A stretch of DNA of 47,135 nucleotides from a virus. Taxonomy: Duplodnaviria; Caudoviricetes. How positions within the stretch are numbered: position 1 is the first letter of the stretch; each line of letters begins with the position of its first letter. The notes below the pieces were generated by a model. That model was not told the origin of the DNA. It made no database searches and saw nothing but the letters and a program-made list of their open reading frames with translations. The translations under genes were made by a program, and so were the position numbers. The stretch is from the IMG/VR virus record IMGVR_UViG_3300024331_000046, positions 1-47,135 of that record. One strand, written 5' to 3'. This document shows, one piece after another, positions 1 through 47,135 of this stretch.

Positions 1-39
1 CTAAAATTCTCACATCTCCAATTCAGCTTTTGAGGTTCT

Positions 40-414
40 ATGCCACGACCACGCACGCCCGAGGCGAAAGCCAGGGCGACTGGCGCGGCGCTCATTCACG
101 CCGGCCGCTACAAAGATCGCAAGGCTCCGAAAGCTTATCCGTTGGGTAAGGCTCCAGATTTCCTGACTGGGAATGCCTTGGTCGCATGGGAAGGATTTAA
201 GCGGGAGTTGCCTTGGCTGACAGAAGGGCATCGTGCCTTGGTTGAGGTGGCATCGAACCTTCGCGGCCGACTGATTGACGGGGGTGAGGTGGGGATCAGC
301 GCACTGAACCTCCTTCAAGTCTGCCTGTCGAAACTTGGTGCGACCCCAACCGACGAAACCAAATTGAGCTTACCGGATGATGGCGACCAAGCCGATTCCA
401 TGTTCGACGCCTGA
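40..414 (+). CDS. terS: terminase small subunit
   Basis: 124 aa, directly upstream of and overlapping terL; P27-like ending (LGATPTDETK). Confidence 0.75.
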   Translation: MPRPRTPEAKARATGAALIHAGRYKDRKAPKAYPLGKAPDFLTGNALVAWEGFKRELPWLTEGHRALVEVASNLRGRLIDGGEVGISALNLLQVCLSKLGATPTDETKLSLPDDGDQADSMFDA

Positions 415-2224
415 CCGGGCTGAAGAATATGCCCGGATGGTGGTTGCTGGCGATATTGTCGCTGGCCCGCACGTCCGTAACGCCTGCCGTCGACACCTGG
501 ATGATCTTGAGAAGGGCCATCTGCGCGGTCTAAGATTTGATGAAGGCGAAGCCGCTAAGGCTTACGAGTTTTTTGAGACCAAGCTTCACCTGAGCGAAGG
601 GCAGTTTGAGGGCAGGCCATTTCAGCTGGACCCAGCCCAGGCATTCATCGTCGGGTCTCTTTTCGGCTGGAAGCGTGAAGATGGATTTCGGCGCTTTCGC
701 CGGGCCTATGTCGAACAAGGGAAGGGAAACGGCAAGTCACCGCTGGCTGGCGGCATAGGGCTGAAAATGCTCGCCGCGGACAAGGAGCCGGGCGCTGAGA
801 TTTACGCGGCCGGCGCGACTAAAGACCAGGCTGCGATCCTCTTTCGCGATGCGGTAAAAATGCGGAACCAGTCGCCGGAGCTCAAAAGCCGGCTGCGAAC
901 CAGCGGAGGGCCTGGCCGCGAATATAATCTGGCGTTTCTCCAGACCGGCTCGTTTTTTCGCCCGATTAGTCGAGAAGCCAAAAAGACGGGCTCGGGACCG
1001 CGGCCTCACGGGGCCTTATGCGACGAGGTTCACGAGCATCCCGATCGCGGCGTGATGGAGATGCTGGAACGCGGCTTCAAGTTCCGCCGGCAACCCCTGC
1101 TTTTCATGATTACCAACAGCGGTTCGGATCGCAATTCGATTTGCTGGGAAGAGCATGAGCACGCGGTCAAGGTCGCGGCAGGGAATCTGAACGCCAAGGA
1201 AGGGGATGCTTTCTATCTAGGCGAGGTCGTTGACGACACGACCTTTTCCTATGTTTGTGCATTGGACCCAGGCGACGATCCGCTTGAGGATCAGTCATGT
1301 TGGGTCAAGGCCAATCCCCTTCTGGGGGTGACGATCACCGAGGAATATTTGGCTGGCGTCGTGGCCCAGGCCAAATCAATGCCCGGCAAGCTTAACGGGA
1401 TTCTTCGGCTCCATTTCTGCGTCTGGACCGACGCTGAGACCGCGTGGATGACGCGCGAAACGCTTGAGCCATGTATCGTCGATTTTGAGCCGCTGGACGA
1501 GCATACGAAGAAGAAAGTGTTTCTTGGCGCTGATCTTAGCCAAGTGAAAGATCTGACCGCTCTCGCATATTGCGTCCAGTCGGGAACGGTTGAGGACGGC
1601 CAGCACAAGGGCAAGCCGATTTACGATGCATGGGTCCAGGCGTGGACCCCGCGCGACACAATGGCCGAGCGGGCGAAAGTCGATAAGCTGCCTTACGGTG
1701 ACTGGGTTAAGCAGGGGTTTTTGAACGCGCCTAAGGGTCGGACGATCAGCTACCGGCATGTGGCTCAAGCGCTAGCCGAGGCGCAGCACGATTACGAAGT
1801 CGAGTGCCTGGCCTACGATAGATATGCGTTTGCGCGGATGCTTGAGCCGGAAATGAACGAGCTCGGCCTGGACATCGAATGCGTTGAGCACCCCCAAGGC
1901 GGAATCAAAAAGGGCAAGCCCACCGAGGCCATGAAAAGGGCGGCAAAGGACGCCGGCCGAGAAGCTGAGGGCCTGTGGATGCCGATGAGTGTCCGCCACG
2001 TCGAGCAGCTGATCCTCGAAGGCCGATTGCGGATACAGAAGAACCCGGTGACGATCTCGGCGATGATGTCAGCCGTCACCGACGAGGACCGCTGGGGCAA
2101 TTACTGGCTCGCCAAGGAGCGGGCGACGAACAAGATCGACGCAGCCATTGCCCTAGTCATGGCCGTTGGCGCGGCGGCAGCGTTCGAAGGTGCCCGCGCT
2201 TCCTATGAAATGCTAATCGTCTGA
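377..2224 (+). CDS. terL: terminase large subunit
   Basis: Walker A GKGNGKS, Walker B LCDEVHE, C-terminal nuclease motifs (GADLS, KIDAAIA). Confidence 0.95.
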   Translation: MMATKPIPCSTPDRAEEYARMVVAGDIVAGPHVRNACRRHLDDLEKGHLRGLRFDEGEAAKAYEFFETKLHLSEGQFEGRPFQLDPAQAFIVGSLFGWKREDGFRRFRRAYVEQGKGNGKSPLAGGIGLKMLAADKEPGAEIYAAGATKDQAAILFRDAVKMRNQSPELKSRLRTSGGPGREYNLAFLQTGSFFRPISREAKKTGSGPRPHGALCDEVHEHPDRGVMEMLERGFKFRRQPLLFMITNSGSDRNSICWEEHEHAVKVAAGNLNAKEGDAFYLGEVVDDTTFSYVCALDPGDDPLEDQSCWVKANPLLGVTITEEYLAGVVAQAKSMPGKLNGILRLHFCVWTDAETAWMTRETLEPCIVDFEPLDEHTKKKVFLGADLSQVKDLTALAYCVQSGTVEDGQHKGKPIYDAWVQAWTPRDTMAERAKVDKLPYGDWVKQGFLNAPKGRTISYRHVAQALAEAQHDYEVECLAYDRYAFARMLEPEMNELGLDIECVEHPQGGIKKGKPTEAMKRAAKDAGREAEGLWMPMSVRHVEQLILEGRLRIQKNPVTISAMMSAVTDEDRWGNYWLAKERATNKIDAAIALVMAVGAAAAFEGARASYEMLIV

Positions 2225-2235
2225 GGAGGCGAACG

Positions 2236-2895
2236 ATGAACAATCGCGCCTATTCCGTTCTCTCGGTCAAATCGATCGACGAGGACAAGCGCATCATTCG
2301 CGGCGTCGCCACCACTCCGGCCGTGGATCGGGTCGGCGACATCATCGATCCGATGGGCGTCAAATTCGAGAACCCTCTTCCCCTCCTATGGCAGCACGAG
2401 CATGACAAGCCCATCGGCTCGGTCAAGTTCAGCAAGCCGACCAAGGACGGGATTGAGTTCGAAGCCGAGATCGCCGACACGAACGAGCCGGGGACGCTCA
2501 AGGACCGGCTCGACGAAGCTTGGCAGTCGATCAAGATTGGCCTGGTCCGCGCGGTCAGCATTGGCTTCCGCGCGATTGAGTGGGCCTTCATGGAGGGCAC
2601 CGGAGGAATCCGGTTTACCGAGACCGAGGTCTATGAGCTTTCGGCGGTCACGATCCCAGCCAACGCCGAAGCCCTGATCACAGAAATTAAGAAATTTGGC
2701 GGCGATGAAGCCGTCATGCGTGCCATCAAGGCAGTGGACCGAGAAGTCCGCCATGAGCACGGCATCCCCGATCCAGAAATTCCAGCAGCCCCGGAACCTG
2801 CCGCGACCGGCAAATCAGTCCGCGTGGTGAAGCTGGACACTCCCGCCCGCGACCGGGCTTTCGTCATTCGCAGGATTCATCCCGCGAACAAGTAG
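2236..2895 (+). CDS. HK97-family prohead protease
   Basis: DRVGDII, LLWQHEH, VSIGF and YELSAVTIPAN motifs; RBS GAGGAGG. Confidence 0.92.
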   Translation: MNNRAYSVLSVKSIDEDKRIIRGVATTPAVDRVGDIIDPMGVKFENPLPLLWQHEHDKPIGSVKFSKPTKDGIEFEAEIADTNEPGTLKDRLDEAWQSIKIGLVRAVSIGFRAIEWAFMEGTGGIRFTETEVYELSAVTIPANAEALITEIKKFGGDEAVMRAIKAVDREVRHEHGIPDPEIPAAPEPAATGKSVRVVKLDTPARDRAFVIRRIHPANK

Positions 2896-2965
2896 CCCAA
2901 CAGCGGAGGCCACGCCGTGAGGCGTCGCGTCCCAGTGCCCCTTCGGGGGCCAGAAGGAACCCACA

Positions 2966-4396
2966 ATGAGCAATTATGCAGAGCAGATCGCTGCTTTCAC
3001 TGAGCAGCGGGCGGCGAAGGCGGCTGCCCAGAAGACCATCATGGACGAATCCGCGGACAAGGGCGAAACGCTCGACGCCGATCAGCAGGAGGAGTTCGAT
3101 AACCTTCAGACCGAGATTGAGGCGATCGACGGCCACCTGAAGCGTCTCAACCTGGTCGAGAAGGCGGCCGGCGAGAAGGCCGTTCCGGTTCAGGGCGGCA
3201 GCTCGAAAGAGGGCTCCGAGAACCGCGAAGGCAAGATCGTCGTGAAGACGCAGCCCAAGCTGGAGCCGGGCATCGAGTTGTCCCGTCTCGTCAAGGCGCT
3301 CGGCCAGGCCAACGGGGATATGGGCCGCGCGGTGCGCATCGCCGAATCCCGTTACGGCGAGGACAGCAACGCTGTCGGTTCTCTCAAGCGCATGTACGAG
3401 CGCGGCCAGAACCGCCTGGAGTGGGAAGGCCGCGAGAAGGGCAATGTCGTTGCCGGTTCAACCATCGCCGGCACATGGGCGGCCGACCTGGTGCTCGATG
3501 AGGGCGGCGCGTTTGCCGACTTCGCAGAGTATCTTCGCCCTGCCACGATCGTCGGGCGGATTCCGGGTCTTCGCCAGATTCCGTTCCGGACTGCACTGGG
3601 CATTTCGACCAGCGGCGGCGCCGGTTACTGGGTCGGTGAAGGTCTTGCGAAGCCACTGACCTCGTTCAACTTCGATAAGACGTTCCTTGAACCTCTGAAG
3701 TGCGCCAACATCGCGGTCCTGACCGAAGAGTTGCTGATGAGCAACGCAACGTCGGCCGAGACGCTGGTTCGCGACGAGCTCCGGAATGCTCTCGTTGAAC
3801 TGATCGACGTGGCGTTCATCGATCCGACCAACGGCGGTTCGGCTAATGTGAAGCCAGCCTCGGTTGCCAACGGTGCGATCTCGATCGCTGCCAGCGGGAC
3901 GGGCGATGCGGACGACATCCGTTTGGACATCCGGAATCTTCTCCAGGTGTTCGTCAACAACAACATGGAAGGCACGGCCCCGGTCCTGATCATGCGGACT
4001 GGCACGGCTCTGGGCGCGTCGTTCACGATCAACGCTCTCGGCCAGCCGGAATTTCCGAACGTCAACATGAACGGAGGTTCGATCCAGGGCATCAACGTGA
4101 TCACGTCGCAGAACGTGCCGTCGGGTGTCGTGGTGGCTCTCCAGCCCAGCGAAATCTACTTTGCTGACGAGGGCGGGTTCATGATCGACGTGAGCCGCGA
4201 GGCTTCGTTGCTGATGACCACGGATGCCAACTCCAACCACAACTCGGTCACGCCGACGACTTCGCAGGTGGTGTCGATGTTCCAGACCAACAGCGTTGCG
4301 TTCCGCTGCGAGCGCATCCTGAACTGGGCGCGTCGTCGGTCGAATGCGGCGGTCTATTTGACCGGTGCTGCGTGGGGTGGAGCGACCAACACCTAA
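2966..4396 (+). CDS. HK97-fold major capsid protein with N-terminal scaffold (delta) domain
   Basis: 476 aa; coiled-coil N-terminus, WVGEG..KP motif, SMFQTNSVAFRCER ending. Confidence 0.92.
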   Translation: MSNYAEQIAAFTEQRAAKAAAQKTIMDESADKGETLDADQQEEFDNLQTEIEAIDGHLKRLNLVEKAAGEKAVPVQGGSSKEGSENREGKIVVKTQPKLEPGIELSRLVKALGQANGDMGRAVRIAESRYGEDSNAVGSLKRMYERGQNRLEWEGREKGNVVAGSTIAGTWAADLVLDEGGAFADFAEYLRPATIVGRIPGLRQIPFRTALGISTSGGAGYWVGEGLAKPLTSFNFDKTFLEPLKCANIAVLTEELLMSNATSAETLVRDELRNALVELIDVAFIDPTNGGSANVKPASVANGAISIAASGTGDADDIRLDIRNLLQVFVNNNMEGTAPVLIMRTGTALGASFTINALGQPEFPNVNMNGGSIQGINVITSQNVPSGVVVALQPSEIYFADEGGFMIDVSREASLLMTTDANSNHNSVTPTTSQVVSMFQTNSVAFRCERILNWARRRSNAAVYLTGAAWGGATNT

Positions 4397-4403
4397 GACG
4401 ACT

Positions 4404-4441
4404 TGGGGCCGACCGTTCCTTCCCTCGGCCGGCCCCATTTT
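4404..4441 (+). terminator. probable intrinsic terminator after the capsid gene
   Basis: TGGGGCCG...CGGCCCCA stem followed by TTTT. Confidence 0.55.
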
Positions 4442-4455
4442 CCAAGGAGTGAGGC

Positions 4456-4683
4456 ATGGCGACGAAGACTTTCTACGCCACCGGCGACATGAGAGACCCA
4501 ACCTATCGGACAAGAATGCTGAAGGCTGGCGATCCCGTGCAGCTGGACGGCCCGACTGCGCGCATCTTTAATGCGCTGGGCAAGATCACCGACCGGAAGC
4601 CGCGCGTGCCCAAGAACACGATCGACGAAGAGGTTGTGCCTGCCCCGATCAAAGCCCCCCGCAAGCGCCGCGCAAGGAAGTGA
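4456..4683 (+). CDS. small hypothetical protein following the capsid gene
   Basis: RBS AAGGAG; basic C-terminus; GTGA overlap with next gene. Confidence 0.6.
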   Translation: MATKTFYATGDMRDPTYRTRMLKAGDPVQLDGPTARIFNALGKITDRKPRVPKNTIDEEVVPAPIKAPRKRRARK

Positions 4684-5261
4684 CCGGCAGCCTCGCCTTT
4701 CGGAAGAACGAATCTTCCATCAGGTCAGGCGCTGTCCCAGACAAGTTTTTGCGGCTCCTGCCGTACATTCCCCGGGGGCGCATCCTGGAGGTGGGATCGG
4801 CTGAAGGCGTTCTAGCTTTGTTGCTTGCCAAGCGAGGCGACCAGGTGACGGCCCTTGAGAAATCCGCCGAGCGGCATGACGTTGCCCAGCAGCTTTATTC
4901 AGAGTGGCTGGCACGCGAAGAGGGTTTCACCCCTCCGCAATTCGTGAACGGCAGCATCCAAGATAATCTGGGCCTTCTGGACAACAAGGACACGTTCGTC
5001 GCGATCCGGGCGATTTATTATTTCGGGGTCTATCTGGATTCGGTGTTCGCCGAGGTAGCCCGGAAAGTCCAGAACGTCGTGCTGTGCGGCAACCGGAACC
5101 GGGCCGAAAGATGGAGGCAGGGCAATCCCGATCCTCCGTTAGGAGATATGAACCGCTACGCCACGCGGGAGGGCATGGTCTCGCTGCTTGAGAAGCATGG
5201 CTTCCGCATCGTCTCCGAAGTGAGGGAAGGCGACGAGATTGTTGTGGGTCGCCGCGACTGA
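4680..5261 (+). CDS. class I SAM-dependent methyltransferase
   Basis: Motif I ILEVGSAEG, followed by VTALE. Confidence 0.8.
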   Translation: MTGSLAFRKNESSIRSGAVPDKFLRLLPYIPRGRILEVGSAEGVLALLLAKRGDQVTALEKSAERHDVAQQLYSEWLAREEGFTPPQFVNGSIQDNLGLLDNKDTFVAIRAIYYFGVYLDSVFAEVARKVQNVVLCGNRNRAERWRQGNPDPPLGDMNRYATREGMVSLLEKHGFRIVSEVREGDEIVVGRRD

Positions 5262-5697
5262 CATTCGTTTCAAGATCAGCCCGCACGACGACCTGAGAGG
5301 CGATTGCGACGGCGACTGGGATTTGGAGCGCCGGTTTCCTCTTGCGGACGCCGTAAAGCATCGCTCGATTGTCCAGCGCTATTCCGAAGGCAGGGACTGG
5401 GAAGAAACCGACCTCTTTCGTGAGGTTTACAGCCAGCGCATCTTAACCGAGCCGATCCGCGGCGAAGCGACGATGAAGGGACTGATCGACCAATATTGCG
5501 GCCGGGTCGACGGCATGTTCGCCGATCTCAAGCGCAACGGGTTCAGGGCCAACCAGCCGTTGCCGAAATTCCTGGTGGGCAGGGATCAGGTCTTCATCGG
5601 GAACCAGGGGAACCACCGCCTAGCGATGGCGCAGATTCTCGGGATCGAAATAGCAGGGGAAGTGATTTGCAGGCATCGGTGCTCGATCGCAGCGTGA
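5239..5697 (+). CDS. ParB/sulfiredoxin-like domain protein
   Basis: QGNHRLAMAQILG resembles the ParB-N GxHR motif; start uncertain. Confidence 0.55.
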   Translation: MLWVAATDIRFKISPHDDLRGDCDGDWDLERRFPLADAVKHRSIVQRYSEGRDWEETDLFREVYSQRILTEPIRGEATMKGLIDQYCGRVDGMFADLKRNGFRANQPLPKFLVGRDQVFIGNQGNHRLAMAQILGIEIAGEVICRHRCSIAA

Positions 5698-6596
5698 CGG
5701 GTGTTCCGCCTATTCCAGCGATGACAACCGATGCCGAGCGGGAATGCTATTATTGGCTGGCAAAAGAAGCCAAAGGCGCCGTAATCGAGTTCGGGGCGTG
5801 GCTCGGAGCATCGACCGCCTATCTGGCAGCCGCGATGCGCGATTCCGGCGGGGGCAAGGTTCACACGTTCGACAAGTTCCTTTCCAAGAAGGGGCACATC
5901 TATAAGGTCGAGGAGCATTACCAGAAGCGGGGGATGGACCTTTCGGAAGCTCCGATCGGCGATGCCTTCGAAGCGTTCAGGAATTACCTCGGGCCGCTGA
6001 TGGAGTTCGTCGAGCCGCACAAGGGCGAGATCGCGAACGCTAAATGGGACGGCAGCCCGATTGCATTGATCGTGAACGATGCGCCAAAGCGCATTCCGGC
6101 CATTTCGGGGATGCTGACCAATTTTCGCAGCGGCATTCGCGAAGGTACGGTGATGGCGTGGCAGGATTTCTGCCACTTCCCGTCATACGAAATCCCGGCG
6201 TGCCTTTATCGGTTGCGCGACCATTTCGAGTTCGTCGAGGCAGTGTATCCGGGTTCAACGATGGTCTTCAGGGTGACCTATGTCTGGAAGGCGCATGAAG
6301 CAGCGCAATCCAATCTCGACTTGGGGACATGGACTCCGGAAGAGATCGCCCAGGCTTGGGATTACTGGCTGGGATCGGTTCATCCGGCGAAACGCCAAGT
6401 CTTCCGCTGCGGCCAAGCGATGTTCCTGTGCGACATCGGATATCCGACAGAGGCCATCGAAATTCTGAAAACTGTCATCGCGACCAACGACAAGGCGGCG
6501 ATCAAGAAGTGGCGGTATCTTCGCGAGCGTCGGGGGGATTTCGTGGTGCGCTACGCTCCCTTGTTCCAGTATCTCGCGAGTGAAGACGTTTGCTGA
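5694..6596 (+). CDS. class I SAM-dependent methyltransferase (Methyltransf_24-like)
   Basis: VIEFGAWLGAST, HTFD and LIVNDA motifs; GTG start overlapping the upstream stop chosen instead of 5496. Confidence 0.72.
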   Translation: MTGVPPIPAMTTDAERECYYWLAKEAKGAVIEFGAWLGASTAYLAAAMRDSGGGKVHTFDKFLSKKGHIYKVEEHYQKRGMDLSEAPIGDAFEAFRNYLGPLMEFVEPHKGEIANAKWDGSPIALIVNDAPKRIPAISGMLTNFRSGIREGTVMAWQDFCHFPSYEIPACLYRLRDHFEFVEAVYPGSTMVFRVTYVWKAHEAAQSNLDLGTWTPEEIAQAWDYWLGSVHPAKRQVFRCGQAMFLCDIGYPTEAIEILKTVIATNDKAAIKKWRYLRERRGDFVVRYAPLFQYLASEDVC

Positions 6597-7297
6597 CGGT
6601 CCTGACGTGGCTGTGGTCACAGCCAGGCGGAAGAACGAAATTCACCGCGCAGCACGTCAACATCTGGGCGAGCATGATCCGCAAGCATCTCAAGATGCCG
6701 CACCGGATAGCCTGCGTCACCGACACGCCGAGAGGCATCGACAAGAGCATCGCGATCATCAAGCCGCCGGGCGGGTTCGAGGACATCACCCCGAAATGGG
6801 GACCGTCCAAGCCTAATTGCTACCGGCGCCTGTCGATGTTCCGCAGAGACGCGGCCGAGATATTCGGCGAGCGGTTCGTGTGCATGGACTTGGATTGCGT
6901 GATCGGTGGCCAGTTGGACCCGTTGTTCGACCGTCCGGATGACCTGGTGCTGTTCAAGGGCACCGCCCAAGGCCGACCGTACAACGGTTCGATGATGCTC
7001 ATTCGGGCCGGTTGCCGGCCGCAGGCTTACGAGAAGTTCGACCAAAGAGGCGCCAATATCTCGGGCGATATTTTCGTGGGGTCTGACCAGGCATGGCTGG
7101 CCTTCGTTCTCGGGCGAAAAGAGAAGGTCTGGGACGAGCGCGATGGCGTCTATTGGTACGGCGGCGTCCACTACAAGGTCCGTGACAATTCGACACCGCC
7201 ACGGCTCCTGTTCTTTCCGGGAAAGCTGAAGCCGTGGGACTTGGCCAAGATCAGGCTCGATCCATTCGTGACCGCTAATTACAGGGAGGCCGCTTAG
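6590..7297 (+). CDS. GT-A fold glycosyltransferase
   Basis: DxD motif (CMDLDCVI), YNGSMM, SDQAWL and FFPGKLKPW motifs. Confidence 0.75.
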   Translation: MLTVLTWLWSQPGGRTKFTAQHVNIWASMIRKHLKMPHRIACVTDTPRGIDKSIAIIKPPGGFEDITPKWGPSKPNCYRRLSMFRRDAAEIFGERFVCMDLDCVIGGQLDPLFDRPDDLVLFKGTAQGRPYNGSMMLIRAGCRPQAYEKFDQRGANISGDIFVGSDQAWLAFVLGRKEKVWDERDGVYWYGGVHYKVRDNSTPPRLLFFPGKLKPWDLAKIRLDPFVTANYREAA

Positions 7298-8637
7298 TGG
7301 AAATTCTCGGCCTTTCGATCACGCGGGCGCAAAAGACGCTCTCGCCACCTGATGGGCGGGGCGGATGGTGGCCCATCATTCGCGAGCCCTTTGCTGGCGC
7401 ATGGCAGCGCAATGAAGAACTCAACGTCGATTCTCAGTTGGCGTTCTTCGCGGTTTTCGCGTGTCGCACGCTCATCAGCAGCGACGTTTCGAAGAACCGG
7501 ATCAGGCTGGTCGCACAAAACGGATCGATCTGGCAGGAAACGACCAACCCGGCATTCTCTCCGGTACTCCGCAAGCCCAACGAGTTTCAGAACCGCATCC
7601 AGTTTTTCGAGAATTGGGTCGGGTCAAAGCTGGACCGCGGCAACGCATACATCCTGAAGCGGCGAGATGGGCGCGGTGTCGTGGTAGCGTTGTACGTTCT
7701 CAATCCTGACCGCGTGCAGCCGCTCGTTTCTGATGATGGTCAGGTCTTCTATCGCCTCTCCAAGGATAACCTCTCCGGCCAGGAAGAGGACAGCGTAGTC
7801 GTTCCGGCCCGCGAAATCATTCACGACCGCTTCAACTGCTTGTTTCATCCTCTAGTGGGTATCTCGCCGCTCTATGCCGCCGCCTTGGGAGCGACGCAGG
7901 GAACCAGCATCCAAAGGTCAATGGCGCGGCTGGCTGCGAATGGTGTCCGTCCCGGCGGCATCCTGACCGCTCCAGGCAAGATCGATGCGGAGAACGCCAA
8001 GCGGCTGAAAGAGACTTGGGAGACGCAATACGCCGGGTCACAGGGCGCGGGGAAGATCGCGATCCTTGGTGACGGGCTCAAGTTTGAATCGCTGACGATG
8101 AAGGCGGAAGACGCCCAGCTGATCGAGCAGCTGAAGTTCACGGCCGAGATGATCTGCTCGGTCTACCACGTCCCGCCGTACAAGATCGGGGTCGGCCCGC
8201 TGCCGAGCTACAACAACGTCCAAGCGCTCAACGTCGAGTATTTCAGCCAGTGCCTCCAGAAGCACATTGAGGACATCGAGCTCTGCCTGGATGAGGGCCT
8301 GGGGATCGGCGAGGGTGTCGTCACCAACGGGCAGACCTACGGCACTGAGTTCGATGTCGACAACCTGCTCCGGATGGACAGTATCACCCAGATGGATGTG
8401 CTGGAAAAGTCCAAGGGCAAGCTGACCGTCAACGAGCAGCGCGCGAAGCTTAGTGTGCCACCGACCACAGGCGGCGATACGGTCTATCTCCAGGAACAGG
8501 ATCATAGCCTCGAATGGCTGTCTCGGCGCGATGCCGAGCCGATTGCGGCCCCCGCGCCTCCGCCTGATCCGACAGCGAACGACAAGGCGATGGCCGCGAT
8601 GATCGAGAAGCAGTGGGAGGCGAGCCTTGCAGCCTGA
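7297..8637 (+). CDS. HK97-family portal protein
   Basis: AVFAC..LIS, GNAY, LVGISPL, ICSVYHVPPYKIG and TVNEQRA motifs. Confidence 0.93.
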   Translation: MEILGLSITRAQKTLSPPDGRGGWWPIIREPFAGAWQRNEELNVDSQLAFFAVFACRTLISSDVSKNRIRLVAQNGSIWQETTNPAFSPVLRKPNEFQNRIQFFENWVGSKLDRGNAYILKRRDGRGVVVALYVLNPDRVQPLVSDDGQVFYRLSKDNLSGQEEDSVVVPAREIIHDRFNCLFHPLVGISPLYAAALGATQGTSIQRSMARLAANGVRPGGILTAPGKIDAENAKRLKETWETQYAGSQGAGKIAILGDGLKFESLTMKAEDAQLIEQLKFTAEMICSVYHVPPYKIGVGPLPSYNNVQALNVEYFSQCLQKHIEDIELCLDEGLGIGEGVVTNGQTYGTEFDVDNLLRMDSITQMDVLEKSKGKLTVNEQRAKLSVPPTTGGDTVYLQEQDHSLEWLSRRDAEPIAAPAPPPDPTANDKAMAAMIEKQWEASLAA

Positions 8638-9211
8638 CTTTGAGAAGACCGCTGCCGCGATGATCGCAGGGGCACAGAAGGCTATCACTATGGCCTTGGC
8701 GCCTGTTCTGGAGCGCATCGAAACGCTGGAAAATCGCACTCCTGAAAAAGGGGATCGCGGCGAAAAGGGCGATCCTGGCGAAAGCATCAAGGGGGACACG
8801 GGGGTCGGTGTTGCCGGTGCCCTGATCGATCGGTCTGGAGTGCTTGTCCTGACGCTTTCGGACGGGACCACGCGCGATCTGGGTGTCGTCGTCGGGAAAG
8901 ATGGGGTTGATGGCAAGGATGGCGTTGACGGTCTTCCGGGCGAGCCGGGGAAAGACGCGATTGTCGCCGAGGAATCCAGCCTGACCGATGAAGAGACTGC
9001 CGACTTGGTTGCTGCGGCGCTTCGCAAGGAACTGGGTGAATTGGATCTGATCGTTCTTCCCGAGTTGGTCCAGACGCCAGCGAAAGCGACGGTTCCTCCG
9101 GTCCATGTGACGGTCGAAAACCACCTTCCCAAGCGGGGGATCGAGAAGACCGTCGTGACCAAGCACGACGAGCGCGGCCGCGTGCTGGAATTTGAGCGTC
9201 GCGAGATATGA
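8627..9211 (+). CDS. collagen-repeat head-associated protein
   Basis: G-X-Y repeats (GDRGEKGDPGE, GKDGVDGKDGVDG). Confidence 0.65.
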   Translation: MQPDFEKTAAAMIAGAQKAITMALAPVLERIETLENRTPEKGDRGEKGDPGESIKGDTGVGVAGALIDRSGVLVLTLSDGTTRDLGVVVGKDGVDGKDGVDGLPGEPGKDAIVAEESSLTDEETADLVAAALRKELGELDLIVLPELVQTPAKATVPPVHVTVENHLPKRGIEKTVVTKHDERGRVLEFERREI

Positions 9212-9570
9212 ACTACGCCCCCGATGTGAAGGACCGCCGCCTTCAGGTGGTGGTTGACGCCATTGGTGCAGACGGCCTGCTTAAGATCGGCACTGCCGAA
9301 ATGGACACGCTGCTGAGCGTGGTCCGGCTTAGCACGCCAGCATTCAAGGTCGGCGGCGGGGAGATGAACCTCGTCGGCCAAGCCAATATCGATCCCAGGG
9401 CCAGAGCATCGGGCAAGGCGAGAGCAGCGCAGATCACGACCGCTTCTGGAAAGGTCGTGGTCGATGGTTTGTCGGTTGGCGCGACCGACGCCGAGATCAT
9501 CCTGACCTCCGATGAAATCCGTGAGGGCCAGGAAGTCAGCATCGCATCCGGAACAATAGTCCACGCCTAG
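9208..9570 (+). CDS. hypothetical virion protein
   Basis: Coupled ORF in the structural operon; beta-rich composition. Confidence 0.55.
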   Translation: MNYAPDVKDRRLQVVVDAIGADGLLKIGTAEMDTLLSVVRLSTPAFKVGGGEMNLVGQANIDPRARASGKARAAQITTASGKVVVDGLSVGATDAEIILTSDEIREGQEVSIASGTIVHA

Positions 9571-9582
9571 AAGGAACAGAAT

Positions 9583-9774
9583 GTGAGCAAGGTCCACACG
9601 ACCAAGGGTCTGATCGATCGCGAAAAGCTCGTGGTCAAAGACATCGTAACCGACGAGCCGAACGCGCGCGTCGTCGCGACCGAATGGCACCTCGACGGTG
9701 AACTCGTGCGCCGCGATGTCGCGGTATCCATCCTAAGCGGGCACGCGCTCGCTGGCGAGCAGGCGGAGCTTTAA
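9583..9774 (+). CDS. hypothetical protein
   Basis: RBS AAGGA; compact ORF in operon. Confidence 0.5.
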   Translation: MSKVHTTKGLIDREKLVVKDIVTDEPNARVVATEWHLDGELVRRDVAVSILSGHALAGEQAEL

Positions 9775-9776
9775 CA

Positions 9777-10256
9777 ATGGCGAACACACAGGCAATCTGC
9801 GACAGCTTTCGAGTCGACCTTCTCAACGGCGGCCACGCCTTCGGCGCGCAGCCGGCCAACGGCACGCGCACCGTCACGACCAAGGACGTGTTCAAGGCGG
9901 CTCTGTATCTGGCGACTGCGACGAAGGATCGCACAACTACGGTCTACAACACTACCGGGGAGCTCGCCGGCACCGGCAACTATACGCAGGGCGGCGTCAC
10001 GGTCACAAATGCCACAGCTCCGGCGAACACTGGCGGCACCGGGATTGTCGCGTTCTGGACGCCTTCGGCTTCGCTGTCGTGGACCAACCTGACGAGCTCG
10101 GGCGCGTTCGATGCGATGCTGCTCTATAACGACAGCATCACCGCCAAGAACGCGGTCGCAGTGTTCACCTTCGGCAGCCAGTCGGTCACCGCCGGTAACT
10201 TCACTCTCACCATGCCGACCAACGACCTGACGACCGGGCTAATCCGGATTTCATAA
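9777..10256 (+). CDS. putative virion structural protein
   Basis: Thr/Gly-rich, FKAALY and YTQGG motifs seen in phage structural proteins. Confidence 0.6.
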   Translation: MANTQAICDSFRVDLLNGGHAFGAQPANGTRTVTTKDVFKAALYLATATKDRTTTVYNTTGELAGTGNYTQGGVTVTNATAPANTGGTGIVAFWTPSASLSWTNLTSSGAFDAMLLYNDSITAKNAVAVFTFGSQSVTAGNFTLTMPTNDLTTGLIRIS

Positions 10257-10266
10257 GGAACAGACC

Positions 10267-10740
10267 ATGCCCAACATCAACGGCACGAACCACGACGATT
10301 ATCTGCTCGGGACAACGGGCGATGATGTCATCAACGGCCGCCGCGGCAACGACTGGATCGAGGGCGGCAAGGGCAACGATGTCCTGACCGGCGATAGCGA
10401 TCCGCTCCACGACGACGGCATGGACACGTTCACCTTCCGCGCCGGGGATGGTCATGACACCGTGACCGATTTCCAGCACGGAGAGGATCGGCTGATGTTC
10501 GACAGCGGCACCGGGGTTTATGACGGCATCCTTCCGCCGCTCGGTTCCCTTTATGACGGCGAGACCTTCTCCAATTCGCAGAACACGGCGAGCTGGACGG
10601 TCGCGGCAGGCGACTACAACGGCGACGGCTTCACCGACACGCGGATCGAGATGTTCGTCGGCGGCAACAGCGTCGGCATGATCGATCTTCTGTCCGTCGC
10701 TCCGAGCACGCTCACGAGCGCCGACATCTTCGGCGGCTAA
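10267..10740 (+). CDS. RTX/hemolysin-type calcium-binding repeat protein
   Basis: Nonapeptides GTTGDDVIN, GRRGNDWIE, GGKGNDVLT; GDGHDTVTDF. Confidence 0.8.
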   Translation: MPNINGTNHDDYLLGTTGDDVINGRRGNDWIEGGKGNDVLTGDSDPLHDDGMDTFTFRAGDGHDTVTDFQHGEDRLMFDSGTGVYDGILPPLGSLYDGETFSNSQNTASWTVAAGDYNGDGFTDTRIEMFVGGNSVGMIDLLSVAPSTLTSADIFGG

Positions 10741-10749
10741 GCCAGCCTA

Positions 10750-13386
10750 GTGGCACAGCCTACTGCTGTCCGCCGCGCGCAGGCGGTCAGCGCAACCAGC
10801 AATTCTACCAGCTTTACTCCGTCGTGGAGCTACGCCGGCTTCAATGGCTTAAACACCGCCATAAGCGCTGGCGACGATGTGATGTGGATTTGCATCGTAT
10901 CGTCAGACGGCAATCCAACGCTCTCGATCAACGCCGCGAACTCCGATGCTGCGTGGTCGCTTGATTCGCAATCGGCCGATGGAACGGGCGCTGTAACTGG
11001 CGCTATCCTTAGCTGCCACACCACTGCCGCATTCGCGGCGAGCGCGCATCCTGCTCTGAGGATCGACTCCACCGCTTCCGAGCAATATTCTGCTACGCTG
11101 TACGCCTATAAGGCGGCTGCCGGCAGCGTAATGGCTCGGTTGTTCTCAAGCGCCAACAGCGGGTCATCGTCTCTGGCTAATCCGCCCTCGGTTACGCAAA
11201 ATAGCGGATCGACCCAGGATGTGACCGCGATTGCGCTGGGCGTGATCGACTCAAACTCGACTTACTCGTCGTCCCCGAACACATACGGCAACATAATTAC
11301 CCAGACTGGCGGCGGGTCGAACGGGTCAGGCAGCGCCGGCTCAGACAAGCAAATAAATGCGCTGGCCAACGGGGGAACAGAAGACCCCGCTGCATTCGGC
11401 AACAACAACGACCAGTGGGTCACTTACACTGTTCTTGTTTATGCTGAAGTCGCTGGCGCTTCGGCGGCGCTGACTGGCCAGTCAACGACTGCCGCTAGCG
11501 GTTCGCTGTCGATAAGTTCGGTAGCCGCTCTCACGGGTGGCGTTGTCGCGATTGCTCAGGGATCGATCGCCAGAGCAACGCCCATCACCGGACAAGCTAC
11601 GGCCGTCGCGAACTGGCCGGAACTGGTTATCAACGGCGATGGCAATTCGACGACCGGATGGACGGCTGGTAATAGTGGCGTTCTGTCGAGCGTTGGCGGG
11701 CGGTTGCGCGTTACCAACGGCGCGGCCCTGAATGGTTACGGTTATCAGACTTTCGCGACCGTTGTTGGCAAGACTTATCGGTTCAAAATTACATGGTACG
11801 CCGGGAACGGAGGGGCCTGGGTCCAATTAGGATCGACTGGCGCTAACTCCTCCGATTATTTCAACCAAAACGGTGGCTCGCCCGTCACCATTGAAACCAA
11901 ATTCGTCGCGACTTCAACCGCCGCGAGCGTGACTGTCATCGAACTCACTGGCGTATCCGGAAACTATGCCGAGTTCGATGATATCAGCGTTCAAGAGGTA
12001 GCCGTTGAAGGTGCTCTGAGCCTCGCGCTTACTGGGCAATCACTATCGGTCGCGCGCGGCTCGATCACTGCCGCGCAAACTTTTGCGCTGACTGGTCAGA
12101 CTCTTGCCGTCGCCCGAGATTCGGTCGTTGCTGCACCGAACTTCACCTTGGCTGGCCAGGCTGGCAGCGTAGCGCGTGGGACGGTTGCACCGACGGTAAC
12201 TTTTGCCCTCGCCGGGCAATCGCTGTCGGCTGCTCAAGGGCAAGTTCTTCAAGGCGCGCCCATTGTCGGGCAAATTCTCACTGCGGCGCAAGGTTCATCG
12301 ACGGCGGGTGTGTCGATCACGCTCACCGGACAAAGCGTTTCGGTTGCGCGTGACGGTGAGACAGTTTCCGACAGCAGGGCGCTTACCGGCCAAGCAGTTT
12401 CTACCGGACAAGGGTCCGTTGTTGCATCACTGAGCTTTGCTCTGGCGGGGCAATCGCTCTCCGTTTCGCGGGGTTCGTTACTAGCTACCGACAGCCTGTC
12501 GCTTACCGGGCAAGAGGCGGTTGTTTCGCGAGGCGCAGTTACAGCAACCACGGATGCGACTGCTGCGCTCACGGGTCAATCTGTTGCTGTCGCGCGAGGT
12601 TCGGTCGCTGCGTCTCCGAGTGTTTCTCTATCTGGCCAATCGGCTACCGTTTCCCGTGGATCGCTGTTAGGAGCCACAAGCCTTTCGCTGACCGGCCAGG
12701 CTCTTGTGGTGAGCTCGCAGGGGCAGGCGGGCGCAACGAGCGAGAATTTAGCGGGGCAGATACTCACTGCTTCGCAGGGCCTCACTACGGCCGCCGTATC
12801 TATCGCGATCAGCGGCCAAAGCGTTTCGGTTGGTCGTGGGAGCGTCACAACTGCATCGGCTGCTTCCTCAACGGGTCAGTCGGTTACTGTCGAGCAAGAA
12901 CCAGTCACTGCCTCGCCGGCCTCTTCGTTAAGCGGCCAAGAGATTGTTGCCTCTTCGGATGATCTGCTAGCCGAAACCGACCTGTCCCTGACCGGCCAGC
13001 ACCTGACGAGTTCACAGGGCACAGTCAGCGGATCGGAACAAGACGTTGTAAGGGCTCTCACCGGGCAATCGCTTTCGGTAGCGCAGGGCTCGCTTGTTGC
13101 AGCACAGCAGGCCAGTTCCCAGGTCAATCGCGGCTTCGGCCGACCCGAGAAGCCGCGGAGGGTCGTCAATTACGGCAAGCTCTTCGTCCAGGAGGCGCAG
13201 GACAGCGCCCGGTTCGAAGGGTCGGTATCAACGACCGGGACACTGTTCGCCACCGAGCAGCCAGATCGCGTCCATATCGAAGTCCGCCTGACCACCATTG
13301 CCAGAATGAAGGCGATCGAGGGGGCCGACACTCGCTCAACGGTTGATTGGATCGAGTATGACAATGACTTCCTTCTGGCTGCCTAG
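10750..13386 (+). CDS. large repetitive virion fibre/adhesin-like protein
   Basis: 878 aa; many ~20-aa repeats centred on (L/I)(T/A/S)GQ; embedded CBM-like domain (ELVINGD..TTGW...FDDISVQEV). Confidence 0.65.
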   Translation: MAQPTAVRRAQAVSATSNSTSFTPSWSYAGFNGLNTAISAGDDVMWICIVSSDGNPTLSINAANSDAAWSLDSQSADGTGAVTGAILSCHTTAAFAASAHPALRIDSTASEQYSATLYAYKAAAGSVMARLFSSANSGSSSLANPPSVTQNSGSTQDVTAIALGVIDSNSTYSSSPNTYGNIITQTGGGSNGSGSAGSDKQINALANGGTEDPAAFGNNNDQWVTYTVLVYAEVAGASAALTGQSTTAASGSLSISSVAALTGGVVAIAQGSIARATPITGQATAVANWPELVINGDGNSTTGWTAGNSGVLSSVGGRLRVTNGAALNGYGYQTFATVVGKTYRFKITWYAGNGGAWVQLGSTGANSSDYFNQNGGSPVTIETKFVATSTAASVTVIELTGVSGNYAEFDDISVQEVAVEGALSLALTGQSLSVARGSITAAQTFALTGQTLAVARDSVVAAPNFTLAGQAGSVARGTVAPTVTFALAGQSLSAAQGQVLQGAPIVGQILTAAQGSSTAGVSITLTGQSVSVARDGETVSDSRALTGQAVSTGQGSVVASLSFALAGQSLSVSRGSLLATDSLSLTGQEAVVSRGAVTATTDATAALTGQSVAVARGSVAASPSVSLSGQSATVSRGSLLGATSLSLTGQALVVSSQGQAGATSENLAGQILTASQGLTTAAVSIAISGQSVSVGRGSVTTASAASSTGQSVTVEQEPVTASPASSLSGQEIVASSDDLLAETDLSLTGQHLTSSQGTVSGSEQDVVRALTGQSLSVAQGSLVAAQQASSQVNRGFGRPEKPRRVVNYGKLFVQEAQDSARFEGSVSTTGTLFATEQPDRVHIEVRLTTIARMKAIEGADTRSTVDWIEYDNDFLLAA

Positions 13387-13398
13387 TGGGGTGCTGAA

Positions 13399-13854
13399 AT
13401 GAACCACGGCGAAATGGCGGTCCTGGTCAAGGGCATTGCTCCGGTCCTGCGTGATGCGATTGTCCGGGCGGTGCAGCCGGTCGCTGACAGGTTGAGGCAG
13501 CTGGAACTCCGGGAGTTGCCGGAAGGCCCGCCAGGTAAGGATGGGCAGGACGGGCTTGGGTTCGACGACATGGATGTCTGCGTTCTGGAAGACGATCGCA
13601 CCATCGAGATCAGCTTTAGGCGCGGGGATGAGGAGAAGGTCTTCACCCTCAAATGGCCCACGGTTCTCGATAGGGGGCCGTTCAAGGTCGAGCGCGAGCT
13701 TCCGTATGAACCGGGCGATGGAGTGACTTGGGGCGGGCAGTTCTACATCTGCAATGAGCAGACCAATGAGAAGCCTGACCTGAGCAAGGACGGAAAGCCG
13801 TGGCGGCTGGCGGTTCGCAAGGGCCGCGACGGCAAGGACGCGAAAATTGGCTGA
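13399..13854 (+). CDS. collagen-motif head-associated protein
   Basis: GPPGKDGQDGLGFDD and WRLAVRKGRDGKD. Confidence 0.65.
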   Translation: MNHGEMAVLVKGIAPVLRDAIVRAVQPVADRLRQLELRELPEGPPGKDGQDGLGFDDMDVCVLEDDRTIEISFRRGDEEKVFTLKWPTVLDRGPFKVERELPYEPGDGVTWGGQFYICNEQTNEKPDLSKDGKPWRLAVRKGRDGKDAKIG

Positions 13855-14383
13855 GCCGATCACCCTGACGGAGGCCAAGGCGCAATGCCAGATGGCCGAC
13901 GACAGCACGCAGGACACGTTCATTACCTCGCTGATCGCGCCGGCAAGGGCGTATGTCGAACGCTGCACGCGGCGGCTGTTCGTCAGCGGGACAAGGATCG
14001 AGATGTTCACGCGTTGGGGCGACTATCTGGAGATTTGGCGGACGCCCATCACCAGTATCACCTCGGTCAAATACTCGACCACGAGTGATCCGACCGATGA
14101 TGCGACATACACCGGTTTTGTTACCAACCTCGGATTCCCGGTCAGGATCAGTCCTGGCATTGATGATGCATTTCCAGACCTCGTAACCGGCGGGACGATC
14201 ACGGTCACTTATGCGGCTGGGGCCGTTGACTCATCCAGCGAGGAATATCTGATCGGCAAGCGAGCCATGCTTTTGCTGATCGGCTTCTGGTTCGATAACC
14301 GCGGCGAGATTGCCATCGACAAGGATACCAAGTTCGCGGTCGACTGCATTCTCGACGAGCTTAGCCCGGTATCGGCCTACTGA
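13847..14383 (+). CDS. head-tail connector (gp6-like)
   Basis: EPITLTEAKAQ...LIAPARAYVE; AMLLLIGFWFDNR. Confidence 0.85.
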   Translation: MAEPITLTEAKAQCQMADDSTQDTFITSLIAPARAYVERCTRRLFVSGTRIEMFTRWGDYLEIWRTPITSITSVKYSTTSDPTDDATYTGFVTNLGFPVRISPGIDDAFPDLVTGGTITVTYAAGAVDSSSEEYLIGKRAMLLLIGFWFDNRGEIAIDKDTKFAVDCILDELSPVSAY

Positions 14384-14700
14384 TGATCAGCCAGCGCACG
14401 GAACTGATCGTCTTCCAGCGGGGAACGCCAAGCGAGGATGAGCACGGCGGACAGACGCTAAGCTGGGCTACCTATGCCACTAGGAGGGCAAGGATTCGCT
14501 TCGGAACCGCCGAGGAAAAGCGCGAGGCAGCGCAAACAGGCGGGCACCAGACGGCCACCTTCGAATGCGAGCGTTCGGCTACTCTGGATGCGGTCACTTT
14601 GAAGGATCGGATTTCGTATCTCGGTTCGGCTTGGGACTTGGCGGAAACTGCTCCGTTGGATCGCAGGACGATCCGCTTCACGGGAGTACGCAAGCTGTGA
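14383..14700 (+). CDS. head closure / head-tail adaptor
   Basis: Position, size, DEHGG..W motif. Confidence 0.75.
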   Translation: MISQRTELIVFQRGTPSEDEHGGQTLSWATYATRRARIRFGTAEEKREAAQTGGHQTATFECERSATLDAVTLKDRISYLGSAWDLAETAPLDRRTIRFTGVRKL

Positions 14701-15140
14701 GCGTCACCGCGAAGGTCGAGTGGCTGAAAGGCTCCGATCAGGCCCTCGCTGAAGTTGGCAAGAAGTCGACGCAGAAGAACATTCTGATCCGGACGCTGAA
14801 GAAAGCCGCGAAGCCGATCGACGATATGGCATCCTCGCTTGCCCCGAAGGAAACCGGGCGGCTGCAAGTGTCGATCATCACGGGAACGAAGCTGACCCGC
14901 TCGCAGAGGTCTTCGGCATACAAGGCGGGCAAGCTGGGGGTCGCGGAGGTTCATGTCGGGACTGCGTTGAGCAGGGGTCTTTATCAGGAATACGGGACCA
15001 TCAAGATGCCCGCCCACCCGTTCATGCGGCCGGCGTGGGATGCCAACAAGGCCAATGCCGAAAAGATCATCGGCACCGAGCTCTGGGTGGAAATCAAGAA
15101 GGCTGCTGATCGAGCGGCGCGGAAGCGAGCGAAGGTCTAA
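14697..15140 (+). CDS. HK97 gp10-like neck protein
   Basis: APKETGRL, QEYGTIKMPAHPFMRPAWD; GTG start overlapping upstream stop. Confidence 0.88.
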   Translation: MSVTAKVEWLKGSDQALAEVGKKSTQKNILIRTLKKAAKPIDDMASSLAPKETGRLQVSIITGTKLTRSQRSSAYKAGKLGVAEVHVGTALSRGLYQEYGTIKMPAHPFMRPAWDANKANAEKIIGTELWVEIKKAADRAARKRAKV

Positions 15141-15526
15141 TGGACTGGCAAGGTGCGATGCTGGCCCGCCTCCGGGCGGCGAGCCCGGTGACTGCGCTCA
15201 TCAGCACCAAGAGTTATTGGGAAGCGGCACCGCAGGGCGTGGCTAGACCTTACGTCACGCTGTTGGATGTAACCCAGCTTAGGCCGCAGACGCTCAATGG
15301 CTGGGACTTGGAAGCGGCTCGGGTTCAGATCGATGTCTGGGCCGACACCTACACTTCTAAGAACAACATCATGGAAGCTGTTCTCACGGCCTTGGTGCCG
15401 GGCGGCAGTTCCAACGGCCACGTATTCCAGCGGGCGGAAATTGAAGGCCCGCGCGACATCCCCGAGCGGGACGGGGAAACCATCATTTTCCGCAAGACGG
15501 CAGACCTGATCATCCATCACGCCTGA
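15140..15526 (+). CDS. tail terminator/completion protein (DUF3168-like)
   Basis: APQG..RPYV, RVQIDVWA; position. Confidence 0.8.
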   Translation: MDWQGAMLARLRAASPVTALISTKSYWEAAPQGVARPYVTLLDVTQLRPQTLNGWDLEAARVQIDVWADTYTSKNNIMEAVLTALVPGGSSNGHVFQRAEIEGPRDIPERDGETIIFRKTADLIIHHA

Positions 15527-15537
15527 AGGAGGGCTCA

Positions 15538-15999
15538 ATGGCCACTGAAGCACGCATCGGCTGGGGGGGTAAGTTTTACGTCTCCACCGACAACACAGAG
15601 GCGAATCTCGTCCAGCTTGGCGAGGTCCGCGAGTGCGGTTTTCCGCAAGAGGATGTCGACGAGCATGAGGTCACGCACCTCCAGTCGCCGAACCGCCGCA
15701 AGGAGTTCATCGCCGGCCTTCGGGACGGTGGCGAGTTCACGGCCAGCCTCAACTATGCTCCAGGATCGGCTACGGACCTGTTGCTGACCGCTGCCCTTGA
15801 GGCCGGCACGACGCGCAAGATCAGGATCGTCGTTCCCGACGACTCCGGGACCGGCGCCGCGGACTGGAACATTGTCACGTCGGCCTTCGTCAAGAAGTAC
15901 GCGCCCGACAACATGGAGCCGAACGCGCCGATCGTCGCGACTGCGACCTTCCGCGTTACCGGCGCATCCGAGCAGGGAGCTGGAGCATCCGGCTCGTGA
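15538..15999 (+). CDS. major tail tube protein
   Basis: EVTHLQSP..KEFIAGLRDGGE; ATFRVTG. Confidence 0.88.
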   Translation: MATEARIGWGGKFYVSTDNTEANLVQLGEVRECGFPQEDVDEHEVTHLQSPNRRKEFIAGLRDGGEFTASLNYAPGSATDLLLTAALEAGTTRKIRIVVPDDSGTGAADWNIVTSAFVKKYAPDNMEPNAPIVATATFRVTGASEQGAGASGS

Positions 16000-16385
16000 G
16001 TCTCGTAGCCTTCAGCGAGGAAGAACAGGTTGCCGATGCGTTTGGCCAGAATTGGACAATGCGCCTCGATTTCCATTCGATCACGGTAATCGAGGGCGAC
16101 ACCCAAATGCGGATGCCCGAAGTCGTCGCGCACATTCGTTGCGGGGCGCCTGGGCATTCGCTTCTGGCGCGTGTTTTGTGGGCGTTGTTCCGGGAGCACC
16201 ACTCTGAAGTAGACGTAAACCAATGCCTTGCGATCGTGATGGACCAAGGCAAGGACGGAGCGAAGTTCGGCTTCGCGCTCGATGCCCTTCTTGAGCGCGC
16301 ATTTCCTCTGCCAGCGGAGGATAGGAAGCCAAAAAACCCTCCGAAACAGAGTGGTCGGTCGAAGAGTTCCGTCGCCGCTGGATAG
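15996..16385 (+). CDS. tail assembly chaperone (G-like)
   Basis: Lies between tube and tape measure genes; contains a slippery site. Confidence 0.8.
   Translation: MSLVAFSEEEQVADAFGQNWTMRLDFHSITVIEGDTQMRMPEVVAHIRCGAPGHSLLARVLWALFREHHSEVDVNQCLAIVMDQGKDGAKFGFALDALLERAFPLPAEDRKPKNPPKQSGRSKSSVAAG
16331..16337 (+). other. -1 programmed ribosomal frameshift heptamer A AAA AAC
   Basis: X XXY YYZ in frame; the -1 frame stays open to 16654 (..WIEAGFDPDKFWRETPRTF..MEGAALAAKR). Confidence 0.85.
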
Positions 16386-16654
16386 AGGCCGGGTTCGATC
16401 CGGACAAGTTCTGGCGGGAGACACCCCGCACCTTCGTCAACGCTATGGAAGGGGCTGCGCTGGCTGCCAAGCGGGCCTTCGAGTTGGCGCTGGTGACGGC
16501 GTACCACACTGAAGCGTTCGCCCGGCAGAAGAGGCTAAAGAGCCTGTCATCATATTTGGCTGAGCCGAAGGCGCATTCGTCCCACGCCCACGCTGTCGCC
16601 TTCTTCCACCGGCTGAAGGCCCGCGGCGTTCCTGTGGAAATCACCCGGCATTGA
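16337..16654 (+). CDS. frameshifted C-terminal part of tail chaperone (T-like)
   Basis: GFDPDKFWRETP motif typical of GT extensions. Confidence 0.75.
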   Translation, partial: PSETEWSVEEFRRRWIEAGFDPDKFWRETPRTFVNAMEGAALAAKRAFELALVTAYHTEAFARQKRLKSLSSYLAEPKAHSSHAHAVAFFHRLKARGVPVEITRH

Positions 16655-16664
16655 TGGAGCACGC

Positions 16665-18866
16665 ATGGCTGGAGCCCTGATCGGCGCGCTTCGCGTCTCG
16701 TTATCTGCCGAGACTTCCGCCTTCGAAGCGGGGATGAAGCGCTCGCAGCGCCAAGCTGCGAACACGGCGAAGTCTATCCAGGGTTCGTTCTCCGGGCTCA
16801 AGGGTGTTCTCGGTGCCGGGCTTGCAGGATTTATCGGCGCGCTGAGCGTTGGTGCGCTGCTCCGTGCCAGCAAGGCTGCGCTGGACTACGCGGGGTCACT
16901 TGCCGAGGTCGCTCAACAGGTCGGCGTCACGGCTCGCGACTTGCAAGTTCTTCGCTTCGCTGGAGGCCAAGTCGGCATCAGCACCGAGCAGATGGACAAG
17001 GCTCTCCAGAAGTTCACGAAGTCTCTCGGTGACGCTCGCAACGGTTCGGCTGAAGCGATCAAAACGTTCAAGGCGCTCGGCTTCACCGATCAGGACATCA
17101 AGAGGCTTGACGCACACGAGGCGCTGTTAAAGACCGCAGACGGACTTGAAAAGGTTGGCGACAGGGCCTCTCGCGCGTCTCCGGAAGTCCGCTTGTTCGG
17201 CAAGGCTGGCCAGCAACTGGACACGCTCCTTTCCCAAGGATCGAGGGGGATCAACGAACTCGCCGACGCTGCCGAGAAGTTGGGCATCGTTCTTTCCGAT
17301 GAGCAAATTCGGAATGCCGACCGCACCGCCGACAAGATCGAAGCTCTAAAGACGGTTCTTAGCGCGAACATCGCGTCGGCTGTTGCGGACAATGCCGAAG
17401 GTATCTTTACGCTCGTCAACGCCTTGGCGCAGCTGGTGTCCATCATCCCCAAGGCGATCCAGGGGTGGAAGGCGTTCTTTGCTGTTACGGCCACTGCCGC
17501 AAACGCGATGGCGCATTTGGAAAATCCTGTCACCGCGCTTCAGCGGCTTGGCGCCAAGCAGAACAACGCCAGTCTAGCATCTCGCTTTGCGGCTGACCGC
17601 GCAGCGATAGCGATGAAGAAGGCCGGCACCGGGAGCGGTCTTCCCAATTTCCTAGCGAGCGGTGGTGGAGGCAGGAAAGCCAGAGAAGACCACAGCGCCG
17701 AAAAGGCTCTGCGCGAGGCGTTCCAGTTCGACCAGGAAGTCCGCCGGGCGAATATCGACATTCTCAACGCCAAGAAGGACTTGGCTGCCGACTACACCGA
17801 GCAAACCTCGATCAGCATTCAGATCCTAGACGCGGAGCGAGCGGCTTACGTTGCCGAACTCCAATATCAGGTAGCCGCCAAGGAGAAGACCTCGGCACAA
17901 GCGGCCCAGCTTCAGGCTGCGTATGATTCCAAGGATGCTCTGGAGCGCAAGGCCCTTCTTGATGAGGAAGAGGCGAAGCGCGCTGAAGAGTTTCAGACGC
18001 TGCGGCAGCACGATTTCGACCGCCAGCGCGACTTGCTTGAGGCGCGGTCAGACATTGCGGAGACCGCATCCGAGCGGCGGAAGATCGAGCTTGAGCTTTT
18101 GCGGATCGCCTATGAGCAGAAGAAGCAGGCGCTTCAGAACATCATCGAGACGAGCAAGAGCTTTCAGGAGATCGAGGACGCTAGGCGTGATCTGGAGAAC
18201 CTGAAAAAGACGCAGCCGCTGGCCCAACAGAGTGTGCTGCAAAACACCCAAGGGCCATTGGAGCAGTTCTTCTCGACCGTCCCCAAGACCGCCGCCGAAG
18301 CGCAGGAGGCGATGGAGCGGCTTCAGGTCATGGGCATCGACGGTGCGATCAATTCCATTGTCGCTCTGACCGATGGATTCCAGAGTTTCCGCGACACCGC
18401 GATAAGCGCGATCAAACAGGTCATTGCCGAGCTCCTGCGGATGCAGCTCATGAAGCTGGCGCTGAACCTGTTCGGCTCTGCTGTGGGCGGCTTCAATTCG
18501 GCCGGGCTTGTGTCGGGCAACTTGTCCGCGCTCTCGGCCAGTGGTGGTATTGCGCTTGGTTCAAGTGGTGGTGGCTTGCTCCCTCGGGCACACGGCGGTT
18601 CTGTCATCAGGGGTCATGGCTATTTGATTGGCGAGCGTGGCCCGGAAATCTTTATGCCGAAGCTGTCCGGTTCGATCATCCCGAGCAGCAGCATTGCATT
18701 TGGCAACGACAATAAGGCGATGCGCGGCGGCGACTTCCATTTCAACGTCAACGTCAATGGGTCGGTGACTGATGCCGAAGCGAGGCGGACTGGAATGCAA
18801 ATAGCGGCCGGCTTCCAAAGCCGCATGGCAATGGCGAGCAGCAAGGGGATTGCGGGCAATGGCTGA
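16665..18866 (+). CDS. tape measure protein
   Basis: 733 aa, Ala-rich and helical; IGALRVSL start; RAHGG..IGERGPEIF C-terminal motif. Confidence 0.92.
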   Translation: MAGALIGALRVSLSAETSAFEAGMKRSQRQAANTAKSIQGSFSGLKGVLGAGLAGFIGALSVGALLRASKAALDYAGSLAEVAQQVGVTARDLQVLRFAGGQVGISTEQMDKALQKFTKSLGDARNGSAEAIKTFKALGFTDQDIKRLDAHEALLKTADGLEKVGDRASRASPEVRLFGKAGQQLDTLLSQGSRGINELADAAEKLGIVLSDEQIRNADRTADKIEALKTVLSANIASAVADNAEGIFTLVNALAQLVSIIPKAIQGWKAFFAVTATAANAMAHLENPVTALQRLGAKQNNASLASRFAADRAAIAMKKAGTGSGLPNFLASGGGGRKAREDHSAEKALREAFQFDQEVRRANIDILNAKKDLAADYTEQTSISIQILDAERAAYVAELQYQVAAKEKTSAQAAQLQAAYDSKDALERKALLDEEEAKRAEEFQTLRQHDFDRQRDLLEARSDIAETASERRKIELELLRIAYEQKKQALQNIIETSKSFQEIEDARRDLENLKKTQPLAQQSVLQNTQGPLEQFFSTVPKTAAEAQEAMERLQVMGIDGAINSIVALTDGFQSFRDTAISAIKQVIAELLRMQLMKLALNLFGSAVGGFNSAGLVSGNLSALSASGGIALGSSGGGLLPRAHGGSVIRGHGYLIGERGPEIFMPKLSGSIIPSSSIAFGNDNKAMRGGDFHFNVNVNGSVTDAEARRTGMQIAAGFQSRMAMASSKGIAGNG

Positions 18867-19269
18867 TCTTTCGATTACTGCCGCCAGCGTCATTTCCGGT
18901 TCTGGATCGACGAAGGTTCTAGGAATTGCTGGCGCGACGATCACCGCCGGCAAGACCGTTTATCTCGACACAGCGGACGACAAATATAAGCTGGCCGACT
19001 GCGATAGTGCGACTGCGGCGGTTCGTTCTCCAGCGGGGATCGCGTTGAATGGTGCATCGGACGGCCAGCCGCTTGTCGTTCATACGGATGGCCCGATTAC
19101 CATAGGCGCCACACTAGTGCCGGGCGTTGCCTATTACCTGTCGCCGAATCCGGGCGGCATCTGTGCCGTGGCAGATGTCTTAAGCGGAGACCACACGATC
19201 ATTCTCGGCATGGCCACCTCGTCCACCGTGCTCGATGTCAACATTCAAGAGTCAGGCGTCGCGATCTAA
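18859..19269 (+). CDS. hypothetical virion protein
   Basis: AGATITAGKTVY and YYLS..PGGI, decoration/fibre-like. Confidence 0.6.
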   Translation: MADLSITAASVISGSGSTKVLGIAGATITAGKTVYLDTADDKYKLADCDSATAAVRSPAGIALNGASDGQPLVVHTDGPITIGATLVPGVAYYLSPNPGGICAVADVLSGDHTIILGMATSSTVLDVNIQESGVAI

Positions 19270-19640
19270 TGCATATCGCCGAGCAGCTGACCGAGAACAT
19301 CGAGATCGGGGCGGTACGCATTGACGACCAAGAGGGCCTGGAAGTCGTCACGACGGATAGCAGCAAGGAAGTGCGTAATTCTCGCGTCGAGAAAGAGCCG
19401 CGATATTGGGAAGTTTCCGTTCCTATGGCCGACATCGAAAGCGATGAGACAGAGGATTACGATTCAGTCCGGAATATGTGGAGGATAACCGAACGGGGGC
19501 TCCATACCTTCGATTTCAAGTGCTTCGTGGACAACGAAATCTGTAAGGTCCGCTTTGCGTCGCGTCGTACCATTACCGCTCCAGCCGGGCATCTACGGCA
19601 CATCGACACATTCACCCTGAAAGAGGCTATCGGTGAGTAG
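19269..19640 (+). CDS. putative distal tail protein (DUF2460-like)
   Basis: Position; EVRN and RGLHTFDFK motifs. Confidence 0.55.
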   Translation: MHIAEQLTENIEIGAVRIDDQEGLEVVTTDSSKEVRNSRVEKEPRYWEVSVPMADIESDETEDYDSVRNMWRITERGLHTFDFKCFVDNEICKVRFASRRTITAPAGHLRHIDTFTLKEAIGE

Positions 19641-20532
19641 GACGCTTAGCGCGGCCCTCGCCACCCACATCGCAACCCGTTCGCACACTCGCTGCAATAT
19701 GCTTCTGCTCGACCTAGTTGACGGTACGACCATCGGGATCACCGACCACGACAGTGATCTCATTTATGACATCGGCGACGGGGCTGAAACCTACAGCTCG
19801 GACACGGGCATCTTCACATCGAACGTCGCTCTGGCTTGCGGGCTTGAGGCCGACAACTACGAAGTCTCGGGCCCCATCAACGACACCTTCACGATTGCCG
19901 GTATTCTCGGGGGACGGTTCAACAACGCCCGCGCCCGCCTGTTCCAAGTGAACTGGAAGAACCTTGCGGACGGCGCGATCAAGCTGATGGCCGGCGATGT
20001 CCGGGAAGCGCGGATCGAGGGTGGCAAGTTCACGCTCGAAATCCGGTCGGATGTTGACCGCTACAACCAGACGGTCGGACGGACGATCACGAACCAATGC
20101 TGGAAGGACTTCGCGGACGGAGTGTTTTGCACGGCGACGGCGACAGAGATCGTCGGGACGGTGGTAGCGGTAAACGACGCGCTGCACATCCAGGTCAGTT
20201 ACACGGGGTCGTATGCCGATGATTTCTTCAACCTCGGCACGCTGATTGGGCTCACCGGAGCGAACGCGGGAACGACTGTCGAGATTGAGGACTGGGATCA
20301 GGTGAGTGCGGGCATTGCTAACTTAGTCCTGTTCTCTCCGCTCGCCGAAGAGCCGCCTTTGGGCGACACGTTCACCGTCCGCAATGGCTGCTCGAAGCTA
20401 CGGATGTCTGACGTGGTGGGCGTGCCGACATGCAAGACGTACAGCAATGTGCTGGAGTTTGGTGGATATCCCGAAGTTCCGGGATCGGACCAGGTTTTGA
20501 GGACTGCATTCCCGGGGCAGGGCAATGGCTAG
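19633..20532 (+). CDS. GTA-like baseplate hub protein (DUF2163/BR0599)
   Basis: GITDHDSDL, GRFNNA, conserved Cys (QC..C..GC..C..FGGYPEVPG). Confidence 0.88.
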   Translation: MSRTLSAALATHIATRSHTRCNMLLLDLVDGTTIGITDHDSDLIYDIGDGAETYSSDTGIFTSNVALACGLEADNYEVSGPINDTFTIAGILGGRFNNARARLFQVNWKNLADGAIKLMAGDVREARIEGGKFTLEIRSDVDRYNQTVGRTITNQCWKDFADGVFCTATATEIVGTVVAVNDALHIQVSYTGSYADDFFNLGTLIGLTGANAGTTVEIEDWDQVSAGIANLVLFSPLAEEPPLGDTFTVRNGCSKLRMSDVVGVPTCKTYSNVLEFGGYPEVPGSDQVLRTAFPGQGNG

Positions 20533-20950
20533 GGGTGATTTGGTCGCGGCCGAGTTACCGAAGTGGGACCGGACGCCGTTTCATCCTCACGCGAAGGCCA
20601 AGGGTGCCGGTTGCGATTGCAAGGGCCTGCTGTGGGGCGTGGCCGAGGAGTTGGGTTTCCCCGAGGCCCAGTCCGAATACGCCCGCGCGCTGGATTACAA
20701 CCTGTCGAAGCGAGACGGCGTTCCTGCCGAGCGATTGAGGGAGGGTTTCTCGAAGCTGTTCCGCAAGGTGGATACCCCAAGGCCCGGAGACATTCTCTTG
20801 TGCAGCTGGGACGGCAAGCCGGGCCACATCGCAATCTATGCCGGGAATGATCGAGCGTGGAGCTCGTTGCCGACCAGCGGAGTGAGGCAGCGGCCATTGA
20901 GGGTGCTGCTCCACCACTTTCCGCTGGATAGCATCTGGAGATGGAAATAA
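20525..20950 (+). CDS. NlpC/P60 family tail-associated peptidase
   Basis: TPFH..GAGCDCKGL, PGDILL, HIAIY. Confidence 0.85.
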   Translation: MARGDLVAAELPKWDRTPFHPHAKAKGAGCDCKGLLWGVAEELGFPEAQSEYARALDYNLSKRDGVPAERLREGFSKLFRKVDTPRPGDILLCSWDGKPGHIAIYAGNDRAWSSLPTSGVRQRPLRVLLHHFPLDSIWRWK

Positions 20951-23900
20951 ATGCCCATCCCCAAGCTAATCGTCGCGGTTGCCCTGACCGCCGCCCAGAT
21001 CGCCTTGGGCATGGCGCGGAAGATCAAGGGGCCGCGGCTCGAAGACTTATCCGTATCGCTGGCGGACTATGGAACGCCGATACCGCGCTTCTGGGGCAAG
21101 CGTCGCCTCCAACCTCAAATCATCTGGGCCGAGCATCTGCGCGAAAAGAAGACCACATCGAAGACCAAGGGCGGCAAGTTTCAGGAATACAAATATTACG
21201 GCACTTGGGCGATGCTCATTTGCGACCACGAGATCGATTCCGTCTCGCGGATATGGCTCGACAAGCACCTCGTTTATGATCGGACGACGACCGGACCTAT
21301 TTCAATCGGATCATTCTTCGCCAATCGCGATGGTGTCAAGCTACGGCAGGGTAAGAACTATCGCGTATATGACGGGACGCAGACGGTCCCCGATCCGAGG
21401 ATGGAGGATTGGTGCGAGGATCGGTACGGAGCCGATACATGCCCAGCTTACACCGGGTCCGCTTACATTGTCTTCGAGGAAGTGCCGCTTGAGAAATTCG
21501 GCAACCGCATTCCTCAGGTTACAGTTGAGGCGATCAACAACGAGGTCGATAACTTCCCCTATGAGGTGATCGACCTTGAGGGGCCGTTTGCTAGTCCGCA
21601 ATTCTCGACGGACGGCGTGACAGTCTACAATCTTAGCGTTTCCGAATTTCAGAAGATCGACGTTCCGACACGCTCGGTTCTCGGCGCCAATTTCTTGCAG
21701 ACTGCGGGTGCCGGTCCTTACGCGGTCACGCCGAACGGGCTTTTCGCGACCAACGGCCTTGGAACGGCCATCTACTTCATCACGTTCGACGGCTTCTCGA
21801 CCGACACGGGGGTTGTGACCGCAGGGTGGAGCGGGGTCCACTATGCGGGGGGCAAAATCCTGCTTTCCCCTGGCAGCTTTGTCGGGATGTCGGTTGGCGT
21901 TTACGCTGGCGGCACGACGCTTACTGCCGTATCTACGAACCACCTTCCGAGCCACTTCTTCACGAGTACGGAAGGGGACGCAATCGGGGTCGGGACGACC
22001 TCGGGCAACGTGCTTTCGATTGGCCCGGCCCTCGGCTCGGCGACGCTGAACGATACTAGTGCGTACAGCACCTCGGGAGAGGCTTTCGGATTCGACTCCG
22101 GTGCCAATTACATCGTGCTTCAGGACGATCACCTGTTCCTGATTGACAAGATTACATATACGATCGTCAGTGCAGTTTCGGGGGTTTCGACGACAATTCC
22201 GTGGAGTACGTTCCAAGCTATCCCTGCGGGGGCGGACACGTTCTGGGTCGGGCGTTCGGAATACAAGTCAAGCGACCTCTCGACCATCAGGACGATTGAT
22301 CCCACCGACTGGGCGGTTCCGGGCGGCTTGGGCGAGGTCGGTTCTCCGCTCTATGACGCAGTAAATCATGCCCTGCTTAGCGGGACCACATCGCTCGATC
22401 CGAAATTGATCGTTCGCTATCTTGATCGCATCGATTCCGATGGCGTCCAGCTCAAGGAAGTGGTTGACGACGTTTCGGGCTGGTGCGGGCTGACGACACA
22501 GGACTCGACCGCCCTAACCCAAACCGTACTCGGATATTCAGTTACTCAAGGCACGGGCAAGGACATGCTTGCGCCCCTGCTGGACATCCACGATGTCGAT
22601 CCGCGGCCTCACGACTTCTCGATCCAGTTCGTCAATCGCGGGGCGTCTGCTTCGGGGACACTTCTGACAGCGGATTTCGTCAAGAACGATCCACGCTATT
22701 CGATCACGGTCCAGCAGGACACGGACCTTCCCCGAAGGCTGACCTACAACTTCGCCGACGAGGGCAAGGATCAACAGACCAATACCGTTATCTCCCAACG
22801 TCCGTTGGATGCGACGGACTCGACCCGCGAAGAGACGATTGATCTTTCCACTTATGTCGATACCCCGGACGGAGCTCAACAGAAGGCCGACCGCTACTTC
22901 CGGCGCCTGTGGAATAGCCGGGAGCGGCCGAAGAACGCGCTGACCCATCAGGCGCTGGCTCTTGAGCCGGCCGATGTGACGACACTGAATCTGGATGGAG
23001 TGACCCGCCACGTTCGGCTTGAGAAGCTAACCATCACCCCGACCACCGTGGAATGTGAATGGGTCCGGGACGAGGTTACGCTGTCTCTGCTCAACGGCCG
23101 TACGGGCGGGACGATGGACGGCCGCGATCCGGAGACGCTTTACATCCCCGGTCCTACGAAGGGTTTCATTCTCGACGCTCCGCTGGTCCAGGACGCAGAC
23201 AACGACGTTAACCCGATCCTCTACTATGCGGCCGGGGGCTACACCCCGACATGGCCGGGAGCCGCCATTTACCGCGGCGACGACGGGACGTTCGACGACT
23301 TGTACGGATATGTCGAAAGCACGTCCGGCGCGACCTTCGGCATGGCGACGGAAGTTCTGGACACTGCCGATCCTAACCTGTGGGATCGAGGGAACACGGT
23401 CGAGGTCCAGGTCTACGGGATGCTGACCAACGCGACGGAAGCCGAGATTAACGAAGACCCGACGCTGAACCTTTGCGCCCTCGGCGATGACGATCGCTGG
23501 GAATATCTCAACTTCACCACGGCCACCCTCACGGGAACAAGTGGACTAGCGAACGTCTATACGCTCTCGGGCTTCAAGCGAGGGCGCAGGGGCACCGAGG
23601 GCAACGTCGGCAACCATGCGGAGGGAGATCAGTTCCTCGTCCTCTCTGCCGCGGTTCCGACCGAGATTGGAACCGACGAGATCGGCAACAACATGGCGTT
23701 CAAGGCGCAGACGCCGGGACGGAATGTGGACGGGGCGACGGAGATCGACCTGACTTACGACGGCAATTCGCTGAAGCCTTACGCCCCCGCTCGATTGAAG
23801 ACTTATTATGACGGCACCGATCTTCAATGCACGATCATCCGCCGCACTCGGGTCGGCGGGGCGTGGACGGGCGGCTCGACAATCCCGCTGGCCGAAAACT

Positions 23901-24091
23901 CGGAAGACTATGAGGTGGACGTTTACAATGGATCGACGCTCAAGCGGACGATCACGGTAAGCGACGCCAACACGTTCACCTATACCTCGGCGATGGCGGC
24001 TGCGGACGGGATCACCCTCCCGGCTCTTCCGACGTTCAATGTCTATCAGATGAGCGACACAGCGGGCCGCGGCTTCGCCCTCGCAGCATAA
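20951..24091 (+). CDS. tail tip / host specificity protein (GTA megatron-like)
   Basis: YGTPIPRFWG, PAYTGSAYIVFE..LEKFGNRIP, RGRRGTE, PLAE..EDYEVD. Confidence 0.88.
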   Translation: MPIPKLIVAVALTAAQIALGMARKIKGPRLEDLSVSLADYGTPIPRFWGKRRLQPQIIWAEHLREKKTTSKTKGGKFQEYKYYGTWAMLICDHEIDSVSRIWLDKHLVYDRTTTGPISIGSFFANRDGVKLRQGKNYRVYDGTQTVPDPRMEDWCEDRYGADTCPAYTGSAYIVFEEVPLEKFGNRIPQVTVEAINNEVDNFPYEVIDLEGPFASPQFSTDGVTVYNLSVSEFQKIDVPTRSVLGANFLQTAGAGPYAVTPNGLFATNGLGTAIYFITFDGFSTDTGVVTAGWSGVHYAGGKILLSPGSFVGMSVGVYAGGTTLTAVSTNHLPSHFFTSTEGDAIGVGTTSGNVLSIGPALGSATLNDTSAYSTSGEAFGFDSGANYIVLQDDHLFLIDKITYTIVSAVSGVSTTIPWSTFQAIPAGADTFWVGRSEYKSSDLSTIRTIDPTDWAVPGGLGEVGSPLYDAVNHALLSGTTSLDPKLIVRYLDRIDSDGVQLKEVVDDVSGWCGLTTQDSTALTQTVLGYSVTQGTGKDMLAPLLDIHDVDPRPHDFSIQFVNRGASASGTLLTADFVKNDPRYSITVQQDTDLPRRLTYNFADEGKDQQTNTVISQRPLDATDSTREETIDLSTYVDTPDGAQQKADRYFRRLWNSRERPKNALTHQALALEPADVTTLNLDGVTRHVRLEKLTITPTTVECEWVRDEVTLSLLNGRTGGTMDGRDPETLYIPGPTKGFILDAPLVQDADNDVNPILYYAAGGYTPTWPGAAIYRGDDGTFDDLYGYVESTSGATFGMATEVLDTADPNLWDRGNTVEVQVYGMLTNATEAEINEDPTLNLCALGDDDRWEYLNFTTATLTGTSGLANVYTLSGFKRGRRGTEGNVGNHAEGDQFLVLSAAVPTEIGTDEIGNNMAFKAQTPGRNVDGATEIDLTYDGNSLKPYAPARLKTYYDGTDLQCTIIRRTRVGGAWTGGSTIPLAENSEDYEVDVYNGSTLKRTITVSDANTFTYTSAMAAADGITLPALPTFNVYQMSDTAGRGFALAA

Positions 24092-24100
24092 GGAAACTGC

Positions 24101-24934
24101 ATGACGACTACGCCACGCGGCTCGCCCGAGCTCGCGCTCTCACAGTCCGTGCCTGAAACGACTGTCAATGAGCAGATCAGGCGTACCGAGGGCGGCGCTG
24201 GGCGTTATCCGATTGCTGATCGGGTGACGGCACCGCCGGGATCGTGTGTCGATGGCGCCCAATACATCATCATCTCCACCGCCACGGGGGCGTTCACGGG
24301 CAAGGAAAAGCAGATCGCGCAGGCGGTCGGGATCAATGCCTCGAATGGGTGGAATTATCGAGTTCTCGGAACGCTTGACGAGGGCGTTGTCGGCTACGTC
24401 CAAGACGAGGACGTTGAGTATCGCTGGAGCGGGACCGCCTGGGGTGCGCTTAGCTCGGGAGGCGGAGATGTCGTCGGTCCAAGCTCTGCGGTAGACAATC
24501 ACGTTGCCGTTTTCGACGGGGCCACCGGCAAGCTGATTAAGGATGGCGGCGTTGTGCTGTTCGCCAACGGGGCGAACGTCACTCCCGCAGCAGCGCCAGC
24601 GACTACCGCAGTCGGCTACCTTGGATGTCCACAGAACACGCAAAACGGCACCTACACCACCGTCATGGGTGACGCCGGCAAGCACATCTACCACACGTCC
24701 GGATCGGCGCATACTTGGACGATCGATAGCAACGCCAACGTAGCCTACCCAATCGGGACCATTCTCACCTTTATCAACGAGAATGGTGGGGGTGTTGTCA
24801 CTCTGGCGATCACGTCCGACACGCTGCGCTGGGGGTCTTCGACCGGTTCGCGTTCATTGGCAGCAAACGGGACGGCGACCGCGATCAAGGTTGCCTCGAC
24901 GACTTGGCGCCTGACCGGGGACGGCATCACTTGA
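24101..24934 (+). CDS. tail fibre / DUF2793-like protein
   Basis: Q..PETTVNE, TAPP...GAQYII...ATGAF N-terminus; fibre-like C-terminus. Confidence 0.7.
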   Translation: MTTTPRGSPELALSQSVPETTVNEQIRRTEGGAGRYPIADRVTAPPGSCVDGAQYIIISTATGAFTGKEKQIAQAVGINASNGWNYRVLGTLDEGVVGYVQDEDVEYRWSGTAWGALSSGGGDVVGPSSAVDNHVAVFDGATGKLIKDGGVVLFANGANVTPAAAPATTAVGYLGCPQNTQNGTYTTVMGDAGKHIYHTSGSAHTWTIDSNANVAYPIGTILTFINENGGGVVTLAITSDTLRWGSSTGSRSLAANGTATAIKVASTTWRLTGDGIT

Positions 24935-25662
24935 GCGGCGCGCTTACGCGAATGCTGGGACGGTCAGCGGCAGCGGGCGCCGCCTTCGATCCGGCATCCC
25001 TGTTCACGGGCGGAGTCGCTGGAGCCTTTTACGATATCTCGGACATTAACACGCTATGGAAGGACACTGCGGGAACGTCGCCAGTTACGGCGGACGGCGA
25101 TATCGTTAAGCGCGTGGACGACAAATCGGGCAACGGTAACCACCTCACCGAGGCAACCAACGGCCCGACCTACAAAGTGTCCGGCGGCGTGAAGTGGCTG
25201 GAGTTCGACGGTAGCAATGACAAGCTTCGCGCTACTTTCACGATGGGGACCACCTGGGACCGAGTTTCCGCCGTTCGGGTCACTGGAGGCTCGTTCCCTA
25301 AGCAGATGTTCGGTGGCGTTACGGCCAACGAGTGCCTCTATGTCGACGGCGCTGTTGGACTGACGATGTTCAACGGGTCGGCGAATGGTCCCGACGCGGC
25401 AACGTCGGCCGGGACTGATTACGTCTTTACAGAACGGTGGGCGGCAACCTGTCAGCTTGCCAAGGACAACAATTCGTATGACTCGACTCCGACAATCGCT
25501 GCGGTAAATCCGGGGGGCCTGACGCTGGCCGCAAGCAGTTCGAGCGGAGACTTTTTAGGCTACCGCTTTCACGGCATGGTGATGATAAACGCCGCCCAGT
25601 CAGGGGGTGATATCGCATCCCTGCGGACGTTCATGGCCGCGCTGCAAGGAAGGTCGCTTTGA
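24931..25662 (+). CDS. putative receptor-binding/lectin-like tail protein
   Basis: FDPASLF...DISD..TL..DTAG..PVTADG...DKSGNGNH, FDGSND; TTG start overlapping upstream stop. Confidence 0.6.
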   Translation: MSGALTRMLGRSAAAGAAFDPASLFTGGVAGAFYDISDINTLWKDTAGTSPVTADGDIVKRVDDKSGNGNHLTEATNGPTYKVSGGVKWLEFDGSNDKLRATFTMGTTWDRVSAVRVTGGSFPKQMFGGVTANECLYVDGAVGLTMFNGSANGPDAATSAGTDYVFTERWAATCQLAKDNNSYDSTPTIAAVNPGGLTLAASSSSGDFLGYRFHGMVMINAAQSGGDIASLRTFMAALQGRSL

Positions 25663-25686
25663 GGGCGGAGCCGAAGCCCCGCCCTC
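25661..25686 (-). terminator. stable C(UUCG)G hairpin 3' of the pilin genes
   Basis: Minus-strand RNA GAGGGCGGGGC-UUCG-GCUCCGCCCUC; no clear U-tract. Confidence 0.55.
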
Positions 25687-25695
25687 GGTAAGCAA

Positions 25696-25884
25696 TTACG
25701 GGCAGTCAGTAGCGGTCGCGGACGAGCCGGCGCTGATGCAATTCGAGGCTTTCTTCATTGAGTTACTGATGGTGCCTCCGAGAGTAACAGCGGCGAGCGC
25801 AATAGCGCCGCCGATGATTGCCAGGATAAGCGCATACTCGGCCGCAGAGGCGCCCGATTCATCGCGCAGCAGTTTGATAAGCAT
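25696..25884 (-). CDS. flp: Flp/Fap (Tad, type IVb/c) pilin, copy 2
   Basis: RDESG|ASAAEYALI cleavage/Flp motif, hydrophobic helix, RBS AAGGAG. Confidence 0.92.
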   Translation of the reverse strand: MLIKLLRDESGASAAEYALILAIIGGAIALAAVTLGGTISNSMKKASNCISAGSSATATDCP

Positions 25885-25895
25885 TGCCGGTCTCC

Positions 25896-26090
25896 TTACG
25901 GGCAGTCGGTCGCGGTGGCCGACGAACCCTTGGAAATGCAGTTGGCCGCCTTCTTCATGCTATTGCTGATCGTTCCGCCAAGCGTCACGGCAGCAAGGGC
26001 GATTGCCCCGCCGACAATGGCGAGGATGAGCGCATATTCAGCGGCCGAGGCCCCGGAATCGTCGCTCAAGAGGTTAAGAAATGTCTTCAT
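25896..26090 (-). CDS. flp: Flp/Fap (Tad, type IVb/c) pilin, copy 1
   Basis: SDDSG|ASAAEYALI motif; RBS GGAAGGA upstream of ATG at 26090. Confidence 0.92.
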   Translation of the reverse strand: MKTFLNLLSDDSGASAAEYALILAIVGGAIALAAVTLGGTISNSMKKAANCISKGSSATATDCP

Positions 26091-26169
26091 GAAAACCATC
26101 CTTCCCAAGATGGTCGGCGAGCTAAGCTGTTGAGAATCGGCCCCCCGACGAGGCTAGGGGTGAACTTTC

Positions 26170-26185
26170 GTTAACGGGGAGTCAA
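26170..26185 (-). promoter_or_regulatory. CtrA-box-like motif upstream of the pilins
   Basis: Minus strand TTGA-CTCCCCG-TTAAC, one mismatch from TTAA-N7-TTAAC; extra GTTAAC at 26194-26199. Confidence 0.45.
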
Positions 26186-26194
26186 CCGGGGAGG

Positions 26195-26455
26195 TTAACG
26201 AGCCGTCCTGAATCGAGACAGGCGACGGTGAACGAACCGTAGCGCGAAGACCAGGCCAACCATCGGAATAGCGAAGGCCACGAACGTCACGAGGATCACG
26301 ACGGCCATGGTGCCGGGCGGATAGTCGCCGATGCTCACCAGCTCGGGCAGCAGCCGATCATTCCAGAAGGGGATCAGCGACCTTCCCACGATTACGAAGC
26401 GCCAGAGCTCGAAGGCCAGGAAGGCGACAGCAGCAACTTTGATCCAGCGCTTCAC
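26195..26455 (-). CDS. small two-TM membrane protein
   Basis: GTG start with GGAGG RBS; two hydrophobic segments. Confidence 0.6.
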   Translation of the reverse strand: MKRWIKVAAVAFLAFELWRFVIVGRSLIPFWNDRLLPELVSIGDYPPGTMAVVILVTFVAFAIPMVGLVFALRFVHRRLSRFRTAR

Positions 26456-26611
26456 AGGCCCTCCATTCGGGCCGCGCCGGCAGGGGAATGGTACCAGCCC
26501 TGCCAACGCGGCCCCTTGAGCAACCCGCAGCCGTGAAATCGGGAAGGCGGCGCGAGGTTGAGACATCATAAGCGCCGTTAAACAAACGTTCAACCCAGAA
26601 GGAGAAGCGCG

Positions 26612-26740
26612 ATGCAGCAAGAACCTGACCAGAAACCCGCCGTGCCCCCGGCCGACCCGCCGGCCGACGCGCCGGGGCAGGATAAGCCATCACCGCAGGA
26701 CGGTGGCTCCGGCGACCCTCCCCCGCCGCCGAAGCACTAA
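26612..26740 (+). CDS. 42-aa Pro-rich peptide (not in ORF track)
   Basis: RBS GAAGGAG; MQQEPDQKPAVPPADPPADAPGQDKPSPQDGGSGDPPPPPKH*; next ATG 1 nt after the stop. Confidence 0.6.
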   Translation: MQQEPDQKPAVPPADPPADAPGQDKPSPQDGGSGDPPPPPKH

Positions 26741-26741
26741 A

Positions 26742-27317
26742 ATGTCTACCCCGCATCTCATCATGTGGGTGATAGTCGCGCTCGTTGGGTTCCCGGCTGC
26801 GGTCAGGAACCCAACGGCGCTAGGGCTAGTGTGCGCCTGGCTTGCAGGCGAGATCACATGGCTGGCGACAGGCAACAACCTTCCTTTGTCCGTCTACATC
26901 GTGGCCGACATTGCCGTGATGACGGTGATCTTCGCCAAAGCGATCGTTCGCGCAGGGCCGAAACTTTATCCGACAATCTGGCTCCAGCTTAAATGCATGT
27001 TCCTCGATCTCACCGTATGGGATCGGTTTATCGCTGGGCTATTCCTGTTCGGGGCATGGCCGGTCTATGCCAGCGGCATCCATCCTTATTACCAATGGTG
27101 GGCGCTCTACTACATCACGATCGGCCAATTCATCTTCGCGACCATGGAGCCGTTAGTGAACCGGCATCTCCGCCGCAAAGCCAAGCGGCATGGCGAACAG
27201 AACAACGTCCTCCATTTTGCTCCAGCCTACAGCAGACGAGTTAAGCGTTACTTCGGTGCCGAACCGCCGCCCTCGCATTCGGTCGAGCAGCATTCGAGGG
27301 CCGAGGGCCATGGGTAA
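26742..27317 (+). CDS. multi-pass membrane protein
   Basis: About five hydrophobic segments. Confidence 0.7.
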   Translation: MSTPHLIMWVIVALVGFPAAVRNPTALGLVCAWLAGEITWLATGNNLPLSVYIVADIAVMTVIFAKAIVRAGPKLYPTIWLQLKCMFLDLTVWDRFIAGLFLFGAWPVYASGIHPYYQWWALYYITIGQFIFATMEPLVNRHLRRKAKRHGEQNNVLHFAPAYSRRVKRYFGAEPPPSHSVEQHSRAEGHG

Positions 27318-27714
27318 TGGCCTTAGCCAACTCCTCATCCCGGTTGCGGTCGCGGTCAACACTTCCGCCGTCCTCTTGCTCGTCGTCCGCATGTGGAACG
27401 GAGCCCCGGCGATGTTCGCCCAGTGGATCGCATACAAGCGCGCCAAGTCGGAGGAAAAATCCGCAGACTGGGGCCGCATTCGCCACGAGCGCGACGTTGC
27501 CACCGAGGCGGCCAAGGTTGCCCGCGAAGAAATCGACATGTTGCGGGACAAGCTGGCCGAGCGCGACCAGCGTATCGCCATGCTGATAGGCGAAAACGCC
27601 CGGCTCCAAGGAATCCAGCAGGGCTTTGGAGAATGGCGCAATATCCAGACTGTCTTGGAGGCCGCCAAGCGGCTGGCCGATAACGGCAAGCAAGGCAGCG
27701 GGGACGGCGAATGA
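27310..27714 (+). CDS. N-terminal TM plus coiled-coil protein (holin/antiholin-like)
   Basis: Hydrophobic N-terminus, charged coiled coil, near lysis genes. Confidence 0.55.
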   Translation: MGNGLSQLLIPVAVAVNTSAVLLLVVRMWNGAPAMFAQWIAYKRAKSEEKSADWGRIRHERDVATEAAKVAREEIDMLRDKLAERDQRIAMLIGENARLQGIQQGFGEWRNIQTVLEAAKRLADNGKQGSGDGE

Positions 27715-28031
27715 TCCCCCTCTTCCTCCTCCCGCTGGCCGTAGCACCCCTCACCGACGCCGAGATGATCGAGCGCATTCCCCTGCCGCCAATCCGGTTC
27801 CGGGGCGATGTGACCCTTATCGTGCATTTCGTGGAGCCATCGAAGCTCTACGCCTTGTGCGGGAGGGCTGTCGAAGTCGGCAAGACCTTGCTGGGGTGCG
27901 CTAGCGTCGGCGGACAGGAGATGTGGGTCTCCAATTCGTGCCTGTCGCTTGAGCAGCTTTACGCGAAAGAGCTCTGTCATGAGGCAGCTCACGCTCAGCC
28001 TCATGGCTGGCCAGCGGATCACGGGCCATGA
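27711..28031 (+). CDS. small exported protein with HExxH motif
   Basis: Hydrophobic N-terminus; LCHEAAH. Confidence 0.55.
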   Translation: MIPLFLLPLAVAPLTDAEMIERIPLPPIRFRGDVTLIVHFVEPSKLYALCGRAVEVGKTLLGCASVGGQEMWVSNSCLSLEQLYAKELCHEAAHAQPHGWPADHGP

Positions 28032-28561
28032 GCGACATCGTTCCTCGGCCGGACCCGACCGTCCTCACGACCGAGGCCCTTCACCGAGAGATCGCGGCGC
28101 TTCGAGAAGCGGTTAGCGGCGAAGCACTGGCGGCGCGCGAGCTTGTCGAGGAGCAGTTCAGGGGCGTTCAAACGCAGTTCGACTTGATCGAGCGCGCGAA
28201 CGAAAAGCTGGGCGTAGCCGATAAGACAGCGCTCGCCGCCGCCCTTGAGGCACAGAAGGCGGCAGCCGCTCAAGCGCACGCGTCATTGGTGGCCGCGATT
28301 GAAAAAATGGAAAGCGGCTTCACCAAGCAGATCGACGGTGTTGCCGCTAAAATCGTGTCGTCTGTCGCGACAATCGGCGGCTCACTCGACGATCTTCGCG
28401 GCCGTCTGGATCGCGGCGAGGGCACCGTCACCGGCAGCGACAAGACGAAGAGCGACAGCCGCTCCAATGTCGGGATGATCGTCGGCATCGTCATGGCGGC
28501 TTTCGGCTTCCTGTCGCTGCTCATCACGATTGCCGTATTCGCCATGAGGTTCGGGTCATGA
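28028..28561 (+). CDS. coiled-coil protein with C-terminal TM (holin-like)
   Basis: Coiled coil followed by a hydrophobic tail; directly before the lysozyme stub. Confidence 0.6.
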   Translation: MSDIVPRPDPTVLTTEALHREIAALREAVSGEALAARELVEEQFRGVQTQFDLIERANEKLGVADKTALAAALEAQKAAAAQAHASLVAAIEKMESGFTKQIDGVAAKIVSSVATIGGSLDDLRGRLDRGEGTVTGSDKTKSDSRSNVGMIVGIVMAAFGFLSLLITIAVFAMRFGS

Positions 28562-28614
28562 CCCGCCGCATCAACGCCGCTGGCCTCGCGCTTATCAAGG
28601 AGTTCGAGGGCTTA
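28558..28614 (+). pseudogene. N-terminal stub of a GH24 phage lysozyme
   Basis: MTRRINAAGLALIKEFEGL is the canonical GH24 start; similarity ends where the opposite-strand HNH ORF stops. Confidence 0.75.
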
Positions 28615-29265
28615 TACGAAGCGCCCGCCAGAATCTCGGACGCGCCGGACGCGGGGCTTTCTATACGGCGCCGTCGCCGCTTCCTCAACCGACCATCCAT
28701 CAAAGACGCGCTGGTTAAAGGTGCGAGCAGGAATCCCGTTGTCTTTCGCTACCAAAGGCGCAGGGCGGCCGTCAGGCATCTTGCGGACGAAACGCCGATT
28801 GTTCGACTGAACGGTGGCGTCTGCCCAAGTGCAATTGCCCGGCTCATATCCTCCGTTCACATCCTCGCGTTCGATAGACAGGTCTTTGCGGTAGCCGTTG
28901 GCGAGAGCCCAATCGCGGAACGGCTCAAAGCTGCTCCATTGCTGGCAGACACAGATACCGCGACCTCCGTAGTTAGGATCGCCGCTGTTGCATCTGGCCT
29001 GGATCAGCTTCCAGATGTTGTAGAGCCGCGTCCCGGACGCTCCGTGCCTACGATTTTTCGCGCCGGTTATCTCCGCTCGCAAGCACCCGCACGATTTCGA
29101 TTTCCCTTGGCGGAGATCGGCACCCATCACCACCGCCGTTCTTCCGCAATCGCAGCGGCAAAGCCAAAGCGCTCCGCCACGGGGCGCATTCCCCGCCTGC
29201 CGCAGCACCATCCAGCGTTCGAAGCGCTTTCCGGCAAGGTCGATGAGGCGAGCGTTTTTAGCCAT
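28612..29265 (-). CDS. HNH-type homing endonuclease-like protein
   Basis: DLAGKRFER, WLCRCDCG, SKSCGC, YGGRGI.VC..W, SIEREDVNGGYEPGNCTWA. Confidence 0.8.
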   Translation of the reverse strand: MAKNARLIDLAGKRFERWMVLRQAGNAPRGGALWLCRCDCGRTAVVMGADLRQGKSKSCGCLRAEITGAKNRRHGASGTRLYNIWKLIQARCNSGDPNYGGRGICVCQQWSSFEPFRDWALANGYRKDLSIEREDVNGGYEPGNCTWADATVQSNNRRFVRKMPDGRPAPLVAKDNGIPARTFNQRVFDGWSVEEAATAPYRKPRVRRVRDSGGRFV

Positions 29266-29305
29266 TCCAAAGCTTACAATGAAATTGTTGGGGAGGCAAT
29301 CTGTT

Positions 29306-29842
29306 ATGGCTAACGCAATCTGGCTCGCCGAAGTCTTGGAAGCGGCCGGCTGCAAGACCGTCGAGCTGGCGGGCTGGCAGACCCGAGGCCGAGCCGAAAT
29401 GGGCGTCGTCAAGGGCGTCCTCTGCCACCACACCGCAGGATCGAAGACCGGCAATGCGCCGAGCCTGAAGCTGATCGTCGGCGGGAGGCCCGACCTCCCC
29501 GGCCCGCTGTCTCACCTTCACCTTGCCCGCGACGGCACGTTCACCGTGATCGCAGCCGGGCGATGCAACCATGCTGGTCCCGGTTCGTGGCGCGGCGTCA
29601 CGACCGGCAATTCCAACTTCATTGGGATTGAGGCCGAGAATGCCGGGGACGGCACCGATCCTTGGCCCGACGTTCAGATGGAGGCCTACGCCCGAGGCGT
29701 GGCGGCGATCCTGAGGCACATCGGGGCGCCCGCAGGCATGTGCGCCGGGCACAAGGAATATGCGCTTCCTCCGGGCCGGAAGATCGACCCATCGTTCAAC
29801 ATGACCGCCTTTCGCGAGAAGGTGGCGGCGTTCATGGCATGA
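29306..29842 (+). CDS. endolysin, N-acetylmuramoyl-L-alanine amidase (Amidase_2)
   Basis: LCHHTAG, NHAG, IGIEAEN, GHKEYA..RKIDP; RBS GGAGG. Confidence 0.9.
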   Translation: MANAIWLAEVLEAAGCKTVELAGWQTRGRAEMGVVKGVLCHHTAGSKTGNAPSLKLIVGGRPDLPGPLSHLHLARDGTFTVIAAGRCNHAGPGSWRGVTTGNSNFIGIEAENAGDGTDPWPDVQMEAYARGVAAILRHIGAPAGMCAGHKEYALPPGRKIDPSFNMTAFREKVAAFMA

Positions 29843-30195
29843 AGCAGTTCCGCCGCATCCTCCGCTGGATCGCCACGCGCCTCAAGGACGTGTTTTACGA
29901 CACCGACAACGAGCATTTGGACGGTGCGCGCGTCATCGCCTACGTCGCGATCCTGTCCGAGCTGTGGGCGGTCAAGCACAACATGCAGCTCAAGCAGCCC
30001 ATCGACCTGGGGCCGGGCGGTCTTGGCGGCGGACTGACGGGCATCCTCGGTGCTGCGGCAGGCTTCCTCGCAGCCAAGGCGTGGTCGAAGAAGAAGAACC
30101 GCGAGAGCGCGGCCATCGCCCAGAACGTGACCGTCGCCAAAGAGGCCGGCGAGAACGTGGTCGAGGTAGCTCCGCCGCCGGTGAAGAAGCCGTGA
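29839..30195 (+). CDS. putative holin
   Basis: ATGA-coupled to endolysin; two hydrophobic segments and a basic tail. Confidence 0.55.
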   Translation: MKQFRRILRWIATRLKDVFYDTDNEHLDGARVIAYVAILSELWAVKHNMQLKQPIDLGPGGLGGGLTGILGAAAGFLAAKAWSKKKNRESAAIAQNVTVAKEAGENVVEVAPPPVKKP

Positions 30196-30314
30196 CCATG
30201 CACACCCATCCGGCGTGGCGCTGCCCATTCTGCGGAAGCGCGTCGATTTGGGCATGGTGGCGGTGGCTCACGCTCGGCACGAACAAGCTCCACGCCTGCA
30301 GGCCCAAGCCATGA
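30192..30314 (+). CDS. small CxxC protein
   Basis: Coupled ORF containing RCPFCG. Confidence 0.4.
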   Translation: MTMHTHPAWRCPFCGSASIWAWWRWLTLGTNKLHACRPKP

Positions 30315-30505
30315 AGCGCGCCTTCGCCGTCATTCTGCTCATCGCTGCCGGAGTAGCGCTGTGTGCCTATTGGCGGGGCGAGCAGCAAGCCCAGATGTTG
30401 CCGCTGGTCCACGCCTCCGCAGCCGACGACAGCCGCCTCTACGCGCTCTGCCCAACCATCGTCCCCTGGCAGGCACCCAAGTACGTCAAGGAGCACAAGG
30501 CGTGA
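30311..30505 (+). CDS. small exported/membrane protein
   Basis: MKR followed by a hydrophobic helix; coupled. Confidence 0.5.
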   Translation: MKRAFAVILLIAAGVALCAYWRGEQQAQMLPLVHASAADDSRLYALCPTIVPWQAPKYVKEHKA

Positions 30506-30825
30506 GGCTGACCGAGCTAGAGCCCGAATGGGTCACTGATGGCTGGGCGAAGGGCTTTCGACGCACAGACGACTTCGCTGAAGCGCAAGGCATCCTATTC
30601 GCTTGCCCGCATCACTTCACGAAAAACGGCGGTCTGATCGGCACGCACAGCATCCTCGTGTGGTTCAAAGATCGCGAGGTTCCTGAGGATTGCGAGCCGA
30701 AATATCGGTGGTCGGCTAGCGGCACCTCATTCGACGACCTCACGCTCACGCCGTCAATCAACCTTCAGGTCGGAGGCGACACCGACGAATGGCACGGCTT
30801 TATCACGAACGGAGAAGTCACATGA
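30502..30825 (+). CDS. hypothetical protein (DUF6527-like)
   Basis: FACP, LTLTPSI, WHGFITNG. Confidence 0.6.
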   Translation: MRLTELEPEWVTDGWAKGFRRTDDFAEAQGILFACPHHFTKNGGLIGTHSILVWFKDREVPEDCEPKYRWSASGTSFDDLTLTPSINLQVGGDTDEWHGFITNGEVT

Positions 30826-31052
30826 TTACCCCCGGAAGCTACTGGAAGCACCGCACCGACGACTACGAGGTCCAGGTCGAACCCGACGAGGATCTGGTCG
30901 ACAAGGCCCCGAGCGACGCCACTTGGCATTCGGCGATCGCCTACCGCCGGACAGATCAGGACGACGGCCCCAAGTACGTCCGCCGCATCGACGACTTCCT
31001 CGCCAAGTTCGAGCAGGTCTTGCAGGACGAGGGCGATGTTCAAGCTGCGTAA
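30822..31052 (+). CDS. DUF1653-like protein
   Basis: GSYWKH...YEV...YVRRIDDFLAKF. Confidence 0.55.
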   Translation: MITPGSYWKHRTDDYEVQVEPDEDLVDKAPSDATWHSAIAYRRTDQDDGPKYVRRIDDFLAKFEQVLQDEGDVQAA

Positions 31053-31389
31053 CCTGTCCGCCCGCGTCATCGGCCTGATCGTCGGCGGGGTCGTGCTGGT
31101 CGTCGTCGTCCTGCTGCTTCTGAACCAATGCTCCTCGACCAAGACGGCGAAGAAGCAGGCCGAGGTTTCAGCGGGTCAGGCCGGCGCTTCAATCGGATCT
31201 GGCGCCGAAGCGGTCAACACCGCCGCCAACGTCATGGCGAGCGACGATGCGACCGATGCCCAGGTGGCTCAGGCCAAAGCCGAGATCGCCGCCGCAGCCA
31301 AGGGGCAGAAGGGAGCCGCGGCAAAGCGCGCTGCGTGCCGATTTAAGGCGTATCGCGATACTCCGGCATGTCAGGAGCCAAAACCATGA
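31036..31389 (+). CDS. inner-membrane spanin (Rz-like)
   Basis: N-terminal TM, Ala-rich periplasmic helix, C-terminal Cys. Confidence 0.6.
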   Translation: MFKLRNLSARVIGLIVGGVVLVVVVLLLLNQCSSTKTAKKQAEVSAGQAGASIGSGAEAVNTAANVMASDDATDAQVAQAKAEIAAAAKGQKGAAAKRAACRFKAYRDTPACQEPKP

Positions 31390-31712
31390 AAACGCGCTGT
31401 GTGGCCATCCTAGGCGCTCTGGCGGCACTTTCGGGCTGCGCTACCTTCGGCTCGGCGCCGGTCTATGGCGAGATTCCCGAATGCGAGCGGCTGATCCCCG
31501 AGAGCCTGAAGGCTCCTGTCCCCGGTGTCCCCATCCCCGAGAGCGAGGAAGCCGAACCCTGGATGCAGGCGTTCGTCGGGCAAACCGGCGCTCTGGACAA
31601 AGCAAATGAGCGCGCGCCGGCGATCGATCATATCTACAAGACCTGTCTCATCATGCATCGGGAGGCGCTGCGGAAGGCCAAGCGCGGGTTCTTCGGGCGG
31701 CTGTTCGGCTAA
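31386..31712 (+). CDS. outer-membrane spanin lipoprotein (Rz1-like)
   Basis: Lipobox LSGC; Pro-rich. Confidence 0.65.
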   Translation: MKTRCVAILGALAALSGCATFGSAPVYGEIPECERLIPESLKAPVPGVPIPESEEAEPWMQAFVGQTGALDKANERAPAIDHIYKTCLIMHREALRKAKRGFFGRLFG

Positions 31713-31924
31713 ACCGGCGTCCGCCTGTTGGTGCTGACTGATGGGCCGAGGCTCGGTTTGCCGACTAGCCGCTCATGGGCTTTCAGCGCGTTGGCAATGC
31801 GGGGGAGGCGTAGAACGGCATCTGCTGCCTTTAGCGCGTCGTCCCAGTATTCGAGCATCGCCGCATCGAGAATTGCATAGGCGATCTCTTTCCTGAGGCT
31901 TAACTCTTCATGTACCTCGGCCAT
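31709..31924 (-). CDS. hypothetical protein
   Basis: RBS GAGGGG; last gene of the leftward block. Confidence 0.5.
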   Translation of the reverse strand: MAEVHEELSLRKEIAYAILDAAMLEYWDDALKAADAVLRLPRIANALKAHERLVGKPSLGPSVSTNRRTPV

Positions 31925-31960
31925 TAGCTAACCCCTCTGTGTCCATATAGGTACAAGGTG

Positions 31961-32046
31961 TGGGCGATGCCGCAAGCGGCCCGCGCTGTCGCACTTCGTG
32001 TCGAGCCCTGTTTCACGGTCTCGCCCGCTTCGCGGCTTCCATCGCT
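31961..32046 (-). repeat. structured repeat element, left end of cassette 1
   Basis: Minus strand AGCGATGGAAGCCGCGAAGCGGGCGAGACCGTGAAACAGGGCTCGACACGAAGTGCGACAGCGCGGGCCGCTTGCGGCATCGCCCA. Confidence 0.85.
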
Positions 32047-32207
32047 ATCGCGCGTTGCTGCTCGCCTATGCTCCGCTGAAGCTTGGCCAGCTTCCACTGC
32101 CTGAACGCGGTGTAGAGCATGAGGCATGACACCAGGAAGTTGACGGTCGTGACCGCTGCGTTCAGGTAGATAGTGCGCATCACTGAAGCGTAGATTTCTG
32201 GCGTCAT
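32013..32207 (-). CDS. small membrane protein (cassette 1 cargo)
   Basis: RBS GGAGA; one TM; ends inside the repeat element. Confidence 0.55.
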   Translation of the reverse strand: MTPEIYASVMRTIYLNAAVTTVNFLVSCLMLYTAFRQWKLAKLQRSIGEQQRAIAMEAAKRARP

Positions 32208-32623
32208 GCTGGTTCTCCGTAGAGGCGGATCAAGTCGCCGTCTTTCCACATATCTCCCGTCGCCCCTCCCTTTTTGCAATAGACCAAATAGTCATCGCCA
32301 GCAGGGCGCAGGGTGAGCCAGCTCGTCCACTCTTTCTTTTTGCTGTCGGTGGATTGGTCGGTGACGACTATCTTATTGATGATCGACGGAGCGCCTCGGC
32401 AGGCATCTTGAGGGTCTTTCAGAGCCGGGTAGGACCGCTGCGCCACGACGCGCTTTATGACGACGGTGCGCTTCACGGGGACCATGCCGCCCATGACGGC
32501 TCCTGCCCACGAGCAGCCGTAGGTAACGCTGCCTAGCATGATGGAGATGACCGCCGCCAGTGTGAGCCGTTGGCGGCGCGTGGCGTCCGCGAAAAGGCCG
32601 CGCAGCTCGCTGAGGATGGTCAT
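32204..32623 (-). CDS. membrane-anchored hypothetical protein (cassette 1 cargo)
   Basis: One TM followed by a soluble domain. Confidence 0.55.
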   Translation of the reverse strand: MTILSELRGLFADATRRQRLTLAAVISIMLGSVTYGCSWAGAVMGGMVPVKRTVVIKRVVAQRSYPALKDPQDACRGAPSIINKIVVTDQSTDSKKKEWTSWLTLRPAGDDYLVYCKKGGATGDMWKDGDLIRLYGEPA

Positions 32624-32708
32624 GCGCAAGGGATGCCAGCTATGCCCGAGACCGCAGGGCTCGGCTCCGAAGGAGTGGCAGCCCGGTCCCGCTTGCGGGA
32701 TGCGCCCA
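32624..32708 (+). repeat. structured repeat element, right end of cassette 1
   Basis: ..GAGACCGCAGGGCTCGGCTCCGAAGGAGTGGCAGCCCGGTCCCGCTTGCGGGATGCGCCCA. Confidence 0.8.
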
Positions 32709-32710
32709 TA

Positions 32711-33070
32711 CTATCTCGTTCCATTGATACTAGTCCTTCGAGAGGGTGGATCGGGCAGAGGTTTCCAGTGTGTCGGGCGGTCATCATAATTTGGCCAGTA
32801 AGCGATACGTTCCTCCCATACGTCACGCGGAGGATTAAAGCCGACAACCCACCGCCCGATCATAATTCGCGTGGTTTCGTTCGGTGCGCTTTCAATGGGC
32901 CTCCATTCAGCTTCCTTCAGGTACTCAATGCGAGTTGCCGCTTCCTGCATCAGTTTGATCGGCGGCTCATCGCCAAGCGTCATCATGTCGCCGGGATCGT
33001 TCGACCAAGCACGCAACCGCGCCACCAGTTCATCATCATTACAGGAGGTCATTGCTGCACCTTGGGTCAT
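32711..33070 (-). CDS. DUF551-like phage protein
   Basis: EAATRIE, WRPIESAP, PTHWKPLPDPP; start could be 33052. Confidence 0.7.
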   Translation of the reverse strand: MTQGAAMTSCNDDELVARLRAWSNDPGDMMTLGDEPPIKLMQEAATRIEYLKEAEWRPIESAPNETTRIMIGRWVVGFNPPRDVWEERIAYWPNYDDRPTHWKPLPDPPSRRTSINGTR

Positions 33071-33255
33071 ATCCCGCACCTTCTGCGCATCCAGAAGTGA
33101 AGCGCCAAATCGAAGTCGTCCTCGCCCTCTAGGGCGGCGTTCCACCCTTCGATGAAGGCGGCAATCTCCTCGTCATCAACATCGCTGTGATAGCCGAGCG
33201 ACTTGCCCGGCAAATCGACTGTCGCGGCTGCGTTCGTTCGTGGCGTCTGTTCCAT
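33067..33255 (-). CDS. hypothetical protein
   Basis: RBS GAGGAGG; coupled. Confidence 0.5.
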   Translation of the reverse strand: MEQTPRTNAAATVDLPGKSLGYHSDVDDEEIAAFIEGWNAALEGEDDFDLALHFWMRRRCGI

Positions 33256-33579
33256 CTATCCCTCCTCAACCCCAGCGTTCAGGGCGGCGCGGCCATTGTT
33301 CAGGCAACGCGCCCATGCCAGCGCTCCCTGCTTGGCAATCTCTAGCGGGGCGATCTCGCTGGCGGTGTTGCCGATCAGTGCCGCAGATGCGACGAAATCC
33401 CCCAGCGCCTCCCGCAATCTCTCCCGTTCCTCCAGCATAGATCTGACGACTTCGTTCACCTTGTCCATGATCCGCAACGCCTTGGAGCCGTAGCTTTCGC
33501 CGCACACGTCAGCCGAGAGCAGCGCGGACTCGATTGCCTCGCGAAGCCGCTCTACTAGTTCGGTATTGGTGGTGGTCAT
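33256..33579 (-). CDS. hypothetical protein
   Basis: ELVERLR...ERLREAL, typical small early phage gene. Confidence 0.6.
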   Translation of the reverse strand: MTTTNTELVERLREAIESALLSADVCGESYGSKALRIMDKVNEVVRSMLEERERLREALGDFVASAALIGNTASEIAPLEIAKQGALAWARCLNNGRAALNAGVEEG

Positions 33580-33582
33580 CTG

Positions 33583-34014
33583 CTACTCCTGGGCCAGCGC
33601 AGTATCGACAGCCGCCTTGAGTTCTGGCGTGATCCTGAACCATTCCCGGTTTGACTGAAGGTGCTTGAAGGCGCGGTGCCATTGCCGCTCTTGGCTCCCG
33701 GCTCCCGCGATGACCCCCACCAGTTCAGGCGGGGTCGGCGCGTGGCAGCGTATCATCCGCATCCGCGATTGTATGTTGGTGGTGCGGCCGATCTTGAGGA
33801 ACCGTCCTACGCGGACGAAATAAAGGTCGCCCGAAGCCGCCAGCCTCTCCTCGGCGGCTGCCCTTTGAGCCTCGGCCCAATCCTCAGCGAAGGTCAGGCG
33901 CAACTCCGCGAACAGGGCAGCCCTCTCGGGCGATCCGACAGGCAGCTCGGGCGCAATCCCGTCAGTGAACGGGTGGGGAACAGACTGTGCCGCCTCATGT
34001 GTCGCCACGCTCAA
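33583..34014 (-). CDS. GIY-YIG / T5orf172-like domain protein
   Basis: LYFV...LKIGRTTN...R...ERQWH..F......EWF. Confidence 0.8.
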   Translation of the reverse strand: MSVATHEAAQSVPHPFTDGIAPELPVGSPERAALFAELRLTFAEDWAEAQRAAAEERLAASGDLYFVRVGRFLKIGRTTNIQSRMRMIRCHAPTPPELVGVIAGAGSQERQWHRAFKHLQSNREWFRITPELKAAVDTALAQE

Positions 34015-34044
34015 ACCTCCTCTGCGCTTTCTGCGCGTTCGGTA

Positions 34045-34073
34045 TTGCGGCTAAGGCCACGAAAACCTAGGAA
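34045..34073 (+). promoter_or_regulatory. candidate promoter for the attP tRNA half
   Basis: TTGCGG-N17-TAGGAA ending 11 nt before the tRNA 5' end. Confidence 0.35.
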
Positions 34074-34084
34074 AACTGCGCCTA

Positions 34085-34122
34085 GCCGGATTAGCTCAGT
34101 TGGTAGAGCAGCGGTTTTGTAA
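34085..34122 (+). tRNA. 5' half of tRNA-Thr(UGU); attP identity block, not a complete tRNA
   Basis: GCCGGATTAGCTCAGTTGGTAGAGCAGCGGTTTTGTAA covers acceptor 5' strand, D arm and anticodon loop; no 3' half; adjacent to the integrase 3' end. Confidence 0.88.
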
Positions 34123-34168
34123 TACGCTGCTCCGTTCCGCCGACTATAGGCATTTTCCGAAGGGGAAA

Positions 34169-35221
34169 TCAAGGTTTGTTCTCCGAGAACCGCTGCTGCT
34201 GTGCCCTCTTTTGTGCCACCCCATGCATGGCAGCCTTCTTCTGCTCGGGTGTCAGGAAGGCGAGGTAAATCTCGGTTGTCTTGACGCTGGCGTGCCCGAG
34301 GAGTTGCTGAAGGTCGTAGAGCGATCCCTTGCCAGCCTTTAGGTATTCGACCGCGTAGAGGTGCCTGAAGTCATGGAACCGGAATCCGCGAAAACCATGT
34401 GCCGCCTTCCGTGCCACCCGCCGCCGGATGTCCCCGAAACGAGAGGCCGGGCTTTTCCAGCGCTCACCGTCGCCGTGGTAGAACACGAACGGAGACCGAA
34501 TATGCCGAGCCTGGCGCTCCGCGATCTTGCGAGCTCGGCGGCTTAGCGGGATCACCCGAAGCCGGTTGCGCTTGCCGTAGATGGTGATGTCGTCGGAGCC
34601 GATCTGCTTCCACTTGAGGCCGAATATCTCGTCCTCGCGCATCCCCGTCTCGCGGGCGAAGTCCATCGCATCGGCGAACCTGGCGGGCGCCGAGGCCTTG
34701 ACCAGCGCGATCTCTTCCTCGTCGGGCAGGACAATCGGGTCGCGCTTCTCGCGCATCCTGCGGTGCCGCAGCGTCAAGGTCGGGTTCTCTTCGGCCCAGC
34801 CCTCATCGATCGCGTGGTCGATCACGCTGGAAATGGCAGTCAGGTCGCGGCGGATGGTGGCCGTTCCGGCTCCGTTGACCCGCCTGCCCTTCACCATCTC
34901 GCGCAGCTTGGAACTGTCGATGCGCTGTATCTCAACCCCGTCCAGCCACGGGCGCACCTGCTTGAGGCTTGTCAGGTAGCGCTTGAGCGTTTTCGGCGCG
35001 AGGTCGCCGGTCGCATGGGCGCTCCACGACAGCACTACGGCCTGCCATGTCTGGGGCGGCAGGATGCCAAAGCGAGCCTCATTCTCAACGTCCCTCTTCA
35101 GCGCCTTCAGGCGGCGCTCTGCTTCGCTCCGAACAGCCGTTCGTAGGCTGTGTCGGTATTCTCGACCCGATACCTTGAAGCGCGCCCACCATGTGTTCCC
35201 GCGTTTGTAGAGATTGGGCAT
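34169..35221 (-). CDS. int: tyrosine integrase
   Basis: TGMREDE, K, FHDFRH, LLGHAS..TTEIY catalytic residues. Confidence 0.95.
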   Translation of the reverse strand: MPNLYKRGNTWWARFKVSGREYRHSLRTAVRSEAERRLKALKRDVENEARFGILPPQTWQAVVLSWSAHATGDLAPKTLKRYLTSLKQVRPWLDGVEIQRIDSSKLREMVKGRRVNGAGTATIRRDLTAISSVIDHAIDEGWAEENPTLTLRHRRMREKRDPIVLPDEEEIALVKASAPARFADAMDFARETGMREDEIFGLKWKQIGSDDITIYGKRNRLRVIPLSRRARKIAERQARHIRSPFVFYHGDGERWKSPASRFGDIRRRVARKAAHGFRGFRFHDFRHLYAVEYLKAGKGSLYDLQQLLGHASVKTTEIYLAFLTPEQKKAAMHGVAQKRAQQQRFSENKP

Positions 35222-35397
35222 GGCCGCTTCCTGCTCACCTTTCGCGCCCACTGGCGCAACTCGTCCACATCGAACGTCCAGCGGCCGGCGGGCTTGCCGG
35301 CGCCTGGAATGCCCCCGCTAGCCGCGAACGCCTGTAGAGTGCGCTTCGGGATGCCTGCGATCAAGCTCGCCTCTGAAATGCCGACGCGCTCTTTCAC
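35107..35397 (-). CDS. xis: excisionase-like HTH protein
   Basis: ISEAS.IAGIPKRTLQ...G.IPG..K.AGRWTF; overlaps the int start. Confidence 0.7.
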   Translation of the reverse strand: MKERVGISEASLIAGIPKRTLQAFAASGGIPGAGKPAGRWTFDVDELRQWARKVSRKRPCPISTNAGTHGGRASRYRVENTDTAYERLFGAKQSAA

Positions 35398-35479
35398 ACC
35401 TGCCACCGCCACATTGGAGGCAGACCGATGCACACGATGCTGACCAGCAGGATCGCGCCGATGAGATGATCGAGGAGCT

Positions 35480-35929
35480 TCATGGGGCGGGGATTTCGTG
35501 TTGGATGGGCACGCCAGCAGCGCGAGCCTGGCGCACCATGTTCTTTGTGCCTTCGCCGCCCGGAAACGCCAGCACCAAGTCCGGCTTGCCTTCAGCGAGC
35601 ATTCTGCCATTACGGATTGGTCCGGCGCTGTTGCCGTGCCTGTCCCAGTCGGCAGGGAATTTTAGGTTGTCGATCTTGTTACGGCGCGCCCAGTAACCAG
35701 CGATCCGGTCAGCACCGGGCGCGTTGCCCTCATTCACAACGCCGATGCCGCAATAGTCGCCCGTTACCTGACCTTCTGACCGGGTGGAGAGGGTGGCGCG
35801 AGCGTATCTGCGCCAATGGTCCGGATCGTTTTCCCACTTGCATGGGCTGATCGTGTAAACGCGGTTGTGTTCTTCGAAGATCGCCCGCGCGACGGCTTCG
35901 ATCATCTCGGGTGTCGGCTCTCTGGTCAT
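35480..35929 (-). CDS. chimeric protein with C-terminal SLOG (YspA/DUF2493-like) domain
   Basis: GNAPGAD, FPADWDRHGNSAGPIRN..ML, LVLAFPGGEGT.NM. Confidence 0.7.
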   Translation of the reverse strand: MTREPTPEMIEAVARAIFEEHNRVYTISPCKWENDPDHWRRYARATLSTRSEGQVTGDYCGIGVVNEGNAPGADRIAGYWARRNKIDNLKFPADWDRHGNSAGPIRNGRMLAEGKPDLVLAFPGGEGTKNMVRQARAAGVPIQHEIPAP

Positions 35930-36303
35930 GGTTTCCGATCCTCGGTTGGGATACCCTGTGCGGGCGCATCGGCGTTGCCGACCGCGCTCTCGTCTTCGAC
36001 GGCACCCTGTTTCACGGTTGCCGCCCTTCGGGCTTCGATCGCTTGCGCGTCGCGGGCGTCCATCATCTCACGCGTCTCGAACATCGGGTGTCCGCACTGG
36101 GGCTGCCAGCGGAGTTGCCAGTCGCGCAGATTGAAGCTGTCGAACTCGATGTCGCGGCGGCAGTCGGCGCAGTACCAGCTATGCGAGCCGTGGTTCCACC
36201 AAAGGGCTGGTTCGGCTTGGCAGGAGCGCCGATTACACGCGCCGCCTTCGAGGCCCTTGTTGGGCTTCTCGGGGGCATCCAGCGGGAGGTCCATGAAAGC
36301 CAT
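35926..36303 (-). CDS. Cys-rich hypothetical protein (cassette 2 cargo)
   Basis: CNRRSC and YCADC; C-terminus reads through the repeat element. Confidence 0.65.
   Translation of the reverse strand: MAFMDLPLDAPEKPNKGLEGGACNRRSCQAEPALWWNHGSHSWYCADCRRDIEFDSFNLRDWQLRWQPQCGHPMFETREMMDARDAQAIEARRAATVKQGAVEDESAVGNADAPAQGIPTEDRKP
35961..36043 (-). repeat. structured repeat element, left end of cassette 2
   Basis: Minus strand AGCGATCGAAGCCCGAAGGGCGGCAACCGTGAAACAGGGTGCCGTCGAAGACGAGAGCGCGGTCGGCAACGCCGATGCGCCCG. Confidence 0.85.
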
Positions 36304-36321
36304 CAGCAGCCTCCCGCGATA

Positions 36322-36401
36322 CGGATCGAAGCCCGAAGGGACGGGACACCGAAGAGTGGCCCGACGCGAAGCGCGAGAGCCGGGGCCGAAGGCATCGCCC
36401 G
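36322..36401 (+). repeat. structured repeat element, right end of cassette 2
   Basis: CGGATCGAAGCCCGAAGGGACGGGACACCGAAGAGTGGCCCGACGCGAAGCGCGAGAGCCGGGGCCGAAGGCATCGCCCG. Confidence 0.85.
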
Positions 36402-36403
36402 GA

Positions 36404-36571
36404 TCATGCTCTCACCTCACAATCACACCTAAGCCTTGACCACTCTGGCTGGGTACGGCGACGAATGGCCGTCTGACTCAGCTTGGCATGGTCGTGATTG
36501 AGGCGCAGCAGTACCGATCCATGCGGACCCACGATGCGCCTCTCGAACGGGTTGTGAATGAGTTCGTCCAT
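36404..36571 (-). CDS. hypothetical protein
   Basis: TAATG-coupled start. Confidence 0.4.
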   Translation of the reverse strand: MDELIHNPFERRIVGPHGSVLLRLNHDHAKLSQTAIRRRTQPEWSRLRCDCEVRA

Positions 36572-36771
36572 TATGCTGCCTTCCCCGATTGAGCATCGGC
36601 CCACAGCTTCGCCATGCGGACCGTCGAGCTAAACTTGTCGAAGTGGGCGATGACGTAGCGACCGCGTGTAAGCGGCGGCATGTCGCCCTGCACCTTGATC
36701 GTGATCGTGCCGTCGTCAAAGTCGGCGCTGTCCAGACTACCGATGGCGAGAAAGTCGTAACCCTGCTTCAT
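36571..36771 (-). CDS. hypothetical protein
   Basis: Coupled at both ends. Confidence 0.55.
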   Translation of the reverse strand: MKQGYDFLAIGSLDSADFDDGTITIKVQGDMPPLTRGRYVIAHFDKFSSTVRMAKLWADAQSGKAA

Positions 36772-37154
36772 GCTGCCCTCGCTTCGTCAGACCAGCGCAC
36801 CCCATGCTCGTCACCGAATGCCTGGATGAAATTGATCAGGTCGCCCATCTGCGACTTGGTGAGCTTCGAAGATCTGAAGCCCTGCGGAAACGGGCGTCCG
36901 TCCAGCCCTTCGAGGAACTGGACCTCCCACCCGCAGGCATTCATGAAGATGCACTTCCAGTCGTCGGGCGTGTGCCGGCGACCCATCGGCATGGCCACGG
37001 ATACGTCGGTGAGCATGGCCCAGAGCTTGTTATTCTGATCCAGCGTCCGCGTCGGCTCCCGAACCTCGGCCACATAACCCTCCGGTGCTTGGTCAACGAT
37101 CCGCTTGAACCGCTCCCGGCTGAAGGCGTTGGTGAGGATAACCTTGTGCGTCAT
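36768..37154 (-). CDS. ninB: NinB-family recombination protein
   Basis: RTLDQNNKLWAMLTDVS...DDWK..F...RSSKLTKSQM..LI.FI.AFG.EHGV.W. Confidence 0.88.
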   Translation of the reverse strand: MTHKVILTNAFSRERFKRIVDQAPEGYVAEVREPTRTLDQNNKLWAMLTDVSVAMPMGRRHTPDDWKCIFMNACGWEVQFLEGLDGRPFPQGFRSSKLTKSQMGDLINFIQAFGDEHGVRWSDEARAA

Positions 37155-37477
37155 GCCGCCCTCCGATGCCATTCGTCGGCTAGCCGCGTTGCCTCTGCGA
37201 ACAAGTCGATCCCATGCACGCGAAAGAAGCCCTGGTGCCCAAGCGCCTCGACCGACCACCGTGGCCCGTGCTGGATCAGGTGGAACTCGGGCGCCAAGGG
37301 AACGACCAGCCAATCGCTGCGCGCAATCCGCCCCGCCTTGTCGGCATAGCCCGTCACATGGTGGACGGTTGCCGGACGGCCGCACACGAGGCATCCCTGC
37401 GCCGCCACGAAATCATGGTAGCGCCGGAGCTCGGCGGGCTTGTAACGCGAGCGCGTCTTCAAGGCGGTGCGGCGCAT
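37151..37477 (-). CDS. DUF968/Ref-like Zn-binding nuclease
   Basis: GCLVCG...VHHV...VVPL..EFH. Confidence 0.7.
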   Translation of the reverse strand: MRRTALKTRSRYKPAELRRYHDFVAAQGCLVCGRPATVHHVTGYADKAGRIARSDWLVVPLAPEFHLIQHGPRWSVEALGHQGFFRVHGIDLFAEATRLADEWHRRAA

Positions 37478-37650
37478 CACGCCTGCGGCCCCTTGGTCAG
37501 GATTTCGTCGATGGACGACCGCGGCGGCAAGCCCTGCCACTCACGCGCTCGATTGATCTTCCGCAGCCGATAGTCTGGATCGCTCCAGTAGCGACGCTTG
37601 CGTACTTCAGCGAGGCGCTGGCGTTCCTTGAGGGGGGTAGAGAAGCTCAT
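37477..37650 (-). CDS. 57-aa basic hypothetical protein (not in ORF track)
   Basis: MSFSTPLKERQRLAEVRKRRYWSDPDY...; overlaps neighbours by ATGA and TGATG. Confidence 0.55.
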   Translation of the reverse strand: MSFSTPLKERQRLAEVRKRRYWSDPDYRLRKINRAREWQGLPPRSSIDEILTKGPQA

Positions 37651-38636
37651 CCGCCAGTGTGTCCAACGGTCAGAGGGGTGGGTTCCTTGCGCAGCGGCGG
37701 GTCCGCCAGCTCTGCTTCGCGATTGTTGTAGGCGGTCTCGAAGCGGCGGCTTTCGTCTCCGTCGAGCTCGGCGATCTTGCCCTCATGCTCCTCGATCAGC
37801 GATTGGAGGTCGCTGATGCTCTTGCTCTCCTGGACCAGCGACGCGAGGAACTGATAGTTGGTGCTGACCGACAAGTCGGCTCGCTTCTTCTCAATCTCGC
37901 CCTTGAGGCCCAAGTCCTCGGGAATGTTGGGGTCGCCCTCGACCAGCGACGGCCAGTCACGCATCGCCTGATTGATGGTGCGCTTGTGCTCCTTTTTCAG
38001 CGCCTCAAGGTCGTCCAAAGTCTCGACTTTTCGCACCGCCGTGATAATGTCGTTCACCGCCTTGCGGAGCTTGGTCTTGCAGTCGTGCGGGCCGTCCAGT
38101 TTCTCGCGAGCGGCGGGCTCTTTGACAGGTTCGACTTCGATGATCTCGCCGCTGTCGCGGTCGAACGTCACCATCTCCTCGGCCGGCGTCGTTGCCAGTC
38201 CGGCTTTCATCATCACGACCACATGAGCGAAGGCAGTCCGCCCGGCGCGGCTCATGGCTCGCGTTTGCGCCATTGCCCGGATCGCATAGTCGGCGCGCTT
38301 CGGAAGCGTCTTGCCGCGCGAGGGCCCGCCGTACCACGTCGGCTCATCCTCGCCGACAAAGCCCTCGGCCGTCGCGATGAGTTGCCCGTCAGACATGCGT
38401 CGGACTTCGCCAATCGCCCGGACGCCGCCCTCGACTCGCTCAACGTCGCGGGCGCTTAGGGCGCAGCCGTGAGCGATTGCGATTGCCTGCCAGCCTTCCA
38501 CGGCGACGTAGCGCCGACCCTGGATCGTGCTGGACGTGGCGACCACGATTTCCTTGCACATGTCGGCGGCTTCGGTGGATGCCCGGTAGGCTTCCACGTC
38601 AGCAGCGGCGCGGTTGATTACGGTGACTTCGTTCAC
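37647..38636 (-). CDS. putative single-strand annealing recombinase
   Basis: IQGRRYVAVEGW, AMAQTRAMSRA, TPAEEM; next to ninB; family uncertain. Confidence 0.6.
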   Translation of the reverse strand: MNEVTVINRAAADVEAYRASTEAADMCKEIVVATSSTIQGRRYVAVEGWQAIAIAHGCALSARDVERVEGGVRAIGEVRRMSDGQLIATAEGFVGEDEPTWYGGPSRGKTLPKRADYAIRAMAQTRAMSRAGRTAFAHVVVMMKAGLATTPAEEMVTFDRDSGEIIEVEPVKEPAAREKLDGPHDCKTKLRKAVNDIITAVRKVETLDDLEALKKEHKRTINQAMRDWPSLVEGDPNIPEDLGLKGEIEKKRADLSVSTNYQFLASLVQESKSISDLQSLIEEHEGKIAELDGDESRRFETAYNNREAELADPPLRKEPTPLTVGHTGG

Positions 38637-38779
38637 GAATTGCTCGGGCGGAGATTGTTGGCCTCCGCCCGCTCCCTTGAAGGTTGTTTGAATTTCGGCG
38701 AGCGCTCGCCCTGTCGTTCGATCATCCCAACCAAAGCATCGGCGAACATGTGCGCTCGGATTGCGTCGGTGTATTTCAT
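38633..38779 (-). CDS. 48-aa hypothetical protein
   Basis: RBS AAGGGG; GTGA overlap with the recombinase. Confidence 0.4.
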   Translation of the reverse strand: MKYTDAIRAHMFADALVGMIERQGERSPKFKQPSRERAEANNLRPSNS

Positions 38780-38784
38780 CCCCT

Positions 38785-39399
38785 TCATCGGGCGTCTCCC
38801 CCTTCGGGGGCCGGGCCGTCATGCTTCGCACCAAGCCCGTCTTCGCGGTCTTGGCCTTCGGTTTCCGTCCCTGACGCGAGCCGCACTCCGCTCAGCGTGT
38901 GGTAGTAGAAGCTATGCAGGAAGCCGCGGTGGATCGCGTAGGGGTCTAGCCGCTCGTGATATTGGCGGTGCAGCCAGATAGCGCGGCCTGACCGCCCGTT
39001 GCCGTCTGTGAACGGATGCAGCGTCTCATAGGCGACGTGCTGGCCCCACGGGTCACGCATGGCGAGAATGCGACGCAGCGCATCTTCGATGTGCGGGCCG
39101 CTCGGCGGCGCAATATGATCGCCGACGCGAACGCCAGGAATGTGCGCGGCGTTGCGGAAACGTGCGTCAGGCTGGAGAACGCTGACCAGCTGGCATAGCG
39201 CCGGGATGCAGATAGGCCCGCCGAGGAACGCGACGTGCGCGATGATATGCGCGTCTGTCGTCTCGTGGATGCCTTCGATGTAGTTGCTCTCGCGAACGAA
39301 GTCGCCGATCGCCGCGCGAGGGATGAGCGGCTCTGCTTGAGACAACGAAGATTGGCTCAACCGCGAAGCGGCGCCAGCCCGGTCCGAAGGACGCGCCAT
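38785..39399 (-). CDS. fic: Fic-domain protein (cassette 3 cargo)
   Basis: HPFTDGNGRSGR matches the canonical Fic motif; ESNYIEG. Confidence 0.9.
   Translation of the reverse strand: MARPSDRAGAASRLSQSSLSQAEPLIPRAAIGDFVRESNYIEGIHETTDAHIIAHVAFLGGPICIPALCQLVSVLQPDARFRNAAHIPGVRVGDHIAPPSGPHIEDALRRILAMRDPWGQHVAYETLHPFTDGNGRSGRAIWLHRQYHERLDPYAIHRGFLHSFYYHTLSGVRLASGTETEGQDREDGLGAKHDGPAPEGGDAR
38789..38878 (-). repeat. structured repeat element, left end of cassette 3
   Basis: Minus strand ..AGGGACGGAAACCGAAGGCCAAGACCGCGAAGACGGGCTTGGTGCGAAGCATGACGGCCCGGCCCCCGAAGGGGGAGACGCCCG. Confidence 0.8.
39314..39398 (+). repeat. structured repeat element, right end of cassette 3
   Basis: ..AGGGATG...GAGACAACGAAGATTGGCTCAACCGCGAAGCGGCGCCAGCCCGGTCCGAAGGACGCGCCA. 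Confidence 0.8.
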
Positions 39400-39716
39400 T
39401 ATGCTGCCCTCCGAGGCTTCTGAAGCTCAATCGTGAACCGCAGGTCGCGCTCGATGCCCTCGCGCAGAGCTTGCTCCTCAATCTCGGCAACCCGCGCCGC
39501 GTAAGCCGCCTCCGCCGCCGCCTTCGCGTCCACCACGTCCGCCAGCTTCGTCAGCCGGTACGCAGCCTGGATCGCGTCATGGCGCTCCTGCTCGGCTTCC
39601 TTGAGCTCGGCCTGCTTCGGGCCGTCGGGCGTCGGGCGGCCGAACAGCGCCGTCAGCATGTCGAAGTCGCCGCGGGTCGCGGTCGACGCGGGGACGGTGA
39701 CGAGGCGGTCGGTCAT
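39399..39716 (-). CDS. hypothetical protein
   Basis: RBS GGAG; helical; coupled. Confidence 0.55.
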   Translation of the reverse strand: MTDRLVTVPASTATRGDFDMLTALFGRPTPDGPKQAELKEAEQERHDAIQAAYRLTKLADVVDAKAAAEAAYAARVAEIEEQALREGIERDLRFTIELQKPRRAA

Positions 39717-40075
39717 GCCGGTTGCTCCGCGCGCAATTTGGCACGAGCCTCGAATGGATCTTGGCTGAACCCCGCCGGGCTTTCCTGAAGGTTCTCGAAG
39801 TCCGGATTGACGGCGCACCACATCGGGCGTCCGTCATCGCCGGTTCCGTCCATGAAGATGCGCGGTTCGTCTTCGCGCGGCCCGCCGTGCCCGGGGCAAC
39901 AGGGGCCGTGACAATAGGGGGCGCGGTTGTAACGCGGATTATAGTGCCGTTCGCGATAAAGCACGGCGAGCGGTAGCTGCGGCCCGAACGCCTGTTCATC
40001 GCAGAAGCCCGCCGGCACGCCCATCATCCACATCGGGACACGGCACTTGCCGCCAGCCCACTGCGGCGCGCTCAC
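39713..40075 (-). CDS. Cys-rich hypothetical protein
   Basis: GKC.VPMW...AGFC...C..HGGP; coupled. Confidence 0.6.
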   Translation of the reverse strand: MSAPQWAGGKCRVPMWMMGVPAGFCDEQAFGPQLPLAVLYRERHYNPRYNRAPYCHGPCCPGHGGPREDEPRIFMDGTGDDGRPMWCAVNPDFENLQESPAGFSQDPFEARAKLRAEQPA

Positions 40076-40389
40076 AGCGCCCACCCCGCAACGATCAGCG
40101 GAGCCACGAACAGCACCGCGACCGACGCAAGGACCAGCAGCGCGAACGCCGCATGATGCGCCGGCGCCGCGGCGACGTCGGACCAGAACTCGCGCCAGTC
40201 GTCGGCGAGGGTTGGCTCGGGAGCCGACAGATAGCAGAGCCGATGATGTTCGCCGGTTGCCAGCTGCCGCGCCGTGCAGTTGCAGACGGTCAGGTGCCGG
40301 GTCTCACGCAGGTCCGGCGCGAAGGCATCGCGGGCGGCTTGCTGCTCGGTCTCGCCGAATAGCGGGAAGACGTTGGGGCGGCGGTCCAT
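40072..40389 (-). CDS. hypothetical protein with C-terminal TM
   Basis: Coupled ORF. Confidence 0.55.
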   Translation of the reverse strand: MDRRPNVFPLFGETEQQAARDAFAPDLRETRHLTVCNCTARQLATGEHHRLCYLSAPEPTLADDWREFWSDVAAAPAHHAAFALLVLASVAVLFVAPLIVAGWAL

Positions 40390-40589
40390 TATGCGGCCTC
40401 TGCCATGATGCGGTCGCAGAGCTTGTCGATCGCGGGCAGTTCGAACTTCTCGGGGACAAGGATCGTGACCTTGTTCTGACCGCGGGCGTAATCACACCTG
40501 GAAAGGAGGCCGTGGTCACGAAGACGGCGAGAAAGACGGCGGGCCTCGGCCTTGCTGCTGAAGCACTTGGTTGTTTCGGTGATCGCCAC
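40389..40589 (-). CDS. first gene of the leftward early operon, hypothetical
   Basis: GTG start with GAAGGAG RBS. Confidence 0.5.
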   Translation of the reverse strand: MAITETTKCFSSKAEARRLSRRLRDHGLLSRCDYARGQNKVTILVPEKFELPAIDKLCDRIMAEAA

Positions 40590-40626
40590 TGATCTGCTCC
40601 TTCGGCTGGGTGCCGTTGGAGCTGTT

Positions 40627-40667
40627 TTGGACAATTCGTCCGACTAAGTCAAGGACAAAATGTCCAA
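40627..40667 (-). promoter_or_regulatory. leftward promoter/operator (PL/OL-like)
   Basis: Palindromes TTGGAC-N5-GTCCGA and GGACA-N3-TGTCC flanking a minus-strand TTGACT. Confidence 0.7.
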
Positions 40668-40672
40668 GGCGT

Positions 40673-40945
40673 TTAGGCCGGTTTTGCGTCCTTTTCCGGT
40701 GGCCTGGGCCGCGCGGGCGGGATTTTGCCGAGCAGGATATATTCCGGATCGCGGCCGACGATCAGCGCGAACCGTTCGATCAGGTAGTGAGGCAGCGGCG
40801 TCCGGTATTCGTACTTTCGGTAGCGGTCGGCCGGCACGCCTAGAGCGGTTGCCATTTGCTCGGCGGTCCAGCCCCTATCCTCGCGCAAGCGCTTCACGCG
40901 CTCGACGATGGCTGTCTTGAACTCTGCTTCAGGATTTCCGGCCAT
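40673..40945 (-). CDS. CI-like XRE repressor, HTH only
   Basis: RVKRLREDRGWTAEQMATALGV....YRKYE; divergent from the cro-like gene. Confidence 0.85.
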   Translation of the reverse strand: MAGNPEAEFKTAIVERVKRLREDRGWTAEQMATALGVPADRYRKYEYRTPLPHYLIERFALIVGRDPEYILLGKIPPARPRPPEKDAKPA

Positions 40946-40980
40946 GCGGCGAATATGCCGACACAGGGTCCAGTTGTCCT

Positions 40981-41019
40981 TTGACACGGTGTCTTGACTT
41001 AGTTGGACAGATAGTCCAA
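40981..41019 (+). promoter_or_regulatory. rightward promoter/operator (PR/OR-like)
   Basis: GACAC-G-GTGTC, TTGACT and TTGGAC-N5-GTCCAA; inverted copy of 40627-40667. Confidence 0.7.
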
Positions 41020-41029
41020 TCATCGCGGC

Positions 41030-41239
41030 ATGTCCGAAACTACGCTCACATGGCAGCTCGTTAACAGCGTCGCTGCCGACCTCGGCGCCAAGGAAGAAGC
41101 ACGCCTGAAATGGCGGCAGCGCGGTGTCCCGCCCAAGTGGCGCATCTCCATCGCCCAGGAGCTTATGCGCCGGGGCATCCCGGTCGCGCTCGGCGACTTC
41201 GACAAGCTCGACCTGAACCCCGGTCGGATCGCAGCCTAG
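41030..41239 (+). CDS. Cro-like protein
   Basis: VAADLG......KWRQRGVP; divergent from the repressor. Confidence 0.7.
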   Translation: MSETTLTWQLVNSVAADLGAKEEARLKWRQRGVPPKWRISIAQELMRRGIPVALGDFDKLDLNPGRIAA

Positions 41240-41427
41240 TGGCGCATGGGCAGGACCTTGGCTCGGCCTTCATGCCACTGGTCGATCGCCCGGTTGAGCC
41301 GACGCACCGCCTTCTTCGCGACCGCGATAGGCATGTGGTACTCACGACCTTTCCAGCGCGCGACGATGTGATCGCCCTGCGGCTCGTATTCGGCCGGTTC
41401 GTCCACGAAAATAGGAAGGTCGTCCAT
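41236..41427 (-). CDS. small hypothetical protein antisense to the rightward operon
   Basis: RBS GGGAG; AT-rich upstream region. Confidence 0.45.
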   Translation of the reverse strand: MDDLPIFVDEPAEYEPQGDHIVARWKGREYHMPIAVAKKAVRRLNRAIDQWHEGRAKVLPMRH

Positions 41428-41644
41428 CCGGAGCGCTCCCAACAAGAGCGACCGAGCGACAGAATTACAGCACCGTTACTATCGGAAATCAACTTATCAT
41501 TAAGCCCCACATTGGGACATGATTTGTGAATGCGCGGCACTCGGTCGCGCCCGGCGCAGTCACCGCTCACAGCCCCCGAGATGTGACTGCGTCGGCTCCC
41601 CTTAGCTTCTCCATCAGATTCGGCACGCATGGGAGGGGCCTTTA

Positions 41645-41983
41645 ATGGCAACCGCACCGAATTTCCTCGGAGGATTCCGCGCAACCGGTCGCGCCCGCAC
41701 CGAAGTGCTCGACGACATTGGCAGCGCTCTAGGGCAAGTCAAGCGCGCTCGCGGCCTCACCGCCGACGACATGCGGATTGTGTTCGGGCTGAAGGTTGAC
41801 GACCAGGTAGCCCGGTACATCGCAGGCGAGGCCGAAATGGGGATCGTCGCCTGGATGCGCGCTTGCGAGGCGTGGCCCGAGCTCACCGAATTGCTGGAAG
41901 AGACCATCGCCGAACGGGTGATGCGTGGTCGGCAACGCGCGCTGGACCTCGAATTGCCGATGCGTCGGGAGAAGGCAGCGTAA
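41645..41983 (+). CDS. CII-position regulatory protein
   Basis: RBS GGAGG; HTH-like; position. Confidence 0.55.
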   Translation: MATAPNFLGGFRATGRARTEVLDDIGSALGQVKRARGLTADDMRIVFGLKVDDQVARYIAGEAEMGIVAWMRACEAWPELTELLEETIAERVMRGRQRALDLELPMRREKAA

Positions 41984-42258
41984 TGGCTGCGCGGATCAGC
42001 CAGCCGTACAAGCGCAAGCTGAAAGCGGTCCTCCGCGAGCGCCATGGCGACAACTGCCATTGGTGCGGTAAGCCAATGTGCTTCGAGACGAACCAAGAGC
42101 CGCTTTCGGCTACCATCGAACACGTCATCCCTAAATCGAAGGGCGGGACGAACAAGCAGTCCAACCTGAGACTGGCCCACACGCGCTGCAACGAAGATCG
42201 CAGCGAGCCCACGCCGAGGCGCGTCCGGTCGCCATTCTATGTGCTGGTGCAATCATGA
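41983..42258 (+). CDS. HNH endonuclease
   Basis: CHWCG, TIEHVIPKSKGG, NLRLAHTRCN. Confidence 0.85.
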   Translation: MAARISQPYKRKLKAVLRERHGDNCHWCGKPMCFETNQEPLSATIEHVIPKSKGGTNKQSNLRLAHTRCNEDRSEPTPRRVRSPFYVLVQS

Positions 42259-42653
42259 CCGCCCGCGACATCCCCACCGAGCGCCAAGTCCAGCGCGCTA
42301 TTCTCGCGATGGCCGGCGTCTGCTTCAAGCAAGTCTATATCACCGCAATCCCCAACGGCGCTCACTTGGCCGGCGACGGGGTTGCCAGGTTCAAGCAGAT
42401 GGGAGCCCTCAAGGGCGACGGTCTCAAGGTCGGCTTCCCCGATCTGCTGTGTCTGTGGTCGCCCGGCAAAGGCTGTCTGATCGAGGTCAAGCGACCAAAA
42501 ACCGGGCGGCTGACCGACGACCAGATCGCCGTCCACGAACGCCTTCTCTCTCTGGGCTGGCGGGTCGCAACGGTCAACAGCGTCGAGGCTGCCTACAACT
42601 TCCTGATCGACTGCGGAGCGCCGTGCAGCGGTGAATTGAGGCTGGCGGCATGA
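42255..42653 (+). CDS. VRR-NUC domain nuclease
   Basis: GFPDL, IEVKRPKTGRLT..Q. Confidence 0.85.
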   Translation: MTARDIPTERQVQRAILAMAGVCFKQVYITAIPNGAHLAGDGVARFKQMGALKGDGLKVGFPDLLCLWSPGKGCLIEVKRPKTGRLTDDQIAVHERLLSLGWRVATVNSVEAAYNFLIDCGAPCSGELRLAA

Positions 42654-42922
42654 CACTCCCGCTCACCGACCGCCAAGAGCAACTCTGGCGCTACATCAAA
42701 TCGTGCGAGCGGTCGCCGACCTTCACCGAGATGCGCCTCGCGCTCGGGCTGGACAGCAAGAGCGGCGTGCATCGGCTCGTCACGTCGCTGGAAGAGCGCG
42801 GGTACATCAGCCGGATCAAGAACCGGGCGCGGTCGATTGTCGCGCTCGATCCTCCAGTCCGGCAGTTCACGCCATACCAAGCCGATGTCGTGAACCTCAT
42901 CCTGTTCGGGCGCATCTCGTGA
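42650..42922 (+). CDS. LexA DNA-binding-domain-like protein
   Basis: LTDRQ...YI...SPTFTEM..ALGL.SKSGVHRLV..LEERGYI.R...RAR; no protease domain. Confidence 0.8.
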   Translation: MTLPLTDRQEQLWRYIKSCERSPTFTEMRLALGLDSKSGVHRLVTSLEERGYISRIKNRARSIVALDPPVRQFTPYQADVVNLILFGRIS

Positions 42923-43179
42923 GCGCGCTGGACCTCCGTGACCGCTTCCCGTGGACAGAGGCAGAGCAAGCCTATGTCGTGGCCGCCAAGCGTGGCCATG
43001 TCCGCCACAAGGCCATGGCGCGCACGCTAAGGCGCTCACCTCGCGCGATCGACCAGAAGGTCGCGCGGATGAAGGAGCTCGGCCTGCTGAAGATGCACGA
43101 GCGGGAAGAGATCGAGCTTGTCGAGATTCTGCTGGCCGAGGCCGCGCTTCCTGAATGGTACCCGGAGGGTCGGCGGTGA
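42919..43179 (+). CDS. HTH-like hypothetical protein
   Basis: PWTEAE...MARTLRRSPRAI. Confidence 0.55.
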   Translation: MSALDLRDRFPWTEAEQAYVVAAKRGHVRHKAMARTLRRSPRAIDQKVARMKELGLLKMHEREEIELVEILLAEAALPEWYPEGRR

Positions 43180-43739
43180 GCTTCAACGTCGCCATGCTCG
43201 AAGCGATGCAAGCCGAGGGCTTGGACCTTGACGCCTGCATCCGCATTCTGCGTGCCGCTGGCCCCGATACGGCGGCAGAGAAGCGCCGTGCATGGGATCG
43301 CGAACGCAAGGCGGAAAAGCGCGCAGATGCCAAGGTGTCGGGTGGAAAGTCCACCGGAAATCCACCGGACGGGTTCCCCAATGATAGAGATATTCTAACC
43401 CCTCCCATTCCCCCCAATGGGATTTCTAACGAAATCCCTCCCCCCGCAGACGAAAATCCAGAAATCGAATTGAAGCCCGAGCATGTCGTCGAGGCCTGGA
43501 ACGAATTGGCCGTTCGACACGGCTTGGCAGCGGTGAAAAAGCTCACCCCTGAACGCCAGAAAAAGCTCCGGACGTTCATCCGCCGGCACACCATCGACGA
43601 CATCACCGAAGCCATCGCTGCGATACCCCGTTCTCCCTTCCTGCTGGGGCAGAACAATCGGGGCTGGCAGGCATCGTTCGACTGGTTCCTGGAACCGCGG
43701 AATCTGACCAAGCTGACTGAAGGCACCTATGCCCACTAA
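43176..43739 (+). CDS. putative replication initiator
   Basis: AEKRRAWDRERK, Pro-rich linker, C-terminal W.ASFDWFL...N.TKL.EG.Y. Confidence 0.65.
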   Translation: MSFNVAMLEAMQAEGLDLDACIRILRAAGPDTAAEKRRAWDRERKAEKRADAKVSGGKSTGNPPDGFPNDRDILTPPIPPNGISNEIPPPADENPEIELKPEHVVEAWNELAVRHGLAAVKKLTPERQKKLRTFIRRHTIDDITEAIAAIPRSPFLLGQNNRGWQASFDWFLEPRNLTKLTEGTYAH

Positions 43740-43902
43740 CCCCCTCAAAATCGCAGCATCGGCAGGCAAAGACCCCCCCTGGACCGCCCTGCAATACTAC
43801 CGCCGAGCCGTCGAAAACGGGGACCGCGAGAAGGCATCGTTGTGGCTCGCCGAAGCGAAGAAGCGCGGCGAGATCGTCGATCCATCCGAGCAGCGCCAAT
43901 GA
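43729..43902 (+). CDS. 57-aa hypothetical protein (not in ORF track)
   Basis: MPTNPLKIAASAGKDPPW...; RBS GAAGG; coupled. Confidence 0.45.
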   Translation: MPTNPLKIAASAGKDPPWTALQYYRRAVENGDREKASLWLAEAKKRGEIVDPSEQRQ

Positions 43903-43938
43903 ACCGCCCCACCACCATAGCCCTGATCGGTGCGATTC

Positions 43939-44592
43939 ATGGTTGAGCCAGTCATCATCGGGCGAGCCACGCTTTACCTCGGGGATTGCCGGGACATTCT
44001 CCCCAGCTTGCCGAAGGTGGACGCGGTTGTGACCGATCCGCCATATGGGATCAAAGCCGACCGCGACCGCAACAGCGAGCAATGGGGCTGGATCGACTAC
44101 GGTAGCGGCGGCTGGGACAACGCTCGTCCGGACGCGGAACTGATCGCCTTGGTCCTCGCTGCAGCCAAGCACTCGATCATCTGGGGCGGCAACTACTTCC
44201 CCGATATTCTGCCCGCCAATCCTCTAGCAAAATGGCTCGTCTGGGACAAGGGACAGGAGGGCTTTTCGCTCGCCGATTGCGAGATGGCGTGGTGCTCATT
44301 CGAGGGAGCTATCCGCCGCAAGTTCTACGCCCGCGCCTTGGCGATGCAGGACGGCAAAGAGCACCCGACGCAGAAGGCGCTTGCCGTGATGAAGTGGTGC
44401 ATCGAGCAGCTTCCGAAGGGCTGCGGCACCATCCTAGACCCGTTTATGGGCAGCGGCACCACAGGCGTCGCGGCTGTCCAGATGGGCCGCAACTTCATCG
44501 GAATCGAACGCGAACCCAAGTATTTCGACATCGCCTGCAAGCGCATCGAGGATGCCCAGCGACAGGGCGATTTCCTGCTGGAGGTCGCATGA
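43939..44592 (+). CDS. DNA amino-methyltransferase (N6A/N4C, beta class)
   Basis: TDPPYG precedes HPTQK and LDPFMGSGTTG. Confidence 0.92.
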   Translation: MVEPVIIGRATLYLGDCRDILPSLPKVDAVVTDPPYGIKADRDRNSEQWGWIDYGSGGWDNARPDAELIALVLAAAKHSIIWGGNYFPDILPANPLAKWLVWDKGQEGFSLADCEMAWCSFEGAIRRKFYARALAMQDGKEHPTQKALAVMKWCIEQLPKGCGTILDPFMGSGTTGVAAVQMGRNFIGIEREPKYFDIACKRIEDAQRQGDFLLEVA

Positions 44593-44774
44593 ACCGCGCA
44601 CCCACAATCCTGCTCATCGGTGCAATTCAAGTCGGCAAGATGTTCGTAACTGCTGTCGTTCTCATGGCTGCAATTCTGGGCGAATGCTTCGCACCGCGCT
44701 TTCGTGCCTTCGGCATCGAGCCGGTTCCCGTCTCGCCCCTTCGGGCTTCAATCGCTTTCGCAGGGGCCTGTTGA
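44589..44774 (+). pseudogene. 5' part of a small gene interrupted by cassette 4
   Basis: MNRAPTILLIGAIQVGKMFVTAVVLMAAI then runs into the element; MAAIEAVAFAQMALQGRNDG* resumes at 45524. Confidence 0.55.
44677..44756 (-). repeat. structured repeat element, left end of cassette 4
   Basis: Minus strand AGCGATTGAAGCCCGAAGGGGCGAGACGGGAACCGGCTCGATGCCGAAGGCACGAAAGCGCGGTGCGAAGCATTCGCCCA. Confidence 0.85.
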
Positions 44775-45043
44775 TGCCCTACCGTGTTCACCTCTGCTCG
44801 TTCGTCGAGGGCGTGTATGACGTTACTTCGCCGAGCGGGAAGACTGGCCTCACGTTCGAGGACAGCAATCAGTTTGGGCCGTCGAAGCTCAACATGAGGA
44901 CTGGCGAGCCGTCGCCAATCTCCGAGCGCCTGAAATGGTTTTGGGTCTGGTATCCGCGCTGGCGACAGGCGGGACGACCCACGACCGGCGAGCGCTCCAA
45001 TCAATACGGCACCTACAAAATCGCACAAGGAGAACTGCAATGA
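44774..45043 (+). CDS. hypothetical protein (cassette 4 cargo)
   Basis: TGATG-coupled start. Confidence 0.55.
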   Translation: MPYRVHLCSFVEGVYDVTSPSGKTGLTFEDSNQFGPSKLNMRTGEPSPISERLKWFWVWYPRWRQAGRPTTGERSNQYGTYKIAQGELQ

Positions 45044-45243
45044 CGATCAGCGTTCGAGTGAGCTGCAACGGCAATTACAAGTGCCCAGTCAGCTACAAGC
45101 AGGGCGACCGCGAAGAGAGCTTCACGCTGTCCGGTCGCGGCAAGGATGGTCCCGACGAGCGCTCCATCCCCTTCTACCATAGCGCGGATGTGATGACGCT
45201 CAGCGTTGGTCCTGAAGAGCAGGACAACGGCGAGGCGGAATGA
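45040..45243 (+). CDS. hypothetical protein (cassette 4 cargo)
   Basis: RBS AAGGAG; ATGA overlap. Confidence 0.6.
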   Translation: MTISVRVSCNGNYKCPVSYKQGDREESFTLSGRGKDGPDERSIPFYHSADVMTLSVGPEEQDNGEAE

Positions 45244-45518
45244 CCGACATTCCACTGCTCTGCCCGGTTGAGCCGCACGAGATGCCCAAACCGATGAGGC
45301 GCGGGTTCGAAGACATCGTGGCGCGAGTGGTAGTGTCTGCTGCGGGCCACGGCTGGGGACGCGATCTTCTGCTGCGCGTTTACACCGCTGGCATCTTCCA
45401 TGGGGTTGAGCTTCAGAAGCGCGCCGCGTCAGCGATCGAAGCGCGAAGCGATGCGACACCGAAGAGTGGCGCAGCCCGTCAGGGCGAGAGCGCGGTGCCG
45501 AAGGCAGACGCCAAATGA
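45240..45518 (+). CDS. hypothetical protein (cassette 4 cargo)
   Basis: ATGA overlap; C-terminus reads through the element. Confidence 0.55.
   Translation: MTDIPLLCPVEPHEMPKPMRRGFEDIVARVVVSAAGHGWGRDLLLRVYTAGIFHGVELQKRAASAIEARSDATPKSGAARQGESAVPKADAK
45431..45513 (+). repeat. structured repeat element, right end of cassette 4
   Basis: AGCGATCGAAGCGCGAAGCGATGCGACACCGAAGAGTGGCGCAGCCCGTCAGGGCGAGAGCGCGGTGCCGAAGGCAGACGCCA. Confidence 0.85.
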
Positions 45519-45575
45519 CAGGAATGGCTGCAATAGAGGCGGTAGCTTTCGCTCAAATGGCTCTGCAGGGGAGGA

Positions 45576-46133
45576 ATGATGGGTAGCAGGACGGGTTGGG
45601 TCATTTTGCGTACCGCCGGCAAGAGCACGCTAGCCGTTGCCGAGCACCTCTCCAATGGCGGCTTCGGTGTATGGGCGCCGCAGCGGACCGTTACCAGGCG
45701 CTCCCCTCGCCGCAAGACGACACGCGAAATCACGGTGCCCATCCTGCCCTCGTTCGTGTTTGCTGATGCTACACACCTACACGCCTTGCTGATCCTGTCC
45801 GAGGCTCCCTCCAAGTCGTGTCCGGACTTCAGTGTGTTCAGATCCAATCGCGAGATACCGGTGATCTCTGGATGCGAGCTCGCCCCATTGCGGTTCATCG
45901 AGAAAGCAGAAGCCGATCGCCAGAAGAAGCGGCGGCAGATGAGCGGTAGGACGACACCGTTCCCAACAGGAGAAGTCATTCGCATCCACCAGGGTTCATT
46001 CGCTGGATTGTCGGGCGTGATTGAATCTGACGATGGTAGGTTTGCCGAGGTCTCGTTCGGCACGTTCAAGGTTAAGATTTCTACTTTCCTTCTGCGCGAT
46101 GATATGGCACAACATGCGGATATTGCCGCTTGA
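45576..46133 (+). CDS. NusG-family (NGN+KOW) antiterminator
   Basis: WVILRT, PILPSFVFA, KOW motif GEVIRIHQGSFAGLSGVI. Confidence 0.85.
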   Translation: MMGSRTGWVILRTAGKSTLAVAEHLSNGGFGVWAPQRTVTRRSPRRKTTREITVPILPSFVFADATHLHALLILSEAPSKSCPDFSVFRSNREIPVISGCELAPLRFIEKAEADRQKKRRQMSGRTTPFPTGEVIRIHQGSFAGLSGVIESDDGRFAEVSFGTFKVKISTFLLRDDMAQHADIAA

Positions 46134-46391
46134 GCGAGATTTTTGGAATCGCCGTTTGGCGCCCTCGCTCACACGTTGACCGGGACTGTGCGCCAGAGCG
46201 CCGCGCCGGGATTAAGTTCATATTGTCAAAGTTTCGGGCCTAGGCTCGACCCGGCACCGCATCTGCACCCTTCCCAAGGATAGCGAGTGCCGGGATACAT
46301 CTGAGAGGCCGGGCTAAAACCCCGATAAAACGGTTGGCGGTTATCCGGGCGCGACACAAGAAACCGCCGCTCATCACCAAGGGACACCGCA

Positions 46392-46664
46392 ATGCGTGAT
46401 GGTCTGATCGTTCTGGCTTGTTTGCTCGTGTCGCTATCCATGTGCATGATAGCCTACTCAGCAGGGAAGCTGCACCGGAAGCGTTACGATGCTCGTTGGT
46501 TCTGCCGGCCTAGCATTGATCCAAAGACGGTGGATTGGTCAGGATCGGTTGGTCGCACCAAGAGCGAAGTTCGGAGTTGGCTACCAACGGCGCACCGCGA
46601 TGCATCGCTGAGCAGGGCCATTGAGACAGGCGTTGCCCGTGCGGTTTATCGTAAGACGCGGTGA
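46392..46664 (+). CDS. hypothetical protein with N-terminal TM
   Basis: RBS AAGGGA; hydrophobic start. Confidence 0.45.
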   Translation: MRDGLIVLACLLVSLSMCMIAYSAGKLHRKRYDARWFCRPSIDPKTVDWSGSVGRTKSEVRSWLPTAHRDASLSRAIETGVARAVYRKTR

Positions 46665-46954
46665 CAATACAGCGCCTTCGTGGTCGTAAGGCAGTAGCCC
46701 AACGAGAGCGCAGACTAAGGCGAACCAACGGACTGTGTGAACGATGCCTCGGCATCAACCGCTGGAAGGGCAAAGGCACAGGCCGCGTATCCGTCGCAGT
46801 AGTCGTGAACCATATCCTGCCACTAGCTCATGGCGGCAGCGACGATGACGATAACGTCGAGAACCTGTGCCGACCATGCGATCTTATCGTCACCGCAGAG
46901 CAGTTTGGACACAAGCAGAAGCAAGAGATTGGAGCGGACGGATGGCCGGCCTAA
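46661..46954 (+). CDS. packaging-associated HNH endonuclease (HK97 gp74-like)
   Basis: LCERC, VNHILPLAHGG, NVENLCRPC, IGADGWP; precedes terS on the circular map. Confidence 0.85.
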   Translation: MTIQRLRGRKAVAQRERRLRRTNGLCERCLGINRWKGKGTGRVSVAVVVNHILPLAHGGSDDDDNVENLCRPCDLIVTAEQFGHKQKQEIGADGWPA

Positions 46955-47135
46955 TGCAACGTTTCGCCTGCGCTCTAGGGTTTCACGCCTACCAATTAGC
47001 GAAGTCTCTTAAGCGGGATCATTACCGCATGGAGTGCGAGCGCTGCGGGCAGGCATTTGAGGCTCCGATATACACAATTTAAACTCACCAGGGGGCGGGG
47101 GCTTATTTAAAATCTGATCCGTTCAAACTGGAAAC

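Follow-up and report, generated by a model that had tools for sequence, protein, structure and literature searches.

A motif with a predicted five-stem fold of one DNA strand at phage gene-cassette ends, in single-stranded DNA phages and in conjugative plasmids

The 47,135-nt stretch of tailed-phage DNA from soil analysed here (the window) contains eight real elements that share one strongly covarying branched fold and lie in outward-facing pairs at the ends of four gene cassettes. The motif is uncatalogued, no description of it having been found in the literature searched (chiefly open-access and post-2000, without the original ssi papers), and it recurs in inoviruses, a gokushovirus and the F, R100 and IncW plasmids. 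We tentatively favour, at a probability of roughly 0.45, a candidate second-strand priming signal read by the host, which the phage would have co-opted to end either strand of a cassette with a copy; exchange would proceed by recombination between short homologies.

Eight elements and their common fold

The elements of the window are as follows.

31962..32051, minus strand: element e1, left end of cassette A (descriptor and alignment; P1 type GCGAT)
32624..32707, plus strand: element e2, right end of cassette A (descriptor match)
35962..36048, minus strand: element e3, left end of cassette B (descriptor match)
36316..36400, plus strand: element e4, right end of cassette B (descriptor match)
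38790..38877, minus strand: element e5, left end of cassette C (descriptor match)
39314..39398, plus strand: element e6, right end of cassette C (descriptor match)
44678..44761, minus strand: element e7, left end of cassette D (descriptor match)
45426..45513, plus strand: element e8, right end of cassette D (descriptor match)

A structure descriptor derived from the eight copies themselves finds exactly eight sites in the whole window, as counted in the original prediction, and none in 40 order-3 Markov resamples of it. Covariance model R1, trained on the same eight elements, scores them at 62-91 bits, the next-best match in the window reaching 20.5 bits (E 0.37). The MAFFT alignment of the eight has 94.3% of its cells paired, with changes on both sides in 23 of 28 pairs, a level equalled in 0 of 500 shuffles, all three figures using a structure that came from these eight sequences; the claim that stems vary yet keep pairing is borne out. 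Plain folding energy is unremarkable (z of -0.4 to -3.0, beyond -2 in one of the eight). The predicted locations stand, although five 5' boundaries lie 5-10 nt further inward than claimed, and the proposed AGAC-hairpin-GGCTC skeleton is present but covers only the 3' two-thirds of the fold. The order of a minus-strand left and a plus-strand right element holds in 4/4 pairs, as predicted. Rfam release 15 matched no element in positions 30000-47135, its single chance match lying outside the elements, and no promoter or terminator match overlaps an element.

The fold comprises ~90 nt arranged as five branched stems, with 60-70% identity between copies. The outer stem has an invariant GCG at its base, and further invariant bases are unpaired. 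For 97 distinct elements from loci outside model building, aligned by fitting to the covariance model, 95.9% of cells are paired and 27 of 28 pairs covary. A mechanical tally of loops over 346 rows gave cGNAg 572 times, GNRA 131 times and UNCG eight times; GNA triloops have a stability specific to DNA. In 140/150 cases the strand that carries the element folds more stably than the complementary one. The loops are of the DNA type, and one DNA strand by itself is predicted to adopt the fold. A bias of G over C was observed in 48/68 genome-locus rows, which are not independent, and is therefore not used as evidence.

Cassettes, junctions and the search for an enzyme

The remaining features of the window are the following.

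32204..32623, minus strand: 139-aa ORF forming the cargo of cassette A, without a family match
31924..32127, minus strand: 67-aa ORF reading through e1
35926..36303, minus strand: 125-aa ORF forming the cargo of cassette B, with a C-terminus read through e3
38785..39399, minus strand: Fic-like ORF of cassette C, 204 aa, reading through e6 and e5 (Pfam Fic at E 9e-5, narrowly missing the curated cut-off)
44774-45043, 45040-45243 and 45240-45518, plus strand: three small cargo ORFs of cassette D, no family matches, the last reading through e8
44664..44674 (left, plus strand) and 45524-45534 (right): 11-bp direct repeat flanking cassette D
31917..31951: outer linker on the left of cassette A, conserved in related phages G001 and G011 and in a contig that co-occurs in run X1
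32711..32755: outer linker on the right of cassette A, conserved on comparison with relatives
33246..33291: linker, element-free in the window, adjoined by an element in G001 and G011
35402..35487: linker, element-free in the window, adjoined in G001 and G011 by different but related elements (~88% alike across the block)
39713..40084, minus strand: element-free gene whose 87-88% identical homologue is cassette cargo in G001
34169..35251, minus strand: ordinary tyrosine integrase, the sole recombinase-family match among the ORFs scanned

Cargoes are mostly single ORFs trimmed near start and stop. Sites C and D are empty in G001 and G011, providing the empty alleles for which the original prediction had proposed a search, and the empty allele of site D retains the 11-bp repeat in a single copy. 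Site A exists as three alleles with three different cargoes. Copies of e1 (96% identical) and e3 (92%) each stand beside different cargo in G001, and the right element of the Fic cassette at locus L387 is 92% like e2. The homologous 436-nt Fic cargo of L387 lies between different elements with identical cargo boundaries. Homology between alleles stops 0-7 nt from the inner GCG when e1 is compared with G001, at both ends of the Fic cassette and in the duplicate cassette of phage G002. Outer junctions, in contrast to the ends of attC cassettes or of transposons, are ragged, with 2-11 extra bases and duplications of 2-11 bp; microhomology accompanies the duplications at empty-site junctions, and four comparisons with element-free homologues yielded no target consensus. 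One contig contains an identical element twice (L089/L090) between unrelated flanks. Contigs matched at 85% likeness comprise related DNA with the same linkers and joints of uncertain origin, and circles or inversions left no usable trace in them. The sequencing runs listed for this DNA included none of RNA.

The ORFs scanned in the window include no recognisable dedicated transposase, in agreement with the original prediction. The phage-type integrase of the window was undetected in G001, G002 and G011, a Y1 transposase is absent from 4/4 element-rich phage records, and these phages revealed no common enzyme and no element-specific recombinase. Among 135 of the 156 listed neighbour ORFs at genome loci, plus a few second neighbours, no HUH or Y1 enzyme was found, the scan returning only two partial DDE matches; G007 encodes one Y1 transposase, ~38 kb from the nearest scored element on the same contig. 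A search for a partner gene left ORF 26703-27317, alone common to the window, G001, G002 and G011 and with no Pfam family or usable Atlas match. It was not found in G004, Pf1 or the parts of F and IncW searched, and a phage-encoded partner was rejected.

Distribution of the motif and comparison with known systems

Elements of the wider phage set are paired in 134/238 cases and unpaired in 104/238, so that the statement that every element has a partner is true of the window but not of the family. Neighbours 230-1000 nt apart follow the minus/plus order in 35/52 cases, and unpaired phage elements display no strand polarity relative to transcription (44/90, AT-skew proxy). The isolated Sphingopyxis phage VSN-002 carries four copies, one pair among them, at 13761-14305; one Flavobacterium genome contains at least 21 dispersed copies, resembling a mobile repeat, and in G006 and G007 copies stand alone between unrelated flanks.

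In Pf1-type and other inoviruses and in one gokushovirus the elements are unpaired and lie on the virion-sense strand. The element is on the coding strand in each of the 15 rows that contain an inovirus assembly gene (11 Pf-type, four from other lineages), and its position is fixed across 21 records of Pf phages. Five small records, one of them only a possible inovirus, contain one copy each, and L073 contains two. In gokushovirus KT264808, a single case, the element (57 bits, coding strand) fills most of the VP1-VP2 gap, the position of the annotated complementary-strand origin of G4. A mutant of PA0719 is altered, in the accessible text of PMC12328805, in the start codon region only, and is thus likely no test of the element.

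The element lies on the template strand at 11/11 distinct ArdC loci and at the one ArdA locus; at 11 of the 12 loci the gene stands 5' of the element. IncW and F plasmids carry the fold on the strand templating ardC and ssb, the equation of template strand and T-strand being taken over rather than derived from the scan. R100 has two copies, as does F, where they lie inside the 559-nt repeats that also hold Frpo. Near matches occur in 3,371 plasmid records, 2,585 of them predicted conjugative. The published ssiD fragment functions as an initiation signal; compared by eye, the element lies ~90-95 nt past its end, and the Frpo stem folds separately, so that identity with Frpo/ssiD was rejected. 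By our mapping, one F element lies between ssp2 and psiA. The accessible part of 10.64898/2026.01.09.698686 describes strand conversion downstream of ssp2 of F as late and early events as rifampicin-sensitive, and maps a demonstrated T-strand roadblock stem to ssp2, which our model does not match; position and kinetics make efficient rifampicin-resistant priming of the primase or PriA type at the F element unlikely in E. coli. Three unscored "Frpo*" candidates in supplement file 7 of PMC11541004 include, by eye, all or part of the element, which is not singled out in the accessible parts of the Frpo-related literature (PMC11541004, PMC9849209, PMC12672017, 10.1101/2023.02.15.528439).

Frpo/ssiD (ssp1) and the class 1-3 ssDNA promoters of F and IncI1 share with the element its strand, the same leading-region repeat in F and R100, and the character of folded ssDNA likely read by host proteins; the element, like class 1 promoters, lies on the transferred strand upstream of leading genes. 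Class 1 promoters have homology to ssiD and use a long stem to rebuild -35 and -10 boxes, whereas the element is a GC-rich unit of ~90 nt without such a stem, occurs also in phages and inverted pairs, and is absent from ColIb-P9 1-50,000, which, judging from its leading-region genes, holds ssi repeats.

Complementary-strand origins include G4 oric (DnaG), phiX174 pas (PriA) and the M13 type (RNA polymerase). They resemble the element in having several hairpins on the virion strand, and G4 oric in its location after the major capsid gene, as in the gokushovirus, but the element fold is branched and we know of no such origin that brackets cargo. The model had no match in phiX174, G4, ColE1, R6K, ColIb-P9 1-50,000, Pf3, I2-2, If1, RSS1, RSM1 or Cf1c, so that no link to a tested origin emerges. 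Identity with the pas of phiX174 or ColE1 or with G4 oric was rejected (best match at most 11 bits with filters off).

Integron attC sites occur one per cassette in direct arrays and are recombined by IntI with a precise crossover in an invariant triplet. The element is similar in its conservation of structure over sequence, single folded strand, invariant terminal triplet and tight single-ORF cargo; it differs in its branched fold, two inverted copies per cassette, lack of IntI and ragged outer ends. Its junctions at the inner GCG are sharp. REP/REPIN-RAYT units and IS200/IS605 ends are inverted doublets around a spacer with a linked Y1 transposase. The doublets and dispersed chromosomal copies are shared features, in contrast with the five-stem ~90-nt fold, the 60-70% identity and the absence of a Y1 transposase from four element-rich phages. 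PeSLs of T4-type phages are, in the accessible text, repeated non-coding modules where accessory genes are reshuffled (PMC2839356; PMC4122927) and act as sigma70 promoter-terminators (PMC2839356); the elements, unlike these, overlap no promoter or terminator, face opposite ways and are often translated.

The proposal that the elements are ends of insertable cassettes was partly supported. It largely holds for the inverted outward pairs, variable cargo and empty alleles, but the primary role of the elements is probably not that of cassette ends, since many are solitary and the copies of plasmids and single-stranded DNA phages bracket nothing and keep one fixed strand.

Candidate functions

Under the priming reading, a host protein would read the folded motif, since no candidate gene is common to this phage, Pf1, F and IncW. 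Copying toward the 5' side of the element would be primed by RNA polymerase, primase or PriA, and a pair would place one signal at the cargo 3' end on each strand, so that either strand arriving via phage single-strand-annealing recombination could be filled in. Recombination between short homologies, at the conserved ends of the elements and in the 30-45-bp outer linkers, would swap cargo and element interiors, selection keeping intact folds and translational coupling. Observations in its favour are the covarying fold, the pairs, the empty and alternative alleles, the fixed strand of the plasmid and single-stranded DNA phage copies and the G4-like position in the gokushovirus. The inner-GCG junctions are sharper than short homology easily explains, and the Flavobacterium copies, the polarity-free unpaired phage elements and the F kinetics also strain this reading.

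A bolder version, which we consider unlikely, is an enzyme-free cassette in which converging priming signals act like PCR primers, the intervening gene leaving as a short linear copy that inserts at another place; Pf phages would then have their unmapped second-strand origin in this fold, and thousands of F-type plasmids an overlooked conversion signal.

It appears similarly doubtful that the elements serve, in the manner of attC or REP, as substrates for a single-strand recombinase or HUH nuclease acting in trans, which would cut at the invariant GCG and link genes to elements, plasmid and ssDNA phage copies being relics or co-opted. The abrupt end of allele homology near the inner GCG, the tight, mostly single-ORF cargoes, the L089/L090 repeat and the dispersed chromosomal copies argue for such an enzyme, but none is common to element-rich phages or, as HUH/Y1, present among the scanned neighbours, outer junctions are ragged and free of a target consensus in four comparisons, and elements that keep one strand and one position in Pf, F and IncW suit a carrier function.

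Rather improbable is a barrier or landing pad that blocks 3' exonucleases, stalls polymerase (as ssp2) or binds a protective host protein, stalled ends switching template and making element edges recombination hot spots. The element is always 3' of the flanked genes on the exposed strand, the empty-site junctions fit and the accessible part of 10.64898/2026.01.09.698686 demonstrates a roadblock on the F T-strand; that roadblock, however, is ssp2, a barrier needs no invariant unpaired bases and it would hamper an inovirus copying its whole circle.

Action as RNA (a leader, processing or translational-coupling structure with cassettes as by-products) would suit elements within operons that are often translated and lie on the mRNA strand in inoviruses, but is very unlikely given the predominance of GNA triloops, the template-strand location in plasmids, one antisense copy per pair and the lack of an Rfam match. 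Least credible is a selfish miniature repeat useless to its carrier, with pairs arising when two copies mobilise the intervening gene: standalone copies in G006 and G007 and the 104/238 unpaired phage elements agree with it, but not the fixed position across Pf phages (21 records), F-type and IncW plasmids, the strict strand rule or the lack of terminal inverted repeats and of a fixed duplication.

One uncatalogued fold connects mosaicism in tailed phages with the genomes of inoviruses and microviruses and with the leading regions of F, R100 and IncW plasmids. F, Pf phages and the Sphingopyxis phage VSN-002 already offer systems in which to test it. If the priming reading is true, Pf1/Pf4 would gain a candidate minus-strand origin, and the best-studied conjugative plasmid a module beside Frpo that is open to experiment; the entry of small accessory genes into phage operons, tightly bounded and without a transposase, would also be explained.

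The window and the fold of the element

The 47,135-base virus record contains terminase, portal, capsid and tail genes, a tyrosine integrase, NinB, a repressor-like gene, an O-like initiator and an antiterminator, and its variable early and late-control regions hold all eight elements. These eight (e1-e8), described in the original prediction, are real, and the element is widespread and uncatalogued within the scope searched. On its own strand, an invariant GCG opens the 5-bp outer stem, and one unpaired A precedes a 3-bp stem. An A-G mismatch and a short irregular helix lead to a four-way junction with three hairpins, after which come GG and a fourth hairpin, then the closing CGC and one unpaired C. 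The window copies share ~65% identity, with 94.3% of cells paired and both sides changing in 23 of the 28 pairs. Alignments fitted to the model gave 95.9% paired cells both for 132 distinct copies (25/28 pairs changing on both sides) and for 97 copies at loci that did not belong to the training set (27/28). Conservation of 90-97% at several unpaired positions suggests that the element has a binding partner or a tertiary fold. Loops were counted mechanically over 346 rows, of which a few lie below threshold: there are 572 cGNAg triloops, 131 GNRA and 8 UNCG loops; GNA triloops are stable in DNA. A shorter variant without the fourth hairpin was observed at three loci (L466, 1599-1679; L004, 9250-9330; L451, 2071-2148).

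Rfam gave no match to the element, which falls outside every named family tested. The available portions of PMC5778457, PMC7690428, PMC12328805, PMC9849209, PMC7736820, PMC12672017, PMC11541004, PMC2839356, 10.1101/2023.02.15.528439 and 10.64898/2026.01.09.698686 contain no description of it; the original ssi papers may hold a mapping.

Elsewhere in the window, a phrog_19042 gene (PHROGs function unknown) adjoins NinB and, from this position, is likely a single-strand-annealing gene. Positions 34092-34123, adjoining the integrase, resemble part of a tRNA gene and are likely attP; aligned contigs continue into tRNA-like sequence, and ARAGORN identified no whole tRNA there. An unannotated ORF (26703-27317) is common to three element-rich phages at 40-56%, and their head and tail genes have no tblastn match to the window. 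The antiterminator protein (45576-46133) is 99% identical in two related phages, G001 and G011, whose structural genes are unrelated to those of the window.

Paired cassettes and their alleles

The element pattern occurs in ~520 viral stretches, as estimated from 15 of 64 parts. Inverted pairing, as predicted, prevails among close neighbours: for 122 hits from loci with at least two hits, excluding duplicates and single-hit loci, neighbours 230-1000 nt apart were arranged -/+ in 35 cases, +/- in 7, -/- in 5 and +/+ in 5. A separate anchor test looked for opposite-strand partners within 1.3 kb of 38 elements: 21 had one on the 5' side, 17 lacked one there, and a partner on the 3' side was present for 4. 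The claim that every element has a partner holds for the four pairs of the window but not beyond, as 134 are paired out of 238 distinct elements counted in phages after removal of inovirus-like loci and edge cases. These form 68 cassettes (including one that is an artefact of a duplicate) with mostly unrelated cargo of 156-1199 nt. Of 85 cargo ORFs picked by a mechanical rule, 16 matched PHROGs, with HNH, RusA, RNase H and dCMP deaminase among the matches. The reading frames of many cargo ORFs run through the elements, and operon coupling is kept via overlapping start and stop codons.

Empty-site alleles were found, as anticipated, for the two rightmost cassettes, C and D, which are absent from G001 and G011. 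Because the right arms of these phages are closely related, the absences are not two independent losses. Relative to the empty allele, 11 bp are duplicated at the filled site D and a further 3 and 11 bases are present, and the filled site C has 10 extra bases plus a 2-4-bp overlap. The expected variability of cargo was observed at site A, where three different cargoes lie between constant outer linkers of 25-45 bp. There, G001 retains e1 (96%) and divergence starts exactly at its first G, while G011 retains the ends of e1 with a different interior. At site B, the G001 cargo is a gene whose counterpart in the window (39713-40084, 87-88%) is free of elements; in G001, element sequence takes the place of the first and last codons. 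The Fic cargo of cassette C recurs at locus L387 with identical 436-nt boundaries and different surrounding elements, and one 229-nt cargo is present twice in G002, another element-rich phage. The sharp inner junctions would suit a recombinase or nuclease acting on the elements, a reading that we consider unlikely.

In related phages, gene slots with nothing else in common share four element-free linkers of 35-45 bp at 93-100% identity (window 31708-31751, 33028-33066, 33547-33584 and 35761-35803). A DNA methylase gene, flanked by two copies of a short gene start (43895-43941 and 44589-44630) and absent from G001 and G011, represents an insertion without elements.

Elements outside tailed phages

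Pf1-type phages carry one element on the coding strand at the end of PA0719, and four other inovirus-like lineages have a single coding-strand element; in one gokushovirus, the element fills most of the VP1-VP2 gap. The packaged strand of these single-stranded DNA phages is the coding strand. R100 carries two elements, as do two IncW plasmids, and the F plasmid copies are:

58089-58176, minus strand: element at the distal end of a 559-nt repeat containing Frpo
63477-63564, minus strand: element at the distal end of a 559-nt repeat containing Frpo

The IncW copies at locus L341 (1834-1972 and 7992-8130) have an extended third hairpin and lie within two 660-nt repeats that are 94% identical. Of 123 genome loci found, 79 were scanned, ten with ardC and one with ardA; at these ardC/ardA loci and the IncW locus the element occupies the template strand of the gene (12/12). 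Among 61 genomes from a single alphaproteobacterial family, a shallow search located the element in 14. Dispersed copies number nine in one genome (G006), all on the same strand, and at least 21 in a Flavobacterium (G007), where simple repeats and further small palindromes surround a variant whose inner hairpin is long and AT-rich (L312-L327).

A putative single-strand initiation signal

Wherever unpaired elements occur in a carrier with a known single-stranded stage, the naked entering strand bears them. The transferred strand templates leading-region anti-defence genes (10.1101/2023.02.15.528439), and in plasmids the anti-defence gene lies 5' of the element, the direction in which a polymerase would copy; the side relative to genes is undefined in circular phage genomes. 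No candidate gene common to the carriers was found, and we thus infer that a host protein would read the folded element. Second-strand priming would be the simplest need that the carriers share. Against priming, F conversion past ssp2 is slow and early events need RNA polymerase (10.64898/2026.01.09.698686), and the published ssiD functions without the element. If priming occurs in E. coli, it is probably via RNA polymerase, or weak. That the element is instead a barrier seems improbable. The element putatively works like a single-strand initiation signal, and its use in paired cassettes, where it would provide one signal at the 3' end of each cassette strand, is the new part.
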